Source: Escherichia phage Cyrano
Sequence record: OV696614
Length of the DNA: 64,000 bases
Reading direction: 5' to 3' (one strand)
The translations under genes and the position numbers were made by a program. How positions within the stretch are numbered: the first letter of the stretch is position 1; each line of letters opens with the position of its first letter. Under the pieces are notes generated by a model. That model saw only the letters and a list, made by a program, of their open reading frames with translations. It ran no database searches and had not been told where the DNA came from. Shown in pieces: positions 1 to 64,000 of the stretch.

Positions 1-866
1 ATATTGATTTAGGAGGATGTCCAATCAGCCGCTATCGCATCGTTCCTGAAGGCAACCAGCTCTTCGACAAATATATTGAAAAGCATCTTTCGTCAGGTGT
101 TTCGTCGACGCTGGCAAAAGACCTGGAGCGAGCAATAGCAAGCAGAAACAGAGTTCAGTTTATACCGGGCCAGCGTCGGGGGCGCATTCATGGTTCTAGT
201 ATCTACAGATTAGCAATGAATGATGATCGCGTGTTTCGTAAAAAAGAAGAATCTAAAGCCGTTAACGCCTGTGTTCAACAAGTGATTGATTTATCAGGTT
301 CAATGAGGGGTATAACGATACAATTGGCTCTTGCAAGTGCATATACCATCGCCGATGCCCTTGATCGAATAAATGTTCCCAACATTATCACCGGCTTCAC
401 TACATTTGGTAGTCATATGGCGGCAGGAGAACTTAAGGCTGTCAAGTATGAGTTCTCTCGCTTTGAATCTTTAATGCTACCTATCATCAAAAATTGGAAT
501 GAAAAGGTAAATTCTCGCGAAGTTCGCTCACGTATGGGGTGCGTAGGCTACACATTCCCACTTCTTAATAACGTGGATGGTGAAAGCATAGCCAGCCTTG
601 CATCGTTATTTTCCGGTCGCATGGAGGACAGGAAGATCATGCTTGTTCTGAGCGATGGCGAGCCGTGGGCTGTTGGGAGAGGTTTTGACGCTCATTTGCG
701 TTCGGTTGCGAAGCAAATTGAAACGCAGACTGACATTGATTTGATGGCAATTGGCATCATGACTGACGCACCGGAGAGATTTTACTCAAATCATGCCCTG
801 GTAACGAGCGTTGATAGTCTTGGTTCATCTGTAGTTACTGAACTATCTCGTATCATTTTAAAGTGA
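1..866 (+). CDS. vWA-domain protein, CobT-like, 5' end truncated by window edge
   Basis: Frame is open from the window start (no stop before listed ATG at 216). MIDAS-like DLSGSM motif and vWA-like MLVLSDGEPW. Immediately precedes an AAA+ ATPase, as in CobS/CobT or MoxR/vWA pairs. Confidence 0.6.
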   Translation, partial: IDLGGCPISRYRIVPEGNQLFDKYIEKHLSSGVSSTLAKDLERAIASRNRVQFIPGQRRGRIHGSSIYRLAMNDDRVFRKKEESKAVNACVQQVIDLSGSMRGITIQLALASAYTIADALDRINVPNIITGFTTFGSHMAAGELKAVKYEFSRFESLMLPIIKNWNEKVNSREVRSRMGCVGYTFPLLNNVDGESIASLASLFSGRMEDRKIMLVLSDGEPWAVGRGFDAHLRSVAKQIETQTDIDLMAIGIMTDAPERFYSNHALVTSVDSLGSSVVTELSRIILK

Positions 867-961
867 ACAAAACAGCCTTAACGATAAGTAACCACTTACG
901 ATAGATAATGATATATTTATATAAGAAGTTGAACGCTCATTAGAAAACAAAGGAAAAACGC

Positions 962-2197
962 ATGACTACTACTGCACTGCAAAATGAAAAAAATCCTTCT
1001 GATTACCTTGTTTGCAAGTGGTGCGGAAAATCATTTCACTATTTTAAGTCCCATGTAGCCAATGGTAATTGCGAGGGCATTCCTGAGTCAGTAAAAGATG
1101 CCGATCCTGACACCGTACTGAAAATGTACACAACACAGTTTCCAGATGAGCCAACGCTATCGAAAAAGGCACTTGATGCAATTCAAGCTAAACGTGCCGA
1201 GCAAAAAAGCGAAATGGCCAAATCATCTGGCGTGACCAGTAGCCCAGGCTACACAGGCACAGTTGAGTACAAGACAGATCTGGTCGCAGCTCACGAACTG
1301 CTAAATGTAACGGTGAAAGAACTCGGAACAAAACGTGGGACGCCGCTCATGGTTAGCGTCAACGTCAATACGCCGTTTCCAGAGTTCGTTCCAGAAGTGA
1401 AGAAGGGCTACGTATATGGCGACTTCGAACTGATCAAAGACATTTTCATGATGCTTGAACTTGGCATACCTGGCTATTTGTGGGGTCATGCAGGAACAGG
1501 CAAATCGTCATTGCCTACACAACTATGTGCTTTGCTCAATCGTCCGTTGATCCGTGCCCAACATACAGCATCAATGGAAGAGGCACATGTTACGGGGCAA
1601 ATTCTGGCGCGTGATGGCTCTACGTATTTCGAGCCTGGCTTGCTTGCGCTCGCAATGAAGCATGGCTGGGTTTACCTCGCGGATGAATACGACTTTGCGT
1701 TTCCACAGATTCTTGGCGTGTATCAGCCAGTGCTGGAAGGTGAAGCGTTGGTCATCAAAGAGGCGACTCCAGAATGGCGTCGCATTACTCCGCATGAACG
1801 GTTTGCTTTCATTGGCACTGGCAACACGAACGGATCTGGTGATGAAACCGGCTTGTACCAGGGTACAAACATCCAGAACGCCGCGAACTTTTCGCGTTTT
1901 GGCATCGTTTCGAATGTGAAATACATGAGCAAAGAGGCAGAGATCAACATGTTGATAAATGCCGGTATCGTGGATGAATACGCAGAAAAGATGGTTAAGT
2001 TTGCCGGTATCGTTCGCGATGGATACGAAGAACACCTTATCAGTCAGCCAATTGGCCCTCGTGAACTTTTGTTGTCGGCCAAGATTGGAATGATGCGAGG
2101 CGACTTTGTGACAGGTATTGAGCGTTCTTTCATTAACAAACTCCCTTCAGCTTCTGCACAAGCGGCTCGTGAAGTTGTTCAAAAAATATTTGGTTGA
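962..2197 (+). CDS. AAA+ ATPase, CobS/MoxR-like
   Basis: Walker A GHAGTGKSS and Walker B VYLADEYD; N-terminal Cys/His cluster (CKWCGKSFHYFKSH); paired with upstream vWA protein. Confidence 0.65.
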   Translation: MTTTALQNEKNPSDYLVCKWCGKSFHYFKSHVANGNCEGIPESVKDADPDTVLKMYTTQFPDEPTLSKKALDAIQAKRAEQKSEMAKSSGVTSSPGYTGTVEYKTDLVAAHELLNVTVKELGTKRGTPLMVSVNVNTPFPEFVPEVKKGYVYGDFELIKDIFMMLELGIPGYLWGHAGTGKSSLPTQLCALLNRPLIRAQHTASMEEAHVTGQILARDGSTYFEPGLLALAMKHGWVYLADEYDFAFPQILGVYQPVLEGEALVIKEATPEWRRITPHERFAFIGTGNTNGSGDETGLYQGTNIQNAANFSRFGIVSNVKYMSKEAEINMLINAGIVDEYAEKMVKFAGIVRDGYEEHLISQPIGPRELLLSAKIGMMRGDFVTGIERSFINKLPSASAQAAREVVQKIFG

Positions 2198-2403
2198 TCG
2201 TGCGTAAAGGATGTTTCGGCTCTCTTATCGCTGCTTCTGAAACTGGTAAGGCTTGTCTGGTATGTCCAGACAAGCCCGATTGTCACCAATCAGCAAAAGA
2301 AGTTGCGATTTCGATGTATGGGAAGTTCGTAGGCTTCCCCAATGACAAAATCAAAAAAACCATAAAGGTAAAAACACATGAAAGCACTGATGGTTCGAAC
2401 TGA
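2194..2403 (+). CDS. small Cys-rich ORF (hypothetical)
   Basis: 69-codon ORF with TTG/GTG start overlapping the upstream stop; four Cys in a C-x13-CxxC-x5-C pattern; overlaps start of the polymerase gene. Weak support. Confidence 0.2.
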   Translation: MIVRKGCFGSLIAASETGKACLVCPDKPDCHQSAKEVAISMYGKFVGFPNDKIKKTIKVKTHESTDGSN

Positions 2404-5400
2404 CTTCTCACTTGGGGAGTCGGCTCTAAAAGCAGAAAACGCGGTGAAGATTGCCAGAGAAGCTGGCTACACCGCTGTAATTTCAGCAGATAGCATGAAT
2501 ATTGCGAGTGTTATTCCACTACAACGTGCCGCTGGTGACGACATGGCGGTTATTTGTGGTGTGAAACTAAATATCGTTGATGATCCCACATACGAGCACC
2601 GGGCTAAACTTGCTAAAGAATCTATGAGATGTATGGAATCATTAGAGCGGGGACGTAACTACTCGTTTACCGCTCTAATTAAAAATGAGCAAGGATATCG
2701 CGACATCTGCGAACTAATGACGGCGGCCAACACACGAGAACAGTTCTACTTTGTACCGCGTCTCTCGCTCGAACAGTTGGTTTCTACATATGCCAAAGGC
2801 AACATCATCCTGCTTACTTCCGACATCGGTAGCGTGTTCCAACGCAACGATTTTGCAAAAATCATAAGCACACTGATTACAGCGGGTGGAAAAGACAACT
2901 TCTATAGTGTGGTTTATCCGCACCCTACCCCATTCTACGACCAGATTAACGTCCGGGCGATGAAAGTCGCCAGCGCATTGAAAATAGAGCCAGTGGCGTT
3001 CTATCCCGCTTATTACGAATCGATCGACGATGCAGACATTAAAGACATTGCGCACATGGTTACGAACAACATCAAAATCGACCAGCCGCATCGTCTGCGT
3101 ATCCCCCACCAGCGAGATAACGCCATCAATGGTCGTCGCCATCTCCTTGAGGCGCTTAAAGCCTTCTCCGTTCGCATGGATGTGCCGGTAACAGCTGCAA
3201 TGGCCTCAACAACGCAGGACTCCATTATCGATGCCTGCACATGGCGCTGGCATGAATTGCCACCAGCACTGCCCAAGATGGCAGACGACGAACCTGCAAC
3301 GCTGATGAAACTGGCTGTTGCAGGGCTGCGTAAACGTCTTACCACAAAAGAGTTTGGATACACACCACCTGCTTCTGAGAACAGGGTTTATGTTGAGCGG
3401 CTAAAGTACGAAATGGACACGCTGACTCGCCTGGGATTCTGTGGTTACTTCCTGATGGTACGCGATCTGATGAATCACAGCCGTGAAACTGGCATTCCTG
3501 TCGGGCCTGGTCGTGGTTCCTCTGCCGGTTCTCTGGTGGCGTGGTGCATAGGCATAACCAACGTCGACCCAATCCGTCACGGTCTTCTGTTTGAGCGTTT
3601 CATCAACCCTGAGCGTCTCGACTTGCCGGATGCGGACTTGGACTTCAGCCAGGCACGTCGCCATGAGGTGATCGAGTATCTGAATGAACGCTACGGCGAA
3701 GATTACGTTGCAGGCATTCCGAACTTCACCTATCTGGGCGCGGCATCTGCACTACGTGACACCGCTCGTATTTATGGTGTGGAGTCCGCAGATATGGCGG
3801 TATCAAAAGAACTGAAGAACGTCGAGGATGATAGCCTTCCATTGGAAGAGCTGCGCGAACAACTGGCAAGTCTCGACAAATACGCAACAAAATATCCTGA
3901 TGCATTCAATGCAGCCTGCAAGTTACAAAGCCTTATGCGTGGCTTTGGTAGACATGCGGCAGGGATGATCGTAGCAGGTGTTCCTCTGACAGAACGTACA
4001 CCGGTTGAGCGCCGTGGTGACGCGCGTTGTATCGCATTTGACAAGCGTTACTGCGAGGCTATGGGCCTAATTAAGCTGGACGTGCTTGGCCTGGCAACTC
4101 TCGATTTGCTCGATAGTGCAAAACGCTACATCAAAGAGAGTACCGGGGAAGACATCAATCTCGACGCTATCCCACTGGACGATCGCAAGGTTCTGGATGG
4201 GTTCGCTGCAGGGTACACGCAGGGCGTATTCCAGCTGGAGTCCGGCCCCATGCGTAAGTTGCTTAAAGATCTGGGCGGTGGCATCGAGCCAATGAGCTTC
4301 AAGACCGTTGTCGCCACGACCGCACTCTTCCGACCAGGCCCGATCCAATCCGGCATGTTGGACGACTATGTCTCCGTGGCCAAAGGCTTCATGGCTCCAC
4401 ATTCAATTCATCCGCGTCTTGAGGAAGTCACCCGGGAGACTAATGGTGTTTTGCTCTATCAGGAACAAATCATGCAAAGTTCCCGAGTACTTGCCGGGTT
4501 CTCTATGGCCGAAGCAGACGCTCTGCGTTCCGCTATCGGTAAAAAGAACATGGATAAGATGAAAGCGATCGGCAGCGATTTTGTAGAACGAGCACAAGCA
4601 GGCTGGGTGACACTGTCACTCAAAAATGGAGGTACTGTAGAGGTTCACAAACACGCAAAACTGGATTGCTCAGACGGTAAGCGTAGAAGCTACAGCGAGG
4701 CTATTAGTGACGGCATAGACTACGTGGAGATCGTCTCTGAACAAGAAGGTCTCAGTAAGGAAAAAGCCCAAGAAATATGGGACGCCTTTGAGAAGTTCGG
4801 TGGATATGCCTTCAACAAATCACACAGTGTTGCTTATTCTTTAATCAGTTATCAGTCTATGTGGCTAAAGACGCACTACCCTGCTGAGTTCTTCGCAGCT
4901 GCGCTCACCATTCTGGGCGAGGATAAGCATCAGGGGCTGGTGAAGGATGCGCTGACCTATGGCATTCGCGTATTGCCACCAGACGTTAATGTGTCATCTA
5001 ACCGAATTGAGATCCGCACACTCGAAGACGGCAGTCAGGCACTGTATGCGCCATTCTCTGCTGTGAAAGGCTGTTCTGAAAATGGTTGTCAGGCAATTAT
5101 GCGTGCGCGTGAGAAAGTTGGTGGCAAATTCGAGTCAGTGGCACAATTCGATGAAGCGGTCGAGAAGCGTGCATGTAACAGTCGTGTACGCGAGTCGCTT
5201 CATAAAGTAGGGGCTTTTGCGTCAATTGAGCCAGGCAGTCTGCCAGCAACTGATCCTGAACGACTGCGCGACCAGGCTGAGCTGATGGGCAATCTCATCA
5301 TTGACGCTGTTAAAGCATCACGTCCGTTCGAAATGAATCCTAAGCGTTCTGCCGAAATCAACGTACTCATGACACGTATGGCGGCTGAAATGGGCTTGGG

Positions 5401-5884
5401 TGAGGAGTTGATACGCCCGACTATTGGTATTAAACCCAAAATCATGATCATTCTGGACAATGCGAACGGCAATGACGCTCGTACCGGCTACTTCATGGAG
5501 AACGGATACGACGACTTTAAGGCAAAACTACTGACAGTTGGAGATCTGCGCATGGGCGATCTTTATGTCACGGGTGTTTGTAAGAAGGTTAAGGACAAAG
5601 AGAAAGACTATACCAAAGACGAGATAGGCCAGTTCACAGACTTTATGCGGGAAGAAATTAATCTTGTACGACCAACCTACATTTTGACGTGTGGTAGTCG
5701 TTCAACCGCACTATTTAACAATAAGAGTAAACCATCAGATCTGATTGGTCGTAAGGAGTACTTCCCAGAGCTTGATGCAACCGTCTTCTACGGATTTAAC
5801 CCGAATATCCTGTACTTCCGACCGGAAGAAGGAGAGCGACTGGAGGCCATTCTGGCTGATATCGCGGAGACAATAAATAAGTAA
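2378..5884 (+). CDS. dnaE: DNA polymerase III alpha-subunit-like replicative polymerase (DnaE family)
   Basis: 1168 aa. Conserved Pol IIIα palm region GFCGYFLMVRDL...GPGRGSSAGSLVAWCIGITNVDP...FERFINPER. N-terminal PHP-like region lacks the usual His residues. About 200 aa C-terminal extension of unclear fold. Confidence 0.85.
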   Translation: MKALMVRTDFSLGESALKAENAVKIAREAGYTAVISADSMNIASVIPLQRAAGDDMAVICGVKLNIVDDPTYEHRAKLAKESMRCMESLERGRNYSFTALIKNEQGYRDICELMTAANTREQFYFVPRLSLEQLVSTYAKGNIILLTSDIGSVFQRNDFAKIISTLITAGGKDNFYSVVYPHPTPFYDQINVRAMKVASALKIEPVAFYPAYYESIDDADIKDIAHMVTNNIKIDQPHRLRIPHQRDNAINGRRHLLEALKAFSVRMDVPVTAAMASTTQDSIIDACTWRWHELPPALPKMADDEPATLMKLAVAGLRKRLTTKEFGYTPPASENRVYVERLKYEMDTLTRLGFCGYFLMVRDLMNHSRETGIPVGPGRGSSAGSLVAWCIGITNVDPIRHGLLFERFINPERLDLPDADLDFSQARRHEVIEYLNERYGEDYVAGIPNFTYLGAASALRDTARIYGVESADMAVSKELKNVEDDSLPLEELREQLASLDKYATKYPDAFNAACKLQSLMRGFGRHAAGMIVAGVPLTERTPVERRGDARCIAFDKRYCEAMGLIKLDVLGLATLDLLDSAKRYIKESTGEDINLDAIPLDDRKVLDGFAAGYTQGVFQLESGPMRKLLKDLGGGIEPMSFKTVVATTALFRPGPIQSGMLDDYVSVAKGFMAPHSIHPRLEEVTRETNGVLLYQEQIMQSSRVLAGFSMAEADALRSAIGKKNMDKMKAIGSDFVERAQAGWVTLSLKNGGTVEVHKHAKLDCSDGKRRSYSEAISDGIDYVEIVSEQEGLSKEKAQEIWDAFEKFGGYAFNKSHSVAYSLISYQSMWLKTHYPAEFFAAALTILGEDKHQGLVKDALTYGIRVLPPDVNVSSNRIEIRTLEDGSQALYAPFSAVKGCSENGCQAIMRAREKVGGKFESVAQFDEAVEKRACNSRVRESLHKVGAFASIEPGSLPATDPERLRDQAELMGNLIIDAVKASRPFEMNPKRSAEINVLMTRMAAEMGLGEELIRPTIGIKPKIMIILDNANGNDARTGYFMENGYDDFKAKLLTVGDLRMGDLYVTGVCKKVKDKEKDYTKDEIGQFTDFMREEINLVRPTYILTCGSRSTALFNNKSKPSDLIGRKEYFPELDATVFYGFNPNILYFRPEEGERLEAILADIAETINK

Positions 5885-5890
5885 TAAAGA

Positions 5891-5913
5891 AAACCCGCCT
5901 GTTGGCGGGTTTA
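5891..5913 (+). terminator. rho-independent terminator after polymerase gene
   Basis: Hairpin AAACCCGCC-TGTT-GGCGGGTTT followed by T/A-rich tract. Confidence 0.6.
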
Positions 5914-6187
5914 TAAAGAATTATGGCGCTTGTTGAGGAAGTCACTCCTCTTACGCACTTTGTTTTGCCATGCCGGCAGTTAGCTTCTGCCTTTGACTAT
6001 TCATGCGGCAACCCCGCATTTCGCCACAATGGGCAATTCACTTTTATGGAATAAACTGGCCGTTGTGTCGATTTAATTAGCATGGCCTTACCATGCTAAT
6101 TTATTCAACTTGTACAATCCTACAAATCTATCCACTCAGGCTTACACCGTCTTCGTTATTGTAGAAATGAGGATCATCAGCGTTGAA

Positions 6188-6403
6188 TCAGCTTAGAGCA
6201 ACGACATTTGCTGCTGCTGGGCCTTTAGCACCATTCTCGATAGAGAATTCGACCTGCTGGCCTTCTTCCAAAGTGCGGAAATTATTACTCTGAATTGCCG
6301 AAAAATGTACAAAAACATCTTTACTGCCATCAGCAGGAGAAATAAAGCCAAAGCCTTTATCAGAGTTAAACCATTTTACTAAACCAGTCATTTTATTAGA
6401 CAT
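6188..6403 (-). CDS. cold-shock protein, CspA family
   Basis: 71 aa starting [21 protein letters not shown]...; RNP1/RNP2 motifs (KGFGFI, VFVHF); very similar to enterobacterial CspA-family proteins by recall. Long 5' leader typical of csp genes. Confidence 0.85.
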
Positions 6404-6732
6404 AGATATTACCTTCTTAATTTTGTGAGCCACATAGTGCGGCGAGAATTTGATCTGTATAGATTGGGACTTACTTAGGCACTTAAGGAGGAGACTCACG
6501 AAGAAGGGAAATCAGAAGATAACACTGAACTGAGACTGCTTTACTAAAACTGCTTACATAAGGTCTGTCTTGCAAACCAACGATGCTATTAACGCATACC
6601 CCTTCTTTTCATGCAACCTTTATTTTTCAAAGATAACTAATTTTTGTCACCATTGGTTTAGTAAACGTTAACGAACCAGACGATGCCAGACACCTTTACA
6701 GAGAACAGATGCCCGCCAATTGGCGGGCATCA

Positions 6733-7332
6733 TTATGCGCATTTCGCAATATCTTTGCGGCGTTTAATCAGTTTCTCCGCAATTTGCTCTATTTCGTTGA
6801 AATCTTTCGAGACGCTGTTTCGAAGCGCCAGATTCCATTTACTCAAAGTTCGGGCATTTTGGACAATTTGATCGCCCTCTTTAAGTCGTCCGTTATTCAT
6901 GAGCCATTCAGCCACATCAGCCCAATCCCAGAGAGGAGACTGGCCTTTTATGCGTTGTACAGGGCAAGGGAAGTCGCCGCTTCCGCGCTTACCGTCTTTG
7001 AGCAACGCCACTGCCTGGCGAGACAGGTCTGTCAGTTCCGCGATATCGCTTAAGCCCACAAGAGCCGAGTCGACGGATTCAACAATTGCACCGATACCGG
7101 CTGATTCAATATTGTCGACCGCAGATGCGATAGCTGCATCAAGTGATTGTGCTTCGCGGTCAAATTCTACATAGACGGAGTTTCCATATGCGCAAATTAG
7201 CGCATCGTCACAGCCGTTTTGGTACAGCGCGTCTTCCAGTCCTTCCGTCTCATACGATACGCCTGAGAGCGTCAGAGTGAAGTTATAAAGCGCCATAGTT
7301 TTCCTTTGAAGATAGTTGGACAGTTTCTGCAA
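6733..7332 (-). CDS. putative HicB-like antitoxin / DNA-binding protein
   Basis: Immediately downstream (same strand) of the HicA-like ORF; N-terminal region resembles the HicB fold and is followed by an HTH-like segment (DLSRQAVALLKDGKR). Assignment from motif resemblance only. Confidence 0.35.
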   Translation of the reverse strand: MQKLSNYLQRKTMALYNFTLTLSGVSYETEGLEDALYQNGCDDALICAYGNSVYVEFDREAQSLDAAIASAVDNIESAGIGAIVESVDSALVGLSDIAELTDLSRQAVALLKDGKRGSGDFPCPVQRIKGQSPLWDWADVAEWLMNNGRLKEGDQIVQNARTLSKWNLALRNSVSKDFNEIEQIAEKLIKRRKDIAKCA

Positions 7333-7356
7333 AAGGCGGCTAATGCCGCCTTGAAA

Positions 7357-7581
7357 TCATTTACAACGATCAACCATTCGTTTGATCTGTTTGGCATGGT
7401 TTTCGGGATTACCCGGAGTCGACCATACGCTCATTTGGTGAGTTTTGTGTTCACCTTCTGGATTACCGCATCGCAGTCTGCAAAAACAATGTGCAGCACC
7501 ACCAGCAGCTACCCAGATCCAGCCTTTACTTAATGCATAGTCAATGGCTGCTTGAATATGCTTATTCGGATGTTGCTTCAT
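7357..7581 (-). CDS. putative HicA-like mRNA interferase toxin
   Basis: 74 aa. LSKGWIWVAAGGAAHCFCRLRCG resembles the HicA core (L-x-x-G-x-x-V-x-x-G-x-x-H-x-x-x-R). Gene order toxin then antitoxin matches hicAB. Confidence 0.35.
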   Translation of the reverse strand: MKQHPNKHIQAAIDYALSKGWIWVAAGGAAHCFCRLRCGNPEGEHKTHQMSVWSTPGNPENHAKQIKRMVDRCK

Positions 7582-7598
7582 TCGCCTCAGATAATAGT

Positions 7599-7627
7599 AT
7601 TCTATTCACAGTGTTGACATCTGTCAA
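7599..7627 (-). promoter_or_regulatory. sigma70-like promoter with palindromic operator upstream of HicA-like gene
   Basis: On the minus strand: TTGACA, 17-nt spacer, TAGAAT, about 20 nt before the start codon. The -35 lies within the perfect inverted repeat TTGACA-TC-TGTCAA (7614-7627). Confidence 0.4.
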
Positions 7628-7834
7628 CGGCGACTGAATTTCATCCGTTCATGCCACACCCCATCCATCTCATGTATGTGACCTAAAGATGGTCAGCACA
7701 GCTTACCAAAATAAGACAACTAATTATCTTCGGTGATCTCAATATCTTCCCCTGAACAAAGTTGACATGACGCCATAAACCCGTTCTCTGTTTGATATAA
7801 TTGATACAGATTTTATAAGTAGGAACCTATTAGA

Positions 7835-8266
7835 GTGAACACTGATATTTTTTCTAAAATCATGGCCGATCTGGAGTTCGACCGCGACAACCTTGAGGAA
7901 GTATGGCGTAAACAGCCACGGCTTTTAATGGAGTATGGGTCAAAACTAGCGCAGGCAGATCGAGATGTCGCAGAGGCAAAACTTAACCTTGAAGCTGTTG
8001 AAGCAAAGCTATACGACACAGAGCGTAAGAACTTGAGTATGAACGGCATTAAGTTCAACGAGTCTGTACTGGACGCTAAGGTTAAAACAAACCCACAGTA
8101 TCTGTCTAAACGGCAGAAGTTGGATGAAGCACGGCACATCGCAGACATATACAAACATGCTGTCGCCGCCTTTTCGCATCGCCGAGACATGATCGTTCAG
8201 GCGTCAAAGATGGCCATCGTTGAATTAGAGCGATTAGGCTCTGAACGCTTTATTACTCCCCGTTGA
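7835..8266 (+). CDS. hypothetical protein (possible recombination mediator, helical)
   Basis: 143 aa, GTG start; lies directly upstream of the SSB and recombinase genes. No diagnostic motif. Confidence 0.4.
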   Translation: MNTDIFSKIMADLEFDRDNLEEVWRKQPRLLMEYGSKLAQADRDVAEAKLNLEAVEAKLYDTERKNLSMNGIKFNESVLDAKVKTNPQYLSKRQKLDEARHIADIYKHAVAAFSHRRDMIVQASKMAIVELERLGSERFITPR

Positions 8267-8383
8267 TTTTTGATAGATAATAAGTAAGTACTGATCTATC
8301 ATTTAACAGCTCGAAAGAGCCACGAATGAACGAAAGCCCAACGCGCATAGCGCCATCGGCCAAATCACAACAAGGAGAAACAC

Positions 8384-9412
8384 ATGTCTAAGACATTACT
8401 TGATTTGCTTAACAAAACTCGTGAAGACATTGCCGCCAAACGTGGCAACAACGTTGATCTGACTCGCTTAAAAGACGGCGTCAACTATATCCGCATCTTC
8501 CCGAATAAAGACGACCCAAACGGTAAGTTCTTCCAGACTTTCGGTATGCACTACGTTAAGTATCAGAACGAGGAAGGTAAAGAAGCAACCAACGCTTATA
8601 TTTGTGAGCAACATACTCACGGTCGCGCTTGTCAGCTATGCGAAATGGTGATGGAAGGTCGCGCTCGTCACAAGGGTAACAAAGCAATGGAAGAACGCAT
8701 CGGTCAAATGCGTGCCACTCCTCGCTACCTGGTCAACGGCATTCTTTCTGCTCGTGAGGATTTCGCAGATGCTGAGAAATGCCAGTTAATCGAGCTGCCG
8801 TCTACTGTATTCGATGATATCTGCAAAGCAATCACCGAAGACATCGCTGATGATATCGGCAATCCACTGAGCAAAGAGGAAGGCTACGCATTCCTGATTA
8901 AACGTACTGGCTCTGGTCGCGATACCAAATATGACGTCTCGCCTAAGCGTAAAGTCTACAAAGGCGATATCGAAGATAAATTCTGGAACACCCAGCATGA
9001 TCTGATCGCATACGCAAATCAGGCTGATGAAACTCGTCTTCTGTCGACAGTTCGCACTATGGGTCGTCTGATTGGCATCGCTGCACCAACTGCCGCAGCA
9101 TCTGCACCAGCAATTTCCTCAACCGCGAAAACATCGGCTGCGGCACTACCTGGATTTGGCTCTGTCACTGGTCATACAGAAGGAGCGACGGCTGTAGCAA
9201 CCGCGCACACACCGGCTTCTGAACCAACCAGTCTGGTTGATGAAGAAATCCTCCGTGCCGTTGAAACTGAATTTAAACCAGAGGCAAGTTCCGCTGCCGT
9301 TGCCGTATCAGTCAAAGAGTCTGAAGCAGTCGCAGCGACATCTGTAGCAACCGCATCTGCGACGGAAGATGAAGGTCTGGATGACCTACTGAGAGAGCTG
9401 GACTCTCTGTAA
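8384..9412 (+). CDS. single-stranded DNA-binding protein, T4 gp32-like
   Basis: IRIFPNKDDPNGKFFQ resembles the gp32 N-terminus; zinc-ligand pattern CEQHTH...CQLC; acidic C-terminal tail (DEGLDDLLRELDSL); RBS GGAG upstream. Confidence 0.8.
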   Translation: MSKTLLDLLNKTREDIAAKRGNNVDLTRLKDGVNYIRIFPNKDDPNGKFFQTFGMHYVKYQNEEGKEATNAYICEQHTHGRACQLCEMVMEGRARHKGNKAMEERIGQMRATPRYLVNGILSAREDFADAEKCQLIELPSTVFDDICKAITEDIADDIGNPLSKEEGYAFLIKRTGSGRDTKYDVSPKRKVYKGDIEDKFWNTQHDLIAYANQADETRLLSTVRTMGRLIGIAAPTAAASAPAISSTAKTSAAALPGFGSVTGHTEGATAVATAHTPASEPTSLVDEEILRAVETEFKPEASSAAVAVSVKESEAVAATSVATASATEDEGLDDLLRELDSL

Positions 9413-9430
9413 TCCCATTACGTGACCAGT

Positions 9431-9457
9431 AAGGCGTCTACGGACGCCTTACTTTTT
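9431..9457 (+). terminator. rho-independent terminator (AGGCGTC...GACGCCTT family)
   Basis: Hairpin AAGGCGTC-TACG-GACGCCTT followed by TTTTT; same stem sequence recurs at 13031 and 14170. Confidence 0.6.
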
Positions 9458-9472
9458 GGAAGGAATGTACCG

Positions 9473-10417
9473 GTGAATTATCTCTTCGTAGATGGCAATA
9501 GCCTGGGTTATTACCACCAACAATCTGACAAATTGCACAACGGCGAAATGGAAGTACAGGCTGCTTTCGGCTTTGTTAAGAACGTCCGTCGTTATGCCTC
9601 CATCCTCCATGCCCGACCTATGATTCTTTGGGATGGATTTAGTGACAAGCGTCGCGACTTTTACCCGGACTACAAGGCAAATCGCGACGACGATCCTGAT
9701 ATGAAAAAGATGAAGGAAGGCTTTGCTATCCAGAAGCCATACATCCTCAAAATGATGACCGCGCTTGGAGTTACCCAACTCATTGCAAAAGATGCAGAAG
9801 CGGATGATCTGGCCGGGCTGCTGGTATCCCGCATGGCACCGCAGCCAACCGTTGAACACATCTATCTGTTAACAGGCGATAGCGACTGGCTTCAGTTAGT
9901 TCGTGAAAACGTAAGCTGGGTAAGCCTGCGTGAAGACGCCAAAAACAAGCAGGTTAATTTTGAGCAATTTGCGGAGCTGACAGGATTCGCTACTCCTCGC
10001 GCATTTTTGGAAGCAAAAGCATTACAAGGCGATAAATCGGACAACATTAGCGGTGTTGGTGGCATTGGTGCTGGCGGTGCGAAAGAGCTGCTGCATGAAT
10101 GGGGAAGTGTCGCAACGATGGTACGCGGCATCAACGACGGCTCAATCGTGGTTGACAAAGGACGCCATAAGACCGCCTTCAACAAACTAGCGAAGAATGC
10201 CTTCAACGAGAAAACAGGCTGTCGAATGCTCGAAGCGTTCAAGAGAAACATCACGCTAATGAACCTGATTGAGACGAAGTTTCCGCCTACCGAAATCGAA
10301 ACAATCAAAGGCAATCGTGACGTGAAAGCATTCGAGCAACTGTGCTACGAGCTGAATTTCCGTTCGTTCCTTGAAGACCTTGAAGTGTTTGTTCTTCCAT
10401 TCGAAAGGTATTGCTAA
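9473..10417 (+). CDS. 5'-3' exonuclease / flap endonuclease (RNase H-like, FEN family)
   Basis: LFVDGNSLGYY N-terminal motif, EADDLAGLL, LTGDSDWLQLV, and H3TH-like GVGGIGAGGAKELL. Start set at GTG 9473 because the listed 9422 start lies inside the upstream terminator hairpin. Confidence 0.8.
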   Translation: MNYLFVDGNSLGYYHQQSDKLHNGEMEVQAAFGFVKNVRRYASILHARPMILWDGFSDKRRDFYPDYKANRDDDPDMKKMKEGFAIQKPYILKMMTALGVTQLIAKDAEADDLAGLLVSRMAPQPTVEHIYLLTGDSDWLQLVRENVSWVSLREDAKNKQVNFEQFAELTGFATPRAFLEAKALQGDKSDNISGVGGIGAGGAKELLHEWGSVATMVRGINDGSIVVDKGRHKTAFNKLAKNAFNEKTGCRMLEAFKRNITLMNLIETKFPPTEIETIKGNRDVKAFEQLCYELNFRSFLEDLEVFVLPFERYC

Positions 10418-10683
10418 TGCTTAAATCGATTATTAATGGCGCTACAACCACCCCCACCCAACTGGCAAAAGAGATTGTCTTTTATCACGGTGAGTACGCT
10501 GTCATCGCACTGCCGTCAATTCTAGGCGCTGCCGGAATGAAAGCGACAGATCGCGAGTTTGGATTAGTCAGCGAGCAGGTCGTAAAAATCCTCGCTCGTG
10601 TATCCAGACTCCTTAATCACGATGCGATTGTATTCGACGAATCCGCCGCTTTAAAACGAATCAACGAAACAAAAGGAGCCTGA
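10411..10683 (+). CDS. hypothetical protein
   Basis: 90-codon ORF tightly packed between the exonuclease and recombinase genes; no recognisable motif. Confidence 0.4.
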   Translation: MLMLKSIINGATTTPTQLAKEIVFYHGEYAVIALPSILGAAGMKATDREFGLVSEQVVKILARVSRLLNHDAIVFDESAALKRINETKGA

Positions 10684-10685
10684 TC

Positions 10686-13025
10686 ATGGCAAAAGGAAAA
10701 TCCGCACTGGCACTTGCTCTGAAAAAGAAAATCGGTAGCAACGACGAAATTCAGAAAGTAACTCATTGGATTGACACAGGCTTTCCTCCGTTAAACAAAG
10801 CTATTTCCGGTCGTTACGATGGCGGTTTCCCATGTGGTCGTATCGTAGAAGTATTCGGGCCACCAAGCGCGGGGAAATGTGTTACCGCAGACACCATGCT
10901 GCTGACGGAGCGTGGAATGGTAACAGTGAAAGAACTGTTTGAGATTGAGGGGCACAAAGCAACATGCACTACTCGCGATGTAGAGCATAACGTTGGACTC
11001 ATCAATGAAAATGGCGTGATAGAGAAGACCTCACACCTGACATGGAACAACCGTCGCAAATTCAAGCGTATTAAGCTGGCATCAGGCGGTTATATCGAGG
11101 CTACGTTCCGTCACCCAATCCGTGTGGTTGACGACTTAGGTAATGTCGTCTGGCGACATGCTGAAAAAATCAGTGTAGGCGACACGATTCCTTCAATGGT
11201 TGGCACACATCAATTCGGCGATCAGCACCTGGATGCCAATATCGCAAAACTGATGGGCTATTTAATTGCTGACGGATACGTGGCCTCTGAAAATTCAGTG
11301 AATTTTTCTAACACAGATCCTTTCATCAAGGATGAGTACTACCGCCTCATTTCGCTGGTATCAGACAAGATGCCAGTTACGAGAAAACATAACGGCTCGG
11401 AAGACCATGTGCTGTTTAGCAAAGAGGTGCGTTCGCTGCTTTTTAAAGAGTATGGTCTGGAGTATGAGAAAGCTGCTGGCAAGCAGGTTCCGTTGAGTGT
11501 GCGTCGCGCCAATAGCGAGGCTCAAATTGCATTCCTTCGCGGCTACTTTGAGCTGGAATGCCACGTCAATGATGGTCGCTGCATTGAGGTTGTGAGCGCG
11601 AGTGGGCTGCTGCTACAGCAAATTCGCCTCATGCTCCTGAATCTGGGGATTACGTCAACTATCTCTGAAAAACACGTCGCGGGTTATGAAAATACATATT
11701 ACCGGCTGTCATTCAGTGGCTCTAATTACGACCTTTTTCTGTCAACGATTGGTTTCGAATCTCCGGCACGTTTATCAGTGGCAACCAAACGGGACATTGG
11801 TTTTGACCGCACTTACTCAGGCTATGTTCCGCACATCAGCGGCTTAGTGAAATCACTCTACGAGTCGCTCACCAAGACCACCCGTGAAGACTACGCTCTG
11901 GTAGACCACGTTATTGGCCGCGGCGATCGTGTCGGAATAGACAAACTGCGAGAAATCTATGTCTCCTTCATTGGCAGAAAGAATCGTTTTAACGAGCATC
12001 TGTTTGCACAACTGGCAGCGGTAATTGGCTCTAACTTGTTCTACGACGAAGTCGTGGCTATTGAGGAAGGTGAAGCACCAACGTTCGACGTAGCGATGCC
12101 GGAAACACACTCTTTCTGGTCTAACGGGATTATCAGCCACAACACATTCCTTGCAACAGCAGCGATGATCTCCGCTCAAAAACAAGATGGTCTGGCGGTA
12201 TTCCTCGATCATGAAAACAGTTTTGACGTTGGCCTGGCTGTAGCCAATGGCCTGAACGCAGATGAGGATGACGGTCAGTGGGTATACAAGCAGCCAGATA
12301 CCTTCGAAGACTCTGTAGAGTTGATCGGCACAATACTTAAATTGGTTCGTGATGAAGAGCTTATCCCCGAATCAGCACCTATCTGTATCGTGGCTGACTC
12401 TCTTGCGTCTATGGTTCCGAACTCCAAAGCCGAGAAGTTCGAAAAGATGGCTGAAGGCACTGCCAAAGACAAAGATCAGCTAAACATGAACGACAATACG
12501 GCACTGGCTCGTGCGACGAGTGCGAACTTCCCTACTCTGGCTTTGTGGGCACGCAAATACAACGCCTGCATCATCTTCTTGAATCAGGTTCGCACAAAAA
12601 TCGGTGTAATGTTTGGCGACCCTACTACGTCGCCAGGTGGAGATTCACCGAAGTTTTACGCTTCTGTGCGCATCCGTCTCGGTGCATCGGTGATGAAGGA
12701 TGGGAAAGAGAAGATCGGCCAGGACGTAGGCGCAGAATGCATCAAAAACAAAGTTGCACCACCGTATGGCAAATGCACCTGGAAATTCTACTTCGATCCT
12801 ACTCGTGGCCTCGACGTTATCGAGTCGCTCGTCGAGTACATGCTGGAAGAAGGATACCTGCCAAAGAACGCCAGCGGGCGAGTTGAAATTGGTGACAAGA
12901 AATACACCAAATCGCAGATCGTCGACATGTATCGGGAGAAGCCATTAGCAGAAATCATTGCTGCGTTACAGGCGATAGATGACCGACGAGAGAAGACATC
13001 ACCAACAGAAGAACTAGAAGATTAA
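10686..13025 (+). CDS. recA: RecA-family recombinase interrupted by an intein
   Basis: N-extein GRIVEVFGPPSAGK and C-extein TFLATAAMISAQ rebuild a RecA-like P-loop (GPPSAGKT). C-extein contains IFLNQVRTKIGVMFGDPTTSPGGDSPKFYASVRIR, very close to the RecA L2 region. Exteins total about 357 aa. Confidence 0.85.
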   Translation: MAKGKSALALALKKKIGSNDEIQKVTHWIDTGFPPLNKAISGRYDGGFPCGRIVEVFGPPSAGKCVTADTMLLTERGMVTVKELFEIEGHKATCTTRDVEHNVGLINENGVIEKTSHLTWNNRRKFKRIKLASGGYIEATFRHPIRVVDDLGNVVWRHAEKISVGDTIPSMVGTHQFGDQHLDANIAKLMGYLIADGYVASENSVNFSNTDPFIKDEYYRLISLVSDKMPVTRKHNGSEDHVLFSKEVRSLLFKEYGLEYEKAAGKQVPLSVRRANSEAQIAFLRGYFELECHVNDGRCIEVVSASGLLLQQIRLMLLNLGITSTISEKHVAGYENTYYRLSFSGSNYDLFLSTIGFESPARLSVATKRDIGFDRTYSGYVPHISGLVKSLYESLTKTTREDYALVDHVIGRGDRVGIDKLREIYVSFIGRKNRFNEHLFAQLAAVIGSNLFYDEVVAIEEGEAPTFDVAMPETHSFWSNGIISHNTFLATAAMISAQKQDGLAVFLDHENSFDVGLAVANGLNADEDDGQWVYKQPDTFEDSVELIGTILKLVRDEELIPESAPICIVADSLASMVPNSKAEKFEKMAEGTAKDKDQLNMNDNTALARATSANFPTLALWARKYNACIIFLNQVRTKIGVMFGDPTTSPGGDSPKFYASVRIRLGASVMKDGKEKIGQDVGAECIKNKVAPPYGKCTWKFYFDPTRGLDVIESLVEYMLEEGYLPKNASGRVEIGDKKYTKSQIVDMYREKPLAEIIAALQAIDDRREKTSPTEELED
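10878..12143 (+). mobile_element. intein with double-motif LAGLIDADG homing endonuclease, inserted in the RecA P-loop
   Basis: In-frame 422-aa insert starting with Cys (CVTADTML) and ending in His-Asn (IISHN) before Thr+1; LAGLIDADG-type motifs LMGYLIADGYV and FLRGYFELECHV. Confidence 0.75.
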
Positions 13026-13030
13026 TTATC

Positions 13031-13055
13031 AGGCGTCCAAACGGACGCCTTTATT
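13031..13055 (+). terminator. rho-independent terminator
   Basis: Hairpin AGGCGTCC-AAAC-GGACGCCT followed by T-tract, directly after the recombinase stop. Confidence 0.6.
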
Positions 13056-13118
13056 GTATGTTGAAAATGTATAAGCACTTACTTATCATTAGCACACAAT
13101 AACCACATAGGAAAACAC

Positions 13119-13319
13119 ATGTTCAAACTCTATCTTATGGCAGTAGTTACAGGTCTATCTGTAGTTTTCATCTACTGTTTGCTGGTTCCGTCGCTGATCT
13201 CTGCTAAAAGCGACATTGCCGTAATGCTTGGAATCATCGTTGCTTTTGGTGCTCCTGTGATCGGGTTTATTGCAGGTCGTAAGTTTCTAAAGTCACTCAT
13301 CAATTCGAAGGAGAAGTAA
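13119..13319 (+). CDS. small membrane protein (possible NfeD-like partner of the SPFH protein)
   Basis: 66 aa with two hydrophobic segments; stop lies 4 nt before the SPFH gene start. Confidence 0.45.
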   Translation: MFKLYLMAVVTGLSVVFIYCLLVPSLISAKSDIAVMLGIIVAFGAPVIGFIAGRKFLKSLINSKEK

Positions 13320-13322
13320 GTA

Positions 13323-14153
13323 ATGAAGAAAGGTTTACTTGCAGTTGCTCTGGCGGCTATTTGCACAATGGGTCTTACTGGCTGCGATCGCGTGGAGCCT
13401 GGATACGTTGGCATCAAAGTAAACAAATTAGGTGAAGACAAAGGGATTGGTGAAGTGGTTGGCGTTGGTCGCCAATGGACAGGTCTTAACACCGAACTTT
13501 ACGTATTCCCGACCTTCAAACAAATGAAGACCTACGACGAGCCGTTCACATTCCAGATGAGTGACGGTACTGCTATTGGTCACAAAATTGGCGTTGCGTA
13601 TCTGGTTAATCGTGACAAGGTAACGACGGTGTTCCAGACCTATCGCAAAGGCGTAGACGATATCACCGAATCAGATCTGCGTCAGAAAATTGCCGACTCT
13701 CTAAACCGTTTGGCCAGCCGTATGACCACTGACTCATTTATCGACGGTGGTAAGGCACAATTGCTGGACAACGCACTGAAAGATATTCAGAAAGAGATGT
13801 CTCCGGTTGGTATTGAGGTACTGAGCCTGTCATGGGTTGGAAAGCCTGATTACCCAAAAACTGTCATTGAATCTATTAACGCCAAAGTAACGGCTAACCA
13901 GCGTACTCTGCAACGTCAGCAGGAAGTTGAACAACGTAAAGCTGAGGCGAATATGCTACGTGAACAGGCTAATGGTGAAGCTGATGCTATCCGTGCTCGT
14001 GCGCAAGCAGAAGCAGACGCCATTCGTCTGCGCGGTGAAGCTCTGCGTCAAAACCCGAACGTTATGGAACTGGAAGCCATCAATAAATGGAATGGCCAGT
14101 TACCGCAGTACATGACTCAAGGGGCTAACACTCCTTTCATTACAGTGAAATAA
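13323..14153 (+). CDS. SPFH/band-7 (prohibitin/HflC-like) domain lipoprotein
   Basis: Lipobox LTGC after a signal peptide; band-7-like core; C-terminal coiled-coil with Ala/Glu/Arg repeats (EADAIRARAQAEADAIRLRGEALR). Confidence 0.6.
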   Translation: MKKGLLAVALAAICTMGLTGCDRVEPGYVGIKVNKLGEDKGIGEVVGVGRQWTGLNTELYVFPTFKQMKTYDEPFTFQMSDGTAIGHKIGVAYLVNRDKVTTVFQTYRKGVDDITESDLRQKIADSLNRLASRMTTDSFIDGGKAQLLDNALKDIQKEMSPVGIEVLSLSWVGKPDYPKTVIESINAKVTANQRTLQRQQEVEQRKAEANMLREQANGEADAIRARAQAEADAIRLRGEALRQNPNVMELEAINKWNGQLPQYMTQGANTPFITVK

Positions 14154-14169
14154 CTCCCCTTAAAAGTTC

Positions 14170-14196
14170 AGGCGTCCAGTTGGACGCCTTTTTTAT
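14170..14196 (+). terminator. rho-independent terminator
   Basis: Hairpin AGGCGTCC-AGTT-GGACGCCT followed by TTTTTT. Confidence 0.6.
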
Positions 14197-14367
14197 CGCA
14201 ATTATCTTATTAAGAAAACAATTTGTTTAAAGGGTTAAGAAAATATAACAGCTATTAAGAAACTCTACGATGCCGCAAACGCGGCTCTGGATGTTATTGA
14301 TGATGAAGTATCAAAAGGCTTTCCTGAACCTGATTGGGCGCATCAGCTACGAAACGCTATCGCCGAA

Positions 14368-14670
14368 ATGAATCCACCAGATCCGACCACCGAGGAGACA
14401 GACTGGCAGCGATTCATCCGTATGTACGCTCAGGAAATAGGTCCAACGCCAACGGCAGAGCAGGCAATGCTGCTGAAATACTTCAAAGAGGCGGGAGAGG
14501 ATTTACCAATTGATGACTCAGCATATTGGTTCCACTGCGCATGGCGTAAGTATGACGTGATATTCACACAAGGCATGGGAAGCAAAGATATGGTTGTGTG
14601 GCATCTACTCCATATAGACACAGCCGTTGACAGAGTTATTGAACAGTTTTTCCCTAAACAAGAAGATTGA
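14368..14670 (+). CDS. hypothetical protein; true start may lie upstream at a non-ATG codon
   Basis: Listed ORF starts at ATG 14368, but the same frame stays open and protein-like back to 14239 (…KKLYDAANAALDVIDDEVSKGFPEPDWAHQLRNAIAE-M…) with no in-frame ATG/GTG/TTG; ATT at 14254 is a candidate start. Confidence 0.4.
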   Translation: MNPPDPTTEETDWQRFIRMYAQEIGPTPTAEQAMLLKYFKEAGEDLPIDDSAYWFHCAWRKYDVIFTQGMGSKDMVVWHLLHIDTAVDRVIEQFFPKQED

Positions 14671-14725
14671 TCGCCTATTCATAACTAACAAAATAAGTAA
14701 ACACTAACCACAAAAGGAAAAACAC

Positions 14726-15001
14726 ATGAGAGTTTTAGTTCGAATCGTTACCAGCACTGTCTATGACGTGTTTCCGGTTTTTATGGTCAAAGCCGATGGC
14801 CTTAACGACGAAGAAACTGACGCGCTGATCCAGCGTATTCTCGTTGAATATACAGGTCATGACGCTGATTCAGTGATGGTTGATGATGATGGTGTTTGTT
14901 GGCATAACGGCAACTGTTGGTACGTAGAAGAGACTCAACAAATCAGTGATGAAGATGCCGAACATCTTGAGCGTATTTTAAGCATCAGCACTTTTGAGTG
15001 A
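14726..15001 (+). CDS. hypothetical acidic protein
   Basis: 91-codon ORF preceded by the AGGAAAAACACATG start context seen at many genes in this window. Confidence 0.45.
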   Translation: MRVLVRIVTSTVYDVFPVFMVKADGLNDEETDALIQRILVEYTGHDADSVMVDDDGVCWHNGNCWYVEETQQISDEDAEHLERILSISTFE

Positions 15002-15039
15002 GTTTACAGTAAAATTTATATAAGTTAGTATCTACCTAT

Positions 15040-15219
15040 CATGAAGATTTTTATTGAATACTTGTTACTCATCGTTTCAATAGCTTTTGTCATCGACTGC
15101 ATTTTCACTGGTGTCATTCGTAAAGTCTTTTCCCCGGTGCACGACGTAGTCATAAACGCTTTGGCTATCGTGCTCGTATTTAATTCAGCATTTGATGTAA
15201 TCAAAGAGGTGGCAGCATG
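15040..15219 (+). CDS. small hydrophobic protein (not in supplied ORF track)
   Basis: 59-codon ORF read from the sequence (MKIFIEYLLLIVSIAFVIDCIFTGV...); stop overlaps the ATG of the next gene (ATGA). Confidence 0.3.
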
Positions 15220-15552
15220 AAGGCCATCCCATTCGCGCTGTTGTTCCTTTCTTCGATCGTTGTGGCCGACACCACTGTTTATCAGTGTGAAATGTCTGTA
15301 GCCGACGTTAAGAATGGCGCTCTTACCGACGTCATAAAAGCACCATATGGAGCGATGGTCGTAGACAGCGGCGACCAGTTCTATGTTGTGCGTGACGATC
15401 GAGTGTTGTCATCCCCATATCTCACAAATCGTAATGGCAAATTAACCGGCGTCGGAGAAGACCACTTCGTATACAACAAATACAAGGGCTTCTATGGCGT
15501 TCACGCTTCTCAGCAAAGCTACCTTTTCGATGACTGCAAGGAGGTTGGATAA
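15217..15552 (+). CDS. secreted hypothetical protein
   Basis: N-terminal signal-peptide-like segment MKAIPFALLFLSSIVVA; start overlaps upstream stop. Confidence 0.45.
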   Translation: MKAIPFALLFLSSIVVADTTVYQCEMSVADVKNGALTDVIKAPYGAMVVDSGDQFYVVRDDRVLSSPYLTNRNGKLTGVGEDHFVYNKYKGFYGVHASQQSYLFDDCKEVG

Positions 15553-15764
15553 TGGCATTAACACTGGCAGGTCTGGAAATCGAGAAAACAAGCGGCTACT
15601 GGCGTGCCAAGGGTTTCAAGCAACCTGGCATTCTTGAGCGTCTGGAACGTGAAGATGGGTATATCGTCCACCAGCGGCGTGAATGGCGTATGTACAATCC
15701 AGAAACAGGAAAACTGACTACAAAAGCCGGAACACTTTGGGGTCTGTTGAAGAAAATACACTAA
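15552..15764 (+). CDS. hypothetical protein
   Basis: 70-codon ORF coupled to the upstream gene (ATAATG overlap). Confidence 0.4.
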   Translation: MALTLAGLEIEKTSGYWRAKGFKQPGILERLEREDGYIVHQRREWRMYNPETGKLTTKAGTLWGLLKKIH

Positions 15765-15773
15765 TAGCACCAA

Positions 15774-16250
15774 CCACTGCGGTGAGTAGTCTGCTCACCG
15801 CATTCGTATCCAGCTCATTATCCACTGTAGTCAGTAACAAAACCTTCCTACATATCTGCTAACCACTGTAGCGAGTAGACAGCCTTTCATTCGCATCAAA
15901 CAACCACTATGGTGAGTATTGGAGTGAGATGTCCAGCGGGTATCCACTATGGTGAGTAAGCCTTTGCTGTTTTCAGTGGATATCCACTCGCCACAGTGGA
16001 TACGCTCAAAGATGAGGGCGACAACAACCACTATAGACAGTAAATTTTCCAAGATACCCAGTGACCACTAACCTCGCAGCCCTTGTTTCATCAGTGTTAG
16101 TGATCACTAACATTTAATTCAGTATTTGCATTCTACTGCCTACAGTGGTTATCAACAGATAACGATACTCACTATAGTGGATAGCGAATTACAGATATAA
16201 GTAAGGCTCACTACAGTGGATAGTGAGCCTTACTACTAACTACAGTGGTT
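15774..16250. repeat. iteron array downstream of repA (incA-like), about 11 copies in both orientations
   Basis: Repeated core CCACT(A/G)T(A/G)G / CTA(T/C)AGTGGATA, e.g. CCACTATGGTGAGTA, CCACTGTAGCGAGTAG, CACTATAGTGGATAG, CACTACAGTGGATAGTG, plus the palindrome CCACTCGCCACAGTGG. Confidence 0.7.
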
Positions 16251-16253
16251 GGG

Positions 16254-17309
16254 CTATTTGCGAGTCTTTGCCTTGCGCAACTCTTCGAGAAGCGCCAGTT
16301 CTTCTTTACTCAACATGACCATTTTGCCTTCTTTTTCGTCAGGCACAACGTCGATAATGTCATCTTGATTCTCATCTGGGAGGCTATATTCCGTCTCATC
16401 ATTATCGATTTTTGTTGATATTTGTGCCTGGCGTAACTTTGGCCGCCTATAGTGGATGACGAAGTAGACCGAGTTTCCGCGCTTAACTTCCGTGTAATCG
16501 AGATATCCTATCTCTCGCAGCTGTTCCATAGCCTTTCTTACCGTCGCATTCTGAGTAATAGTGCGACTTGTCAGATTAAGTCTGGCGCGTAAACGGGCTA
16601 GTGATATTGGTGCCGGATCAGGCGGCAAACTTTCAATAAAAGTATAAAGCGCCTGAGCGGATTCTTTTCTTGAGAGTTCGTTTATAGCCCGGAGTTGCAG
16701 AAGAACCTTTTTGTCGAACTGGTAGAGTTCGAAAATCTTGGGATCTGCTTTCAGTTCGACCGTATCGTGCTTGACACTATATTTTGCCGTTTGCACAAGA
16801 TGCGTTACGTAAAACTCATCAGAGCCTTTGCTACGGAACGAGATGGTATTTGTGGCAATACGGCTTAGCGAACTGTCCAGGCGTTTGCGTAACTTCGCTG
16901 ATGACCTGGCGGTCGGAATGCCACACAGCCTTACAAACTCAACGAACGGCAACGTGACAGTATCGCCAACGACCTTGTGTTTGGCAAACGCGTGGATTAT
17001 TCCCACCCACGTTTTAAAGTCGTTATCCATATCAAGCCGAAGGCCAGAGATCCTTATGTCTTCGTACCCTTCGGCTTTTGCCAGAGACAGCTGTTTGAGT
17101 TCAGCAGAGGCATCCATAGAGACCATTTGCCCCTTTCTTCCTCTGGATGTCGATTTCAGCGTCGGAACGAAGAGGCCCAGACGCATCAAAGCAACAGGCT
17201 GAACAGTGTTATTAGTGTTAGGAACCAACGTAACAACTTCGCCTGTCTTTTTATCTGTTTCTGAAAATGCTTCAACGATCGCTATGTTTTTATTGCCGTT
17301 TTCGCTCAT
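16254..17309 (-). CDS. repA: iteron-binding replication initiator (RepA/Rep_3-like)
   Basis: 351 aa flanked on both sides by iteron arrays; C-terminal half has a winged-helix-like pattern typical of Rep_3 initiators (…ALYTFIESL…[12 protein letters not shown]…[19 protein letters not shown]…). Confidence 0.65.
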
Positions 17310-17355
17310 TCCAAATGTCTCTTGTTATTCGACGGCTTTGGTGGCCTTTGCTGAT

Positions 17356-17473
17356 TACAGTGGATAGTAGCACTCATCACAGCGGTTATCCTACCGTCTA
17401 TAGTGGTTTTTCTCCTCTCTATAGTGGTTGCTTTGCTCCCTATAGTGGATTATTCGCTCTCTATAGTGGATAT
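17356..17473. repeat. iteron array upstream of repA (incC-like), 22-bp periodicity
   Basis: CTATAGTGG repeated four times at 20-22 bp spacing (17397-17473) plus two degenerate copies (TTACAGTGGATAG, CACAGCGGTTATC). Confidence 0.7.
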
Positions 17474-17474
17474 C

Positions 17475-17966
17475 GATCATGTCTGAAGGCAGATGGCACA
17501 ACGGTTTGAGGTGGGCGGGGATCTTATTGGGTCTTTATGGGTCTCTTTGGTTCTCTTTGTGATCTGAATTACTGGATCGGGCCTGTGGATAAAAATCAGA
17601 GGATTTCAAGAACAGGTAACTCTACTCTTCTGTGGATATTTAAGGACATAAGAATCATGACTAAGAGTAGAGTTTAAAATATATCTATGTATATCAGTAT
17701 GTTAATGAAGAATTAAGTCATTAAGTTATCCATAAAAGACAATGTGCTCTACTCTCTACAGTGGATATATACAGCTCTCCAGAGTGGTTGTTTTACTCTT
17801 CATAGCGGTTATTCAGCTCTCTACAGAGGTTTCTTTGCTCTCCATAGTGGATGGCAACACCCTTTCAGACCAGTAACCGCAACGGCTAGAGGCGATCGGG
17901 GATCTCTTTGGATCTTCTATTTGATCTTACTTGGGATCTCTTATTTGGATCTATCCAGTGGATAAC
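17475..17966. promoter_or_regulatory. origin-like region: DnaA boxes, AT-rich segment, second degenerate iteron set and GATC clusters
   Basis: Perfect DnaA box TGTGGATAA at 17585-17593 and near-matches at 17631, 17726 and 17958; degenerate 21-22 bp iterons at 17744-17870; six GATC sites within 17894-17951; a related degenerate block at 17510-17578. Confidence 0.55.
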
Positions 17967-18052
17967 TGGGATAAGTAAAACAGGCAAATGCAGATTAAGG
18001 TATGCCTAATGAGTTATCGTAGCATCGGCCAATAACTACTGAAAAAACGATT

Positions 18053-18697
18053 ATGGATCTAAAACGCACGCGCTGGGTTCGTCGTCTTGAGGACGGCTCC
18101 TACACTATCGAATCAAATTCCAACCTGAATAAGCAGAAGTTACTTTGTGATATCTGCGGTATAGCGGCGAAGTGCCCGATCTACGAAACCAGAATTAAAC
18201 TTGATAAGGCTGGTGTGAACTTTCATTTGAATAGTTGTATCAGGTACGTTCCATTGCTCGCATTTCGTAAACCGATCATCGGATTGGATGCGCCCTACTT
18301 CAACACACTCCGTTCAGGAGTAACGTGGCGAGATCGTTTAACACCAGACAAACTGATTTGCCTTGTATCCGCAGATACAGGAAAAATCATTCGTTTTGGG
18401 AAAGTAGACAAGGTTTACTCAGGCCCAGTTGACGAGATGTTGCGGAAACACAGCCGGTTTAATCACCTCTGCATGGGTGGTGAGAAAATCGAGAAGGTTG
18501 AAGAAGTGATCCGCAAATCCTACGGACACTTCCTGACCAAAGATAGCCTGCTCACTGCAATCTACATCAGACATGTAAAACGTGAGTTCGACCTTGAATA
18601 CCATAGCGAAGAAGAACTGAACCTTGTCGATCCACGTCCTAAAGCTGGCGTCATAAGCATAAATGCAGCGCGTAAAAAGCCCACTGACGCGCTGTAA
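18053..18697 (+). CDS. hypothetical protein
   Basis: 214-codon ORF next to the origin region; no recognisable motif. Confidence 0.45.
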   Translation: MDLKRTRWVRRLEDGSYTIESNSNLNKQKLLCDICGIAAKCPIYETRIKLDKAGVNFHLNSCIRYVPLLAFRKPIIGLDAPYFNTLRSGVTWRDRLTPDKLICLVSADTGKIIRFGKVDKVYSGPVDEMLRKHSRFNHLCMGGEKIEKVEEVIRKSYGHFLTKDSLLTAIYIRHVKREFDLEYHSEEELNLVDPRPKAGVISINAARKKPTDAL

Positions 18698-18951
18698 CCC
18701 TCCAGATCGTATATTGGCGTAGATAGAATCTACGCCCCCTCAAAATAGCTCTCATAGCGTTCTACAGTGATCCAGTCTTATTTTTAGTCATACAGACAAG
18801 CAAAGTTGCGCCACGATAAATAGGTATATACTTACTTATAAATTTTGTATATTAAGGCGCTCGTTTCATTCCTAACATACCGTTATGCATAGTTGTTTAC
18901 CTCCTCATTGCTCTTAGAATTTGTATCAAAATAACCACAAAGGAAAAACAC

Positions 18952-20037
18952 ATGACTTTGCCATACGGCGTCATTTCTGACTGCCACTACCACAAATGGG
19001 ATGCGTTCTCCACGACGAACGCTGAGGGGCTTAACTCCAGACTTGAAATACAGTTGGAAGCAACGAAAGAAGCAGCCATCGCCATGAAGAAGGCCGGTTG
19101 TAAGTACATGTTGGTTGCCGGTGATACATTTCACGTCCGAGGAACTGTGTCCCCTTCTGTTTTGCATTACGTAACTGAAACGTACAAGTGGATTATCAAC
19201 GAGCTTGATCTGACAGTAGTAATGCTGGCCGGTAATCACGATCTTGAAACCAACGATTCAGTATATAGCGCCAACGCAGCAGCATCGCTGAGTTCTATCG
19301 GCGTGGTAATCGTATGTGGCAAGCGCCCACACTCAATAAAAATTGGTGATGTGACTGTCCACCTGATTAGCTGGCGTAACAATCATGCGGAGCTTATCAG
19401 CGATCTGAAAGCATTACGTAAGAGCGTAGAAGGTGATAATCATGACGTTGTTATCCATACATCCATTAACAAAGCCATTCCAACAATGCCTGACGTCGGT
19501 ATCGATGCGCAGGAGTTAAAGGATATCGGCTTTCGTCTCGTGCTTAGTGGGCATTACCACAACCACAAAGAGGTCATTCCTGGAGTTATCAGTGTCGGTG
19601 CACTGACTCATCAAAATTGGGGAGATGTTGGATCTCTGGCTGGCTACATGATCGTAAACCCGGACGGCAGTTTCAGTCACTACGAAACCAGTGCGCCTAA
19701 ATTCATTAACCTGGAAGATGATGTTGCTGATGACCAAATTCGCGGCAACTACGTGCGTTTCCGCGCCGTAATTGAGAACGATGAAGAAGGCATTAAGTAC
19801 CAGAACATCCTCAAAACAATGGGTGCAAAAGGTGTCGTGTGCAACTTCATCCGTAAGTCATCAATGATGGAAGGGACAGCCAGCACAACTGAAACCAGCA
19901 AAATCGATAGCCTGGGAGAGTCGGTATCTGCTTATTGCAAGATTGTCCACGATACTGACGGCGGATTTGATCTGAGCAAATTGGATATTTTGTGTCAGGA
20001 AATCCTCACCGAAGCGGAGAGTTCGGAGGCTGTGTGA
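18952..20037 (+). CDS. sbcD: SbcD/Mre11-family nuclease (T4 gp47-like)
   Basis: Calcineurin-like phosphoesterase motifs in order: SDCHY, AGDTFH, AGNHD, SGHYH. Confidence 0.8.
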   Translation: MTLPYGVISDCHYHKWDAFSTTNAEGLNSRLEIQLEATKEAAIAMKKAGCKYMLVAGDTFHVRGTVSPSVLHYVTETYKWIINELDLTVVMLAGNHDLETNDSVYSANAAASLSSIGVVIVCGKRPHSIKIGDVTVHLISWRNNHAELISDLKALRKSVEGDNHDVVIHTSINKAIPTMPDVGIDAQELKDIGFRLVLSGHYHNHKEVIPGVISVGALTHQNWGDVGSLAGYMIVNPDGSFSHYETSAPKFINLEDDVADDQIRGNYVRFRAVIENDEEGIKYQNILKTMGAKGVVCNFIRKSSMMEGTASTTETSKIDSLGESVSAYCKIVHDTDGGFDLSKLDILCQEILTEAESSEAV

Positions 20038-20075
20038 AGCAAAGTCGTTATGGGAGCTTTCGAGACTTTGCCATC

Positions 20076-20270
20076 ACGATGAAAAGACTTGAACGAGGCC
20101 AGACGGTGATGTTTCACAAGCCCTACCCGCCACAAGGAAATCCCGTAGCGTTTTATCTTGGAAGGTTAACAAGAAAAGGCGTATTGAGGCGCAGATCCTT
20201 CCCGGCGCATACGGAGTTCAGATTGAAAGAAGGTCAAAAGCTAACACACGGTATCAAAGGTGTTATATGA
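20076..20270 (+). CDS. small ORF between sbcD and sbcC (hypothetical)
   Basis: Open frame spanning the 229-nt gap between the two nuclease genes; start chosen at an internal ATG. Weak support. Confidence 0.25.
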   Translation, partial: TMKRLERGQTVMFHKPYPPQGNPVAFYLGRLTRKGVLRRRSFPAHTEFRLKEGQKLTHGIKGVI

Positions 20271-22183
20271 AGTTTTTAAAGCTCCAGGTTGAGAATTTTA
20301 TGGCTATCGCCAGCGCAGAGGTCGAGTTAGATCAGCGTGGTTTAGTGCTTATTCAGGGTGTTAATAGTGATGATAGTTCCGCATCAAGTAATGGCTCTGG
20401 AAAGTCAACTCTAATGAATAGCCTGATGTGGTGTCTTTATGGCGAAACAGCTCATGGTGTGAAGGGTGAAGATGTGTTGTCTACCGACCATGAAAAGAAC
20501 TGTCGTGTTGCAGTAACCATCGAGGATGAAGGCAAGAGATACGCAATCATTCGTCACCGTAAACACAAAGAGTTCAAAAATCGTCTTATCGTTCGTGGTG
20601 AAGATGGCGATATGACGAAAGGCAAAGATGCGCTGACGCAGGAGTTCGTCGAGCGTCTGATCGGTGCATCTAAAGAGGTTTTCATGGCTTCCATCTATGC
20701 GAGCCAAGAAGCTATGCCAGATTTACCTGGAATGTCCGACAAAAACCTCAAAACCATCGTAGAAGAAGCCGCTGGCGTTGACAGACTGACACGCGCCTAC
20801 GCTATTGCTCGTGAGCGAGCTAATGCAGCTGCCGCACGTATGGATGTGGTTAAAACCAAATTGGAGTCGACAATCTCGACCATTGAGGCAACACAGTCAG
20901 AAATTGAGTCAGCGAAAGCCTCCTCTGAATCATGGGAGCAAGAGCGTTCTAAACGTTATGACGATGCCCTGGCTGGGCTGGCCAGTGCCGAAGTTGAGTT
21001 AACGGAAGTTGAACTTGAGATCCGCACTCTTCCCGAACAGATACGTGATACCGAGAAGGCAATCGAAAGTGAGCGCAAAAAGTTAGCCTCAAAAGAAGAA
21101 CATGACGCCAAGTTGCTCAAAGTTCGTGGTGCGATAACTGATATTCGGGCAAGCATCAAAGCTACAGAAAATAGTCAGGCTGATGCAATGAACCGCGCGC
21201 GTAATTTTAAGACCAAAGCAGAAGAGGTTGGTACTAAAGTGGGATCACCATGCCCTACTTGTGGCAAAGCCTACTGCGAAGAAGATCTATCAACGGTGAA
21301 GGAGAGTTTCATTGAACAAGCACGTCAGGAAATTGGTCAGGCGAAGACACTTGCAGAGGCAATGGCTAAACACAAAACGAATCTTGAGAAAGCGTTAAGC
21401 ATTGAGTCTGCCCTTGTTAAAACGACACCTGATGTAACGGCTATCATTGCCCGGATTGAAGAGCTTACGAAACAACTCTCATCTTTGCGTCATCGTGAGA
21501 AGGAGGTTGTTGCTATTGAGTCTCTTGTGACTCGTGCTCGTACTGAGGTCGATCGTATATCAAAAGAGATTAATCCGTTTATTGCTCTTATCGCCAGACA
21601 CGAAGATAACTTGGTATCCAGTAAGTCTACCTTCAAGTCCTTAAAAGATGAGTTGAAGGCTATTCAGGAACAAACGTTGCTATTGGAAAAAGCTCGTCAG
21701 GTCTACTCTCCTGCCGGGGTGCGTTCTCATATTTTGACGTCTGTTACGCCTTTCCTGAATACACGCACTGCCGAGTATCTCAATACGTTGTCTGACGGGA
21801 ATATTACTGCTGAGTGGTCGACGATGGATGTCACTAAAAAAGGTGAGTATCGCGACAAATTCAACATTAGTGTGCAGAAGAAAGGTTCAAGTAAGTCGTT
21901 CCAGACCCTCTCTGGTGGTGAGAAGCGGAAGGTTCGCATTGCGTGTTCTTTGGCATTGCAGGATCTGGTTAGTAACCGGGCGAGTAAAAACATCGATTTG
22001 TTTATCGGCGACGAAATTGACGATGCACTCGATACAGCCGGTCTTGAACGCCTCATGGGTATTCTGGAGTCCAAAGCTCGCGAGCGAGGTACTGTGCTGA
22101 TTATCTCCCATAAAGAGATGAAGTCATGGTTCCGGGAAACTATTACGCTGGAAGTTAAAGAGGGGCGCAGCTATGTCGTTTAA
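20267..22183 (+). CDS. sbcC: SbcC/Rad50-family ATPase (T4 gp46-like)
   Basis: Walker A SNGSGKST, central coiled-coil with zinc-hook-like CPTCGK, ABC signature LSGGEKRK, Walker B LFIGDEID. Confidence 0.8.
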   Translation: MKFLKLQVENFMAIASAEVELDQRGLVLIQGVNSDDSSASSNGSGKSTLMNSLMWCLYGETAHGVKGEDVLSTDHEKNCRVAVTIEDEGKRYAIIRHRKHKEFKNRLIVRGEDGDMTKGKDALTQEFVERLIGASKEVFMASIYASQEAMPDLPGMSDKNLKTIVEEAAGVDRLTRAYAIARERANAAAARMDVVKTKLESTISTIEATQSEIESAKASSESWEQERSKRYDDALAGLASAEVELTEVELEIRTLPEQIRDTEKAIESERKKLASKEEHDAKLLKVRGAITDIRASIKATENSQADAMNRARNFKTKAEEVGTKVGSPCPTCGKAYCEEDLSTVKESFIEQARQEIGQAKTLAEAMAKHKTNLEKALSIESALVKTTPDVTAIIARIEELTKQLSSLRHREKEVVAIESLVTRARTEVDRISKEINPFIALIARHEDNLVSSKSTFKSLKDELKAIQEQTLLLEKARQVYSPAGVRSHILTSVTPFLNTRTAEYLNTLSDGNITAEWSTMDVTKKGEYRDKFNISVQKKGSSKSFQTLSGGEKRKVRIACSLALQDLVSNRASKNIDLFIGDEIDDALDTAGLERLMGILESKARERGTVLIISHKEMKSWFRETITLEVKEGRSYVV

Positions 22184-22916
22184 ATTAAGCCGCTCGCAGT
22201 TTTTGCAGGTATTTGCAGTGATGCAGTCGATAAAACTGATCAATGGGCATACTTCCAATGGTGCGGCTCCACGTATTCTGTGGGGCAGCAACAATATTGA
22301 CGGAGTACAATTCGCCGCGTTGCTTGGTCTAATATCCGAGACGCCATTGATGCAAAGTTTGAAATCACTACCACCTGGATGTATTGCGCCGATCCTGATT
22401 AATCCTTTTGTTGAGGGGGGATATCTTCCCAACGTCGGGCCTGGGTTTATTGCATCCCATGAAACTGAAGATCTTAACATTAATAGCGAAGGGTTCTTTG
22501 GGGGAATGGGTGCGCATCACTGTATGGCTTTCACGAACCTTATTCGACTTGCCAATAAGCGGGTGGATAGTTTGGCATCGCCAGGTGATGCTTTTACTGG
22601 TTTCCTTATCCAAAGGAGGGATAAAAAGTACAGTGCGGACAAACTACAGTTTGTTGGTAAGTATGGAGAAATGGTAGAAATCGAACTTCAGCTCCCTCAT
22701 GTTTTAGCAAACGATAGTGCAGACAGTCGGAGGCTATTGGGCATCATGCGTCATTTCATAGCAAGTGGTGTTAAACATGCCGCAGATAAACGTGTCACGC
22801 AGGAAAATGAGTATTCAGACTTTGCAAACTATCCCCAACCAACGTTGCAAACGGCAATAGTAGCCAATTCGTTGGAGGCGAGATTATTGGAAAACCCTAT
22901 ATGGGGAACATGGTAA
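22173..22916 (+). CDS. hypothetical protein
   Basis: 247-codon ORF overlapping the sbcC stop; no recognisable motif. Confidence 0.5.
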   Translation: MSFKLSRSQFLQVFAVMQSIKLINGHTSNGAAPRILWGSNNIDGVQFAALLGLISETPLMQSLKSLPPGCIAPILINPFVEGGYLPNVGPGFIASHETEDLNINSEGFFGGMGAHHCMAFTNLIRLANKRVDSLASPGDAFTGFLIQRRDKKYSADKLQFVGKYGEMVEIELQLPHVLANDSADSRRLLGIMRHFIASGVKHAADKRVTQENEYSDFANYPQPTLQTAIVANSLEARLLENPIWGTW

Positions 22917-22925
22917 GGAGACTAT

Positions 22926-23495
22926 ATGAGTAAAAAAATCAGCGTAGTTGGTGTTGATCCCTCAATGAGCAACTTTGGGCTTGCTGTGGGCACTTTAGAC
23001 CTTGAGACGGACGAACTTGAGATTCACGGCCTTACTCTTGTTGAGACTAAAGCGGGGAGTAACAAAAAGACCGTTCGTGTGAACAGTGACGATCTGCGCC
23101 GCGCCAGTGAAATATGGCGTGTTGCGAAGCCAATCATTGATAAGGCAAATATGGTTTTTTGTGAGCTACCGGTTGGGAGCCAAAACTCTCGTTCGCAGAC
23201 GTCTTACGGTATTTGTATCGGTGTACTTGCGTGTGTGGATAAGCCATTGATCCAGGTTACTCCAAACGAAATCAAGCATTTTGTCGGCAATAAACTTACT
23301 ACATCGAAAGAAGAGATTATCCAGTGGGCTACGAAAAAACACCCTAAAGCACCGTGGCTGCGTCGTAAGCAATCTGGACAGGATGTTCTCGTGAACAAAA
23401 ACGAACATTTGGCTGATGCGGTGGCTGCCATCCATACCGGTATGCAAACAGATCAGTTCCGCCAGGTGCGCGATGTTCTTAAGTCTCTCATTTGA
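22926..23495 (+). CDS. RuvC-like Holliday junction resolvase (putative)
   Basis: N-terminal VVGVDPS...FGLAVG resembles the RuvC first catalytic Asp region; later FCELPVG and ADAVAAIH could supply the remaining acidic/His residues. Confidence 0.5.
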   Translation: MSKKISVVGVDPSMSNFGLAVGTLDLETDELEIHGLTLVETKAGSNKKTVRVNSDDLRRASEIWRVAKPIIDKANMVFCELPVGSQNSRSQTSYGICIGVLACVDKPLIQVTPNEIKHFVGNKLTTSKEEIIQWATKKHPKAPWLRRKQSGQDVLVNKNEHLADAVAAIHTGMQTDQFRQVRDVLKSLI

Positions 23496-23568
23496 TTTCA
23501 TTGATAGGTAAGTGCTTATCTATTAACATGGGCCACTATATTTAGTGGCCCTCTTTATTTGGTGATAC

Positions 23569-25884
23569 ATGATAAGCATCGTAAAACGTAACGGCCAAAC
23601 AGAGCCGTTATCCGAAGAAAAATACAACCGCGTCGTAATGTATGGCGTAGAAGGCATTCGTGGTGTAAGCGCATCCGCTGTAGCAATGGGAGCTGCGGCC
23701 AGCATTTTTGATGGGATTACCACCAGCCAGTTGCATGAGGCTTTGGTTAAATCTGCCGCTGATTTGATCTCACCAGAAGCACCAAATTACTCACAGGTGG
23801 CTGCCCGCCTGAACATTTTTAAAATCCGCAAAGATGCCTTCGGTCGTTACGACTATCCGAACTTCTACCAACACATTGTCAAGAACGTTAACAAGGGCGT
23901 TTATGACAAGGATTTGCTGACACATTATTCGTTTGAAGAGATCGAAGAACTCGGCAATTACATTAAGCCGAAACGTGACGATCTTTTTGGCTATGCAGCT
24001 ACGGTGCAGTTGCAAAGCAAATACCTCGTTCAAAACCGTGTTACTGGTGAGATTCATGAGGGGCCGCAACATATCTATATGCTGGTAGGCATGTGTCTGT
24101 TCCAGAATTGGGAAGACGACTGCGCTGGCAAAACACGTATGGAGATGGTCAAAGGTTTCTATGACGTTACAAGTACGTTCAAACTGTCTCTGCCCACACC
24201 AATCATGGCCGGCGTCCGTACTCCAACCCGTCAGTTCTCCAGTTGTGTGCTGATTGAGTCTGGCGATAGTCTGAAAGGGATTAGTGCAGCTTCAGCCGCA
24301 ATTATCGACTACGTTTCACGTCGTGCTGGAATTGGTATTGGTTTTGGCCGTATCCGTGCGCTGGGCAGCGAGATCCGCAATGGTGAAGCCACCCATACTG
24401 GAGTTATTCCATTCCTGAAGCATTTCCAGACGGCTGTTAAATCTTGTTCGCAAGGTGGTGTTCGTGGTGGCGCAGCAACAGCGTTTTACCCGATCTGGCA
24501 TCTTGAAGTTGAAAGTCTGCTGGTGGTGAAAAATAACCGTGGTATTGATGAAAACCGCGTTCGCCATCTTGATTACGGCGTCATGAGTAACCGTCTAATG
24601 TACCGTCGACTCGTCAGAAGCGAGAACATCACTCTGTTCAGCCCGCATGATGTGCCTGATATGTACGAAGCCTTCTTCACAGACCAGGAGCTGTTTGAAA
24701 AGCTGTACCATAAATACGAAGCCGATGATTCAATTCGCAAGAAGTCAGTACCTGCCATTGAGCTGTTCTCATCTCTGATGCAGGAACGAGCGTCCACGGG
24801 CCGAATTTATATTGCGAACGTCGATCATATTAACGAGCATGGCGCTTTCATTCCCGCTCTTGCACCTGTTCGCCAGTCAAACCTGTGCATGGAGATCACT
24901 CTACCCACTCGTCCACTGGCATTTACCGACGACCCGAACGGTGAGATCGCGCTATGCACTTTATCCGCTTTTAACCTCGGAGCCATCCGTTCACTGGAGT
25001 CTCTTAAAGAGGTGGCGTTCTATGCCGTTGCTGCACTGGATTCGTTACTGGATTATCAAGACTATCCGATGGAGGCAGCCGAAGTGCCTGCCAAAGCTCG
25101 TCGTAGCTTGGGAATTGGTGTAACCAACTTTGCTTATTACCTGGCAAAGAATGGCGTTCGTTATTCTGATACCGCTGGCAATAAACTGGTGCATGAAACG
25201 TTCGAAGCTATCCAGTATTACCTTCTTGATGCCAGCTGCCGACTTGCTGAAGCAAAAGGTGAGTGTGACTGGTTTGAGCAGACCAAGTACGCAATTGGTC
25301 AGTTGCCGATCGACCATTACCGTTCTTCATTAGACGAAAGTGGCGAAACCAACTTTGAGTTAAAGATGCCGTGGGAAGAACTGCGTGAACGTATTGCAAA
25401 ATACGGCCTTCGCAACTCCACACTGACGGCACAAATGCCATGCGAGACTTCCAGCCAGATCACTAATTCCACCAACGGCATCGAACCGCCTCGTGGACCG
25501 GTGTCGGTGAAATCTTCTAAGGACGGCATCGTTAAGATGGTCGTGCCTGAGTTTGAAAAACTGAAGGAACAGTATGAATACCTGTGGGATATGCCGGACA
25601 ACCGCGGCTATCTGACAAAGGTGGCGATCATCCAGAAGTTCTTTGACCAGGCTATTTCAGCCAATACCAACTATGACCCTTCTCGCTTTGAAGGCGATAA
25701 AGTCCCAATGATGACGCTACTGTCAGATTTGCTTCTCGCCTACAAGATGGGAGTTAAAACGCTTTACTACCACAACACCAGAGATGGGGCAGGAAAGCGT
25801 GATGACGACGAACCGCAGAATCCACTGACGCAAGCTGTAGCCGTCGAGCCAGAAGATGAGTGCGACGGAGCCTGCAAAATCTGA
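23569..25884 (+). CDS. nrdA: ribonucleoside-diphosphate reductase alpha subunit (class Ia)
   Basis: 771 aa with long conserved blocks recalled from E. coli NrdA (LVQNRVTGEI, PTPIMAGVRTPTRQFSSCVLIE, SQGGVRGGAATAFYP, NLCMEI, C-terminal ...CDGACKI). Confidence 0.9.
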   Translation: MISIVKRNGQTEPLSEEKYNRVVMYGVEGIRGVSASAVAMGAAASIFDGITTSQLHEALVKSAADLISPEAPNYSQVAARLNIFKIRKDAFGRYDYPNFYQHIVKNVNKGVYDKDLLTHYSFEEIEELGNYIKPKRDDLFGYAATVQLQSKYLVQNRVTGEIHEGPQHIYMLVGMCLFQNWEDDCAGKTRMEMVKGFYDVTSTFKLSLPTPIMAGVRTPTRQFSSCVLIESGDSLKGISAASAAIIDYVSRRAGIGIGFGRIRALGSEIRNGEATHTGVIPFLKHFQTAVKSCSQGGVRGGAATAFYPIWHLEVESLLVVKNNRGIDENRVRHLDYGVMSNRLMYRRLVRSENITLFSPHDVPDMYEAFFTDQELFEKLYHKYEADDSIRKKSVPAIELFSSLMQERASTGRIYIANVDHINEHGAFIPALAPVRQSNLCMEITLPTRPLAFTDDPNGEIALCTLSAFNLGAIRSLESLKEVAFYAVAALDSLLDYQDYPMEAAEVPAKARRSLGIGVTNFAYYLAKNGVRYSDTAGNKLVHETFEAIQYYLLDASCRLAEAKGECDWFEQTKYAIGQLPIDHYRSSLDESGETNFELKMPWEELRERIAKYGLRNSTLTAQMPCETSSQITNSTNGIEPPRGPVSVKSSKDGIVKMVVPEFEKLKEQYEYLWDMPDNRGYLTKVAIIQKFFDQAISANTNYDPSRFEGDKVPMMTLLSDLLLAYKMGVKTLYYHNTRDGAGKRDDDEPQNPLTQAVAVEPEDECDGACKI

Positions 25885-25990
25885 CATATGGTGGGGGATA
25901 TCCCCACCTTCTCTTTGATTTGTAAGCCTTGTTTAAACACATAAGATAACAACTTGTTTAAACCCACCAAAAAAGAAAAAGGAAAAACAC

Positions 25991-27133
25991 ATGTCATATT
26001 CAACGTTCCGTTTGGGTGCTAATGATGCAACCAAAGAGCCTATGTTCCTCGGACAATCTGTCAACGTGGCACGTTACGATCAGCAAAAATACCGTGATTT
26101 TGAAAAGTTGATTGAACGTCAATTGTCTTTCTTCTGGCGGCCGGAAGAAGTTGATATTTCGAGCGATCGTATCGACTTCAACACGAAGCTGCGGGACCAC
26201 GAACGTCACATTTTTCTGAGCAATCTCCGTTATCAAACGTTACTCGATTCAGTTCAGGGACGTAGCCCAAATGCAACGCTGCTGCCGCTTATCTCTATTC
26301 CTGAACTGGAAACGTGGGTTGAAACATGGTCTTTCTCTGAGACTATCCATAGCCGCAGCTACACCCACATTATTCGTGGCATGGTGGACGATCCGAGCAT
26401 TGTTTTTGACGGTATTGTTACGGATGAAGAAATCATCAACCGAGCGATCAGTATCTCTGCTGAATATGACAGGCTTTATGGGATGACCTGCGAGCGCCAG
26501 TCGTTAGGTGAGAAAGAGTTTGAACGTCTGTACGTAAATGAATATGGCTGGGAGCCATACCCTTTGCATCGTCAGCTTTTCCGCACGTTGGTGTCCATTA
26601 ATGCGCTTGAGGCGATCCGTTTCTATGTAAGTTTTGCATGTACGTTTGCCTTTGGCGAACGGAAGTTGCTTGAGGGTAACACCAAAATTATGCGCTTTAT
26701 TGCCCGTGATGAAGCTCTGCATTGCGAAGGAACTGAACGCATGATCCGCTTCATGCGTACCGGTCGCGAAGGTTTATTGTGGAAAGAGATTGCTGCTGAT
26801 GAAGAAAACGTCATTTACGACACCATGAAATCAGTCGCCGAACAAGAAATGAACTGGGCAGACTATCTCTTCAAAGACGGTTCGATGATTGGTTTAAACG
26901 CGGATATTCTGAAGACCTATGTAAAATACCGAACCAATCTGGCTATGAATCGTCTTGGCCTGAAGGCTTTATTTCCAGAGGTTACCACCGATCCGCTGGT
27001 CTGGATGAACAAGTGGTTGTTAACCGACACACTGCAAATTGCACCACAAGAGGCAGAGCAAAGCACATATCTGGTAGGTCAGATCGATTCTACCGTGGAT
27101 AAGGCTTCTCTAAGCCAGTTTGCTGACCTGTAA
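25991..27133 (+). CDS. nrdB: ribonucleoside-diphosphate reductase beta subunit
   Basis: 380 aa; [46 protein letters not shown] and [13 protein letters not shown] closely follow the E. coli NrdB pattern. Confidence 0.9.
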
Positions 27134-27210
27134 ACCGATACAAAGCATTATGTGGCCTGGCAACGCTGGGCCACAATGGATCACAAGAATTAAGAAGGAA
27201 CAAAACTAGC

Positions 27211-28080
27211 ATGAACTTTACCAAACTGACTGACCACCTGAAACTTGCCACCGATCGACTCATTGGATTTAAGCCAGAACCATATGAGTTGCATGAAGGT
27301 CATGGTGTAGCTACTGAAAGTATTTACAAGATGGTCGATCAGTTTCATGAACTCTTCCAGCATCCGAGACGCGTTATGCCGACACCAGAGCTGCTTCGTC
27401 TCCGTGCAAGCCTGATTCATGAAGAAGCTGTAGTGGAAGGTATTCCAGCTGCAATGAATGGGGATATTGAGCAACTGCTGGATGCAATGGCCGACTTTTT
27501 ATACGTTGGTGTTGGTACGATGGTCGCCATCAAAGGTGGTATTTCTACCGGCATGACCTATTACACGCAGGAACAGAGCATTGATCGCTTTATGCAGACA
27601 ATTTTTGTGCCTGGTAACACTGTTTTCGATGATATGGCAATGCCATTTCAGGAAGCTCGTGAGGCGTCATGTATGCTCGAAGAGCTGGCAGATAAACTTG
27701 AGAACAAGACTGTTAAGGATTCTGAGCTGATTCAGGAACTGCGCCGTGTCATGAACAAAATCTATGTGGCGTGCATGATGACCTATCGACTGGCTGATTT
27801 CCTCGGTATCAATGTAGTCGAGCTGGTTGGCGAAATTCATCGGTCTAACATGACAAAATTATGGCCTGCTGATGTTGAGGAACGTCGCCAGGCTGTGGCC
27901 AACTGCAAATACGACTCTTCAGATCTGGGATTCCGCCATGCTGATGGCACCGATAAGATGATCGGTTTTCGAATTTCCGATGGAAAGATTCTGAAGTCTC
28001 CAACCTATAGTGATGTCGATTTATCCTCCTTTGTTGAGCAAGCTAAAGCCTCAGCAATGTACGGAATGATCAAAAAATAA
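27211..28080 (+). CDS. putative all-alpha NTP pyrophosphohydrolase (MazG/HisE-like)
   Basis: EExxE-type segment LIHEEAVVEGIP followed by DIEQLLDAMADFLYV, resembling MazG metal-binding motifs; sits between nrdB and thyA. Confidence 0.35.
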   Translation: MNFTKLTDHLKLATDRLIGFKPEPYELHEGHGVATESIYKMVDQFHELFQHPRRVMPTPELLRLRASLIHEEAVVEGIPAAMNGDIEQLLDAMADFLYVGVGTMVAIKGGISTGMTYYTQEQSIDRFMQTIFVPGNTVFDDMAMPFQEAREASCMLEELADKLENKTVKDSELIQELRRVMNKIYVACMMTYRLADFLGINVVELVGEIHRSNMTKLWPADVEERRQAVANCKYDSSDLGFRHADGTDKMIGFRISDGKILKSPTYSDVDLSSFVEQAKASAMYGMIKK

Positions 28081-28148
28081 TTGTAGGTAGTTATCTATCT
28101 GTGTATATTTAACATGCGTAATAAAACTCTGGAATGACTATTCGTTTT

Positions 28149-28177
28149 GGTGGCCTATGGCCACCATTTTTTTATCT
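28149..28177 (+). terminator. rho-independent terminator
   Basis: Hairpin GGTGGCC-TAT-GGCCACC followed by TTTTTTT. Confidence 0.55.
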
Positions 28178-28250
28178 GTCTGGTCTTGTTCTCTCAATGA
28201 ATGTAAACTCACACGATGAATAAGTAATTACTTATCTTTGTGAGGTTTTT

Positions 28251-29354
28251 GTGTCACTCCTTTTGAATCGAGAGCATACGAACGGTCAGGTAACAAACGC
28301 ATCGTATGCAAAAGTTATTGAGACGGTGCTTAAAAGCGGCGTGCAGGCTGATGATCGCACAGGCACTGGCACTTTAAGCACCTGCTACGTTCCCTCTTAC
28401 TACATGCTTACTGGTGGGACTGTGCCGCTTATTTCTGGAAAGGCGGTAAATCTTAAGCCACTACTTGTCGAACTTGAGTGGTATCTGAAAGGCACGGGCA
28501 ACATCCAATTTCTCAAGGATAACGGCGTTAAGATTTGGGATGCATGGGCCGATGAGAATGGCGATTTGGGGCCGGTTTACGGTAAGCAGTGGCGTCGATG
28601 GGAAGATACCCGCATCGTGAGCCATAGTGAATATCTGAGCAAGATCGCTACTTTCCGTGAACGCGGGTACAAAGTCGAGGGATACCTGGGTATCAGTGAA
28701 GATCGCGTAGTGCTGTCCCGTGAAATCGATCAGCTACAGCGTATTGTCGATACACTGCGCACGAACCCTACCGATCGTCGCATCATGCTTAACGCATGGA
28801 ACGTAGGCGAGCTTGAGGATATGAAACTGCCACCTTGCCACTTTGTCTTCTCTTTGTGGAGTCGTGAGCTGGATTTTGAAACCCGTTTAACGATGGCAAC
28901 TGACATTGGTCTTCAACACAGTCGCCTCGGTTACGAGTCTATCTACACCAAGATGCTATACGATCTGGAGATGGACGGCAGTGTTACTGAAGCTGAACTG
29001 GATGAACTTGGAATCCCCAAACGCATCCTCAACTCCTGCCTCGTACAGCGTAGCGTAGACACTTTTGTTGGTATGCCATTCAATATTGCTGGCTATGGCA
29101 TTCTCACTCATTTTCTCGCGAAGATTACGGGTCACATGGCCGGTGCATTTGTGCATTTTGGCTTTGACGTGCATTTGTACAACAACCACATGGAAGGTGT
29201 GTGTGAGCTAATGAAACGACAGGCTCCAGAGCATTCAGATCCGGTCGTTATTTTCCCTCATGAATGGTCAGAGTTGGATGATTTCAAATGGGACGAGGTT
29301 TTAATTCTTGGCTATGACCCTCTACCGTGGATCAAGGTTCCAGTGGCGGTGTGA
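28251..29354 (+). CDS. thyA: thymidylate synthase with two internal insertions
   Basis: DRTGTGTLS, IWDAWADENGDLGPVYGKQWRRW, DRRIMLNAWNVGELEDMKLPPCHF and MPFNIAGY match ThyA active-site blocks; 367 aa versus about 264 in E. coli, so insertions are present. GTG start. Confidence 0.85.
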   Translation: MSLLLNREHTNGQVTNASYAKVIETVLKSGVQADDRTGTGTLSTCYVPSYYMLTGGTVPLISGKAVNLKPLLVELEWYLKGTGNIQFLKDNGVKIWDAWADENGDLGPVYGKQWRRWEDTRIVSHSEYLSKIATFRERGYKVEGYLGISEDRVVLSREIDQLQRIVDTLRTNPTDRRIMLNAWNVGELEDMKLPPCHFVFSLWSRELDFETRLTMATDIGLQHSRLGYESIYTKMLYDLEMDGSVTEAELDELGIPKRILNSCLVQRSVDTFVGMPFNIAGYGILTHFLAKITGHMAGAFVHFGFDVHLYNNHMEGVCELMKRQAPEHSDPVVIFPHEWSELDDFKWDEVLILGYDPLPWIKVPVAV

Positions 29355-29355
29355 T

Positions 29356-29769
29356 ATGGCAAGAGGTATGTATGTCTTATGCGAAATTGAAGGTGTGCTG
29401 GCAAATGCCAGCCATCGTAAATCAGTATCTGACGCGGATGCAGGCCAGCTCATTGCCGGTGATGAACTCATTTTCCCCACCAGCCGTATGTTGCGTGGTT
29501 TTGCTCGCTCAGGGGCTGAAGTGGTGCTTATCAGTAGCCGCTCTGAAACTCTTGAAGCGCCCACTAAACGATGGCTGAAAGATTTTGGCGTTGATTACGA
29601 CTGGCTTCATCTCGTACCGAATAGCACCAGTTATGAGAAGCATATTAAGCGCACATTAGCGGAGCATAAAGGCGATCTGCTTATCGCTGCGCTGGTGCAC
29701 GATCCTCGACTCCGTGCCGCTTTAGCTGACTCTCATCATAGACCGGTCATCTATGAGGTGAGCAAATGA
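29356..29769 (+). CDS. hypothetical protein
   Basis: Start set at the ATG just after the thyA stop (listed ORF start overlaps thyA); no confident motif. Confidence 0.4.
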   Translation: MARGMYVLCEIEGVLANASHRKSVSDADAGQLIAGDELIFPTSRMLRGFARSGAEVVLISSRSETLEAPTKRWLKDFGVDYDWLHLVPNSTSYEKHIKRTLAEHKGDLLIAALVHDPRLRAALADSHHRPVIYEVSK

Positions 29770-30242
29770 AGATGATAGCTGCTGTTGGCCGTAACTATGA
29801 GATCGGCATAGCGAACGAACTGCCCTGGCGTTGTTCTACCGATCTGAAGCTATTTAAGAGACTCACCAAAAACGCCACTGTCGTTATGGGGCGTAAAACG
29901 ATGGAAAGTCTCAAACGCCCTCTTCCAGAGCGTCATAACCTCGTTTTGACGCGCTCTCATGGCTTTGTACCAAATGGATTCTACCCTGCTGGTGTGGATG
30001 ATGTGTTGCGATTACCAGAGCCTGTGTGGGTGATTGGCGGGGAACAAATTTACTCGCTATTCATGCCGCATGTTGAAGAGATTTGGCTCTCCCACATCGG
30101 CGTTGATGTACCAAACGCCGATGCATTCTTCCCGGCAAGCATGATGCGTAACTTAGGCTTTGTGCCTGTTGAAACAGCTTATACCCAACGAGCCAGCGAG
30201 GAAGAGCCTGGCTTTTCGCAGATCGTATACAGAAGGTCGTAA
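29766..30242 (+). CDS. folA: dihydrofolate reductase
   Basis: MIAAVGRNYEIG...LPWR...DLKLFKRLT...VVMGRKTMESLKRPLPER...VIGGEQIY follows the DHFR fold pattern; adjacent to thyA. Confidence 0.8.
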   Translation: MKMIAAVGRNYEIGIANELPWRCSTDLKLFKRLTKNATVVMGRKTMESLKRPLPERHNLVLTRSHGFVPNGFYPAGVDDVLRLPEPVWVIGGEQIYSLFMPHVEEIWLSHIGVDVPNADAFFPASMMRNLGFVPVETAYTQRASEEEPGFSQIVYRRS

Positions 30243-30886
30243 TGGATTACCGGATTGGGATCACTGGTGCTCAGGGCAGTGGGAAAACAACCCTGGCTAA
30301 ATATATCGACAAACATTACGGAATCCCTTACGTGGATGCTGGTGTCGGAAGTTTGATGAGCCGCCTCGGTGTTCGAGTAGGTGAGTCTATGCCTCTATAT
30401 GAGCGGCTTCAGATTCAAATGGAAATAGCAAAGCATATAGAGCTACTTACACGTGGTGTTGAAGGCTTTGTTATCGATCGCACACCTGCTGATGTTATGG
30501 CCTACACGTTGGATTTGGTCGGCCATACAAATGAAGATCGGTGTATTGAGTTAGCCCTCGATATCGAAAAGTTTTGCCACAAAACTGCTATTTCAAACTT
30601 TAACGCCATTGCTGGCCTACGCCCGGGGGTCGCTCTCTCAGAGCGAGATTACTTGCGATCACAACGAGCATCATTAGACCGTCTGTATGTCGCTCGTATT
30701 GATGCGTTGATGTGCGGGGAACTGACAAAAATTCACCTGCATCCGCAAAGGGGAGATCTGCAAACCTTCGTCGTTTCCAACCGATATCGCACGGTTGAAG
30801 CAAGAGCCAGATCAGTGATGAGAATGCTAGATAACGCTGTAGAAAAGATAGAAAACCGGTTCTGTGGCCGAGTAACCGTTCATTAG
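30242..30886 (+). CDS. P-loop nucleotide kinase (putative dNMP kinase)
   Basis: N-terminal Walker A IGITGAQGSGKTT as in small nucleotide kinases; nucleotide-metabolism context. Confidence 0.45.
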   Translation: MDYRIGITGAQGSGKTTLAKYIDKHYGIPYVDAGVGSLMSRLGVRVGESMPLYERLQIQMEIAKHIELLTRGVEGFVIDRTPADVMAYTLDLVGHTNEDRCIELALDIEKFCHKTAISNFNAIAGLRPGVALSERDYLRSQRASLDRLYVARIDALMCGELTKIHLHPQRGDLQTFVVSNRYRTVEARARSVMRMLDNAVEKIENRFCGRVTVH

Positions 30887-30947
30887 AAATTGTTCGCCTC
30901 TTCGACATTGCGACAATAAAACTCTCAAAATGGGTTAAGGATAAAAA

Positions 30948-31367
30948 ATGTTTAGTGAAATGTTACTTGAAGATGAACTGGATCGGAAAACAACAGAGGC
31001 TTTGATTCGTGTAGCGGACGAACATTCCCGGTCGCTTATGAGCGATCGAGAGGCTCGTCTGGCTATTCGTACCGTATTCGAAATTGCGCAAGGGCTTGTT
31101 GGCGCACAAGTAGGTGAAGCCATTAACATCGCCATGTCTCAGTTCAGTGAAGACAGTAAAAAGCCTCTGTTTCCTATGCATTTGATGCTGGCTGGTGGCA
31201 CGGTGCTTTATATCTCTGTTTGTCTGGATAGCAACCAAATCAATATTCTCAACACTGCGTCAGGTAAGTGGAAAGATCCGATTGTCTGTGAAACCAGTGA
31301 AGAAACTTTGAAAAAAGCGGCTCAATTTGTACGTAGCGCACTACTTAAGGGCGCTAAGAAGTTGTAA
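30948..31367 (+). CDS. hypothetical protein
   Basis: 139-codon ORF with RBS-like AAGGATAAAAAATG context; no recognisable motif. Confidence 0.45.
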   Translation: MFSEMLLEDELDRKTTEALIRVADEHSRSLMSDREARLAIRTVFEIAQGLVGAQVGEAINIAMSQFSEDSKKPLFPMHLMLAGGTVLYISVCLDSNQINILNTASGKWKDPIVCETSEETLKKAAQFVRSALLKGAKKL

Positions 31368-31376
31368 GGAGTTCTG

Positions 31377-31934
31377 ATGACAACGATTGTTGCAGGCATC
31401 GATATCGAGTCTACGGGACTGGATTTCCTTGCTGGTCATAAAATTATTGAAATCGCAATTACCCGCTATGAACTGGAGACACAGAGACATATTGATAGTC
31501 TGGAGATGCGTTTTAACCCTCGCAGAAACATAGATCCGAAAGCTCAAGCCGTTCATGGCATTTCATTAGAACAGCTGGCAGCTGAACCTTTGTTGTCAAA
31601 TCATGCCAGCGAAATTGGCGCTTATATGGAGGCATGTAGTGCGTGGGTTGCTCATAACGGCGAAGCATTTGATATACCATTTATTAGACACGAGTTTTCA
31701 GGGTATGGAGTAAGACTGCCAGACGTTCCCGTTATAGATACTATGTTATCGGGATTGTGGGCCACAGAAGACGGTAAACGTCCTCGTCTTGAAGAATTGG
31801 CCTTCTCTCTTGGCTTTATATACGATCATGCCAAAGCACATAGTGCCTTATATGACACAAACTTAATGATGCAATGCTTCTTTAAGGCACGTAATAAATA
31901 CGGATTTTTTAAATTACCCTCTGAAATTGTGTAA
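31377..31934 (+). CDS. DnaQ-like DEDDh 3'-5' exonuclease (putative proofreading subunit)
   Basis: Exo I GIDIESTGLD, Exo II WVAHNGEAFDIPFI, Exo III HSALYDT, in the canonical order. Confidence 0.7.
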   Translation: MTTIVAGIDIESTGLDFLAGHKIIEIAITRYELETQRHIDSLEMRFNPRRNIDPKAQAVHGISLEQLAAEPLLSNHASEIGAYMEACSAWVAHNGEAFDIPFIRHEFSGYGVRLPDVPVIDTMLSGLWATEDGKRPRLEELAFSLGFIYDHAKAHSALYDTNLMMQCFFKARNKYGFFKLPSEIV

Positions 31935-31937
31935 AAC

Positions 31938-31977
31938 AAAAGCCTGCTTTAAAGAGAGTTTGAAGCAGGCTTTCTTT
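31938..31977 (+). terminator. rho-independent terminator
   Basis: Hairpin AAAGCCTGCTT...AAGCAGGCTTT followed by T-tract. Confidence 0.55.
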
Positions 31978-32094
31978 TAAAGAACAGTCGCCTTTCAATC
32001 ATTTCCTGCCTGTATTTAATACTTTTCCGCCTGATAGGTTTAGTCAAAATGTAGCCATCGAAACGCAAATGCAACTAAACAGAAGGAGACTTAC

Positions 32095-32904
32095 ATGAGT
32101 TCGGTTGAAAATGTAATGACAAATGATGATCTGGATGAGCTGACAGCCATGTTGCAATCACTTGATGAACCAGTAAAAAAAGCTGCACAGGTTGAAAATA
32201 CTGATGATATTGACGATCTGCTTCTCGGCCTCGATGCTGGCGTAGCCATGAGTTCTGATGATGTTGCCGAAGAACTGTTCAATGAAGAAAAAGCAGGTGA
32301 TTTCAGCTCTGCTTTAAATGAGTTGGAGTTAGCGCATGAGCCTATAAACGTAATTAATGCTGAAAGTGTTGAAGCTGCCGTAAACGAGCCAGAACAATTG
32401 GGATTTATTGAGGTTGAAGGGTGTGTTGAGGTTAATGAAGAATTAAAAGTTCAACAGTCAAATGATAGCAATACAAATAAAAAAGCTCGTACTGCAAGAG
32501 GTCCTCGCTTCACTTTAAGTGATAAAGATGATTCGTTTTTCAATAAAGCGGGCTTAGAAAAAGATATTTTCTTAGACGCTTACGATAACGCGCCTGTCAA
32601 AGCAAAGGATAAGATATTAAACCTTCTTAATTGGTTTAGCGGAGGTCCAGATATTAGTGTTTACACGGTAATTTCCATGAGACACCTTCTCACAGAAAAG
32701 AAGGCTACAAGTAATAGTATTAAGATTGCTTTAATGAGCAATCCAGAAAAACCGTATCCGCTTAACACTGCGTCAACTCAGGCTGGGCAAATGATGGCTG
32801 TATTTCCAGCGACAGGAATTGCCGTTAGAGACGGTGGAAATCTAACATTGAACGAAGAATCACCGATCGTTAAGAAGTTTGTAGCGGAGTACACTATTGG
32901 ATGA
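32095..32904 (+). CDS. highly acidic hypothetical protein
   Basis: 269 aa; N-terminal ~120 aa is strongly Asp/Glu-rich (DDLDELTAMLQSLDE...DDIDDLLLGLD...). Lies upstream of the Dam-like methylase. Confidence 0.5.
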   Translation: MSSVENVMTNDDLDELTAMLQSLDEPVKKAAQVENTDDIDDLLLGLDAGVAMSSDDVAEELFNEEKAGDFSSALNELELAHEPINVINAESVEAAVNEPEQLGFIEVEGCVEVNEELKVQQSNDSNTNKKARTARGPRFTLSDKDDSFFNKAGLEKDIFLDAYDNAPVKAKDKILNLLNWFSGGPDISVYTVISMRHLLTEKKATSNSIKIALMSNPEKPYPLNTASTQAGQMMAVFPATGIAVRDGGNLTLNEESPIVKKFVAEYTIG

Positions 32905-33087
32905 CGTCCCCCTACTGAAAATAAAGCCCATAGAGAGCTTTATAGTGCTGGGTAAGCCAATCACATATCCAGCACCACAAAAACGCGCCAGAGAGCTTCT
33001 CGTTTGCATTTCTGGCGCGTTTTATTTGATTGCCAGACATAAAATCAAATGCAAAAATAGGTAATCACTTACCTATCGAGAAAGAAG

Positions 33088-33681
33088 ATGATTGCAGCCG
33101 AAAAAATCAAACAGCGAAAGCGCGACAACTCTCTTCGTGACCTCTGGAGAACACCTGACTGGCTGTTTTCTGCCATTCAACGTTATCTTGGAGTGACATT
33201 TGATGTTGACGTTGCCTGCAACAAGGACAATGCGAAGCTGCCTAATTTCATAGGCGTTGAGCGTGATGCTTTGAAATCTGAATGGGGACAGCCAGGTACA
33301 ATTGCCTTCCTCAATCCACCCTACTCCAAAATCTCCCCCTGGATTGATGCGGCTATACGTGAGCAGGCTCGCGGAGTTACAACAGTGATGCTAATTCCTC
33401 AATCCCTCGATACAAAGTGGTATGAGCGTGCAACAGAGTGTGCGAATGAGACGATTATTCTGTCTGGTGGCCGCGTAGCGTTTGTCGAGCCTGACGTCAA
33501 TTTGGGTCAGGTAGAAGTAAACATCAACCCCGGTGGCAGTATGCTCGTTGTTTTTCGAGGATTCTGTCAGGACGCTGGGCACTCTATAAGCAAGATCCCT
33601 TTGGACGTCATGAAAAGTCTGGGAGGGTATGATCCTGCGAATGTGATCAGGAAAAAAAGACCATCAAAGAAGGCTGCTTAG
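33088..33681 (+). CDS. phage-type DNA N6-adenine methyltransferase (Dam family)
   Basis: Catalytic motif NPPYS (AFLNPPYSKISPWI) in a ~200-aa protein with WRTPDWLF N-terminal block, typical of the small phage Dam family. Confidence 0.75.
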   Translation: MIAAEKIKQRKRDNSLRDLWRTPDWLFSAIQRYLGVTFDVDVACNKDNAKLPNFIGVERDALKSEWGQPGTIAFLNPPYSKISPWIDAAIREQARGVTTVMLIPQSLDTKWYERATECANETIILSGGRVAFVEPDVNLGQVEVNINPGGSMLVVFRGFCQDAGHSISKIPLDVMKSLGGYDPANVIRKKRPSKKAA

Positions 33682-33843
33682 TTTGTTCTGGCGTCTGTAA
33701 TTAGCCTGCTTCTGTATATATAAATAACTACATATTAATTATTAATATACGGAAGCAGGCTGTTTTATATCAGAGACTCCCAGACCTGAACACCACTACA
33801 GAATCCACTAGAACCCCTTCCCAGACGCTTTAAAATCGATTTT

Positions 33844-34098
33844 ATGAACCACTTTAAGGAAACCAACATGTCATACCCGACTAATGTCGTTGCGCTCGTA
33901 GAGAGCGATTTTCTGGCCCAGGCTCGTGAAATGATGAAAGATCGTGAGCAGGCTTTCAACTTGTACGAGTGGGCAATTAAGTGCTTGCATCTTGGCGAGC
34001 ATCGCGAACTTGTTGAACAGCTTTTAGGTGAGTTGATCAATGAGGTGTTTGCCTTGAATGTTCAACTACATGGTCGAGAAAATAATCAATCACAATGA
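33844..34098 (+). CDS. hypothetical protein
   Basis: 84-codon ORF; no recognisable motif. Confidence 0.4.
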   Translation: MNHFKETNMSYPTNVVALVESDFLAQAREMMKDREQAFNLYEWAIKCLHLGEHRELVEQLLGELINEVFALNVQLHGRENNQSQ

Positions 34099-34681
34099 TA
34101 GATAAGTACAAACTATTTATAAAGTGAATTGTAAGTGCTAAGATCTGATAGTTTCCAGTCGTAGACTGGAGACTCGACCTGATGGGTGGGGGTAAGCGTC
34201 ACTGGCGTCAGGTTTAAAAAAGCTCACTACCAGCGTAGAACCGGCACCGTTTAGGGGTTGGGGAAGGGGGAACCAAAGTGGGCAGAGACAAGGGTCACTT
34301 TATGATTGTCGAGTCTGGAGTGTTTCGAGAGGTTGAATCCAGTACTCCCCTTCATAAAGTGTGGGAAGATCTCGGTTCTGGGGTGCTGTCATCCATAACT
34401 TCCCAAGCCTAAGCTGGCAGTAGACTTAGGTCATAACTTTTCAGGTTATGAAACGACCAGGTTGGTGAGGAAATTTTGTACTCACCTCCCTGGGAGAGTA
34501 TTACCTGAAAAGACAACCTCTCACTTCGTTCGAGGTGAACTTCACTCACTTCGTTCGTTCAGTTCAGGTTTATAAAAACCTGTTCTGGGAAGTAATTTGT
34601 TTATTTTAATAATTATTAACACGCACGCGTGTGCGCACGCGCGAGGAAAAAATCGGCGCGGCGCTTGATTCAGGAGTTTAT

Positions 34682-35275
34682 ATGACGACGAAGACACCAG
34701 CCCGATCGCAAGCAAAAACTCGCAAAAAAGCCAAAAACAAAAATTCTCCCCGCACCAATCCCACAACGTCTGTCGTAGAGTTCAATCCCCAGCTTAAAAC
34801 CGTGAAAATCTTCAGTGATGGCTCTTGCCTTAAAAATCCGGGTGGCCCGGGCGGTTACGGTATAGTTCTCCAGTATCGTGGTGAGGAACGCGAGTTCTCA
34901 GATGGTTTTCATAGCACCACCAATAACCGCATGGAGATGATGGGGGCACTTATCGGGCTGGAGCGTTTGAAATATCCATGCAACGTTATTTTGCACTCTG
35001 ATAGCCAGTATCTGAAAAACGGCATGACACTGTGGATGAAATGGTGGAAACGCAATGGATGGATGACTTCTGACAAAAAACCGGTAAAGAATGTTGATCT
35101 GTGGAAGCGTCTGGATGAGGCCGCAAGTCGACATAATGTTCGCTGGAAGTGGGTTAAAGGTCACGCCGGGCATCGTGAAAATGAAATATGTGATCGACTC
35201 GCGAAGATCGCAGCTTTTTCAGCAGCAGATATGCCTCACAAGAAAGATATTGGTTTTGTTTATAACAAGTGGTAA
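34682..35275 (+). CDS. rnhA: ribonuclease HI with basic N-terminal extension
   Basis: [17 protein letters not shown]...TNNRMEMMG...[41 protein letters not shown]...[20 protein letters not shown] closely tracks E. coli RNase HI. Start set at ATG 34682 (AGGAG RBS); the listed 34631 GTG lies inside a palindrome. Confidence 0.85.
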
Positions 35276-35420
35276 GTAAGTGTTTACCTATCATTTTAAA
35301 TCATGTATCTTATCAGCGTCAGGATGACAATGTGTCGGTAAGACACAGTTCCAGGATGGAACGAGAAAGGCGGCTGGCAATCGCCAGCCGCAACTCTTTC
35401 TGACACTGGATGGAGTCCAC

Positions 35421-35915
35421 ATGGCACGTCAAACCTATTTCACTTCTGCAACTAAACGTCCTCGTTCACTACGTCAAATTTTGGCCGAATTATTTAGCGG
35501 TCGTGTTCTGTCACGTCTTGATGAACTGGAGACTACCGTTCGGTTGCTGAATGAACGTTTAGATAAGCAAGCGTCAGTTGTTGCGAACGTGGGGGCGATT
35601 GTTACCTCTGGTTCTTCACACCAAGCGAAAAATGCACGGCCTTTAGTGAAGGAGAAAAACAACAAGGACAGTTCGAATGGAAAATTTTCAAAGAAAGAGG
35701 CTGAAACCAATGGCCTACGTTCTCATTATAGTTTCACTGGCGACGGTAGCCGTTCCAGCCGGCCAGAGCCTTTTGATGCCGGGTTCATCCATCACCACAC
35801 CTCCGTCGACGACAATTACCACCACTCCAGTAGAGCGTCCTGTCACTCTGGATGGGATGACGGTGGATGCGATACCTCAAGTTCATCCGGTTACTCAGGA
35901 TCATGCTGTGACTAA
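35421..35915 (+). CDS. hypothetical protein (3' portion of reading frame doubtful)
   Basis: N-terminal ~95 aa look protein-like; the remaining frame is Ser/His/Cys/Gly-rich low-complexity and overlaps a better-looking ORF in another frame. Confidence 0.3.
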   Translation: MARQTYFTSATKRPRSLRQILAELFSGRVLSRLDELETTVRLLNERLDKQASVVANVGAIVTSGSSHQAKNARPLVKEKNNKDSSNGKFSKKEAETNGLRSHYSFTGDGSRSSRPEPFDAGFIHHHTSVDDNYHHSSRASCHSGWDDGGCDTSSSSGYSGSCCD

Positions 35916-35928
35916 GGCGGTTGTATGA
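35710..35928 (+). CDS. small membrane protein with Thr/Pro-rich linker
   Basis: RBS AAGAGG 9 nt upstream of ATG 35710; hydrophobic segment YVLIIVSLATVAV followed by TTPPSTTITTTP. Confidence 0.35.
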   Translation: MAYVLIIVSLATVAVPAGQSLLMPGSSITTPPSTTITTTPVERPVTLDGMTVDAIPQVHPVTQDHAVTKAVV

Positions 35929-36113
35929 ACTGGTTTTCAAATCACTTTGGAAAAATTTGGCTGGCAATTCTTGCCCTCATGGCCGCCGGTTGGGTATCGA
36001 ACATTATAAAACTTGTTTGCTCTGGCGATCTCCAGTTTCAGGCTGGCATGACCTTGGCTCGTGTAGTTGGGATTTTTGTTTTTCCAGTCGGTTCGGTACT
36101 TGGTTATTTCTGA
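35925..36113 (+). CDS. small membrane protein
   Basis: 62 aa, two hydrophobic helices; start overlaps upstream stop (ATGA). Confidence 0.35.
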   Translation: MNWFSNHFGKIWLAILALMAAGWVSNIIKLVCSGDLQFQAGMTLARVVGIFVFPVGSVLGYF

Positions 36114-36206
36114 CGGCTGTTAGTGCATATGCATTGACCATCTTTGCGTAAGCAATTTATGAAACTATAAAACAACTTGTTTTGACAAATAACAAAAGGA
36201 AAACAC

Positions 36207-36632
36207 ATGTTAGGTTTCTTCAAAAAGAAAACTCGTAAAGCAGTTATCGAAGTCAAAAAAATGGAGAACCGTGATGCGGTTGAGGCCACCGTGTGGGGCG
36301 CGTACATGATCTCCTATGCCGACGGCACATGTGACGCAAAAGAAATTGCCATTCTTGAGAAGACAATTGCAGCTCTGCCTGCGTTTTCTCCGTTTGCTGG
36401 TGAAATTGCCCAAATGAGCGCCAATATCCGTGCTCGTTACGAAGCGTCCCCTCGTTCTGCTAATGCACAGGCTATTCGTGAGCTGTCTGATATTGCGGGT
36501 ACTCCAGAGGCGGTCGATGTTCTGTGTCTGTGCCTTGATATTGCCGACCAGGACGGCATTGATGAACCAGAAGAGCAGGCGCTGAAAAAGATCGCCCAGG
36601 CGCTTCAGTTGTCACTGGATGCTTATCTCTAA
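36207..36632 (+). CDS. TerB-like domain protein (putative)
   Basis: Pattern ISYADGTCDAKEIAILEK and LCLCLDIADQDGIDEPEEQALKKIAQAL resembles the two ADG/DG-x-E repeats of TerB-family domains. Confidence 0.4.
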   Translation: MLGFFKKKTRKAVIEVKKMENRDAVEATVWGAYMISYADGTCDAKEIAILEKTIAALPAFSPFAGEIAQMSANIRARYEASPRSANAQAIRELSDIAGTPEAVDVLCLCLDIADQDGIDEPEEQALKKIAQALQLSLDAYL

Positions 36633-36790
36633 TGCTTGAGAGATTCCGGCTTGTGACCGTCATTGCTCTTCTGGTGATAGCGGTGTTGGTGGATTTTACG
36701 GGAAAGATGATGTCTGTCATTTCTGATGGCGTCCTCATTGGTCTGGCGATCTACTTCGCTTATCCGCTAGTCCGTAAAGCAACGTGTTAA
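36632..36790 (+). CDS. small membrane protein (not in supplied ORF track)
   Basis: 52-codon ORF read from the sequence (MLERFRLVTVIALLVIAVLVDF...), start overlapping the TerB-like stop (TAATG); followed by a terminator hairpin. Confidence 0.3.
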   Translation: MLERFRLVTVIALLVIAVLVDFTGKMMSVISDGVLIGLAIYFAYPLVRKATC

Positions 36791-36793
36791 TGA

Positions 36794-36820
36794 CAAGGGC
36801 CAAATGGCCCTTGTGTTTCG
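36794..36820 (+). terminator. rho-independent terminator
   Basis: Hairpin CAAGGGCC-AAAT-GGCCCTTG followed by TGTTT. Confidence 0.55.
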
Positions 36821-36929
36821 TTGACCGAAATAGAGAGTTTGCACCTTTACGTTTAGCTTGCTCCCCTTTTATGCCACATCACAATAAAGCCAATAAGAAA
36901 ACAACTTGTTTAAGCATTAGGAAAAATAC

Positions 36930-37499
36930 ATGTGCAAGAAATGCAAAGCGATAGCTGATGAACAAAACGCCTTATTCGAAGAAATGGATGCTAATGAGCT
37001 GGTCAAAATGTTAGCCATTCTTCGAGGAATAGAAGACGTTTCCATATTTGAGAGAGTGGTTACAGCACTTAATTTTGAGTCCACCTTTGAAGAGCCAACT
37101 CAGGTTGTAGCTTTAGCACATCATTTCGGTGTTCATTATCTTGCTGAAAAAGAGCGCGCTGATAAGTTGCAGGCGACTTTGGATATGGTGAGCGAGACTC
37201 AACGAACTGATGACACTAACAAGAGTGAGGCGATTATTGCCAGCAAAGATCGTGAAATTGCTGGGCTTAAATCCTCTCTAACGATGTTGATGTCTGCGTT
37301 CAATCTTATGTCTTCTCAGGCGGGTTATAAAATGCCATCACTAAACAGCGATGATCCGATGGCCGTTCGTCAGCTTTTGGGAGCAATGGCCGACCAACTC
37401 GACGACACAAAGAGTCGCCTTGAAGACATGATGCGTGAGTTAAGCCATCGACATAACCTCGCAACACAACCACACAAAGTCTTTCAAAGCTCTAATTGA
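36930..37499 (+). CDS. hypothetical protein
   Basis: 189-codon ORF preceded by the AAAACAACTTGTTT upstream motif. Confidence 0.45.
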   Translation: MCKKCKAIADEQNALFEEMDANELVKMLAILRGIEDVSIFERVVTALNFESTFEEPTQVVALAHHFGVHYLAEKERADKLQATLDMVSETQRTDDTNKSEAIIASKDREIAGLKSSLTMLMSAFNLMSSQAGYKMPSLNSDDPMAVRQLLGAMADQLDDTKSRLEDMMRELSHRHNLATQPHKVFQSSN

Positions 37500-37553
37500 T
37501 CTGATATGGCCGCATGATCGGCCATATTGTGTTGATAAAAACAAGGGTGAAAA

Positions 37554-37835
37554 ATGGCATACGGTACAGGGATTTACAACAATAAAGGAATTAACGTTAC
37601 TGGCTTCCTTACACCTATTTTTTTTCTTGATCGATTTACGGCGTCATCAGGCTCTAAGACGTACTCTAATCCGCCACCGGGTAAATCACTACATGCCGTG
37701 TGGTCATTAATGCCTCTTAACAACGACAACTACATCAATTTACCTGTTCCAAATGTTACTATTAATGGAAATACGGTTAGTTGGTCAAATTTATATACGG
37801 GGCTTGGTTCTTACATATACACATACTGGGGATAA
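37554..37835 (+). CDS. hypothetical protein, AT-rich gene
   Basis: 93 aa rich in Asn/Tyr/Gly/Thr; GC content visibly lower than surrounding genes. Confidence 0.4.
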   Translation: MAYGTGIYNNKGINVTGFLTPIFFLDRFTASSGSKTYSNPPPGKSLHAVWSLMPLNNDNYINLPVPNVTINGNTVSWSNLYTGLGSYIYTYWG

Positions 37836-37837
37836 TT

Positions 37838-38452
37838 ATGTTCGGGATGTCAATTACTCAATCAGATGGAAGTTTGTGGATGAGTCCAGAATTTACTCCG
37901 CAAAATCTGATTAATAAAGGGACAATGTCTACATCTAAAGGTTCTGTTTTTCAAACATCAATCCCATCAAACAAATCATGTTTTTTTTTCATAAAAAGCA
38001 GTAATAAGGCGAACATGATGTTTATTCATGAGCATAGTAACGGATACAATGCTCTCAGATTGCATCAGGTAAATGGTAGCCCCGGAACAATAACAGTTTA
38101 TGCTTTTTCTGATATGGTGTTACCACATTCTGGCTATGGCATTGCCATGTATAACAGCGCAGGCGCAATGGTGTATCACGGTGAGATGATGCCCCTTGAT
38201 GCGAAACTTATCACTATTTCTGACCCTCAATTTACAATAGATATGGGGTATCCATGTGCGGTAATGCCTGCTATGGTTGGAGTATATAACTATAGACGAA
38301 CCGATTACGACAGACCTGTCTATGTAACAATGACAGGTGCAACTGGAAACCAAGTATATAACGGTAAATGGTATTCCGGTAATGTCACATGGGATATTAA
38401 GAAGATTTATACAAACAAAATTCTGGTGATAAATACCTCCAAGTATGATTAG
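37838..38452 (+). CDS. hypothetical protein, AT-rich gene
   Basis: Start set at ATG two nt after the upstream stop; about 204 aa, Asn/Tyr/Ser-rich, same low-GC composition. Confidence 0.4.
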   Translation: MFGMSITQSDGSLWMSPEFTPQNLINKGTMSTSKGSVFQTSIPSNKSCFFFIKSSNKANMMFIHEHSNGYNALRLHQVNGSPGTITVYAFSDMVLPHSGYGIAMYNSAGAMVYHGEMMPLDAKLITISDPQFTIDMGYPCAVMPAMVGVYNYRRTDYDRPVYVTMTGATGNQVYNGKWYSGNVTWDIKKIYTNKILVINTSKYD

Positions 38453-38555
38453 CCAATGCCTTTATTTGAAGGATTGCCTGTTTATTTCTATTTAGTACCT
38501 TTTCATTTTTGAAATAATTGCACCATTAAACAAATCACTTCTTAATGGTGCAATT

Positions 38556-40241
38556 ATGAATACAGCCCTTTCCATCATCGACGATGCCAACTCAAACACT
38601 GCTATCGACTATCGGCAGGAAATGAACGTCATCCACGAAATTGTGGCCGAGTGCGAGAAAGAGATCGCTTTCATGTACCAGGTTCACGACTTCGTTTATG
38701 GCGACGAACGCCACAACATGATTAATCGCCTGCTGCAACTGAACCACCGACCAGATGAAGAACGCTCACGTTTGAATCGAGCTTGGCTGGATAAAGTCGA
38801 TCTGGAATGGGTGAAACAGAATATTTGGGCCGAGTACTGGAGGAAGGTCACGGACATGACTAACGTTTTGCTGATCATGCCAGCTTCCCGTCGAGATGAG
38901 TGGCGCGAGCAGTTTATAGAGGGCAAACAGGAAGTCATCAAAACTGACAGAACCGGCTACCAGATGAAGGTTAAAGAGTTCGTTGGTGTACCGGAGTTCA
39001 AAGCAGAAACGGTCATACCCACGATGCTTAATTTGCTGAATGACAGGCACAAATATCTCTCTGAGCGCGTGTATGGCTTGTTTAAGGCGCTGAGTCCTGC
39101 GCACAAGACAAATAAGACAAACGGTTTCAGCGAGCGGCTGATAATCGCTGACTGCATTTCTGATTTCTGGCGGGACAGCGTTAGCGTGAACTATCGCAAA
39201 GAGGACTACATCGACGATCTGCGTGTCTTGCTTCATTTCTTCGCGCACAAAGAATTTATTACCATCAACCGCACTGCTGAGGTGCTATCAGCTGCGTATC
39301 GGGCAAACGACTGCCAGACCGGTGACTGGATGAACGTCGATGGAAATCTGATGCGCGTGAAGATGTTCAAGAACGGCAACGTTCACTTTGAAATACATCC
39401 TGACGTGGCCTGGAAGTTGAATGAGGTGCTGGCTTACAGTATGCCTGCTGCAATTCCCGCGCCATGCCGAACTGCGCCAAAAACACGGGCACCAAAGCAG
39501 TTCGGGTTAATCCAGAAGACGATCTCCGTGCCGGTTCGCACTGCGCTTCGTGACGGGCGATTGAGCAAAGACAAAGGCGTATGGTACTTCTCTGATTCAG
39601 CTCTCCAGAAGTCGCAGGTGGAAGAGCTTGAGCGCACACTGAGCTTCATTGGCGGCGTGCAGGAGAAAAAGCACTGGCAGTTCCCGTATGACATCGGCCA
39701 TACGCTAAATACGATTGTGGCTACCGGTTTAATACCGGATACAAAATCACACCAGTTCTACCCTACCCCACGCTTGATTGCTGAGTACGTTGCCAGAGCC
39801 ACTGAATTGAAGCCTGGTGAGAAGCTGCTTGAGCCTCAAGCCGGACGTGGGGATCTTCTGGCCTATATTAACGCCGATCTGGAAGATGTTACCTGCATAG
39901 AAATCGCACCTCTCTTCGCTGATATCCTGCGTGGAAAAGGGTATACGAACACGATTTGCTGCGACTTCATAAAGTGGTCTGAGGACAACGCAGGTTATCA
40001 GTTCGACAAAATCGTTATGAACCCGCCGTACTCGCTTGGTCGTCATAGAGAGCACACGCTGGCTGCGCTGGGGCATCTGAAAGTCGGCGGGCGTCTTGTA
40101 GCAGTATTGCCGGGCACTGCGCCAATCCTGAGCTGGATGACGATGGATAATTACGTTTATGCCAAAGGGAAGTCGTTTACCAACGAGTTTGAAGATACCG
40201 GGATCACAGTCAGCGTATACGTTTTCAAACGCGTTAAATGA
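38556..40241 (+). CDS. putative N6-adenine DNA methyltransferase with large N-terminal domain of unknown function
   Basis: C-terminal region has an AdoMet-binding-like LEPQAGRGDL followed by catalytic NPPYS (IVMNPPYSLGR); N-terminal ~400 aa unassigned. Confidence 0.5.
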   Translation: MNTALSIIDDANSNTAIDYRQEMNVIHEIVAECEKEIAFMYQVHDFVYGDERHNMINRLLQLNHRPDEERSRLNRAWLDKVDLEWVKQNIWAEYWRKVTDMTNVLLIMPASRRDEWREQFIEGKQEVIKTDRTGYQMKVKEFVGVPEFKAETVIPTMLNLLNDRHKYLSERVYGLFKALSPAHKTNKTNGFSERLIIADCISDFWRDSVSVNYRKEDYIDDLRVLLHFFAHKEFITINRTAEVLSAAYRANDCQTGDWMNVDGNLMRVKMFKNGNVHFEIHPDVAWKLNEVLAYSMPAAIPAPCRTAPKTRAPKQFGLIQKTISVPVRTALRDGRLSKDKGVWYFSDSALQKSQVEELERTLSFIGGVQEKKHWQFPYDIGHTLNTIVATGLIPDTKSHQFYPTPRLIAEYVARATELKPGEKLLEPQAGRGDLLAYINADLEDVTCIEIAPLFADILRGKGYTNTICCDFIKWSEDNAGYQFDKIVMNPPYSLGRHREHTLAALGHLKVGGRLVAVLPGTAPILSWMTMDNYVYAKGKSFTNEFEDTGITVSVYVFKRVK

Positions 40242-40302
40242 TAGGTAAATGCTTACTTAATTTGTGTAAGAATGTAGTAACTAAACGATAAGAGAAAAAC
40301 AC

Positions 40303-41007
40303 ATGAGCAACCTCCAGTTAGAGCATTTTAACGTCACAGGACATTCCGATTTTCCTTTCAAGTTTACATTGAAAGGTTATGCAGAGGATGCGGTAGGCCA
40401 GATCATTATTGATAAAGGCATCGTTAAGTTTGAGGGGAATTTTGATGAATCCGCGAAAACATTCATAGACTTCGTTGCCAAACGTTGGAGCGAGCAATGG
40501 AAAGACCTGGAAAAGCGCGCTAGTGAGTTTGATCGGTTCATGGATGCAATGGATACAGCAAAAGAGGCTATTGCTGCCGGGACTCCGTTAGATCTGGAGT
40601 CACTTTTCAACGGCGAAGTGGCCTCTGCGATGTTCGCTACCATGTTCGCGGGTGAGTTCGTCCGCAGCGGTGCCAAAAACTACCTTGAGCTGGATTACAA
40701 CGTCCCTGCAATTGGCGATTTCGTCGTTACCATCCAACGCAAAGAAGGTAAGACGCCAGGTGAACGCGTCGCAGAACTTGAGGCTGTTGTGGATCAGCGT
40801 AACGGAGAGTGTGACCGTTTGATCAACGAGCTTCATGCACTTCGGGAAGAAAGAATATGCGAGGGTAGTAATACACGTAATGCAGCGGATATCTACTTCC
40901 AGTTAGTTGAGGAATGCCAGATTCCACCAGGTGGCTCTCTTGTCGATTACGTCGGACATTTAATGGCGGAAGTTAACTCCAGCCATAAAGATGGTGAGGT
41001 GCGCTGA
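40303..41007 (+). CDS. hypothetical protein
   Basis: 234-codon ORF with AGAGAAAAACACATG start context. Confidence 0.45.
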   Translation: MSNLQLEHFNVTGHSDFPFKFTLKGYAEDAVGQIIIDKGIVKFEGNFDESAKTFIDFVAKRWSEQWKDLEKRASEFDRFMDAMDTAKEAIAAGTPLDLESLFNGEVASAMFATMFAGEFVRSGAKNYLELDYNVPAIGDFVVTIQRKEGKTPGERVAELEAVVDQRNGECDRLINELHALREERICEGSNTRNAADIYFQLVEECQIPPGGSLVDYVGHLMAEVNSSHKDGEVR

Positions 41008-41387
41008 TGTTTGGCATTGACGCACAGCGTATAGCCGCTTTTGCAAAAAGCCCTCTTGATAATCCCTTGTCTCGTAGTGAGCAAATGGAGCTGGCAAGGC
41101 TTTTTCTTCACATTCAAAAACAGGCAGACATTTTCAATAACATGCCTAATCAACCTATTCTGGATGGTCACATCCAGATGGTCATTAACAGTCATGAGAA
41201 AGGCTGGGCTGCAATCGTCCCCTGCACAATTACATACAGGTTGGCTAAAGAGGTTCAAGAGTTTCGAAAAGTCAGTGTCGAATCAGAGTCTACCAAAGCC
41301 GCAATAAACACTCTTATTCGCATGGGGTTCACATGGACCGGTGGAGCCTACTGGCAAGCACCTCACCCCATTTTATCCGGCAATTAG
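41007..41387 (+). CDS. hypothetical protein
   Basis: 126-codon ORF coupled to the upstream gene. Confidence 0.4.
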   Translation: MFGIDAQRIAAFAKSPLDNPLSRSEQMELARLFLHIQKQADIFNNMPNQPILDGHIQMVINSHEKGWAAIVPCTITYRLAKEVQEFRKVSVESESTKAAINTLIRMGFTWTGGAYWQAPHPILSGN

Positions 41388-41524
41388 ACGCTACAAATCC
41401 TTCGGCATGAATAAATAAAGGCCATAAGTTGTGGCCTTAAATAAATTGTTTTCTACCTTTTCTTATTTGTGAAAATAACCAGCACTTGGTAGTGCTTATG
41501 TAACAGCAAAGAAGAGAAAAACAC

Positions 41525-42076
41525 ATGAGTAACAAAATCGAAAATCCCGTAGTTCTCATTCACAAGCGCGAGAACCACGACTCCTATGCGGTGGCGATCA
41601 CCAATGGGAGTCACGATTTTTACGATGGCCTGCTAATGGCCTCAGTGTCGCCTGATAAGGCAGACAACTCTTTTGCCGTCTTCGCTATGGTTGGTTACTA
41701 CATGGCTGCCGAAATTGAGAAGTTGCGGGCGCAGAGAGACGCATTAGCGGCGGAGAATGTGGCATTGCGATCTAAGGCTGCGGAACTGGCACATGAAGCG
41801 TCAAAAATTTACTCGGCATATAACGCCACTATCACAGAGCCTGACGGGGATTTTATGGACATGCAGACATTGCATGAAATGCAGTGCATAGAAACTCCAG
41901 CCACCGATGCTTTTCTGGCTGAAGTACGTGCGCAGGGCGTGGATATGGCTCGTAACGCGATGATTGATTTTGTTGATGGTGAAGTTGGGCCAAACAAGAA
42001 CGTTCCGGGGCTGATTAGAGGCGCAGAGATATGCGTAAGTATTGCTGAACAGCTTCGTAAAGGAGTCATCCAGTGA
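41525..42076 (+). CDS. hypothetical protein
   Basis: 183-codon ORF with AGAGAAAAACACATG start context. Confidence 0.45.
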   Translation: MSNKIENPVVLIHKRENHDSYAVAITNGSHDFYDGLLMASVSPDKADNSFAVFAMVGYYMAAEIEKLRAQRDALAAENVALRSKAAELAHEASKIYSAYNATITEPDGDFMDMQTLHEMQCIETPATDAFLAEVRAQGVDMARNAMIDFVDGEVGPNKNVPGLIRGAEICVSIAEQLRKGVIQ

Positions 42077-42633
42077 GCAAGATTGACTATCAGGCACTGC
42101 GTGAGATAGCAGAGAAAGCAACGTGTGGTGTGTGGTCGCTCGAGTATGGAGAGGGCCGATTTGATGGTGATGATGCACTAATTCATCGCGAGGCTGCTGG
42201 ATATATTCCCATTTGCAGAATTGAAGGAGCGCATCCTGAAAGCGGTTTCGATGAAGATTTCCAAATGGAACAGCAGGCCAATGCTGAATTCATCGCCGCA
42301 GCCAATCCGGCTACTGTGCTGACGCTGCTGGATGAACGGGAAGGAAACCAGCAATACATCAAACGCCGCGACCAGGAGAACGAGGAGATTGCGTTAACGG
42401 TAGGGAAGTTGCGCGTTGAGCTTGAGGCAGAAAAACAGCGGGCAAAGGATCTGTTTATGGAAAATGCTCGGCTTAAGTCAGGCATAGCTGGTCTGATACA
42501 CCTCGGTATTCGATATGCGGATGTTGAGGTCATGAAAATTGCTGGAGATGCCCAGCTTTCTACTCCATGCACTGACAGCATCATAAACAGCATTGCAGCA
42601 GGCATTTTCACCAAAGAGGGGGCAGCACGATGA
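42073..42633 (+). CDS. ead/Ea22-like family protein (putative)
   Basis: N-terminus ...YQALREIAEKATCGVW resembles the conserved start of Ea22-like prophage proteins; central coiled-coil. Confidence 0.4.
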   Translation: MSKIDYQALREIAEKATCGVWSLEYGEGRFDGDDALIHREAAGYIPICRIEGAHPESGFDEDFQMEQQANAEFIAAANPATVLTLLDEREGNQQYIKRRDQENEEIALTVGKLRVELEAEKQRAKDLFMENARLKSGIAGLIHLGIRYADVEVMKIAGDAQLSTPCTDSIINSIAAGIFTKEGAAR

Positions 42634-42815
42634 GAACACTAGAGGTTCGCGCTGAAGACGTAATCCCTGGTGATGTGCTCATAACATCTAAAGGTCAACA
42701 ATGTGCGGTTAAATCTTTTTGGATGGAAAATGACAAAGTGACTCTGTTCGGTACGGATGGTTCCGAAACTGATTATGACTACGACGAATTGCTTGTTGTT
42801 GAGAGAGCTGCCTAA
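42630..42815 (+). CDS. hypothetical protein
   Basis: 61-codon ORF translationally coupled on both sides. Confidence 0.35.
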   Translation: MRTLEVRAEDVIPGDVLITSKGQQCAVKSFWMENDKVTLFGTDGSETDYDYDELLVVERAA

Positions 42816-43468
42816 TGACCACCGTTAACAATAAGAAATGCTACCCAAGCGAGAAATATCTTAATGAGCTGATCACCAACATTGAGTTTGCTGCAAGGGC
42901 ACCAGTTGAAGTCGTGAGAGCGATTGCAGCAGAGCTACAGAAGCACCGTAAGGCCTATGCCAATACAGCCGCATCTAAGGATGGTTGGATAAGCTGTAGT
43001 GAGCGAATGCCTGTAATCGGCGAGCTAAATTGGAGAACTGGTTTTCCTTTGCTGATTACGTGTGAGATCGGCGTTATACCTGCTTATTACGGCTTTGTGA
43101 GCGTTAATGGTGATAGGCATTATGGCTTTATGGAGAGTCTTAAATACGGAGACGATAACGGCAACCATCCTCAAACTAATGAATATGGTCTGATTAGCAA
43201 TGTCACACACTGGATGCCACTACCAGAACGCCGCAGGAGTCGAACAGTGAATAATGCAGAGTTATTTCAGAAAATATCGGCTCTCGCGACTGAATGCCAC
43301 GCTATAGCATCTGAGCTTGATGTTGGCGATGAACGAACCGAGATGTTCGAAATATACAGTGTGCTGCGCAATCTCTGTCGGCGTGGCTACGCCACTCAAG
43401 TAGGGCGAATGACTAACCCACTACTCTCATCCTGTGATGAGGATGACTCGGATGAGGATGACGAATGA
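42815..43468 (+). CDS. DUF551-like prophage protein (putative)
   Basis: GWISCSERMP motif resembles the conserved tryptophan/ERLP block of DUF551 proteins common in enterobacterial prophages; acidic C-terminus. Confidence 0.4.
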   Translation: MTTVNNKKCYPSEKYLNELITNIEFAARAPVEVVRAIAAELQKHRKAYANTAASKDGWISCSERMPVIGELNWRTGFPLLITCEIGVIPAYYGFVSVNGDRHYGFMESLKYGDDNGNHPQTNEYGLISNVTHWMPLPERRRSRTVNNAELFQKISALATECHAIASELDVGDERTEMFEIYSVLRNLCRRGYATQVGRMTNPLLSSCDEDDSDEDDE

Positions 43469-44130
43469 TGCATAAATCAGTAGCCGGTGAGTTTCAGAAG
43501 GAAGTCGATAATACTACCGTTCTATTGGACGATATTTTAAGCATTCTCGCGCTTCTTGAGGCTGGCGATTGGTCAGAACATTGCACTAAAACGGAGTTAG
43601 GCGGTCGGCTTGAAAGAGAGATTACACGACTTATTGGTGATGCGCAGGAAGCTACAGTCACTAGTTATGAGTTAATCGCTGAAGCCTGGCGTTTGATGGA
43701 TGGACAAGATCCTAAAACCAGCGATTGGCATAGCAAGGCTTCGAAGTATTTAAATTCCGATAGGGTAGAAAAAGTTGATGATGTGAAACCGAAGCCAGTA
43801 GACCACGGTTTCCGCGATAACTGCGAATGCTCTAGTTGCCAGACCACGGCCCGTATTTGTTCCGAATTGACAGATAAGTCCAGCCTAATCTACGAAGTTA
43901 ATGTAGGCGGTAATACATGGGTCGAATGCACAAGAGCTGCATACGTAAGAGCAAAAGACAAGGGTGAATTAACCAGAGTTGTTACCAATCACCCAAATAA
44001 TGAGCTTAAAGATCACCAGATTCGAGAACTGGTGAACGAGTTGAGAGATATTGCGGTTCAGTACCACGGAACGCAGCAATTGCGGGAGAAGATTGCCAGA
44101 GCAGTGAACAACTCAGTCCGTAAAAAATAA
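43465..44130 (+). CDS. hypothetical protein
   Basis: 221-codon ORF, last gene of a coupled plus-strand operon. Confidence 0.45.
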   Translation: MMHKSVAGEFQKEVDNTTVLLDDILSILALLEAGDWSEHCTKTELGGRLEREITRLIGDAQEATVTSYELIAEAWRLMDGQDPKTSDWHSKASKYLNSDRVEKVDDVKPKPVDHGFRDNCECSSCQTTARICSELTDKSSLIYEVNVGGNTWVECTRAAYVRAKDKGELTRVVTNHPNNELKDHQIRELVNELRDIAVQYHGTQQLREKIARAVNNSVRKK

Positions 44131-44571
44131 GCAATAGTACGATAAAGAGGCCCCATGCTCTTGATGGGGCCTGTAGCAACTAGCGTTATGGACGCTGGTT
44201 TACGTACTCAATGATCGCTTTGATAATCGCGAACATCGGCGGCACGATTTTGAACAGTAAGTTAACCATAACAGGCCTCACTTAGTTTTATCGCGCCTAG
44301 CTGCAAATACCTTTGGGCTTGCCTTTGCAGTTGCAATATCTGTAGTCGCCAGATACTTACGGCACGATTTCGAGTTAAGGTAAGGTTTTAGAGTCACCAA
44401 AAACCTGGACTTAAATCTTCTTTGAGAACAACGATGTTTAGTAAATGGTCATTATTACCTGGTATGACCACTCAACGTTTCTTGATGAATCCAGTACATT
44501 CGGTTAATCTTAATTCAGTCGCCAGATACTTATGGCTCAGGAACAGAGCCGCAAACTCTGTTTCCTTTTAA

Positions 44572-44600
44572 AAAGCCCAGCCTAGTCAACTGGGCTTTTT
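44572..44600. terminator. bidirectional terminator-like hairpin
   Basis: AAAAAGCCCAG-CCTAGTCAA-CTGGGCTTTTT: hairpin flanked by an A-tract and a T-tract. Confidence 0.5.
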
Positions 44601-44895
44601 AATGTCTATTTTTAACCCAATGAACCTTCAATACCGCAACATCAGTGTCTTGCGAATTAAGATAGTGTGTATAGGTTATGCATGCAAGTGCATAACTCTG
44701 TGGATAACTCAGGAAGGAAAAAGTAGCTTCCGCGCAATTTAGGCCAGACAAGGCTTTCGCAAAAGTCAACAGAGAGAAAAAATTTGTTAAAAATAACGTT
44801 TGTTGGAATTGTATATATTTATGCCTTTCAATAGTTAGCATCTTATTAACATCTTTTTTAAGAGATAGAGTTCAAAAATATATAGCTTCAACATA

Positions 44896-44915
44896 TACTG
44901 TATGTGTATACAGTA
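44896..44915 (+). promoter_or_regulatory. LexA (SOS) box upstream of the UmuD'-like gene
   Basis: TACTGTATGTGTATACAGTA is a perfect CTGT-N8-ACAG palindrome, 17 nt upstream of the start codon. Confidence 0.7.
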
Positions 44916-44931
44916 TTAAGAGGCGAGTATT

Positions 44932-45321
44932 ATGGGCTTCCCTTCTCCTGCGGCGGATTATGCTGAGAGCCGTATTTCTCTTGATCAGCAGATAATTAGA
45001 CATCCTTCAGCGACCTACTTCATGAGGGCAGCTGATAGTCATCATCGTGAGGGAATATTACAGGGTGCATTGCTGGTGGTCGATTCCTCACTTACCCCGG
45101 TTGATGGTTCTCTGCTTGTATGCGCTCTGGATGGGGAATATCGCGTAAAAAGATACCGGAAGTACCCACGTCAGCATCTGGAGGATTTAAGAACCGGTAA
45201 GAAGGAAGCATTGCCAAAGGATGACGATGGATGCACGGGCAGCAATGCCGTGTTTGGTGTGATCACTCACATTATCAACGACGCAAGAAGTGGCGAGTTT
45301 GATGATTGTCCCGTGATGTAG
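44932..45321 (+). CDS. humD: UmuD'-like protein (HumD-like, S24 LexA-type peptidase fold)
   Basis: Starts MGFPSPAADY..., i.e. at the position where UmuD is cleaved to UmuD'; HPSATYFMRA and VFGVITHII blocks match UmuD; in-frame stop 15 nt upstream; no umuC gene follows. Confidence 0.75.
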   Translation: MGFPSPAADYAESRISLDQQIIRHPSATYFMRAADSHHREGILQGALLVVDSSLTPVDGSLLVCALDGEYRVKRYRKYPRQHLEDLRTGKKEALPKDDDGCTGSNAVFGVITHIINDARSGEFDDCPVM

Positions 45322-45333
45322 GAGAACTGATTA

Positions 45334-45358
45334 GGCGGTGCATTGCACCGCCTTTTTA
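45334..45358 (+). terminator. rho-independent terminator between humD-like gene and apbC
   Basis: Hairpin GGCGGTGCA-T-TGCACCGCC followed by TTTTT. Confidence 0.55.
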
Positions 45359-46459
45359 TCACACTGCGCGGAATGCGATTTCGCCAGGTATTACTTCACC
45401 TTGCCAATACATTTGGGCAGCAACGCGATCTGCGAGGTCACGATAAATAGCCGTAAATTCGCTATCTGGACGACTAATAACGGTTGGTGTTCCGTTATCC
45501 AGATCTTCACGAAGAGAGATATGAAGTGGCATTTGGCCTAACAACTGCGTGTTGTATTTCTCGGCCAGTTTCTGTGCGCCACCGGTGCCAAAAATTGGCT
45601 CGTGATGACCGCAGTTACTGCAAATATGCACACTCATGTTTTCGACGATACCCAGTACCGGCACTTCGACTTTTTCGAACATCACAATGCCTTTCTTCGC
45701 ATCGATCAGCGCGATGTCTTGCGGCGTAGTTACCACAACCGCACCAGTTACAGGAATGTTCTGCGCCAGCGTCAACTGAATATCACCAGTGCCCGGCGGC
45801 ATATCGAGAACGAGATAGTCCAGATCAGGCCACAGTGTTTCCTGCAACATCTGCATCAGCGCCTTGCTGGCCATCGGTCCACGCCACACCATCGCATTGT
45901 CGTCAGTGACCAGATAACCAATTGAATTGGTTGCCAGGCCATGAGACATGATAGGTGCCATGTGAGTACCGTCAGGTGAGGTTGGACGTTGGTTTTCCGC
46001 GCCCAGCATGGTTGGAATTGATGGCCCGTAGATATCGGCATCCAAAATACCAACTTTCGCACCTTCAGCCGCCAGCGCCAGCGCCAGGTTTACCGCCGTG
46101 GAGGATTTACCCACGCCGCCTTTACCGGAGCTGACCGCAATGATGTTCTTCACGCCATTAATGCCTGGTTGGTTTTTGACGCGCTTAAGCGTGGCAATGT
46201 TGTACGACAGCTTCCAGTCAATAGCCTTTGCGCCAGTGATACGGAGCAGATCACCACTACATTGCTCTTTCAGATCTTCAAAAGGCTTATTCCACACGAA
46301 AGGCATGATTAGTTCGACATGCAGTGTGTCATCCATCAACGCAACATGGTGTAACGCTTTAAGCGTAGTCAGGTTGTGTTTCAGGGTTGGGTGCTGAAAA
46401 TTAGCCAGCGTACCGGCTACCATTGCTCTCAGGGCATCCGGCGATTTGGACTCGCTCAT
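45359..46459 (-). CDS. apbC: Fe-S cluster carrier ATPase ApbC/Mrp
   Basis: 366 aa with deviant Walker A SGKGGVGKSSTAVNLA and CSNCGHHEP motif; matches the enterobacterial Mrp protein by recall; divergent from metG as on the E. coli chromosome. Confidence 0.9.
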   Translation of the reverse strand: MSESKSPDALRAMVAGTLANFQHPTLKHNLTTLKALHHVALMDDTLHVELIMPFVWNKPFEDLKEQCSGDLLRITGAKAIDWKLSYNIATLKRVKNQPGINGVKNIIAVSSGKGGVGKSSTAVNLALALAAEGAKVGILDADIYGPSIPTMLGAENQRPTSPDGTHMAPIMSHGLATNSIGYLVTDDNAMVWRGPMASKALMQMLQETLWPDLDYLVLDMPPGTGDIQLTLAQNIPVTGAVVVTTPQDIALIDAKKGIVMFEKVEVPVLGIVENMSVHICSNCGHHEPIFGTGGAQKLAEKYNTQLLGQMPLHISLREDLDNGTPTVISRPDSEFTAIYRDLADRVAAQMYWQGEVIPGEIAFRAV

Positions 46460-46616
46460 CCCGTCTCCTTTATTTTAATTTGCGCAATTGTCGCCTTGTA
46501 GTGTACTCCAGCTACGACATTTAATCATTTATGAGAAATGCTGTTATCACATGGCAGACATAAGGCCATTTTGTTACTATCAAGCCCCTTTTCACTACAA
46601 AGAAGTAATGCCTACT

Positions 46617-48650
46617 ATGACCCAAGTCGCGAAGAAAATTCTGGTGACGTGCGCGCTGCCGTACGCTAACGGCTCAATCCACCTCGGCCATATGCTGGAG
46701 CACATCCAGGCTGATGTCTGGGTTCGTTACCAGCGAATGCGCGGCCACGAGGTTAATTTCATCTGTGCCGACGATGCCCACGGTACGCCGATCATGCTGA
46801 AAGCACAGCAGCTTGGTATCACACCGGAGCAGATGATTGGCGAAATGAGTCAGGAGCATCAGACTGATTTCGCAGGCTTTAACATCAGCTATGACAACTA
46901 TCACTCGACGCACAGCGAAGAGAACCGTCAGTTGTCTGAGCTTATCTATACTCGCCTGAAAGAGAACGGTTTTATTAAAAACCGCACTATCTCTCAGTTG
47001 TACGACCCGGAAAAAGGCATGTTCCTGCCGGATCGTTTTGTGAAAGGCACCTGCCCGAAATGTAAAGCGCCAGATCAATACGGCGATAACTGTGAAGTCT
47101 GCGGCGCAACATATAGCCCGACTGAATTGATCGAGCCGAAATCGGTGGTTTCTGGCGCTACCCCGGTAATGCGTGATTCCGAACACTTCTTCTTTGATCT
47201 GCCTTCTTTCAGCGAAATGTTGCAGGCATGGACCCGCAGCGGCGCGTTGCAGGAGCAGGTGGCAAACAAAATGCAGGAGTGGTTTGAATCTGGCCTGCAA
47301 CAGTGGGATATCTCCCGCGATGCGCCTTACTTCGGTTTTGAAATTCCGGACGCGCCGGGCAAATATTTCTACGTCTGGCTGGACGCGCCGATTGGCTACA
47401 TGGGTTCCTTCAAGAATCTGTGCGACAAGCGCGGCGATACCACCAGCTTCGATGAATACTGGAAGAAAGACTCCACCGCCGAGCTGTACCACTTCATCGG
47501 TAAAGATATTGTTTACTTCCACAGCCTGTTCTGGCCTGCCATGCTGGAAGGCAGCAACTTCCGCAAGCCGACCAACCTGTTTGTTCACGGCTATGTGACG
47601 GTGAACGGCGCGAAGATGTCCAAGTCTCGCGGCACCTTTATTAAAGCCAGCACCTGGCTGAATCATTTTGACGCTGACAGCCTGCGTTACTACTACACTG
47701 CGAAACTCTCTTCGCGCATTGATGATATCGATCTCAACCTGGAGGATTTCGTTCAGCGCGTGAATGCCGATATCGTGAACAAAGTGGTTAACCTGGCCTC
47801 CCGTAATGCAGGCTTTATCAACAAGCGTTTTGACGGCGTGCTGGCAAGCGAACTGGCTGACCCGCAACTGTACAAAACCTTTACTGATGCCGCTGAAGTG
47901 ATTGGCGAAGCATGGGAAAGCCGTGAATTTGGTAAAGCTATCCGTGAAATCATGGCATTGGCTGACCTGGCTAACCGCTATGTCGATGAACAGGCTCCGT
48001 GGGTGGTGGCGAAGCAGGAAGGACGCGATGCCGATCTGCAGGCGATTTGCTCTATGGGCATTAACCTGTTCCGCGTGCTGATGACGTACCTGAAGCCGGT
48101 ACTGCCGAAACTGACTGAACGTGCAGAAGCATTCCTGAATACAGAACTGACCTGGGATGGCATCCAGCAACCGTTGCTGGGCCATAAAGTGAATCCGTTC
48201 AAGGCACTGTATAACCGCATCGATATGAAGCAGGTTGAAGCACTGGTGGAAGCATCCAAAGAAGAAGTGAAAGCCACAGCCGCACCGGTAACTGGCCCAC
48301 TGGCTGACGACCCGATTCAGGAAACTATCACCTTTGACGACTTCGCCAAAGTTGACCTGCGCGTGGCGCTGATTGAAAACGCAGAGTTTGTAGAAGGTTC
48401 TGACAAACTGCTACGCCTGACGCTGGATCTCGGTGGTGAAAAGCGTAATGTCTTCTCAGGCATCCGTTCTGCTTATCCAGACCCACAGGCACTGATTGGT
48501 CGTCACACCATTATGGTGGCTAACCTGGCTCCGCGTAAAATGCGCTTCGGTATCTCCGAAGGCATGGTGATGGCTGCTGGCCCCGGCGGGAAAGATATCT
48601 TCCTGTTAAGCCCGGATGCTGGTGCTAAACCAGGCCACCAGGTTAAGTAA
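46617..48650 (+). CDS. metG: methionyl-tRNA synthetase
   Basis: 677 aa starting [26 protein letters not shown] (HIGH motif), KMSKS motif present, zinc knuckles CPKC...CEVC; near-identical to E. coli MetG by recall. Start set at ATG 46617, not the listed upstream 46488. Confidence 0.95.
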
Positions 48651-48672
48651 TTAAACAACCTCTCTTCGCAAT

Positions 48673-48696
48673 GCCCGGCAACACGCCGGGCATTTT
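48673..48696 (+). terminator. rho-independent terminator after metG
   Basis: Hairpin GCCCGGC-AACAC-GCCGGGC followed by ATTTT. Confidence 0.65.
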
Positions 48697-48811
48697 CATA
48701 TAGACACAATCCCTTCTGATTTACACAGTACCTAAAACAATTTGTTTTCTGCCTTTTGTTGATTGAGATAATAAGCCACATAAGAAAACAAATTGTTTCG
48801 GAGTGGTTGAA

Positions 48812-49111
48812 ATGTTGAACATTACCCAAGCCTACCAGGTGGCATTGATCAGTTCATCTCATACATCAGAGGAAGATGCTCGCCGATTCATGATCGCAAG
48901 CAATGAGCTGGATTGGGTTTCACAAATTGATGGCGGTTGTATTGTCCACGCCGGGTTACAGGATGATGTCTGGAAAGAGGACTTGCGTCGATATGGTATA
49001 TCCGAAGGCGCGATTGCTAACATTCAGAAAGTACTTGATGTAGGCTTTGACTCTGTACATTTTGATTGTGGTGCACCGGTCGTTGAAGGGCTTGAGTGCT
49101 GGAACTGGTAA
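48812..49111 (+). CDS. hypothetical protein
   Basis: ATG with GGAGTGG RBS, preceded by two copies of the AAAACAAnTTGTTT motif. Confidence 0.45.
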   Translation: MLNITQAYQVALISSSHTSEEDARRFMIASNELDWVSQIDGGCIVHAGLQDDVWKEDLRRYGISEGAIANIQKVLDVGFDSVHFDCGAPVVEGLECWNW

Positions 49112-49156
49112 CAGATATTAAAGCATTGGTAGTTTGTTTTTAGGATTATCAAAGAA

Positions 49157-49891
49157 ATGAAAAAGTTGAAAAGTTTAGAAATCCCTGGAACTGGTTATAA
49201 ATTCTTTATGGACAACGCGGAGTGTGCACCTAACGCGTTGGAAAAAATACAAAGTCTTATCAACAGCCTTACTGAAGAAGCGAAAGAACTGAAGAGCGAG
49301 GCGACAAAGGACAATACAGCTAAAATCCAATGCTTAAATCTCGTCTCTTATTGTTTATATCAAGTATCCAAAACACTGATTAAAGGCAATATCTATTACG
49401 ACGATGAAGACACCTCGACACCTGAAGAAAAAGATAGCGATGAAGAACTCTATGAAGATATCTCTACTAGTGCGGGTCACGCTGCCTTCGATGCTATGGG
49501 TGAATCGTCAGGCATCAGATCATTTGTTGAACAGAACAATTCGACAATAATGATTGAGTACTGTGAACAAACAAGCTCCAAGGCCATACATGTTCTTCAC
49601 GATGTTGCTGCAGGGGTTCGCTGTGAGGCTGAAGCGGTCAGAAAAGATGTATTTGGTGCAGACAGTAATACCGTGAAAGCGTTTATCAACAGTGCTCTGC
49701 TAAATTCTTACTCAAACCTTATAGTCAATGCGGCACTATGCGCAAATTCAGGTGAAGAACACATTGTCATAACTGAAACCAAACATGAGCATCAACAGTC
49801 ACCAACCATAGAAGAGGTAACTGCATTGGCTATCAAACAGGCGAGTGAAATTAGTGATGAAATTCTCTCTCTGCTAAACAAAACTAAGTAA
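49157..49891 (+). CDS. hypothetical protein, AT-rich gene
   Basis: 244-codon ORF with low GC and an acidic central segment; no recognisable motif. Confidence 0.45.
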   Translation: MKKLKSLEIPGTGYKFFMDNAECAPNALEKIQSLINSLTEEAKELKSEATKDNTAKIQCLNLVSYCLYQVSKTLIKGNIYYDDEDTSTPEEKDSDEELYEDISTSAGHAAFDAMGESSGIRSFVEQNNSTIMIEYCEQTSSKAIHVLHDVAAGVRCEAEAVRKDVFGADSNTVKAFINSALLNSYSNLIVNAALCANSGEEHIVITETKHEHQQSPTIEEVTALAIKQASEISDEILSLLNKTK

Positions 49892-49994
49892 AACATTGAT
49901 AATGGCGGTCACAATTTGATTCTTTTCTATAAGAATCCGTTGATCGCCACTACTCCCCTTCCATACCCGCAACCACATCCTTAAATATCAATAA

Positions 49995-50790
49995 GTTATA
50001 GTTGTTTATACAATCAAGAAAACAACTGAATAACAGATCAACGAAACGTCAACGCTTTCACCCGATTTGGCCTAAAAAATTGACGTTTTCACACATCACT
50101 GCTTATACCCGTAATTCTACGCAGCAGACAGCACCACAGCGTTCAATTTTCACCACAGACGACTCAACACACTACCAACAAAAACACACGCTCAAAATCG
50201 CTCCCGTTGCGTTACATAACCATATAAACAACTTATTTTCAGGCATAACAAAACAACTAAATAACACATATGCCATTACCCAAAACAACCAACCTCTTTA
50301 TGGCAGGCTACCGAAAAGACCCACCTCTTCTTCCCAGGCTACCGGACAACCAACCTAACTTTCACAGGCAATCCGAAAACATTCATACGCGCGATACCCA
50401 CGACACGCCATTACCCAAACAGCGAAGAAACACCAGAATCACTGAAACCCCAACGAAGCCTGTAACCGCAAGGTTTCTCTCAATCCCAAAAGACACGAAA
50501 CATAACAATCACGGGAAACGCCATTACCCAATACACGAATAACTACAAAAGCCTTTCACACACTCCAGACAAACAACTCAAACACAATAACGAAAGGAAT
50601 CGCCCACCTGCCATTACTCCATACACGGAGAAGAACAATCACCAAAACGACGAGAACACCCCATAGAAGAACCACCGCAAAACTAACGAAACCACATACA
50701 CCGACAGAGAAAACAACACACCCAATTCACCAACAGAAATAGTCGCCGTATAGAACGTTCTGGAAGGAGTGAGCATTAACGCCTATAGAG
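49995..50790. repeat. G-depleted CA-rich non-coding segment with GCCATTACCCAA direct repeats
   Basis: About 800 nt with very few G on the plus strand; GCCATTAC(C/T)CAA(A/T)ACA recurs at about 50271, 50408, 50519 and 50600; CAGGCTACCG recurs at 50303 and 50336. Confidence 0.55.
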
Positions 50791-50939
50791 AGGTTGAAAC
50801 AGATAAAACACGAAGAAAACACAACATGTATAGCGAACAAGACAGGTATGTATAAGTGGGGAGGGAAGGAGGGGTGTCGCCTCCTTTTTCGTATTTATTC
50901 AACTCCTGATTTTATCCCCCGTAACACCCCTACGGTCAG

Positions 50940-51100
50940 CCTTCGGTCCATACAGGGAAAAGGCTGCATCCCGCTACAGAAACGGCTGGGTTGCCTTCGG
51001 GGAACGGCTGGAGGTTTTCAGGGAAACGGTCGAGTTGCCTGTGTGGATTTCGGGAAAAGGCTCGATGCCGGTTCAGGAACGGCGGCGTACCGGTATAGCG
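50940..51100. repeat. array of GGAAACGGC-type direct repeats
   Basis: CAGGGAAAAGGCTGC, CAGAAACGGCTGG, GGGGAACGGCTGG, CAGGGAAACGGTCG, CGGGAAAAGGCTCG and CAGGAACGGCGGCG at roughly 20-25 bp spacing; a similar array lies at 54604-54720. Confidence 0.55.
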
Positions 51101-51425
51101 TGAGGGAGAGTTGCGGCTACCCACCTGTAATGTGCGGGAAGAAGAGAGGCGCTCACGTGCAGGCGAACTTACTTACCGCAGGATTCCCTCTGAATGCCCA
51201 ACTACAGCGTAATTGTGCCAGACAGCCAACGGGCCACAATCGATTTCAGTAGGTTTTCGGGGAGATGATTATTCTGCCCACCAGCCACCTTCGGCCACTA
51301 AATCAGAATAATGTAAAAAGTGTACTCGGTACTGAACCTGAAAACTCACTGCCAAAACCACATTCACCGGAATAAAATCCTTTTTCGCCTTTGCGTTATT
51401 GCGATAATAACACCATCAAGAAAAC

Positions 51426-51776
51426 ATGTTGTTTAAGGATTGCTTTATGTTTGCAAATATCGACATCAACCAAATTAAGAAATTGACTCAAAAAGAGTTT
51501 GACCAGTTTTATGAGTTAGAAGGTTGGTCTTCCACTCTGATTAATTCAAGATGGGTGCTGGAACTGATGACTCGTGATGACGCACCTGCTTTGATGATCA
51601 GCGACCTGGGTGAAGATGCTGACTTTATGGATATGAGCGAATTTTGTGTGGACACATACAACCGCAGCCAGAAGTACTACTTCACATGCGATAGCGAAAA
51701 TGACGTGATTTCTAAGGTCTATCTTCACCTCGTCCAGCATTGGGACGTTCAGGAGTTTCTTGAGGTATTCGCGTAA
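51426..51776 (+). CDS. hypothetical protein (small-gene cassette)
   Basis: 116-codon ORF preceded by CGATAATAACACCATCAAGAAAACATGTTGTTT promoter-like motif. Confidence 0.45.
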   Translation: MLFKDCFMFANIDINQIKKLTQKEFDQFYELEGWSSTLINSRWVLELMTRDDAPALMISDLGEDADFMDMSEFCVDTYNRSQKYYFTCDSENDVISKVYLHLVQHWDVQEFLEVFA

Positions 51777-51930
51777 TCACAACCAAAGCCAGCAATGCTG
51801 GCTTAACTTAATCTGTAGCCGCAGGGAAGAACCTGCATATCGCTCATGCACCTGATCAATATGCTTTGTAGCCGTTTTCTTACTGGTATTATTTACGCCA
51901 TTGAGAAAACAAGTTGTTTACGGAGTTGTG

Positions 51931-52242
51931 ATGAAAAAATCATTGGTTCTTGGTCTGGACAAAGACCAGAAGAGAAAAGAGAAGCCTGCGCTGGTTGCTC
52001 AATTAACTTTGCTGGACATCGTTGCCAATGGAACCTCTATTCGTCTGTTCCGTGAAACAGCGGTGTCTTTCGATAAAAACACCTTTACTCGTTATGTAAT
52101 GAATGTTCGTCGCCAGCGTGGAAAAGGCTGGGTGGCATTTCAAAGAATGTGGCCGGAACATCAGCTCGAACTGGCTTTGATGGAAGTTAACCGCGTGGCC
52201 CAGCAAGAGATTCAGAGAGCATCAGTGATGGCAATAGCCTGA
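51931..52242 (+). CDS. hypothetical protein (small-gene cassette)
   Basis: Start set at ATG 51931 (GGAG RBS) after the AAAACAAGTTGTTT motif; followed by a terminator hairpin at 52277. Confidence 0.45.
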   Translation: MKKSLVLGLDKDQKRKEKPALVAQLTLLDIVANGTSIRLFRETAVSFDKNTFTRYVMNVRRQRGKGWVAFQRMWPEHQLELALMEVNRVAQQEIQRASVMAIA

Positions 52243-52276
52243 TAATGTGCAAGTGGTAATTAGTCGACAGTACGAC

Positions 52277-52307
52277 AGCCCCGCCATCCTTACGGGGCTT
52301 TTTTTGT
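52277..52307 (+). terminator. rho-independent terminator
   Basis: Hairpin CCCCG-CCATCCTTA-CGGGG followed by CTTTTTTT. Confidence 0.55.
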
Positions 52308-52369
52308 ATTGTAAGTACATACTTACGATCATAGAATATAAAAATAACCAAAACACTACGGAGAGTGAA

Positions 52370-52765
52370 ATGACCGTTAAACGCGAAAAACTGACAGTTG
52401 ATGTTTACTATGCCTCTGAAACCGCCGAAGGTAAGAATGTGGCAAAAATCACCGTTGTTACGTACAACACCGAAACTGGCGCCGAAGTCCAGGCCAGTAC
52501 GATCGTGCGTAAAGGTGATGCCTCCGGCGGCGAGTACGCGACTCAATACCAGTCTATTTTCGATGCAACTGACCCGCTGCTGCTGAAAATCGAGAACTAC
52601 TTCCGCCAGGTTGATGAAGAGGTGTTTGAAACCATGATGAATATGGTTAACACCGTATTCGCCTCCAGCCTGAATACCAACACTACCTGGATTGGTCAGT
52701 ACGGCCTGCGCATTACCTCTGGCATTCCTGCCGACACCTTAATCCCTGAAAGCGTATTCGCTTAA
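52370..52765 (+). CDS. hypothetical protein (small-gene cassette)
   Basis: Start set at ATG 52370 with GGAGAG RBS; followed by terminator hairpin AATGGCGCG-TAAA-CCGCGCCATT. Confidence 0.45.
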   Translation: MTVKREKLTVDVYYASETAEGKNVAKITVVTYNTETGAEVQASTIVRKGDASGGEYATQYQSIFDATDPLLLKIENYFRQVDEEVFETMMNMVNTVFASSLNTNTTWIGQYGLRITSGIPADTLIPESVFA

Positions 52766-52882
52766 TCCTCTTTAAATGGCGCGTAAACCGCGCCATTTTA
52801 TTAAGCCCGATAACAATTTGTTTTCTGCCTTATCTGATTTGTGAAAATGATTTCACTGAAGCAACTTAATAAGGAAACCATC

Positions 52883-53257
52883 ATGGGACTTGATATCTAT
52901 ATCGAGACACAGCCTAAAAACGATCTGAATAACGAGGCATCCAGAAAGCGGGTTGCTTACTTCCGTAAGTTCAATGCGCTCGTTGGGTGGATGGAGCGCA
53001 ACGTAGGTGAAGTCGAAAATTGTGAGCTTTTAGAATTAACGATGAATGACATTTGTTTTCTGAAGGCTCATTTGATGCACATAAACGAAAGTAATTGCGA
53101 AGAGTACTTGCCTACCCGGGAAGGTTTTTTCTTCGGCAGTCAGGAGTACGATGAAGGTTACTGGCATGATGTGGGGGAGTTGAAAGAGCTTGTGGAAGAT
53201 CTGATTAAGAACCACGACTTTCACAATAACAGACTGACCTTCTGCGCCTGGTGGTAA
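52883..53257 (+). CDS. hypothetical protein (small-gene cassette)
   Basis: Start set at ATG 52883 (AAGGAAACC RBS) because the listed start lies inside the conserved upstream motif. Confidence 0.45.
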   Translation: MGLDIYIETQPKNDLNNEASRKRVAYFRKFNALVGWMERNVGEVENCELLELTMNDICFLKAHLMHINESNCEEYLPTREGFFFGSQEYDEGYWHDVGELKELVEDLIKNHDFHNNRLTFCAWW

Positions 53258-53407
53258 ATATGGGCGATTTCAAGAAACGCCTGAAGGAGAGAGCCGAGAT
53301 GGTCAGAAAGCGAAACGCCTCTTCTGTCATCAGATACGCAAGGCAGTTTAGTCGCAACAACAAATCAGTTGAGGAAAAGATCCTTAGCGTAATCGGGCGA
53401 TAATTAT

Positions 53408-53433
53408 TAAGGCCACCAGCATTGGTGGTCTTA
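53408..53433. terminator. hairpin element, one of a near-identical pair flanking the 53587 gene
   Basis: AAGGCCACCAGCATTGGTGGTCTT here and AAGGCCACCAATGCTGGTGGCCTT at 53880-53906, each followed by AAATGAC. Confidence 0.5.
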
Positions 53434-53586
53434 AATGACTTTTAATAACCGAAGGTTAGTTTGAAACCTGGCTATCAACTTCCAGAACCTTTCTTGTGTA
53501 TTCAGCCTGTATTAACTTCTTTTATGCCTTATCTACACTGCGATAATTACACCAACAAGAAAACAACATGTTTACGCAGTGAGGAT

Positions 53587-53874
53587 ATGCTCATGACTGA
53601 TTTCACCATTACCCCTAAAGCACAAAATGTATTCCTTGAATCATGGCTGGACTTGCCGGAAACAGAACAGCAAGAAATGGATCATGTGGATTATGACGAG
53701 CAGGTAAGCACGCGATTCTTCCACTTTGAGGGATGCGTTTACGACATTGCCGACTTCATGCGAGATGACCGCTTCCCTGAATGGCACGCAAGCTATCCAC
53801 TAAACGCCTTTGCCATGCTGATGATCCGTGTGGATGATTCAGGGGATACCATCGACATCGGTCTGCTCCACTAA
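53587..53874 (+). CDS. hypothetical acidic protein (small-gene cassette)
   Basis: Start set at ATG 53587 after the GATAATTACACCAACAAGAAAACAACATGTTT motif; bracketed by the hairpin pair. Confidence 0.45.
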   Translation: MLMTDFTITPKAQNVFLESWLDLPETEQQEMDHVDYDEQVSTRFFHFEGCVYDIADFMRDDRFPEWHASYPLNAFAMLMIRVDDSGDTIDIGLLH

Positions 53875-54078
53875 AGATTAAGGCCACCAATGCTGGTGGC
53901 CTTAAATGACCATCCTGTTTCCCGCAGGCTAAAAACACCAACCTCTTACCTCCAGGCAACCGACAAACCCACCTGTTCCCGTCCGGCTACCGCAACTTTC
54001 CACTTTGACGCCTTATTCGTACAACGATAATTAACACCAACAAGAAAACAATTTGTTATTTACGATAAGGAATTAATC

Positions 54079-54561
54079 ATGAATTTTATCGCTACTGTAA
54101 ACGCACCCGCACATGGCAATATCGCTGTAACGTTCTCTGACATTGAAAAACGAGTACTTGGTGCATGGCGCGACAATGAGACGGTAGAACTGTCAGCACA
54201 AGAAAAATGCATTATTGCACGCGACATCATTGGCAATCGTCGTTACTCGCGGGTATTTGAGAAAGCATATGTGGTAAATTCTGGATTCGGAACGTTCGTC
54301 TTTCCGGTGCGCTCCGGGCGATTCTGCCAGTCCAAGCTGATTGAGTTCGCTACGCAGATTTCTGTCTGGATTAAAACTCAATCGTCGTTCAAATTTTCCG
54401 ACGATGAAGCAGTATCGCAGGGGATGCGGATCGCCAACAATGCGATTAAATGCAAAAACATTACGTATACCGCTGGCGTTGATACATGGAAACTGTTTTG
54501 CGCTAACTTTATGCTGAATGTATACGCAAGCAACCGCATCCACATCCTTGATGGCGTGTAA
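54079..54561 (+). CDS. hypothetical protein (small-gene cassette)
   Basis: 160-codon ORF preceded by CGATAATTAACACCAACAAGAAAACAATTTGTT motif. Confidence 0.45.
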   Translation: MNFIATVNAPAHGNIAVTFSDIEKRVLGAWRDNETVELSAQEKCIIARDIIGNRRYSRVFEKAYVVNSGFGTFVFPVRSGRFCQSKLIEFATQISVWIKTQSSFKFSDDEAVSQGMRIANNAIKCKNITYTAGVDTWKLFCANFMLNVYASNRIHILDGV

Positions 54562-55149
54562 CTGAGAAGAGGGCCAGAAACGGCCCTTTCTCTACAGCCA
54601 CCAGCTGCCGCAGGGAAATTTTCAGAAACGGCGAGGAACGTATTCATGAGCCGACGGGAAACGGCCAGGATTTTTTCGGGAAACGGCTGCATTCGCCTTT
54701 ATGTAGAAAAAACATCGGGAAGCTGGTGGAATCCAACCAGCGGTTGTCGGACAGGTGAGCGGGGAAAATCATGATGACTTTCGTCGCCTGAGACATCCAG
54801 ATTTCTTTCGTAGCGTAATCACATACGTGATTAAGTGGTGTGATTATGTGAAAAATCACGCGCACATAATACGCGAGCGGATACGGAACAAAACAAAATG
54901 CCGATCCGCGCCGACAATTAAACGCGGATCACATAGCAAGAATAAAAGCCAATGATTAACCATACACCATAACGCAATATAACGCGCTTAAATCGCGTTA
55001 ATGCGCTAAGTAATGGGTATGTACTGGTAAGGATATAAAAGCGCGTCTATGGCGTTATTTTGGCGCTTATTTTTATGTTGTTGGAGTGAGTCAAAGACAA
55101 TAAAAAAGCGCCATCATTGGCGCGTTATGGTGGGAGTATTGGAAACGAA

Positions 55150-55172
55150 AAAAGCGCCCATAGTGGGCGCTC
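55150..55172. terminator. bidirectional hairpin, one of an identical pair flanking the 55177-55407 gene
   Basis: AAAAGCGCCCATAGTGGGCGC occurs here and at 55425-55447, each with A-tract on one side and T-rich sequence on the other. Confidence 0.5.
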
Positions 55173-55176
55173 GATT

Positions 55177-55407
55177 TTATTTGTGTAAACTAATTTTGAA
55201 TCCCATTTCTACAAACGCTTTCAACATTAAAAATATATCAGCGTCATTCACGTCTGCTTTTTTTCGCTCCTGGTCGCTCAGTAAGTCAATTTTGCGCGTC
55301 GTTTCATCGATAAACTCGACTGCGCGCCCAGCGTAACCAGCGATCCCAGCGATGCGATTAACAAAATATTCATTGCGCACGTTAACGCCAGCGATAAGAA
55401 TAAACAT
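55177..55407 (-). CDS. hypothetical small protein
   Basis: 76-codon ORF exactly bracketed by the identical hairpins; no recognisable motif. Confidence 0.3.
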   Translation of the reverse strand: MFILIAGVNVRNEYFVNRIAGIAGYAGRAVEFIDETTRKIDLLSDQERKKADVNDADIFLMLKAFVEMGFKISLHK

Positions 55408-55454
55408 GATTAAGCTCCTTAAAAGCGCCCATAGTGGGCGCCAGATTCCATTAA

Positions 55455-56114
55455 TTACGCTTTGAAAGCATCAGCCAGATAGTTATAGAAATCATTTTTA
55501 ATAAAGCGATATTGCTGCGTACCAGCTTTTGCGCTTCCCATTCCTTTGACTTTCTCAACAAGTCCAAGACGTTCGCAAAGATTGATAAGCTGGTTGGCTT
55601 GAGTGTATCCTGCGTCTAATTTTATTTCGTTGGCTTTTTTCGCTTCATTCATTAAATCGAAAACAGCGCCATTTGTGAACGTCTCGATCTCGTCGTTAAT
55701 CATATCGATTAATGCGAATACACGAGATCCGGACATATCAGCGACGGAATAAACACACTTTCCAGCTTTAATGGATTTAACCAGATAAACCAGTTTTTCC
55801 AGAGAATAACTATTAGTCATTGCATCACGGAAAAATACTTCTGGCGCTTGTTTGCTTGCTTTGATCGCATAGTAGAAAACAGAGCACAATTTTTCGTCTT
55901 CTACTGCGTTTACGACGTTGTTGATGAAGTAAGCAAGTTTGGTGGTCGCAGCTTGCATATTTGCTTTGTCTGCTTTTGTGTGCGTACCATTTTTATAATG
56001 TTCGTTATATGTTTGAGTTGCCAGATCTGCTTTTTCGCGCAGCTCGTCGGATACAATGGCAGCAGCTTCAATGATGGACTTTTTAGAAATGATAATGTTA
56101 GTCATGATGGACAT
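55455..56114 (-). CDS. hypothetical protein
   Basis: 219-codon ORF; C-terminal segment may be HTH-like but is not diagnostic. Confidence 0.45.
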   Translation of the reverse strand: MSIMTNIIISKKSIIEAAAIVSDELREKADLATQTYNEHYKNGTHTKADKANMQAATTKLAYFINNVVNAVEDEKLCSVFYYAIKASKQAPEVFFRDAMTNSYSLEKLVYLVKSIKAGKCVYSVADMSGSRVFALIDMINDEIETFTNGAVFDLMNEAKKANEIKLDAGYTQANQLINLCERLGLVEKVKGMGSAKAGTQQYRFIKNDFYNYLADAFKA

Positions 56115-56400
56115 CCTTACGAAAAATTAAAATGAATTTATTTTTTACTGTCGTTAGCTAGCTCGCTTTCGACGAGTTCAATTATCGATACGTGAAAAAA
56201 GATTGCAAGTATTTTTTTTAAATTTTCTGCAGGGATGAAAGTCCTAGAAATAAAAGCGAGATCGTCGAAGGTGTTCCCTAAATAAATAATCAATTCGGGC
56301 TTTTAACCTTATATATTTATACAGAGTGACATTGAAAGAGTTTTAAATGAATGGCATGTAAAATAATAACCGGGCTTAGCCGGTTATTACCCTTATAGAT

Positions 56401-56922
56401 TTAAAATGGAAGGATTCGTTCAACCCAATCGAAGAAAACAAGTATTTTTCTGCCGTCTTCTAATTTAAGAGTGACCTGGCAAGCATCAACGCCTCTTGAC
56501 ACCCCTTCTATTTCACGACCGTCTGTCATGTAGACCCTTATAGATTGGTCGTTTTGATAAGCCTTGCGACATATCGCAAAAAAGTCACGGCGTGATGGCT
56601 GATTGTCAACATAGTCTGGATGTATTGTTAGCCTACCTTTGAACTCGCGAGCAATGCCATCGATTACACCTGATTCAATTGTGCTAATGCGCTCAAGTGG
56701 GAGTCTTATACGATTTTCTTTATCATATGGAAGCGGGCATAAATCTAGCTTATTGCGGGAAGGCATTGTCCCCTGAACGTACATGCAAAACACCTGACCG
56801 TCTTCAAGCGTGACTCTTACAGGAATGTTGTTCTTCCGCCAGAACATAAGTATGTTTTCAGCATGTTCGTAGTCTCGCGGCCAGACTTCAGCCGGTATGC
56901 CGTAGGTGATGTCTTTAACCAT
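56401..56922 (-). CDS. hypothetical protein
   Basis: 173-codon ORF in an AT-rich stretch. Confidence 0.45.
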   Translation of the reverse strand: MVKDITYGIPAEVWPRDYEHAENILMFWRKNNIPVRVTLEDGQVFCMYVQGTMPSRNKLDLCPLPYDKENRIRLPLERISTIESGVIDGIAREFKGRLTIHPDYVDNQPSRRDFFAICRKAYQNDQSIRVYMTDGREIEGVSRGVDACQVTLKLEDGRKILVFFDWVERILPF

Positions 56923-57024
56923 AGTCTACCTTTTTAAGTCTTTTTTGGTCATTATATACATCTCTATGATGCGTAGACAGACTAACCGTACATTCCACCA
57001 AAAATTGATTATGGAATAAGTTTC

Positions 57025-57825
57025 ATGAAGAATGGGGTGAATAAAAAATACTCATTAGCATTGTTAATAGCGGCTTTACTATTAACAGGTTGTGATTCTG
57101 ATGAAGAGCGAGCCATAGATCTAGTTGAAAAGGATATTCGCTCTACACTGCTAGATCCTGATGCTGGTCGGTTCACGAATATGCGAGCTATTCAGTTAGG
57201 TGAAAATAGCTATTCATATATGGTATGTGGAGAGGTGAATGGCAAAAACGTCTTGAACGCCTATACAGGTGCGACCGCATTCAATGCGCACATCTTTGAT
57301 GTTCGTGAACGTAACCCGATTGTATTCGTTACAATGGATAAAAGTGCCAACTCGGCAAGAGAACGATTACGTTTTGAACGCCAAAATCTAGCATGTAAAG
57401 AAAACGGTGTGAAACTTTATCTGGAAAACGAATCTAAAATCAGGAAGGAAAAAGAGAAAATAGATGATTTAAAAAAAACTCCATTAGGTCAGGCTGTGTT
57501 TGATGCAGCAAGTGATTCGACATATGTGAGTAGAGAGTTGGGCGAATCGAGAGGTGTTAGTGAAGTGTATGCAAGAGAAAATGATAAATATGCTCTTGTT
57601 AGCGTCACCAATTATGACACTCCTGACTTTTACAAATTTAGGAAAAAAGACAACGGTGAACTAGAACCTGTTAGGGGACTGTCCTATACCGGCTATCCAT
57701 TCGCGGTTACACTGTGCCATTCTGAACAAACAGATTATGACAAATGTATAACAGAAGAAGAAATCAAGTTGCTTCGAGACGAAAAGAATAAGCTCGATGA
57801 TTTTGTCGTGCCACCAGAAGAATAA
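57025..57825 (+). CDS. lipoprotein of unknown function
   Basis: Signal peptide ending in lipobox LLTGC; AT-rich gene. Confidence 0.5.
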   Translation: MKNGVNKKYSLALLIAALLLTGCDSDEERAIDLVEKDIRSTLLDPDAGRFTNMRAIQLGENSYSYMVCGEVNGKNVLNAYTGATAFNAHIFDVRERNPIVFVTMDKSANSARERLRFERQNLACKENGVKLYLENESKIRKEKEKIDDLKKTPLGQAVFDAASDSTYVSRELGESRGVSEVYARENDKYALVSVTNYDTPDFYKFRKKDNGELEPVRGLSYTGYPFAVTLCHSEQTDYDKCITEEEIKLLRDEKNKLDDFVVPPEE

Positions 57826-58209
57826 CATATACAAAATATTTAATTGCTGTAAAATTTAATCGTTCAGACATAGGGAAAGCCCGACGCCCTCGACAAATCT
57901 TTTTGGTATTGTCGAGGGCGTGTTTCAGATATGCATCCTATTGAACTCTTCAGATTTATAGGTAGATAGCGTTAATTAGCGTTTTTGTTCTTCTCTTTTT
58001 TGCTAATTTCATCACATGCAATATCATCTACTATATTTCTTAGGTCACACGTTTTTATAAATTGTCGCATATATCCTCCGAATTTCTTCGGAGGCGAAGC
58101 CTACAAATATCATTTAGCCTATCAAGATCTTTTTCAGCCGAAGGTATATACATTCAAAAATGTGATGAATGTCACATGCAGGTGCTCTCATACACCTGCA
58201 TGTAGACTA

Positions 58210-58776
58210 TTAATCATTCAATAATCTATATTTTCTTTTGATTAAATCTTCACCTTTTTTGGTGAACACAAAACCAAATTGCGATTTTTTGTTCAGCCTA
58301 AGGACTCTGTTATCCAACGCATCTGTTGATGGAATCAATGTTTGATCATCTATCCAATTAAGCAGCGTAAGAAAGTTCAGCAGCCTCAACGTTGTTGTGC
58401 GAAGCTCTTTCGATATATTTTCAATGCTGGCAATTCGTCTTTCTTTTTTCTCAGGTGGTACAGATAATTGTTCTTGAGATTTCGTGGATAGATAATCAAT
58501 TTCGTTTGTTGCATCGAATGATATGTGAGGCGTAATTTTGCTAAAAAAGCCTTTCGCTGACTCACTTGATAATAAACCAGACCTATTCATATCGTTTGTT
58601 ATTCTGTACAGGAGTGGACTGTGTTTCATTTCTGGATAACGTTGATAAAAGTTAAGCAATTCAAAAGCAGCATTAGCACCAACAAGAAAATCAGAAGGAT
58701 CGCTGACTTTCCAGAAAGAATGATTTTTCTTAGCGCCAGTGGTGTCAACAAATGATAATTCTTTTAACCAACTCAT
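58210..58776 (-). CDS. hypothetical protein, AT-rich, last gene of the helicase operon
   Basis: Start set at ATG 58776 (MSWLKEL...) with AAGGAG RBS; about 188 aa; low GC. Confidence 0.4.
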   Translation of the reverse strand: MSWLKELSFVDTTGAKKNHSFWKVSDPSDFLVGANAAFELLNFYQRYPEMKHSPLLYRITNDMNRSGLLSSESAKGFFSKITPHISFDATNEIDYLSTKSQEQLSVPPEKKERRIASIENISKELRTTTLRLLNFLTLLNWIDDQTLIPSTDALDNRVLRLNKKSQFGFVFTKKGEDLIKRKYRLLND

Positions 58777-58841
58777 GATGTGCTCCTTTCTAACAAGTGA
58801 GCACATCATAGAATTAGTAGATAGGGGGTAAATATGAAATG

Positions 58842-59120
58842 TTACGGCAACCTGCTCAGTATTTCCTCTAGATCTTTTTTTGTCATATTGGAGTTTTCAT
58901 AGATGCGCATGATTTTCTCACGCGTCTTAGCGGAAACCCCAACGGCAGATGTGACTTTGTCAAATTCAGCCATAGTCATCGTCTCCAGAATGGCATTGAT
59001 AACTTCAGCCTTAGACATCTTGATTTTTTTCTCTTTGAGTTTTATTTGGAATTTTCCAAGTTTTTCATTGGCCTTATCAGACAATGCCACCTGGCAATAA
59101 GTTGTTTTCTTTTCGCTCAT
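58842..59120 (-). CDS. small basic protein (possible DNA-binding), coupled to the helicase gene
   Basis: 92-codon ORF whose ATG lies 2 nt after the helicase stop codon; Lys-rich. Confidence 0.4.
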   Translation of the reverse strand: MSEKKTTYCQVALSDKANEKLGKFQIKLKEKKIKMSKAEVINAILETMTMAEFDKVTSAVGVSAKTREKIMRIYENSNMTKKDLEEILSRLP

Positions 59121-59122
59121 AA

Positions 59123-60682
59123 CTAATCTCGTTTCAGAACTCCAAAATCGAATGCGCCATCAATAGGCAATACACCTTCTGCAAAGCCAGGTGTGGTGTC
59201 GATGATGTGTTTTCGCTCATAAGAGTGAGACAACAGGTATTTGTTGCTAATGTCAATGAAATCAGTGATAAAACACACGTTTGCCTGATTCTTCTTGGCT
59301 CGTAAGCCACGACCGACACGCTGTCTCATTTCAACTTCTGCTTTCCCACCACCAGCAAGAATGACCGCACCAACGCTTGGCACATCAACACCAACATCCA
59401 GAATAGTCGAGCCTATTAAAACATCTATTTCACCAGACGCTAAACTGTTCAGCTTTGCTTGCCTTGTCGACTGGTTCGATTCCCCATAAATGAAGTCAAC
59501 TCTAAGGCCGGACTCTTTCATCATTTCCATCAGGATTTGCCCGTGGCGTTTAAGACGAACCAGAGTCATGCAATTGAGAGAATGTTGCTTATAGAGCAAT
59601 GCTTCGCGCACAATGGCCTCGTTACGTCCCAAATTATACACGATCCCCAACTGATAAGCCTTTTGGTAGGCGGTGCTCATACCAACTCTAAAATTGAGGT
59701 GTTTGTTGGCAAGTTCGGCCTTGATTCTGGCCTCGTCTGGCTTGTAGGCAACTTTATGATAAAGGAAGTACGGTTTTGCCAGAATGCCTCGATCAATCAG
59801 GTACTTTTCTGTGACTTTGATTTCAATTCGCCCAGCCACAGCCATCAGACGCATGTTGGCTTCTGTAGAATCCTTCATGAACGGCGTGGCCGTAAGTGCC
59901 AGACGATAGTCTGCGTTCACACATAATCTGGCAATGTCATAGAAATTAGAACCTGAAGACTCATGCGCCTCTTCCAGAATAAGCAGAGACACACTTGAAA
60001 GGAAGCGTTTCACCAAGTCCCGACGTTTGAGGTGGTAGCTTTTCTTATCTGGTGTTGCATCGCGTGGTGGTTCTTCGAGGAAACTTGCAAGAGTTTGAAC
60101 TGTAGCGACGTTGATATGTCGTGATACCTGGAACTCACCCGAGCCAATGACTCCAACCTTTTGGTCTTTTAACCACGGTTCGCCATTTTTGGCGCGGTAG
60201 TCGATGGATCTCTGGAAGTTTTCGGCCATTTGAAACATCAGAACAGAGCGGGTTGTTAAAAATAATGTCATTCGACCGATACGTGCAGCTGCTTTGCAGG
60301 CAACATTAGATTTCCCGCCACCAGTAGCGATCTGCGCAATCATCATTCCCTCTCGAACCAGTGTTTCCACAGTCTGATCCTGATACGCATAATCAGGATT
60401 GTATGGGAATGGGTTAACCGCCGGATTTGGTTTACCAAGCGCCGGGGCTTTGTCTTTGCGGATATGAACACATTTGATGCCCGCCTTGTTCAAGTTCGCC
60501 GCTACAGGCTTGGCAAAGCCAGCAGGGAACGAGTTTTTACTCCAGTTGAACATCGTGCTTGTGCCCTTCCAGTCGCCAGTCTCGACTTCGTAGCTCAACA
60601 TCTGTTGCACCATTTGCTTTACCTTGTCATCTGCGCCAGAAATAAGCGCATTAACTGCGTTAGATACAATCCGAACAGTCAT
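59123..60682 (-). CDS. superfamily 2 DEAD/DEAH-box-type helicase
   Basis: Motif I IATGGGKS, motif II LILEEAHE, motif III LTATP, motif VI QRVGRGLR, in canonical order. Confidence 0.7.
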   Translation of the reverse strand: MTVRIVSNAVNALISGADDKVKQMVQQMLSYEVETGDWKGTSTMFNWSKNSFPAGFAKPVAANLNKAGIKCVHIRKDKAPALGKPNPAVNPFPYNPDYAYQDQTVETLVREGMMIAQIATGGGKSNVACKAAARIGRMTLFLTTRSVLMFQMAENFQRSIDYRAKNGEPWLKDQKVGVIGSGEFQVSRHINVATVQTLASFLEEPPRDATPDKKSYHLKRRDLVKRFLSSVSLLILEEAHESSGSNFYDIARLCVNADYRLALTATPFMKDSTEANMRLMAVAGRIEIKVTEKYLIDRGILAKPYFLYHKVAYKPDEARIKAELANKHLNFRVGMSTAYQKAYQLGIVYNLGRNEAIVREALLYKQHSLNCMTLVRLKRHGQILMEMMKESGLRVDFIYGESNQSTRQAKLNSLASGEIDVLIGSTILDVGVDVPSVGAVILAGGGKAEVEMRQRVGRGLRAKKNQANVCFITDFIDISNKYLLSHSYERKHIIDTTPGFAEGVLPIDGAFDFGVLKRD

Positions 60683-60764
60683 AAACCTCTTTCCTTAGTG
60701 CCTTTTGTATGTTATTTGGCTATTATAATAAGTAAGTGACTACTTAGTGGATTGTAGCAATAAA

Positions 60765-61445
60765 ATGGATGTAAAAATCACGATTTTGCAGGTTGATGTT
60801 GCCAACCTTCGCCCGAATACCTGGAACACCAATTCGGTTGGTGCGCAGAATTTTGAAAAACTGAAAGGTTCTATCGAAAAATTGGGCTTTTTTAAGCCAA
60901 TTTTGGCTCGTGAACTTGAAGATGGATTTTTTGAAATCCTCGGCGGCGAACATCGCTGGCGTGCTGCTATTGAGCAAGGAATTTCAACGGTTCCGGTGCT
61001 TTCTGTGGGCAAAATTAGCGATGTCGTAGCTAAACAGATGTCACTGGTGGACAACGAGCGATACGGTGAAGACGACCAAATCGCATTGCAACGCTTCATT
61101 GAAGAAATTCAGTCAGAACTTGACTATCAACTGTCTGAAATCGCCCCGTATGACGACGAAATCTCGATGGTTTTAGCAAAAGAGGCGGCAATCGACCTTG
61201 AAGCACTGGAGGCGTTGTCTCGTGGTAGTGATGAGCCTGTCGATACCGACAAACGAGAGAAAACCGAACGTGTCGGTGCGGAACATCAGACCATGCGCTT
61301 CAAAGTAACTTTCGATGCGTCAGATCGTGTTGCAGAAACCATAAAAAACATCATCAAAGAGCAGGCTATTAACACCGGTAATGAAATGGAGAACGCTGGT
61401 GAGGCTCTGGTGTGGCTGGTCGACTACTACAAGGAGCGTATGTAA
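60765..61445 (+). CDS. ParB/Srx-like N-terminal (ParB nuclease) domain protein 1
   Basis: LRPNTWNTNSV...LKGSIEKLGFFKPILAREL...EILGGEHRWRAA matches the ParB N-terminal domain signature (GERRWRAA-like). Start set at ATG 60765. Confidence 0.65.
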   Translation: MDVKITILQVDVANLRPNTWNTNSVGAQNFEKLKGSIEKLGFFKPILARELEDGFFEILGGEHRWRAAIEQGISTVPVLSVGKISDVVAKQMSLVDNERYGEDDQIALQRFIEEIQSELDYQLSEIAPYDDEISMVLAKEAAIDLEALEALSRGSDEPVDTDKREKTERVGAEHQTMRFKVTFDASDRVAETIKNIIKEQAINTGNEMENAGEALVWLVDYYKERM

Positions 61446-62113
61446 TGACCAAAAAGTTTGAAATCGTATATCGCGACCCGGCAGATCTTATTCCCTATGA
61501 GATGAATGCCAAAAAGCATGATGAACAGCAGATCCGAGATCTGGCCGCAGCCATTAAAAAGCGCGGATTTGACCAGCCAATTACGGTCGATAAGAACGAC
61601 GTAATTATTACTGGCCACGGCCGCCGTGAGGCTGCAATTTTTGCTGGACTTGAGCGCGTACCGGTTATTGTTCGCGATGATCTCAGTGATGACGAGGTTC
61701 GTGCGAAGCGCCTTGAAGATAACCGACTTGCCAGCATTGATTACGATGCAATTAAGCTACAGAAAGAGCTTGAGTCGCTTGTTCTGGACGATATTGAGGT
61801 TTTCGGCTTTGAAGAGCGTGAGTTGAATGTTCTCGTTGGCAGTATGACAGAAGAAATGGACACCGACTCGCTAGTTATCGATCTTGGCGAAGAAACTAAA
61901 CGACAGAAGGATGAACACACCGAGATCAGTCGTGAAGTTGCAGCGGAAGAAGTACGTGTTGTCGACGTATTGGGCTTTAAAACGCTCCCTGCTGGCTCTG
62001 CCATTGTTGTTGGTGATTTGCTTGCCCACATGGAAGAAATGACGGGAGAAAGCGGGGTAGACGCATTTGTGGCATATGCGGAGAAGATCTCTTCCGGGGA
62101 GATGGCTGCATGA
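61445..62113 (+). CDS. ParB/Srx-like N-terminal (ParB nuclease) domain protein 2
   Basis: LIPYEMNAKKHDEQQIRDLAAAIKKRGFDQPITV...ITGHGRREAA is a second ParB-N-like signature; start overlaps the upstream stop (TAATG). Confidence 0.65.
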   Translation: MTKKFEIVYRDPADLIPYEMNAKKHDEQQIRDLAAAIKKRGFDQPITVDKNDVIITGHGRREAAIFAGLERVPVIVRDDLSDDEVRAKRLEDNRLASIDYDAIKLQKELESLVLDDIEVFGFEERELNVLVGSMTEEMDTDSLVIDLGEETKRQKDEHTEISREVAAEEVRVVDVLGFKTLPAGSAIVVGDLLAHMEEMTGESGVDAFVAYAEKISSGEMAA

Positions 62114-62775
62114 GCAAATACATCATCAACGTATCGTTTCAGACACGCGTAAATAAAACCACGCGCACGTTGGAAATCGCTGAGTCGTTCGGGCTTGGCC
62201 TGGACGAAAAAGAGTGGACGCTTTACGACAATCTGGATCTGGAAGTGAAGCAGGGCGATGTGGTGTACATCACCGGCCAATCCGGTTCCGGCAAATCCGT
62301 TGTGCTGCGCGAGTTGCAACGACAGATGAAGGATGAAGGGCTGTCTGTAGCCTCCATCGATGATTTTACCTTCGATAATGAGGTTAACGTCATCGATCAG
62401 TTGGGCAAAACGACCAGTGATGCGCTTGGGTTGTTATCTATGGCTGGTCTGAACGATGCATATCTGTTTGTTCGCAAGCCTTCTGAAATGTCAGACGGTC
62501 AGAAATATCGTCTCAAGATTGCCAAACTGATTGAGTCAGGCGCTAAAGTGTGGGCTGCTGACGAGTTCGGTGCTGTTCTAGACCGTGTAACCGCCCAGGT
62601 TGTGGCATCTAACCTCCAGCGTGCCGCTCGAAAGGTTGGTGCGACGGTAATGGTGGCGACGACTCACGAAGACCTGAAGAACGCGCTGCGCCCGGATATG
62701 CAGATCACCAAGCACTACAAAGAACGCGTGAAGGTGGAATATCACAATGGTAGTCATGATGAGGTTCATTTATGA
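62110..62775 (+). CDS. soluble ABC-type ATPase (nucleotide-binding domain only)
   Basis: Walker A GQSGSGKS, ABC signature-like MSDGQKYRL, Walker B VWAADEFG, D-loop AVLD, H-loop ATTHE, in ABC order; 221 aa with no transmembrane or TOPRIM domain. Confidence 0.6.
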   Translation: MSKYIINVSFQTRVNKTTRTLEIAESFGLGLDEKEWTLYDNLDLEVKQGDVVYITGQSGSGKSVVLRELQRQMKDEGLSVASIDDFTFDNEVNVIDQLGKTTSDALGLLSMAGLNDAYLFVRKPSEMSDGQKYRLKIAKLIESGAKVWAADEFGAVLDRVTAQVVASNLQRAARKVGATVMVATTHEDLKNALRPDMQITKHYKERVKVEYHNGSHDEVHL

Positions 62776-63662
62776 CGGACATCATCATTAAACGCTACCG
62801 CCCTGAAGAGTTTCCGCGTCATCTGGACTTTCTGGAGCGAATGACTGTCACAAAGGGAACTGTAGAGGACTGGCACGCTCTTAAGTCGCTTCACTACAAA
62901 ACAGACGGCAAACCTTTCGCGCCAACTTACTATCGCTGCGAACTTGATGACCGTCTGGTGGGCGTCGTGGTTATGGCTTACCCGAAACTACTGTTGGCAC
63001 CTCGCCACCGCATGTTTCCTAAGTTGAAACCAACCACTAATACCACCGTGGCTAACCAGTACTGGGGTCGGTACGTGAATAACAACTTTGCGGTGATCAG
63101 TCGCTCAGTTGTGGATACTCAGTATCGTGGCGTAGGCGTCTCTTATCGAATGATTAACCTGGTTAGCAGGATGCATGACCGGCCAATCATTGAGATCCAG
63201 TCCTCGATGAGCAAATACAATCCCTTCGCCATGAAAGCAGGGTTTAAGTTCATCCGCCCTGAGCGACCGAAGAGCTATGAAAGTGCACTGCGTGTATTCC
63301 AGCGCCATTTCCGTTCCGACCCGGGTGATAACGAGGCGATCGTCAAAGAGTTGTTCGCAATGAGCGAGTCTCGTCGTCGCCGTGCATTGCGTGATCTGGT
63401 GGCGGACTACCACAAGAACAGTTCCCTGGCAAAAGCTGGGCGGAATCGTGGCACGACGATTCAGGACATTGCCGACAGTCTGGTGGACGAGGCCAGCATT
63501 GTGAAGCTGCTCAAGGACATTCACAACCTGAGCTTTACGTCTCCGTTGTATGGTGTGTACCGAAACCCTGACTTTGGCCGTCGACTGCCTGACACGCTGC
63601 CACTGCTGGCATTCGACAAACAACCTTTGGATAAACCGTTAGAAATTGCTTTACCGGCATAA
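62772..63662 (+). CDS. GNAT-fold acyltransferase-like protein (putative)
   Basis: VVDTQYRGVGVSYRMINLV resembles GNAT motif A (R/Q-x-x-G-x-G/A) and NPFAMKAGFKF resembles motif B; about 120 aa C-terminal extension. Confidence 0.45.
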   Translation: MTDIIIKRYRPEEFPRHLDFLERMTVTKGTVEDWHALKSLHYKTDGKPFAPTYYRCELDDRLVGVVVMAYPKLLLAPRHRMFPKLKPTTNTTVANQYWGRYVNNNFAVISRSVVDTQYRGVGVSYRMINLVSRMHDRPIIEIQSSMSKYNPFAMKAGFKFIRPERPKSYESALRVFQRHFRSDPGDNEAIVKELFAMSESRRRRALRDLVADYHKNSSLAKAGRNRGTTIQDIADSLVDEASIVKLLKDIHNLSFTSPLYGVYRNPDFGRRLPDTLPLLAFDKQPLDKPLEIALPA

Positions 63663-63671
63663 GGATTTGCC

Positions 63672-63938
63672 ATGACGTTAACCGATAAACAAAAGGACAT
63701 CATCAAAACGCTCAATCTCGGTTATGAGCGAGGTCATCTACTTGATCTGGACGAATTGCTTGAAGTTTTGCCGTACAAGACAACCAAGCAAAGTATCCAG
63801 TTCTCAATTCGCGCTCTGATAAAAAAGGGGCTGGTGGAGAAAGGGCATACGCGCCAACGCAGTGACAATCGCTATCACCGCCGAACTCTTGGGTTAACCA
63901 CTTTAGGTCGAGCCAAAGCGAAGTTACTGGTGATGTAA
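63672..63938 (+). CDS. small putative winged-helix DNA-binding protein
   Basis: 88 aa; IQFSIRALIKKGLVEKGH resembles a winged-helix recognition helix/wing; last gene of the plus-strand cluster. Confidence 0.35.
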   Translation: MTLTDKQKDIIKTLNLGYERGHLLDLDELLEVLPYKTTKQSIQFSIRALIKKGLVEKGHTRQRSDNRYHRRTLGLTTLGRAKAKLLVM

Positions 63939-64000
63939 TCGGTCTGGGAGCTTATTTAAAGACCTGCATCTGTATATATAAATAATAAGTAACTTATTAA

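Follow-up and report, generated by a model that had tools for sequence, protein, structure and literature searches.

A probable type I toxin-antitoxin module of dinQ/agrB-like architecture in the gap upstream of humD in Escherichia phage Cyrano

The type I toxin-antitoxin system dinQ/agrB of E. coli K-12 (Weel-Sneve 2013, PMC3567139) combines a 27-aa peptide ORF and its long, structured leader with a divergent sRNA of approximately 84 nt, the 5' end of which is the seed; mutually exclusive pairings within the leader govern access to the SD (Kristiansen 2016, PMC5066626). The dql genes were defined by nucleotide similarity of their 5' UTRs to that of dinQ, and one of them, dqlB (DinQ-like B), is found together with agrB on IncL/M, IncX, IncI, and IncB/O/K/Z plasmids. 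For pOXA-48, experiments have proven DqlB/agrB to be an addiction module, and compensatory mutations proved that its sRNA and leader pair (PMC12365149). Two further type I systems, zorO/orzO of E. coli O157:H7 and tisB/istR-1, likewise use a divergent trans sRNA; their 5' UTRs, ~170 nt in length, require processing, and the sRNA site is far 5' of the SD (PMC5397157).

We compared these systems with a locus in Escherichia phage Cyrano (sequence record OV696614), of which a stretch of 64,000 nucleotides, hereafter the window, was analyzed. With high probability, positions 44143-44600 of the window constitute a type I toxin-antitoxin module that is carried on a phage-plasmid and belongs to the dinQ/agrB architectural class. 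The module takes up the left ~470 nt of the gap upstream of humD, and the remaining 330 nt (44605-44930) form a separate block. A preliminary description of this DNA had treated the gap as gene-free; we found within it a conserved 27-aa ORF (44269-44186) and an sRNA gene (44517-44600), neither of which is annotated in any public record.

The predicted toxin ORF lies on the minus strand and comprises 27 codons and a stop (MVNLLFKIVPPMFAIIKAIIEYVNQRP), with the SD GAGG (44279-44276) positioned 6 nt 5' of the ATG. Relatives were located using a stem-loop in the leader (CUGCAAA...UUUGCAG) as the search pattern, and all 35 unique related sequences contain the ORF, beginning with either ATG or GTG. 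Values of dN/dS for relatives against the window copy were between 0.04 and 0.3, indicating purifying selection; relatives carrying the same peptide type differ from the window ORF by six to nine synonymous codon changes, as opposed to two or three nonsynonymous ones. Comparative sequence analysis of this kind identifies the ORF as a constrained coding sequence. A terminator scan placed an intrinsic terminator for its mRNA at 44148-44172 (minus strand; 9-bp stem and 7-nt loop, then CTTTATCG), the hairpin of which is retained in relatives although the loops carry deletions.

The peptide itself, presumed by analogy to be a hydrophobic or amphipathic membrane toxin, yielded no match in Pfam, NCBIfam, or PHROGs, nor did further small ORFs scanned against these databases. 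An exact look-up in a protein collection returned only entries named "uncharacterized protein," and a search for the peptide strings in the texts of papers returned none. With regard to composition, the window peptide carries two Lys, one Glu, and a Pro-Pro pair, and its hydrophobicity is below that of DinQ.

On the plus strand, the predicted antitoxin sRNA (84 nt, 44517-44600) is delimited by its promoter, fold, covariation, and terminator. Its sigma-70 promoter (44482-44510) reads TTGATG-17 nt-TAATCT, followed by 6 nt and the +1 A at 44517, and every relative conserves this layout (TTGAAG/TTGTAG-17-TAAGCT/TAAGAT) and its position, with sRNAs that range from 81 to 86 nt. The RNA consists of a seed (nt 1-20), stem-loop 1 (44540-44565), an A/U-rich linker, and a terminator hairpin (44570-44600) with a U5 tail. 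It folds with a z-score of -5.5, and its two hairpins covary among relatives, with 96.7% of cells paired compared with 32-56% when the partners were slid. Promoter, structure, and terminator of an sRNA gene are thus each recovered by comparative analysis of the sequences. The terminator hairpin is part of the strong bidirectional hairpin to which the preliminary description had drawn attention (44568-44602), and which indeed has perfect 13-nt arms (44568-44580 and 44590-44602) with A5/T5 flanks; the terminator scan indicates that it terminates the plus-strand sRNA, and it can also stop leftward transcription entering from the nrdA-like promoter discussed later. A plus-strand ORF of 45/49 aa (44422-44571) was rejected as a candidate gene, as it overlaps the sRNA and its promoter and is not conserved in divergent relatives.

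Two imperfect direct repeats had been noted in the gap. The longer, 20 nt in length (AGTCGCCAGATACTTA(C/T)GGC at 44344-44363 and 44517-44536), is beyond chance: no repeat of this size with at most one mismatch arose in 200 dinucleotide shuffles of the region, in which the longest such repeat averaged 11.7 nt and reached at most 15. The second (CGGCACGATTT(T/C)GA at 44240-44253 and 44360-44373) is present as described, but by itself is not significant, with 14 nt attained in 13 of the 200 shuffles; among the features described, chance is excluded for the 20-nt repeat only. The proposal that these repeats mark an antisense RNA regulator proved sound, in that the 20-nt repeat supplies both the 5' seed of the sRNA and, in its other copy, the target in the toxin 5' UTR (44344-44363, minus strand), giving 20 contiguous pairs that end 75 nt 5' of the AUG.

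Covariance across homologous regions, an analysis that the preliminary description had recommended, is evident not only in the sRNA hairpins but also between the two RNAs. In 10 distinct loci, 96.7% of the cells of the seed-target helix are paired (slid controls, 30-44%). Compensatory, two-sided changes occur in 10 of the 24 seed-target pairs, as against 2.8 in shuffles (0/500), and all one-sided changes produce G.U pairs. On comparative sequence analysis, seed and leader target thus change together and co-evolve. At least four specificity classes can be distinguished, with 19-25 contiguous pairs between cognate partners and at most 13 between classes. Internally, the repeat copies differ in the G.U-compatible direction only, which fixes the mRNA strand and the sRNA strand. 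We note that covariation between seed and target could be imitated if the two repeat copies evolved in concert as DNA; this would not account for copy differences that are strictly G.U-directional. A second potential sRNA site, UUGGUGAC (44402-44395), was rejected, as it does not covary with the seed in one relative (L010).

The leader of the toxin mRNA appears to offer alternative pairings around the SD, all of its elements being on the minus strand. Element e2 (GGCGCGAU in the mRNA, 44290-44297) is located just 5' of the SD and, judged by minimum free energy folding, can pair either with e1 (AAAUCGUGCC, 44361-44370) or with e3 (AAUCGUGCC, 44241-44249), which occupies codons 7-10 of the ORF; e1 and e3 are the two copies of the second repeat. 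In all 15 loci examined, the e2-e1 and e2-e3 duplexes are each predicted to be worth -10 to -14 kcal/mol, and G-to-A and C-to-U changes within them preserve the predicted pairing, amounting to some covariation. In relatives with the other ORF type, e3 differs (ACUCGCGCA) and is likewise complementary to e2, such that the alternative e2 pairings are predicted in both ORF types. Pairing of e2 with e3 is predicted to enclose both SD and AUG. The element e1 shares 3 nt (44361-44363) with the 5' side of the sRNA target, and in several relatives sRNA pairing covers the entire CGUGCC of e1. Further 5' elements are the stem-loop CUGCAAA...UUUGCAG (44301-44330), which is conserved in every relative and was recovered by folding, and a conserved motif recognized in the leader alignment, AAGUCCAGG (44404-44412), followed by UUGGUGA. 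A minus-strand ORF of 40 aa (44278-44400) was discarded, being the toxin leader itself. On the minus strand, the promoter scan of the window detected no sigma-70 promoter that could convincingly serve the toxin mRNA; for the -10 element, TAATAAT (44457-44451) and TTTAAG (44415-44410) are candidates.

By analogy with the described systems, we infer that the peptide is toxic and that its synthesis is governed by an e1/e2/e3 switch, and likewise infer RNase III cleavage and post-segregational killing. The minus-strand mRNA, with a leader of ~135-175 nt, would encode the 27-aa peptide, and the divergent 84-nt sRNA, which would begin exactly at the 20-nt seed, would bind this leader 75 nt 5' of the AUG. 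Because sRNA pairing would overlap e1, e2 would be freed to pair with e3 within the ORF; this would shut the ribosome-binding region and would probably yield a substrate for RNase III. As long as the sRNA was supplied, no toxin would be made; upon loss of the element, the unstable sRNA would decay first, and the toxin would kill or arrest the cell, the behavior expected of an addiction module.

In its layout the locus closely resembles dinQ/agrB. Both possess a 27-aa ORF with a long structured leader and a divergent sRNA of ~84 nt with its seed at the 5' end; the sRNA parts follow the same order (seed, stem-loop, A-rich linker, terminator), and the target lies 75-76 nt 5' of the start codon. 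Within the wider groups, this distance is 71-76 nt in the window family and 76-79 nt in dinQ and dqlB. Access to the SD, which mutually exclusive leader pairings set in dinQ, may be set in the same way in the window, where such pairings are predicted, and the leader motifs AAGUCCWGG...GGUG are common to the window family, dinQ, and dqlB, the dinQ and dqlB leaders carrying the matching AAGUCCUGG ... GGUGGUG near the +44 processing site of dinQ. The locus differs from dinQ/agrB in having a shorter pairing (20 nt rather than ~34 nt), a single sRNA in place of the agrA and agrB of K-12, a toxin promoter that, unlike that of dinQ proper, is without a LexA box, and a location on a phage-plasmid or prophage instead of the arsR-gor intergenic region of K-12. 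With dqlB/agrB, for which IncX and IncI plasmids supplied our comparison loci, it shares a plasmid-borne, self-contained, and usually unannotated character as well as a trans sRNA that binds the 5' UTR, 76-79 nt from the AUG in dqlB. The N-terminus of the window peptide, MINLLIIVL, is reminiscent of the MVNLLFKIV of DqlB; the latter is 31 aa long and scores 72 bits with NF041473, whereas the 27-aa window peptide has no match. The zorO/orzO and tisB/istR-1 peptides are unrelated in sequence to that of the window.

Homology of the window module with dinQ/agrB is unproven, because the sRNA falls below the Rfam threshold and because a terminator alone reaches ~25 bits with R1, our covariance model of the family sRNA. 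The best Rfam match of the window sRNA is AgrB (RF02891), over its full length but at 27.6 bits against a gathering score of 40; dqlB-linked sRNAs score 48-64 bits with the same model, while the window family stays below the gathering score and the sRNAs of six divergent relatives gave no AgrB match at E<=1. R1 scores 91.6 bits on the window, a value that is not independent since the window is among its training sequences; there is a weak reciprocal similarity, in that R1 matches dqlB-linked sRNAs over their full length and at their true coordinates with 18-32 bits. A terminator-only decoy scores 25.6 bits, and R1 matches neither agrA nor agrB of K-12. For OrzO-P (RF02083), the window gave no match at E<=10, and one relative (L009) reached 34.2 bits, where the gathering score is 60; no IstR match was obtained for the window in Rfam. 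As for the peptides, none of six family members was matched at E<=10 by the DinQ (NF041472) or DqlB (NF041473) HMMs, which detected their positive controls at 54 bits (DinQ) and 72 bits (DqlB). A comparison of the peptide profile with DinQ/DqlB by hhalign gave an insignificant 2.5% probability over nine columns, tblastn with the peptide did not reach the dqlB plasmids, and blastn in either direction failed to connect the window family with dinQ/dqlB, only short leader motifs aligning.

Since the peptide fails both HMMs and the sRNA is below the AgrB threshold, we read the locus as a divergent branch that has not been described previously. Whether it joins dinQ/dqlA and dqlB as a third branch of the DinQ/AgrB superfamily, with a peptide family, specificity classes, phage-plasmid or prophage residence, and an addiction or exclusion role of its own, we regard as evenly balanced. 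Such a branch may comprise two paralogous peptide types, in some plasmids in tandem under one leader, and at least four seed/target specificity classes that do not cross-react; these classes may have arisen because cross-protection between co-resident elements is selected against. In E. coli, its members may reside mainly on phage-plasmids of ~105-120 kb and on lambdoid prophages, invariably adjacent to the SOS gene humD.

It is conceivable, if improbable, that the peptide and sRNA form a genuine pair that is not a toxin-antitoxin system, the peptide being a benign small membrane protein (a moron) tuned by the sRNA, or host mRNAs being the main sRNA targets. The charged residues and Pro-Pro pair of the peptide and its failure to match any toxin model are compatible with this reading, and its toxicity is putative. 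However, the architecture is the same as that of the proven toxins dinQ and dqlB, and the tight, multilayer repression predicted here, with a long structured leader and alternatives that sequester the SD, is typical of toxic products. Moreover, the module spreads on plasmids as an autonomous unit, and its seed/target specificity classes favor a dedicated cognate pair.

The distribution of the toxin-antitoxin module bears on a further alternative. It is carried by 115 of 5426 complete genomes, mostly on plasmids of 100-120 kb. Unrelated plasmids carry it, as a self-contained unit, in gaps that lack annotation, and among them are conjugative non-phage plasmids (Kosakonia MOBF/MPF_F, Klebsiella IncFIB) in which it lies beside repA or in unrelated contexts. 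The preliminary description had likened the repeats to the immI region of P1, whose c4 RNA is processed from a transcript shared with its targets and controls antirepressor synthesis. An sRNA serving phage immunity or lysogeny in this manner would suit a phage-plasmid-like replicon; the sequenced phage CMS-2020a has the region in common at 92% identity, and a small antisense RNA does appear to be encoded here, as in P1. The window sRNA nevertheless differs from c4 in having its own promoter and a divergent small ORF as its target: covariation points to a single target, the leader of the neighboring 27-aa ORF, and to no gene for immunity or an antirepressor. Furthermore, the module is present on the conjugative non-phage plasmids named above and absent altogether from P1 and P7, the homologous place included, and the sRNA matches no phage immunity RNA family in Rfam. 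The immunity analogy, as drawn, lacks support, and we consider a role in immunity or lysogeny control very unlikely.

Phage-plasmids of the type to which the Cyrano region belongs are frequent among E. coli of clinical and animal origin, and what keeps them stable has been charted only poorly. If confirmed, a type I addiction module that had been overlooked would help explain their persistence and would need to be neutralized for plasmid curing, as shown for DqlB/agrB on pOXA-48. Through this locus, the design of DinQ/AgrB also takes in peptides and sRNAs missed by current HMMs and covariance models, an indication that annotation pipelines under-count such modules. The family provides a natural set of seed/target specificity variants with which to study the diversification of sRNAs and their targets.

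The right block of the gap belongs to the flanking gene humD (44932-45321, plus strand), which lies outside the module and encodes a UmuD'-like protein of 129 aa (NCBIfam NF051876, 219.8 bits; PHROG 811). In line with the SOS regulation attributed to this gene, its promoter, TTCAAA-17-TATACT (44871-44915, plus strand; promoter scan), is overlapped by a LexA box, TACTGTATGTGTATACAGTA (44896-44915; CTGT-N8-ACAG core at 44898-44913), the homologue of which is an annotated LexA site in P1. The suggested link between this SOS gene and the repeats found no support, as no LexA box serves the module and the only CTGT-N8-ACAG of the region is that of the humD promoter; LexA control of the toxin was accordingly rejected. 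Alignment with P1 and P7 identifies 44676-44916 as a P1/P7-type humD upstream region. It includes the previously noted inverted repeat TTATGCA-N6-TGCATAA (44676-44695) and perfect DnaA box (TTATCCACA, minus strand, 44699-44707), and both are part of this separate P1/P7-type block. A second, weaker DnaA box (TTATGCACT, 44695-44687) follows in tandem 4 nt away, and P1 annotations indicate an nrdA-like leftward promoter with the -35 element TTGCAT (44687-44682, minus strand).

That the repeats and DnaA boxes form a replication origin or an iteron-type protein-binding array is very improbable, and this reading was rejected. A perfect box with a weaker one 4 nt away (44687-44707) does lie near direct repeats, but there are only two repeat copies where at least three iterons are required; 173 nt separate the copies, and their distance from the DnaA boxes is 180-350 nt. 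A DNA-binding site would, moreover, give no meaning to copy differences that all run in the G.U direction. The block with the DnaA boxes is homologous to the "nrdA-like promoter" of P1, which does not act as an origin there, and the Rep3-type initiator of the window is encoded 27 kb away (16254-17309), with a further DnaA box at 17584. A minus-strand ORF of 80 aa (44599-44841), which matches phrog_28987, was also set aside: it is truncated or frameshifted in three of five close relatives, among which its changes are mostly non-synonymous. Over the whole 64-kb window, perfect DnaA boxes number three, compared with 0.5 expected.

The interval 44143-44600, between a 221-aa ORF (43465-44130) and humD (44932-45321; NF051876 match), is probably a type I toxin-antitoxin module of dinQ/agrB design, a well-supported prediction for DNA that is unannotated; across all records, the only annotation between these two genes is one that calls an 80-aa ORF. 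The preliminary description had presented the region as gene-free, repeat-bearing DNA beside an SOS-regulated gene, a setting in which antisense RNA regulators (as in P1 immI) are typically encoded. Every feature that it listed (repeats, hairpin, inverted repeat and DnaA box) is present, and its antisense-RNA intuition was right, the repeat copies being the 5' end of a predicted sRNA and the complementary mRNA site. "Gene-free" was wrong, as the region holds a 27-aa ORF and an sRNA gene, and so was the immunity and SOS framing.

Among the listed features, only the 20-nt direct repeat (copies at 44344-44363 and 44517-44536, differing by one mismatch) stands out statistically, being reached in 0 of 200 dinucleotide shuffles; the 14-nt repeat (44240 and 44360) is matched by 6.5% of them. 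The copy at 44517-44536 forms the extreme 5' end of a predicted 84-nt sRNA on the + strand, which would be transcribed from TTGATG-17-TAATCT-6 nt with +1 at A44517, and which continues through a stem-loop (44540-44565) and an A/U-rich linker to a terminator consisting of the "bidirectional" hairpin and U5 (fold z-score -5.5). On the - strand, the putative toxin ORF (MVNLLFKIVPPMFAIIKAIIEYVNQRP, 27 aa) runs from an ATG at 44269 to a stop at 44188-44186, with an SD, GAGG (44279-44276), 6 nt before the ATG and an intrinsic terminator at 44172-44148. With the two genes facing in opposite directions, DNA copies in direct orientation give complementary RNAs: sRNA nt 1-20 (the seed) pair with the toxin-mRNA leader at 44363-44344 (the target) through 19 Watson-Crick pairs and one G.U.

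Relatives were sought by blastn, by which divergent copies turned up in stretches left unannotated on unrelated plasmids from Kosakonia (conjugative MOBF, adjoining repA), Klebsiella (IncFIB), Enterobacter and Citrobacter; a conserved leader pattern, run against IMG/VR and GTDB genomes, added 35 loci, and the combined comparison set comprised 35 unique sequences. All relatives keep the ORF, starting with ATG or GTG, and have an sRNA promoter whose offset is unchanged, with an RNA length of 81-86 nt. Relatives with the same peptide type differ from the window copy by 6-9 synonymous versus 2-3 nonsynonymous codon changes (dN/dS 0.04-0.3). The small ORFs fall into two paralogous types, of which some relatives have one or two ORFs in tandem; in the peptide alignment A1, type A reads MQMLLLFLKLAHPVTVIIMTLLGFWKNR and type B reads MVNLL.K..PP.... 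The window has type B only, and L007 and L011 type A only. In several relatives, namely L006 (1293-1500) and, at the corresponding position, L008, L009, L010 and L017, type A (MQMLLLFLKLAHPV...) precedes type B, each with its own SD, under a single leader and sRNA target, an arrangement that would be a two-toxin operon.

Across 16 distinct sRNAs, the share of structure cells that pair is 96.7%, versus 32-56% with partners slid, and compensatory changes are present in both hairpins. Seed and target vary together in at least four classes (..AGATACTTA.., ..AGATACATT.., ..GGTTAACAAC.. and ..AGTGTTTTAC..), in addition to AGCTGCC variants. In the intermolecular helix (24 pairs, 10 loci), 96.7% of cells are paired, versus 30-44% when slid, and 10 of the 24 pairs show two-sided changes, versus a shuffle mean of 2.8 (0/500). 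Cognate partners form 19-25 contiguous base pairs; partners from different classes form at most 13. The internal differences between the repeat copies all run in the G.U-compatible direction, positions that are T or G in the sRNA copy being C or A in the leader copy. Pairing between RNAs from the assigned strands would be expected to show this asymmetry; a protein-binding DNA repeat or simple gene conversion would not.

The second repeat may contribute to a switch in the toxin mRNA, whose fold (z = -3.5) pairs element e2 (GGCGCGAU, 44297-44290, just upstream of the SD) with e3 (AAUCGUGCC, 44249-44241, inside the ORF), enclosing the SD and AUG. Element e1 (44370-44361), the other copy of this repeat, shares 3 nt (44361-44363) with the 5' side of the sRNA target, and e2 pairs equally well with e1 and e3 (-14.3 kcal/mol each). 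All 15 loci examined offer e2 two partners, e1 and a site in the first ORF (12-34 nt in), and G-to-A and C-to-U changes keep these pairings intact; type-A ORFs pair with e2 too, through a different e3 sequence (ACUCGCGCA). Pairing of e1 with e2 would leave the SD open, and an sRNA bound over the target and part of e1 would free e2 to pair with e3, closing the SD. These alternative pairings mirror the "mutually exclusive structures" by which dinQ regulation has been modelled (PMC5066626).

The design is common to K-12 dinQ/agrB and the plasmid dql genes (Kristiansen 2016). For DqlB/agrB of pOXA-48, toxicity, repression by the sRNA (with compensatory mutants) and addiction have all been proven, and homologues occur in 99% of IncL, 67% of IncX and 53% of IncI plasmids (PMC12365149). 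The two groups have almost the same geometry: the distance from the start codon to the nt opposite sRNA position 1 is 76-79 nt in dinQ/dqlB and 71-76 nt in the window family, and leaders of both have AAGUCCWGG then GGUG at corresponding positions. The best sub-threshold Rfam match of the window sRNA is AgrB (RF02891), at full length, with 27.6 bits versus a gathering score of 40; sRNAs of divergent relatives have no AgrB match, versus 48-64 bits for dqlB-linked sRNAs. A covariance model of the window sRNA matches dqlB-linked sRNAs at their true coordinates with 18-32 bits, and a terminator-only decoy with 25.6 bits. Window-family peptides do not match NF041472 or NF041473 (controls, 54 and 72 bits), their hhalign comparisons are insignificant, and blastn gives no link between the window family and the dinQ/dqlB groups. 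Plasmid "DinQ" peptides (MIDKAIIVLGALISLLELIRYLLQLMG), apparently of dqlA type, likewise do not resemble the window peptide, and the literature searched contained no description of its family. With membership tests failed or indecisive, we regard the module as putatively working like dinQ/agrB and perhaps remotely related to it; membership of the DinQ, DqlA or DqlB families cannot be demonstrated for it. The IncI dqlB locus L054 has two AgrB-type sRNA copies (999-1086 and 1245-1332; 58 and 55 bits), as K-12 has agrA and agrB; a single copy is present in the IncX loci and in the window family.

The remainder, 44605-44930, is an already-described P1-type regulatory region, with homology to the sequence upstream of humD in P7 (82% identity) and, over part of its length, in P1. 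P1 annotation calls the conserved CTTGCAAGTGCATAACT(T/C)TGTGGATAA a leftward "nrdA-like promoter" with DnaA boxes, here TTATCCACA (44707-44699) and TTATGCACT (44695-44687); the second is one arm of the TTATGCA/TGCATAA inverted repeat. A LexA box (44896-44915) overlaps the humD promoter (TTCAAA-17-TATACT). P1 (L001 3155-3997) differs in having hot and lxr inserted between the nrdA-like block and the LexA box, splitting the homologue; both are absent there from the window and P7. In P7 (L056 1436-2581) the homologue is followed by unrelated sequence and IS903 (1525-2581), and the stretch fetched has no annotated humD CDS. P1 and P7 lack the module, so it was inserted independently, with the early-region genes on one side and the humD cassette on the other. 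An 80-aa ORF on the - strand has a PHROG match of unknown function but is broken in three of five close relatives. A possible further RNA falls within 44568-44664 (-): downstream of the two DnaA boxes, a candidate leftward promoter (TTGCAT, 44687-44682, 17 nt, TATCTT, 44664-44659) would yield an RNA of ~85 nt ending at the same bidirectional terminator; the sRNA model scores 25.6 bits there, probably through the terminator alone. Two more perfect DnaA boxes lie on the minus strand: one (17584-17592) is ~275 bp away from where the Rep3-type initiator gene (16254-17309, -) starts, likely an origin region, and the other (23234-23242) precedes the nrdA of the element itself (23569-25884) by ~330 bp, echoing the nrdA-like block near humD.

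With its Rep3-type initiator, DNA polymerase III alpha, intein-containing RecA, SbcCD-like proteins and NrdAB, the window is therefore a phage-plasmid-type element. It is matched at 100% identity by ~105-120-kb E. coli plasmids such as pAVS0747-B, on which apbC and metG directly follow humD, and at 92% by the sequenced Escherichia phage CMS-2020a; the 850-bp stretch considered here is also found in lambdoid prophages that sit at tRNA-Thr (99.6% identity). In the window, apbC/mrp (45359-46459, -) and metG (46488-48650, +), identified by the RefSeq annotation of pAVS0747-B, are full-length housekeeping genes. A full-length cspA thermoregulator 5' UTR (6163-6581, -; RF01766, 187.6 bits) is present, so the element carries a cold-shock-type gene with its own RNA thermosensor. 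An intein that includes a LAGLIDADG endonuclease domain splits the RecA homologue (10686-13025, +; Pfam RecA, Intein_splicing and LAGLIDADG_3).

What the first reader, a model, noticed from the sequence alone, without database searches (positions are those of the whole stretch)
44896..45321. SOS-controlled UmuD'-like gene without umuC
The protein begins at the residue where UmuD self-cleaves to active UmuD', so it would be constitutively in the activated form, and it sits behind a perfect LexA box. No polymerase V catalytic subunit is nearby. This is the arrangement described for the P1 humD gene, and links the element to the host SOS response.
Basis: partly seen in the sequence, partly recalled or inferred. 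Interest (0 to 1): 0.5.

Follow-up and report, generated by a model that had tools for sequence, protein, structure and literature searches.

The report
LexA-controlled humD on a phage-plasmid
This is an ordinary, already catalogued copy of humD, a phage gene for a ready-activated helper subunit of the host's error-prone DNA polymerase V that is switched on by DNA damage; here it sits on an SSU5-type phage-plasmid of E. coli instead of phage P1.

Summary
Window 44932-45321 (+) encodes a 129-aa S24/UmuD-type protein whose Met-Gly start aligns with Gly25 of E. coli UmuD, the first residue of cleaved UmuD'. An in-frame TAA four codons upstream rules out an N-terminal arm. A LexA box (TACTGTATGTGTATACAGTA, 44896-44915) matches the consensus at 18 of 20 positions and overlaps a predicted -10 hexamer. 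A terminator follows the stop codon. No Y-family polymerase is encoded in the 64 kb window.

The protein passes NCBIfam's HumD equivalog model (219.8 bits, cut-off 120) and is 91.5% identical to P1 HumD (dN/dS 0.05). Its DNA is 100% identical to a RefSeq plasmid gene. All 80 viral relatives examined have a CTGT-N8-ACAG box 36-39 bp upstream of the ATG and no umuC within 4 kb.

The element is an SSU5-group phage-plasmid, not P1. It carries the gene as a self-contained cassette, also found in lambdoid prophages, next to captured host apbC-metG. umuC is present in 5423 of 5426 complete E. coli genomes, so the host can supply the catalytic subunit.

Verdict: already known, low interest. One small open point is an invariant C-terminal EFDDCPV tail that UmuD lacks.

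The parts
44871..44899 (+). Predicted sigma-70 promoter: -35 TTCAAA (44871-76), 17-bp spacer, -10 TATACT (44894-99). The -10 overlaps the left arm of the LexA box.
   Evidence: It is the only promoter-like site in 44400-45500 and is a consensus match only; no transcription data.
44896..44915 (.). LexA (SOS) box TACTGTATGTGTATACAGTA, 18/20 to the E. coli consensus.
   Evidence: the only match within 3 mismatches in 64 kb, with none in 100 shuffles. The CTGT/ACAG arms are invariant in 80 of 80 viral relatives while the spacers and flanks vary. Homology with P1 begins exactly at this box. P1's equivalent site is annotated as a LexA binding site.
44917..44923 (+). In-frame TAA (44917-19) that closes the frame upstream, overlapping the Shine-Dalgarno AAGAGG (44918-23) 8 nt before the ATG.
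   Evidence: Read directly.
44932..45321 (+). humD coding sequence, 129 aa plus stop. Ser36 is at 45037-39, Lys73 at 45148-50, and the HumD-specific C-terminal tail EFDDCPVM at 45295-45318.
   Evidence: dN/dS against P1 humD is 0.05.
45333..45353 (+). Intrinsic-terminator-like hairpin (9 pairs, 7 G-C) followed by TTTTAT, 12 nt after the stop codon. It closes a monocistronic unit.
45359..48650 (.). Context, not part of the system: captured host-type block of apbC/mrp (45359-46459, minus strand) and metG (46617-48650, plus strand).
   Evidence: 3298 bp at 88.8% nt identity to K-12 mrp-metG, beginning at the mrp stop. Searches give the annotation. One search gives dN/dS of about 0.025 for both genes.
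44579..44596 (.). Context: bidirectional terminator-like hairpin that separates the upstream ea22-like gene block from the humD unit.
   Evidence: Weak Rfam hits below threshold (AgrB 27.6 bits against a gathering score of 40, RNAI, Thr leader) are all carried by this hairpin.

Best explanation
The gene is an ortholog of phage P1 humD, carried as a self-contained cassette (promoter and LexA operator, SD, ORF, terminator) on an SSU5-group phage-plasmid of E. coli.

Proposed mechanism:
1. In undamaged cells host LexA sits on the box that overlaps the -10 hexamer and keeps the gene off.
2. After DNA damage, RecA-stimulated LexA self-cleavage derepresses it.
3. The product is made directly in the UmuD' form. 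It begins Met-Gly, and removal of the Met would leave the same Gly N-terminus as cleaved UmuD. It therefore skips the slow RecA-dependent UmuD to UmuD' processing step and lacks the N-terminal arm through which UmuD is held inactive and targeted for proteolysis.
4. It dimerises and joins the host's chromosomal UmuC, with RecA-ATP, to give a Pol V-type translesion polymerase. This helps damaged host and element DNA to be replicated at the price of mutagenesis.

Shown here: the homology, the start position, the operator-like site and its conservation, the absence of umuC from the element, its near-universal presence in E. coli, and purifying selection.

Inferred: LexA binding, partnership with UmuC and the biological benefit. 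The partnership rests on published work on P1 HumD (McLenigan et al. 1999), of which only the title and the P1 GenBank note 'functionally complements E. coli UmuD'' were seen here; the paper itself is not held.
For: Family assignment:
- NCBIfam HumD equivalog at 219.8 bits against a cut-off of 120, full length.
- Pfam Peptidase_S24 and PHROG 811 'UmuD-like' from profile position 21.
- PDB UmuD' 1UMU at E=6.7e-23, aligned from its first residue.
- 91.5% aa identity to P1 HumD, whose record says it functionally complements UmuD' and has a LexA site.

Operator:
- The box is unique in the window and absent from all shuffles.
- It overlaps the predicted -10.
- The arms are conserved in 80 of 80 viral loci across several unrelated upstream contexts.
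- Boxes are also present upstream of the 44-72% identical homologs in N15, phiKO2, pAEv1818, yong1 and BTP1 and at 17 of 37 genome loci.

Orphan status:
- No UmuC in the window, in the 105 kb relative, or within 4 kb in 80 viral loci.
- umuC is present in 5423 of 5426 E. coli genomes.

Selection: dN/dS 0.05 against P1.
Against: - Nothing here shows LexA binding, transcription or a UmuC interaction for this copy.
- The promoter is only a 9/12 consensus match.
- From my memory of McLenigan 1999, which I could not read here, P1 HumD was poorly expressed and complemented well only from a high-copy plasmid. The physiological importance is therefore uncertain.
- An invariant C-terminal tail absent from UmuD' hints at a partner or function beyond simple UmuD' mimicry.
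- The element encodes its own DnaE, a RecA-like protein and a gp32-like SSB (annotation), so host Pol V need not be its only target.
Confidence: 0.8

Rival explanations
1. HumD is mainly a modulator, not a polymerase subunit. Through its UmuD'-like body and its family-specific C-terminal tail it would bind other replication or SOS proteins: host UmuD as a heterodimer, the beta clamp or Pol III, proteins with SSB-tip binding pockets, or the element's own DnaE, RecA-like protein or gp32-like SSB. It would thereby tune replication or recombination of the phage-plasmid during the SOS response.
For: - The tail E122-F123-D124-(D)-(C)-P127 is invariant or nearly so in 38 family members, while the catalytic Ser position drifts between S, T and A.
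- The tail is kept down to about 50% identity across Enterobacteriaceae genera.
- It loosely resembles the E. coli SSB C-terminal tip DFDDDIPF. One homolog ends EFDDTPF.
- The element encodes its own replisome and recombination proteins (annotation).
Against: - The P1 ortholog is recorded as complementing UmuD', which this reading does not explain and does not need.
- The similarity of an 8-residue acidic tail has no statistical weight.
- No interaction could be tested, and the AF2 model was too poor to use (pLDDT 51).
Confidence: 0.12
2. The protein is an active S24 serine protease or LexA-like regulator that cleaves itself or another target, rather than a UmuD' mimic.
For: - Ser36 and Lys73, the equivalents of UmuD S60 and K97, are both present in this copy.
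- Many database entries name relatives 'LexA family transcriptional regulator' or 'S24 family peptidase'.
Against: - There is no DNA-binding domain. The protein is 129 aa, and the LexA model TIGR00498 scores 27 bits against a cut-off of 111, matching only the C-terminal domain.
- There is no N-terminal arm or cleavage site left to cut.
- The Ser position is T or A in close relatives and Q or Y in distant ones, and the Lys is Arg in distant ones. Catalysis is therefore not what is conserved.
Confidence: 0.04
3. The gene is a decaying passenger with no current function.
For: - A frameshifted copy exists in phage BTP1 and truncated fragments occur in several Stx and lambdoid phages.
- P7 carries a broken remnant of this cassette.
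Against: - This copy is intact with a full signal set.
- dN/dS against P1 is 0.05 with dS 0.80.
- The operator arms are invariant in 80 loci.
- The gene is found in 792 of 5426 E. coli genomes.
Confidence: 0.03

Closest known systems
Bacteriophage P1 HumD (AAQ14073.1; NCBIfam NF051876 'HumD family translesion DNA polymerase')
   Same: - 129 aa and 91.5% identical, with the same Met-Gly start at the UmuD' position.
- The same C-terminal tail.
- A LexA box 36 bp (here) or 39 bp (P1) before the ATG.
- No adjacent umuC.
- Nucleotide homology (83.9%) runs exactly from the LexA box to the stop codon.

   Different: - The carrier is an SSU5-group phage-plasmid, not a P1-type one.
- The neighbours are ea22-like genes upstream and apbC-metG downstream, instead of lxr and phd-doc.
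- There is no divergent lxr gene sharing the operator.
- The box spacer differs: ATGTGTAT here and ATAAATGA in P1.
E. coli UmuD / UmuD' (Pol V accessory subunit; PDB 1UMU, 1I4V, 8GMT)
   Same: - S24 fold-level homology at E=7e-23 over the whole UmuD' chain.
- The conserved GFPSPAADY start of UmuD'.
- Ser and Lys equivalents.
- A LexA-box-controlled promoter.

   Different: - It is made without the 24-residue arm, so no RecA-mediated cleavage is needed.
- It is not in an operon with umuC.
- It scores below the NCBIfam UmuD subfamily cut-off (87 against 110).
- It has an insertion at about residues 88-105 and a 12-residue acidic C-terminal extension.
- GDSM is replaced by ADSH.
Orphan UmuD'-like genes of other temperate phages (N15 gp26, phiKO2 gp23, HK140 gp28, Aeromonas pAEv1818 gp11, Hafnia yong1 gp76)
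   Same: - Start at MGFPSPA.
- The same EFDD-type tail.
- No umuC.
- Most have a LexA box.
- They are placed as cargo genes near tail-fibre, partition or integrase genes.

   Different: - Only 44-71% identical.
- In phiKO2 and HK140 the gene is paired divergently with a dinI homolog, which is not present here.
Complete phage- or plasmid-borne umuDC-type operons (Salmonella phage Oslo, Cronobacter phage ENT39118; mucAB, rumAB and impAB known from the literature)
   Same: LexA-box-controlled S24 accessory subunit carried on a mobile element.
   Different: Those encode a full-length, cleavable UmuD-type protein with the N-terminal arm and an adjacent Y-family polymerase gene. This one has neither.

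Membership tests
HumD family (P1 HumD-type pre-activated UmuD') | Sequence passes the curated family model | tested here: met
   NCBIfam NF051876 equivalog at 219.8 bits against a cut-off of 120, covering 1-129 of 129. 91.5% identity to P1 HumD.
HumD family (P1 HumD-type pre-activated UmuD') | S24/UmuD' C-terminal-domain homology | tested here: met
   Pfam PF00717 at 37.9 bits against 23.3. PDB 1UMU UmuD' at E=6.7e-23, query 2-118 against chain 1-114. The fold could not be confirmed by a model: AF2 gave pLDDT 51.
HumD family (P1 HumD-type pre-activated UmuD') | Translation starts at the residue equivalent to UmuD Gly25; no N-terminal arm or cleavage site | tested here: met
   M1-G2 aligns with UmuD C24|G25. 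There is an in-frame TAA at 44917-19. The PHROG 811 match starts at profile position 21.
HumD family (P1 HumD-type pre-activated UmuD') | No cognate umuC-type polymerase gene beside it | tested here: met
   tblastn with UmuC gives E>1 in 64 kb. No Y-family polymerase among the ORFs of 280 aa or more, nor in the annotation of the related 105 kb plasmid. None within 4 kb in 80 viral loci.
HumD family (P1 HumD-type pre-activated UmuD') | LexA operator in the promoter region | tested here: met
   The box at 44896-44915 is 18/20 to the consensus, is unique in the window and was reached by 0 of 100 shuffles. It overlaps the predicted -10. It is conserved in 80 of 80 relatives. This is sequence-level evidence only.
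HumD family (P1 HumD-type pre-activated UmuD') | LexA actually binds and represses; expression is SOS-inducible | not testable with these tools
   Needs EMSA or footprinting and RT-qPCR with and without DNA damage.
HumD family (P1 HumD-type pre-activated UmuD') | Dimerises, binds UmuC and RecA filaments, complements UmuD' in mutagenesis | not testable with these tools
   Known only for the P1 protein, from the GenBank note and the title of McLenigan 1999 seen. It is inferred here from 91.5% identity.
HumD family (P1 HumD-type pre-activated UmuD') | Family-specific C-terminal tail (..NDARSGEFDDCPV-M/I) | tested here: met
   Residues 116-129 are present. E122, F123, D124 and P127 are invariant in 38 members. 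The tail is absent from UmuD.
Canonical UmuD (autoproteolytic Pol V subunit) | Full-length precursor with N-terminal arm and Cys-Gly cleavage site, in a umuDC operon; passes the UmuD subfamily model | tested here: not met
   No arm is present. NF007621 scores 87 bits, below its cut-off of 110. No umuC is present.
LexA / phage CI-type repressors | N-terminal DNA-binding domain joined to the S24 domain | tested here: not met
   The protein is 129 aa. TIGR00498 scores 27 bits against a cut-off of 111 and matches only model positions 91-166.

The most novel reading that the evidence does not exclude
HumD-type proteins may be more than pre-cleaved UmuD'. The clade has relaxed the protease serine (S, T or A, and Q or Y further out) but fixed a short acidic C-terminal tail, E-F-D-D-C-P-V-(M/I), which UmuD lacks and which resembles the SSB C-terminal tip (DFDDDIPF). 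If this tail is a docking peptide for SSB-tip-binding pockets or for another replisome partner, phage HumD would recruit or redirect translesion synthesis by a route that host UmuD' does not use. That could include acting on the phage-plasmid's own DnaE, RecA-like and gp32-like machinery.
Probability: 0.1. Interest if true: 0.5.

Novelty: already known. Interest (0 to 1): 0.15.

Why it matters
It matters little as a discovery. The gene family is curated (NCBIfam HumD), the P1 prototype has been characterised, and this allele's DNA is 100% identical to a RefSeq plasmid gene (WP_000506720.1).

It is useful as annotation. It shows that an SSU5-group phage-plasmid, like P1, N15 and many lambdoid prophages, plugs into the host SOS regulon with a LexA-controlled, ready-activated Pol V cofactor and relies on the host's near-universal umuC. 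About 15% of complete E. coli genomes carry such a gene. These elements could therefore shorten the normal delay before mutagenic translesion synthesis, which bears on stress-induced mutagenesis and the evolution of resistance.

Tried and rejected
- AF2 structure prediction on a 38-sequence family alignment gave mean pLDDT 51 and pTM 0.42. This is too poor to use, so no fold search was run. Membership rests on sequence matches to solved UmuD' structures.
- A weak Rfam hit to AgrB, the antisense RNA of the SOS toxin dinQ, at 44522-44603 (27.6 bits against a gathering score of 40) raised the idea of a divergent SOS-controlled type I toxin. The alignment is carried by a generic hairpin plus terminator, and RNAI and Thr-leader hit the same hairpin, so this was rejected as a chance match.
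- I looked for a divergent partner sharing the LexA box, as lxr does in P1 and dinI in phiKO2 and HK140. There is no Lxr homolog. The 80-aa minus-strand ORF 44599-44841 shows no evident resemblance to DinI (as recalled) and looks like an AT-rich artefact; this was judged by eye only, with no search run on it.
- My first assumption, that apbC and metG marked a chromosomal prophage junction, was wrong. They lie on the plasmid.
- McLenigan 1999 and Lobocka 2004 could not be read. Statements about them rest on GenBank notes, cited titles and my own recollection.
- Two phage-plasmid surveys were searched for humD, UmuD or SOS in the SSU5 group and mention nothing.
- No heterology index was computed for the box, because I had no verified matrix.

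Full report
**1. What is in the sequence**

The plus strand of window 44932-45321 carries a 129-codon ORF with an ATG start. Four codons upstream, an in-frame TAA (44917-19) closes the frame. An AAGAGG Shine-Dalgarno sequence (44918-23) lies 8 nt before the ATG.

At 44896-44915 lies TACTGTATGTGTATACAGTA. It matches the E. coli LexA consensus TACTG(TA)5CAGTA at 18 of 20 positions, and both mismatches are in the central spacer. The loose core CTGT-N8-ACAG is not rare on its own: 2 were found against 0.83 expected. The 20-mer is a different matter. It is the only site in 64 kb within three mismatches of the consensus, and none of 100 shuffles produced one.

The only promoter-like site in 44400-45500 has its -10 hexamer TATACT at 44894-99, overlapping the left arm of the box. 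A G+C-rich hairpin with a T-run at 45333-45353 follows the stop codon. The unit is therefore promoter and operator, SD, ORF and terminator: a self-contained cassette.

**2. What the protein is**

- Pfam gives Peptidase_S24.
- NCBIfam gives the curated equivalog NF051876 'HumD family translesion DNA polymerase' at 219.8 bits (cut-off 120) over the whole length.
- The canonical UmuD subfamily model scores below its cut-off (87 against 110). The LexA model matches only its C-terminal domain.
- Against solved structures the best match is UmuD' (1UMU, E=6.7e-23). Query residue 2 aligns with the first residue of the cleaved protein.
- PHROG 811 'UmuD-like' matches from profile position 21.
- Aligned with K-12 UmuD taken from the genome record, M1-G2 falls on C24|G25, the UmuD cleavage site. 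Ser36 corresponds to S60 and Lys73 to K97.
- The protein is 91.5% identical to P1 HumD. The P1 record describes HumD as functionally complementing UmuD' and marks a LexA binding site 39 bp before its ATG.
- dN/dS against P1 is 0.05 at dS 0.80, so the protein is under strong purifying selection.

**3. No polymerase partner on the element, but one in the host**

tblastn with K-12 UmuC finds nothing in the window (best E=4.6). The window has 18 ORFs of 280 aa or more, and none is a Y-family polymerase.
- Ten were scanned with Pfam: an AAA ATPase, a gp32-like SSB, a 5'-3' exonuclease, an intein-containing RecA-like protein, RepA, an SbcCD-like pair (two ORFs), a pyrophosphohydrolase-domain (PRA-PH) protein, a DUF4942 protein and a DEAD-box helicase.
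- Seven are identified from the related plasmid's annotation or from K-12: DnaE, NrdA, NrdB, ThyA, an ABC ATPase, ApbC and MetG.
- One is an artefact antisense to metG.

The PGAP annotation of the 97-98% identical 105 kb plasmid pAVS0747-B lists none either. By contrast, umuC is found in 5423 of 5426 complete E. coli genomes.

**4.

- The window is not P1 and not a chromosome. It is an SSU5-group phage-plasmid. It is 97-98% identical to E. coli plasmids of 105-120 kb and to the induced phages PhiR41_1 and CMS-2020a. Its first 24 kb match Salmonella phage SSU5 at 79.5% identity over 80% of their length.
- The humD region is absent from SSU5 itself, so it is accessory cargo of the E. coli lineage.
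- Nucleotide homology with P1 begins exactly at the LexA box and ends at the stop codon (83.9%). The box plus the gene is therefore the conserved, mobile unit.
- The same cassette, with the identical protein WP_000506720.1 and the upstream ea22-like genes, sits in a lambdoid prophage at tRNA-Thr/proA in several chromosomes. That copy shares window 43795-45422 at 99.4%, including 64 bp of the apbC 3' end. This suggests transfer from the phage-plasmid to the prophage.

**5. Comparative support for SOS control and orphan status**

- All 80 viral-contig relatives (91-100% identical) have a CTGT-N8-ACAG box 36-39 bp before the ATG. This holds across several unrelated upstream sequence families; the spacers vary and the arms do not.
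- None has UmuC within 4 kb. 53 sit next to phd (P1 type) and 23 next to apbC (SSU5 type).
- More distant orphan homologs (N15 gp26, phiKO2 gp23, pAEv1818, yong1, BTP1) also begin at MGFPSPA, and most have a box. In phiKO2 the site is annotated as lexA-binding and is shared with a divergent dinI.
- Phages with a complete umuDC operon (Oslo, ENT39118) encode the full-length protein with the arm.
- In species-representative genomes, relatives of 50-72% identity occur across Enterobacteriaceae genera. The tail-bearing ones never have UmuC within 3 kb.
- The protein database holds 561 clusters, many already named 'HumD family'.
- humD-like DNA occurs in 792 of 5426 E. coli genomes.

**6. Mechanism**

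The most likely reading (about 0.8) is the published P1 one. LexA represses the gene, DNA damage derepresses it, and the product is born as UmuD'. It dimerises and joins host UmuC and RecA to form a Pol V-type translesion polymerase. In doing so it skips the RecA-dependent cleavage delay and the controls that act through the UmuD arm.

The homology, the signals, their conservation and the availability of the partner are shown here. LexA binding and the UmuC partnership are inferred.

A pre-cleaved protein needs no protease activity, and the Ser position is S, T or A among close relatives and Q or Y further out.

**7. A small residue of novelty**

The family has an invariant C-terminal tail: E122, F123, D124 and P127 are invariant, and D125, C126 and V128 nearly so. 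UmuD lacks this tail. It loosely resembles the SSB C-terminal tip DFDDDIPF, and one homolog ends EFDDTPF. This could be a docking peptide for an additional partner, but nothing here tests it, and the AF2 model was unusable. I give it about 0.1.

**8. Verdict**

The gene is a catalogued member of a known family, so interest is low. The added value is a corrected context: an SSU5-type phage-plasmid and a mosaic cassette shared with P1-like and lambdoid elements.

Noticed in passing
window 45359-48650: A host-type apbC(mrp)-metG block sits on the phage-plasmid. It is 3298 bp at 88.8% nt identity to K-12 and begins at the mrp stop codon. MetG is 98.7% and Mrp 94.8% identical in protein, and dN/dS is about 0.025 for both. 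dS differs strongly between the two genes (0.28 for metG, 1.29 for apbC), which suggests a mosaic or a later recombination with the host. The block gives the element a second methionyl-tRNA synthetase. It is absent from SSU5 itself.
   Followed up: partly
L008 8196-9823 (E. coli SB0258h1 chromosome) vs window 43795-45422: A lambdoid prophage at tRNA-Thr/proA carries the same humD cassette at 99.4% identity, including a 64-bp remnant of the apbC 3' end. This implies the cassette moved from an SSU5-type phage-plasmid into the prophage.
   Followed up: partly
window 44659-44797 (DnaA box TGTGGATAA at 44699-44707): A 140-bp stretch upstream of humD is 82% identical to the region upstream of E. coli nrdA (ypaB), in the orientation pointing away from nrdA. 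It contains a consensus DnaA box. A related piece lies upstream of hot in P1 and P7. The ypaB-like reading frame is broken here after 14 codons. Its function is unknown.
   Followed up: partly
L010 3201-3435 (phage P7): About 2.5 kb upstream of its own humD, P7 carries a remnant of this window's upstream region. The remnant has half of the LexA box and a deleted humD 5' end, next to an IS903. It is a decayed second copy of the cassette.
   Followed up: partly
window 10686-13025: A 779-aa ORF is a RecA-like recombinase interrupted by an intein with a LAGLIDADG homing endonuclease (Pfam RecA, Intein_splicing, LAGLIDADG_3). Together with DnaE (2378-5884), a gp32-like SSB (8384-9412), a 5'-3' exonuclease and an SbcCD-like pair, the element carries much of its own replication and repair machinery but no UmuC (annotation).
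   Followed up: no
window 45295-45318 (HumD residues 122-129): The invariant family-specific C-terminal tail EFDDCPV(M/I) is absent from UmuD and resembles the SSB C-terminal tip DFDDDIPF. Meanwhile the protease Ser position drifts between S, T and A.
   Followed up: partly
window 44131-44600: About 450 bp after the 221-aa ORF has no annotated gene in any related record. It ends in a bidirectional terminator-like hairpin (44579-44596). Only sub-threshold Rfam hits (AgrB, RNAI) fall here, and all are carried by that hairpin.
   Followed up: partly
L003 33780-34256 (pAVS0747-B; not mapped to window coordinates, but adjacent to the thymidylate synthase gene whose window counterpart is 28251-29354): PGAP names the element's own dihydrofolate reductase 'trimethoprim-resistant DfrA51'. 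It sits in a nucleotide-metabolism block with thymidylate synthase and nrdAB.
   Followed up: no
L130 (Chitinophagaceae MAG) 3001-4595: A distant relative (41% identity) outside the Enterobacteriaceae also appears to start at MGFPSPAADY, but it has a UmuC homolog immediately downstream. This would be a pre-activated UmuD' inside an operon. The start codon was not verified.
   Followed up: no

Follow-up and report, generated by a model that had tools for sequence, protein, structure and literature searches.

An apbC-metG block of probable enterobacterial origin is fixed cargo of pSLy3-type phage-plasmids in Escherichia and Shigella

Results

A divergent apbC-metG pair is carried by a common E. 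coli phage-plasmid lineage

We analysed a 64,000-nucleotide stretch of DNA from Escherichia phage Cyrano (OV696614; hereafter the window) and found that its apbC-metG block is permanently carried, as a fixed trait, by a common phage-plasmid lineage of E. coli. Our best explanation, which we consider probable, is that the block came from a host and became fixed as cargo in the pSLy3 lineage, which belongs to the SSU5-like phage-plasmids of Escherichia and Shigella.

The block holds two genes in divergent arrangement with a 157-bp spacer, as in the K-12 pair b2113/b2114. The first, apbC (mrp; 45359-46459, minus strand), is intact and encodes an Fe-S cluster carrier P-loop ATPase of 366 aa. Its product matched the NCBIfam ApbC equivalog NF008669 end to end (759.3 bits, cut-off 348) and contains a Walker A motif of the deviant type (GKGGVGKS, residue 112) and a CxxC motif (CSNC, residue 280), and its N-terminus is 3 codons shorter, by deletion, than that of every chromosomal orthologue compared. 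Compared with K-12, ApbC shows 94% amino acid and 82.8% nucleotide identity (dS 1.29, dN/dS 0.027). The gene is annotated as WP_000004356.1 in all five RefSeq plasmids fetched. The second gene, metG (46617-48650, plus strand), encodes a methionyl-tRNA synthetase (MetRS) of 677 aa that is full length, including the C-terminal tRNA-binding/dimerisation domain (TIGR00399, 163 bits, cut-off 117). Residues 4-677 aligned with positions 3-676 of the 676-position MetRS equivalog NF001100 (1020.9 bits, cut-off 587), and the HIGH motif (as HLGH, residues 10-30), KMSKS (residue 333) and the zinc knuckle CPKC...CEVC (residues 140-165) are all in place. MetRS is 98.7% identical to the K-12 protein, with 94.3% nucleotide identity (dS 0.27, dN/dS 0.024). 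The nine substitutions are conservative (S/T, V/I, R/K, N/D, A/S, A/T, V/T) and lie outside HIGH, KMSKS and the zinc knuckle, and at this level of identity the element MetRS is expected to be active in aminoacylation. GC content is about 0.50 within the block and 0.40-0.46 in the flanks. A first-pass annotation made from the letters of the window had named an apbC-metG pair matching the enterobacterial chromosomal genes, and the equivalog models, the motifs and the divergent arrangement all agree with it.

The intergenic region (46460-46616, strand not assigned) is a putative divergent control region. It is close to E. coli only in the metG-proximal ~45 nt, which comprise the extended -10 TGTTACTAT, the leader and the RBS. 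Alignment with the spacers of 9 chromosomal species placed its centre with the longer Citrobacter/Salmonella type, and its best blastn matches were in the Citrobacter freundii complex (77-79%). Among plasmids the spacer is 98-100% identical. The earlier reading of this region as the native intergenic promoter region holds for the metG-proximal part but not for the centre.

Element DNA and two hairpins delimit the block

In every species compared, chromosomal homology spans only 45358-45363 to 48650-48659, ending at both stop codons of the block, and the chromosomal flanking genes yehE and yehF are absent beside it. Hairpins had been proposed on both sides, and both were found. The left one (45333-45353, plus strand) consists of AGGCGGTGCATTGCACCGCCT followed by TTTTT, with 9 bp and -18.6 kcal/mol by terminator scan and folding. 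P1 homology ends to its left (~45320), chromosomal homology starts to its right, and the hairpin has the orientation of an intrinsic terminator for the plus-strand gene humD; read in the sense of apbC, it has no U-tract. The metG terminator hairpin (48670-48694, unit to 48699, plus strand) has the form AATGCCCGGC-AACAC-GCCGGGCATT followed by UUUUCAU; it was absent from the consensus terminator scan and was therefore checked by folding, which gave -19.1 kcal/mol. It bears no sequence relation to the terminator of E. coli metG and had no blast match in any chromosome fetched. A terminator lies 3' of metG in every chromosome compared, with a species-specific sequence.

The flanks proved to be of element type, as the first-pass annotation had also stated from phage-like genes and an upstream motif on both sides. 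P1-like humD and Ea22-like genes lie to the left, DUF5983 and hypothetical genes to the right, and AAACAAnTTGTTT occurs in 9 copies (0.3 expected) on both flanks and in none within the block. Two of these copies bracket a promoter-like TTGATTGAGATAAT in the first element transcription unit right of the block (48735-48798, plus strand), directly upstream of an ORF starting at 48803/48813. Promoter-like units with AAACAAnTTGTTT and TTGATTGAGATAAT were also found at 41439 and 52811, and that at 48735-48798 appears to mark the return of element-type regulation. The conserved extended -10, the hairpins at both ends and the units at 41439 and 48735 that bracket the region together give the block the layout of a moron at the sequence level.

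In pSLy3 itself the left junction differs, at 45345, where what looks like an IS1 end fragment is joined at a GCACC(G/A)CC microhomology within the hairpin. The 45345 junction was rejected as the original left boundary and is treated as a secondary event. An Rfam search of 44000-52000 returned no match, and TRF found no tandem repeats in 49800-51500.

The block is a stable trait of pSLy3-type elements

Over the backbone (30000-38500) the window was 95-99% identical to 174 PLSDB plasmids, and pSLy3 itself aligned at 96-98% around the block. Phage SSU5, from which the block is absent, covered 30% of 24 kb at 80% identity. By these alignments we assign the window to the pSLy3 type of the SSU5 phage-plasmid supergroup, in which the pSLy3 group was defined by Pfeifer et al. 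2021 (PMC7969092) and to which group apbC-carrying phage-plasmids have been assigned (PMC12429562). Full-length relatives, both circular plasmids of ~110 kb and deposited phages, suggest that phage and plasmid gene sets probably stand together on the replicon.

Block and backbone occurred at similar frequency. PLSDB held 187 block records and 174 backbone records at an identity of at least 95%, and the block was present at a coverage of at least 80% in 201 plasmids. RefSeq complete E. coli genomes gave 216 block records at 95% or more, 223 plasmid places in all, and 207 backbone records at 90% or more. The block-bearing plasmids are circular replicons of ~107-114 kb from many hosts and countries. 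Three phage records also carry the block with identical junctions, and PhiR41_1, deposited as a phage with host MG1655, shows that an active phage carries it. By genus, 196 of 207 PLSDB block records came from Escherichia/Shigella, with 5 each from Klebsiella and Salmonella (these 10 were not inspected singly). Backbones of ~76% identity numbered 310 in Klebsiella and 88 in Enterobacter. Essentially every pSLy3-type element has kept the block while the neighbouring Ea22 and humD genes and the region 48803-49896 are variable; sister SSU5 groups are without the apbC-metG cargo. A tRNA search of the 64-kb window found none, including tRNA-Met, and the only tRNAs of the relative pECOH89 are tRNA-Thr and tRNA-Asn.

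The host chromosome retains its own copy: matches were found in all 5,426 genomes, at 5,423-5,430 chromosomal places, which answers the question raised at first pass of whether the host retains metG. Loss of chromosomal metG by the host was considered and rejected on the same counts, which are totals rather than a genome-by-genome tally. Carriers, ~4% of sequenced E. coli strains, are merodiploid for metG and apbC while the element is in its plasmid state. A few chromosome-type alleles lie on mislabelled or very large 'plasmid' records.

The block is an old capture from outside E. coli

Overall the block is 89% identical to E. coli (apbC 83%, metG 94%), and the two genes differ in their affinities. 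The dS between plasmid and K-12 apbC is 1.29, whereas Escherichia species differ among themselves by 0.36-0.62 and K-12 differs from Citrobacter by 1.18; plasmid apbC is as distant from E. coli as Citrobacter apbC is. In NJ trees, plasmid apbC formed a long-branched clade that fell outside the sampled Escherichia species, and plasmid metG was nested within Escherichia. A scan of 100,044 species genomes (GTDB) found no donor for the block: the best ApbC match reached 95% at the amino acid level, and the best nucleotide match for the ends of apbC, among the best 80 of 338 loci, was 84% in C. werkmanii. The ends of apbC and the spacer are 75-84% identical to any chromosomal sequence. An ApbC homologue search in a database clustered at 90% gave no donor signal and was uninformative on this point, because the plasmid, E. 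coli, Salmonella and Citrobacter proteins share clusters.

By sequence divergence, the block is best read as an old capture and not as recent host DNA. The donor was probably an enterobacterium other than E. coli, with a spacer of the Citrobacter/Salmonella type and an apbC outside the Escherichia sampled. Alternatively, the discordance between metG and apbC could stem from unequal rates in a donor that the sampling missed, rather than from an old conversion after the capture.

Sister plasmids exchange metG tracts with the chromosome

Among plasmids, metG alleles are mosaic and up to 5.8% apart. Sites in the K-12 state were clustered in metG of p7.2.1, pRM15115, pMRY16 and pFMU (permutation p 0.001-0.02), and a 1.1-kb tract of p7.2.1 was 99.7% identical to chromosomal metG. 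This tract matched 1,584 of 5,639 records at 99% or more, and only ~219 of the 5,639 are plasmids. Given such near-identical tracts, these data indicate gene conversion with E. coli chromosomes, in the direction from chromosome to plasmid, in the metG of sister plasmids. The window's own metG showed no significant converted tract by permutation, and its allele is close to the plasmid-majority type. In the other direction, the plasmid-type 3' metG tract was found on no chromosome among the 5,426 genomes; the best chromosome reached 93.2% in a sample of 60 matches spanning the ranking, and 166 records at 95% or more compare with 219 plasmid places.

Both genes remain intact with almost no protein change

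Nine plasmid alleles contained no stop codons and no frameshifts. For apbC they comprised 8 nucleotide alleles with 57 segregating sites, all synonymous, so that the ApbC protein is identical in 9/9. For metG there were 225 segregating sites and 11 variable residues (pN/pS 0.013). Synonymous diversity within the lineage is 0.08-0.18, with pN/pS of 0-0.013, a combination that is hard to reconcile with neutrality. Both genes have probably been kept intact under strong purifying selection since capture, judging from these alleles. Part of this signal may be inherited, because long-branch dN/dS includes time spent in the donor chromosome. Most apbC polymorphism is central (45800-46200), where the protein is invariant even between plasmid and K-12, and plasmid metG, with no selection of its own, could also be helped to stay intact by conversion from a chromosomal gene that is under selection. 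In record CP059946.1 each gene carries a 1-nt insertion, probably a sequencing error rather than decay.

Discussion

We propose that an ancestor of the pSLy3 lineage acquired, from a non-E. coli enterobacterium, a chromosomal unit made up of apbC, the spacer and metG and reaching no further than the two stop codons. The unit would have been placed in the variable cargo region of the element, between two element transcription units, where its own promoter region and the terminator after metG would give it the layout of an autonomous moron. Both genes would then have stayed intact under strong purifying selection. Because it is ~94% identical to the host gene, metG recombines with host metG, and chromosomal tracts have been copied repeatedly into the metG of sister plasmids, with none detectable in this window's copy; apbC and the spacer, too divergent for such exchange, would have remained element-specific. 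The element would supply a second canonical MetRS and ApbC, at a gene dosage that may rise with element replication on induction. The extra copies may increase, or provide a reserve for, Met-tRNA(Met/fMet) charging and Fe-S delivery, leaving the host competent in translation initiation for the element. That metG dosage can matter fits the finding that lowered transcription of wild-type metG raises persistence (PMC11004401). Extra or backup charging and Fe-S delivery are, as we infer, the likeliest selective benefit.

The block resembles the chromosomal mrp(apbC)-metG pair in its genes, its divergent arrangement, its homologous spacer, the extended -10, leader and RBS of metG, and its protein identities of 94% and 98.7%. 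It differs in its location on a ~110-kb phage-plasmid, in homology that ends at the stop codons, in its terminators, in the 3-codon N-terminal deletion of ApbC and in the Citrobacter/Salmonella-type spacer. The first-pass annotation considered an aminoacyl-tRNA synthetase (aaRS) on a mobile element unusual. Such genes are indeed rare among phage records (25/50,697, several of them dubious fragments), but here metG is a fixed lineage trait that is already annotated. MetRS occurs in few phage records, namely Microcystis phage MaAM05, uncultured phages of ~630 kb, Acinetobacter phage MD-2021a and Pseudomonas phage Y5. The aaRS genes of huge phages (Al-Shayeb et al. 2020, PMC7162821) are presumed to assist translation, or to redirect it, in infected cells. 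The block shares with these and with the phage MetRS records a host-related aaRS in a phage genome, but it sits on a 110-kb temperate phage-plasmid, holds a single aaRS nearly identical in protein to that of the host, was captured with its neighbour apbC, and belongs to a lineage with ongoing gene conversion with the host copy. The window has no cognate phage tRNA-Met, which separates it from translation takeover of the huge-phage kind; with that, and only tRNA-Thr and tRNA-Asn on pECOH89, the logic put forward for huge phages, of charging the phage's own tRNAs, does not apply.

The block is also comparable with phage morons, or lysogenic-conversion cassettes, and with auxiliary metabolic genes: it is a self-contained unit, apparently with a promoter region and a terminator of its own, set between element operons within variable cargo. 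The host-like enzymes of SSU5-type elements (nrdAB, thyA, dfrA, rnhA, dnaE) likewise place a housekeeping function on the element. Unlike these, the block encodes an essential translation gene and an Fe-S carrier rather than nucleotide metabolism, and it is confined to the pSLy3 sub-lineage.

A bolder version of the proposed benefit is that element MetRS, with ApbC, controls host physiology: more charging would prevent carriers from entering metG-dependent dormancy or persistence, and initiation would stay competent for lytic growth and for maintenance of the plasmid. We regard such control as speculative and rather unlikely. If it were true, a mobile modifier of antibiotic persistence would be present in ~4% of E. 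coli strains, and through the shared homology an essential chromosomal gene would have the element as a standing partner in recombination.

We also consider it unlikely that the block is a passenger with no function, a neutral hitchhiker whose genes are intact only because it has not been on the element for long and because conversion from the host repairs them. Chromosome-to-plasmid conversion is demonstrated for metG, the central apbC polymorphism falls where the protein is universally invariant, and sister phage-plasmid groups do without the block, all of which would suit a passenger. But ApbC is identical in all nine alleles although the ends of its gene and the spacer are unconverted, no allele has a stop codon or frameshift, the low pN/pS accompanies substantial synonymous diversity, and the block persists while its neighbours turn over.

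We give little weight to the idea that DNA homology itself is selected, a 2-kb match promoting recombination, reversible cointegration or allele exchange. Recurrent conversion tracts are what it would predict, but plasmid-type 3' metG is absent from the chromosomes of the 5,426 genomes, integrated backbones are almost absent (2 places), and the protein-level constraint on unconverted apbC would be left unexplained.

Extra aaRS copies on mobile elements classically confer inhibitor resistance. This background, and the maintenance of the element copy alongside the host gene, would fit a specialised or resistant synthetase guarding against a MetRS-targeting toxin or antibiotic, as would the likeness to MupA/MupB IleRS (NF000257/NF000258), in which a second aaRS lies on an extrachromosomal element and the host gene is kept. 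However, MupA/MupB are strongly divergent and resistant, whereas this MetRS is canonical and matched their models only at background level (33 bits, cut-off 1900). We rejected membership of the MupA/MupB type, which calls for a divergent enzyme, on the protein identity and on tract exchange with the host. The few conservative changes outside the signature motifs, and the free swapping of tracts with the host, which a distinct variant should resist, make a resistance role very improbable.

Recent capture of the apbC-metG of the current E. coli host, or a transient cointegrate or transduction-type pick-up, is effectively refuted. The Escherichia-like character of metG throughout (94-96% in segments of 650-700 bp) and the tracts 99.7% identical to E. 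coli chromosomes in some sister plasmids would agree with it, but those tracts are internal patches rather than the whole block, identity to K-12 is no more than 82.8% in apbC, and the spacer belongs to a type other than that of Escherichia. Moreover, no E. coli chromosome reached 95% over the block (216 records at that level against 223 plasmid places), and identical junctions recur in >200 plasmids from many hosts and countries. Of the first suggestion of host gene capture, capture is retained and the present host as its recent source is not; at 89% overall the block falls under what that annotation itself called an old divergent homologue.

Its two other suggestions, an assembly chimera and element DNA placed around the chromosomal locus by integration beside metG, have nothing beyond the odd gene content and the GC step in their favour and are refuted, since the same block and junctions recur in >200 independently assembled circular ~110-kb plasmids (201 in PLSDB, ~220 in RefSeq) and 3 phage records, yehE and yehF are missing, and among 5,426 genomes the backbone was placed on a chromosome only twice.

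The searchable literature on SSU5, pHCM2, pSLy3, pECOH89 and phage-plasmids contained no study of metG cargo, and phage-plasmid surveys do not mention the apbC-metG block; carriage of apbC on these elements has been remarked once, in passing (PMC12429562). The block is not a new kind of system, and its genes are already annotated on these plasmids. It is present in about 1 in 25 completely sequenced E. coli strains, and also in some Shigella and E. albertii. Work on metG-dependent persistence or tolerance and on MetRS inhibitors should allow for a possible second wild-type copy, and core-genome typing, recombination inference and short-read assembly at metG and apbC have to contend with a paralogue at 83-96% identity to their chromosomal targets. 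The lineage is a case from nature in which a temperate element has fixed an essential host gene that chromosomal conversion has since overwritten repeatedly, and it is a system usable for measuring plasmid-chromosome recombination in the wild.

Gene content and boundaries of the apbC-metG block

The first-pass annotation, made from the sequence alone, had described a divergent apbC-metG pair between two hairpins, and this description held when equivalog profiles, motifs and hairpins were analysed. apbC (mrp; 45359-46459, minus strand, 366 aa) matched the NCBIfam ApbC equivalog NF008669 over its full length (759 bits, cut-off 348), and metG (46617-48650, plus strand, 677 aa) matched the MetRS equivalog NF001100 (1021 bits, cut-off 587), C-terminal tRNA-binding domain included. 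Signature motifs were intact in ApbC (GKGGVGKS, CSNC) and in MetRS (HLGH, KMSKS at residue 333, CPKC/CEVC zinc knuckle), and ApbC carried a 3-codon N-terminal deletion unique to the plasmid version. The spacer between the two genes is 157 bp, compared with 131 bp between the likewise divergent mrp and metG (b2113/b2114) of the E. coli reference chromosome K-12. It had been taken for the native promoter region, which stands only for the ~45 nt adjoining metG (extended -10 TGTTACTAT, leader and RBS), close to Escherichia; the rest has the longer Citrobacter/Salmonella architecture, including a ~25-nt plasmid segment missing from Escherichia.

The left hairpin (45333-45353; 9 bp, GC-rich) has its T-tract on the plus strand and is therefore oriented as the terminator of upstream humD (44932-45321); read in the apbC sense it is without a U-tract. 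A strong hairpin 3' of metG (48670-48694) is followed by UUUUCAU. In every chromosome tested, homology started at 45358-45363 and stopped at 48650-48659, that is, at both stop codons, and the neighbours yehE and yehF and the terminators of these chromosomes were absent around the block.

The element-specific motif expected on both flanks was found there. The palindrome AAACAAnTTGTTT has 9 copies in the window versus 0.3 expected, none of them inside the block (14216, 36170, 36899, 41439, 48735, 48786, 51907, 52811 and 54046; also 51421). It occurs as AAGAAAACAAnTTGTTT, 10-25 nt upstream of start codons, and inside a conserved promoter-like unit, AAACAATTTGTTTTCTGCCTTTTnTTGATTTGTGAAAAT, at 41439, 48735 and 52811, and probably serves a regulator encoded by the element as operator or promoter. 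At the level of sequence, these analyses show a self-contained block that has a conserved promoter-proximal region and a terminator of its own, sitting between element transcription units marked by this motif.

To the right, ~1.5 kb (49900-51440) has no CDS annotated in relatives and no match in Rfam or TRF. Its part at 50000-50780 is extremely A+C-rich on the plus strand (GC skew -0.30, AT skew +0.35) and holds GCCATTACYCMAWAC in 3-4 copies; GGRAAAMGGCTSG repeats lie ~22 bp apart at 50955-51065, with a second pair at 54656/54678. The region could be iteron- or centromere-like, or RNA-coding.

The block belongs to a phage-plasmid lineage

The best matches of the block were not chromosomes but ~107-114-kb circular, non-mobilizable E. 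coli plasmids (95-99.3% identity), and three phage-deposited records also carried it: CMS-2020a (twice) and PhiR41_1 (listed host MG1655). The surrounding 24 kb was 87-96% covered by these plasmid and phage records and 30% covered, at 80% identity, by Salmonella phage SSU5, and plasmid pSLy3 (NZ_CP015915.1) aligned with the window at 96-98%. Because of these matches, the element is assigned by sequence to the pSLy3 group, named after this plasmid, of the SSU5 phage-plasmid supergroup (PMC7969092). Phage-plasmids with apbC have been placed in this group before (PMC12429562). Flank genes encode RNase HI, a phage N6-adenine methyltransferase, a DUF4942 protein, Ea22-like proteins and a HumD homologue. 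The segment ~41900-45320 (humD and Ea22-like genes) was 87-91% identical to phage P1/P7/SJ46 (humD, EaA and upf genes) and 92-95% identical to lambdoid ea22/ead regions, which indicates cargo exchange between SSU5-type and P1-type phage-plasmid families.

PLSDB held 207 matches to the block (201 with at least 80% coverage, 187 with at least 95% identity) and 174 records with at least 95% identity to the backbone probe (window 30000-38500). Among 5,426 complete RefSeq E. coli genomes, the block had 223 plasmid places (216 records at 95% identity or more) and the backbone 207 records at 90% or more. The block is therefore present in essentially all pSLy3-type elements, and carriers make up ~4% of complete E. 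coli genomes. The assembly chimera that had been offered as an origin is refuted by this recurrence, and integration or recombination at the chromosomal locus by the backbone having only 2 chromosomal places in the 5,426 genomes. By label, 196 of the 207 PLSDB matches were Escherichia/Shigella, with 5 Klebsiella and 5 Salmonella records; backbones of ~76% identity were found in 310 Klebsiella and 88 Enterobacter records. Phage SSU5 is without the block and has an antirepressor, Eaa, a ppGpp hydrolase/synthetase-like gene and ydfZ at the equivalent position.

Four PLSDB 'plasmids', NZ_CP141089.1 (4.94 Mb), NZ_CP114132.1 (439 kb), CP088875.1 (393 kb) and CP075030.1 (302 kb), carried chromosome-type apbC-metG, 84-91% identical to the block. 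Each is either a chromosome under a wrong label or a very large replicon that includes chromosomal segments, and such records inflate 'plasmid' counts of housekeeping genes.

Neighbouring genes varied from plasmid to plasmid, both on the left (Ea22/humD) and on the right (48803-49896), and the block was constant. In pSLy3 the Ea22/humD region is missing; the sequence that lies left of the block instead (2880-3010 of the pSLy3 locus) joins window-equivalent 45345 at a GCACC(G/A)CC microhomology inside the left hairpin and presumably corresponds to the first ~125 nt of IS1, in which case this junction would be a secondary, IS-associated deletion.

Old capture and ongoing conversion of metG

Capture of host genes, also among the origins first offered, was borne out, but as an old event. 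Identity to K-12 was only 88.8% overall and strongly heterogeneous: 94.3% for metG (dS 0.27) and 82.8% for apbC (dS 1.29), where dS is 0.25-0.40 and 0.36-0.67, respectively, among Escherichia species and 0.74 and 1.18 between K-12 and Citrobacter. In sliding windows, metG was Escherichia-like along its whole length; both apbC ends were 66-80% identical to everything, and the apbC middle 86-91% identical to Escherichia. Neighbour-joining trees placed plasmid metG inside Escherichia and plasmid apbC as a clade on a long branch outside sampled Escherichia. In the top 80 of 338 ApbC loci found in 100,044 GTDB species genomes, identity stayed at or below 84% for the apbC ends and at or below 79% for the spacer, and the Citrobacter freundii complex was closest. 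On these distances, the block is an old capture and not DNA of its present host.

The simplest reading has two steps. The apbC-metG unit would have been taken up from an enterobacterium other than E. coli before the pSLy3 group radiated, and Escherichia alleles would then have overwritten metG and part of apbC by homologous recombination. Alternatively, the donor may have been an unsampled, deep-branching relative of Escherichia with unequal rates.

Overwriting was visible among nine plasmid alleles (window, pEP91B-1, PhiR41_1, p7.2.1, pEcoFMU073332c, E. albertii plasmid, pMRY16-002_2, pSLy3 and pSCMY1). Between them the spacer was 98-100% and apbC 96.8-100% identical, and metG identity dropped to 94.2%, the plasmid-chromosome distance. 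The plasmid majority and K-12 differ at 104 sites; at these, K-12 states were clustered in p7.2.1, pRM15115, pMRY16 and pFMU (permutation p 0.001-0.02), with 46 nearly all contiguous in p7.2.1. The window allele had 6 scattered sites (p = 0.26) and is therefore close to the unconverted plasmid type. The 1.1-kb p7.2.1 tract (window equivalent 47086-48185) was 99.7% identical to chromosomal metG and reached at least 99% in 1,584 of 5,639 matching records, of which only ~219 were plasmids. For the plasmid-type 3' tract (48000-48650), no chromosome exceeded 93.2% in a 60-row sample spanning the ranking, and 166 records reached at least 95%, not more than the 219 plasmid places. These patterns indicate that conversion is ongoing from chromosome to plasmid, the reverse not being seen in these data.

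Constraint and putative function

All nine plasmid alleles were intact. The 8 apbC nucleotide alleles encode one and the same protein (WP_000004356.1 in RefSeq records): all 57 segregating sites are synonymous, and most lie in parts of ApbC that are universally invariant. metG had 225 segregating sites and only 11 variable residues (pN/pS 0.013), an intactness that conversion can aid. Long-branch dN/dS against chromosomes, which includes time spent in the donor, was 0.02-0.03, equal to that between chromosomal orthologues. Since the block is kept undecayed in essentially all members while neighbouring cargo turns over, the data argue for selection maintaining it. Taken together, the analyses show a block constrained at the protein level, fixed in the lineage and recombining with host metG. 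In plasmid p2 (CP059946.1), single-base insertions lie at apbC position 785 and metG position 773, and PLSDB lists neither CDS; they are probably long-read indel errors, though this could be a rare decayed copy.

The host keeps its own metG: chromosome-type apbC-metG was retained in all 5,426 E. coli genomes, counted by totals rather than genome by genome. An inhibitor-resistant or specialised MetRS finds no sign in the sequence, as the 9 differences from the K-12 enzyme are all conservative and away from signature motifs. In the plasmid state, sigma-70 promoters of its own would drive expression of the block, which would rise in dosage on induction and would supply extra or backup MetRS and ApbC. 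Because lower wild-type metG transcription raises persistence (PMC11004401), a second copy should shift carriers toward active translation, and a temperate element needing a metabolically active host would gain from this. apbC may be carried along through the shared divergent promoter region; its strict conservation suggests that it is selected too.

That an aminoacyl-tRNA synthetase on a mobile element is unusual was right in part. MetRS occurred in 25 of 50,697 phage records, several of which, short fragments from prophage prediction, are probably host DNA; extra synthetase copies are known on plasmids, and huge phages have synthetase genes too. Fragments of 2.5-8 kb deposited as 'phage' (OR850913.1, OR848326.1, OR847278.1, PQ520222.1 and others) carried metG at host-species level; Salmonella 'phage S.Kent 1-2-1', for instance, shared 84.7% nucleotide identity with the block, as does the Salmonella chromosome. 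Such fragments probably stem from host DNA within data sets of prophages or transducing particles and are not phage genes. Huge-phage synthetases are proposed to charge phage tRNAs (PMC7162821), a logic that does not fit here: the 64-kb window has no tRNA-Met, and the relative pECOH89 encodes only tRNA-Thr and tRNA-Asn.

Host-like enzymes are typical of SSU5-type elements, and apbC and metG are already annotated on these plasmids; the searchable literature yielded no discussion of metG as cargo of such phage-plasmids. In kind, the block is ordinary: auxiliary genes of host origin carried by a temperate element, whose recombination history is interesting. Three features appear undescribed: the age and non-E. 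coli origin of this cargo together with its lineage-defining status, the strong constraint acting on it, and the recurrent replacement of plasmid metG sequence by that of the host chromosome.
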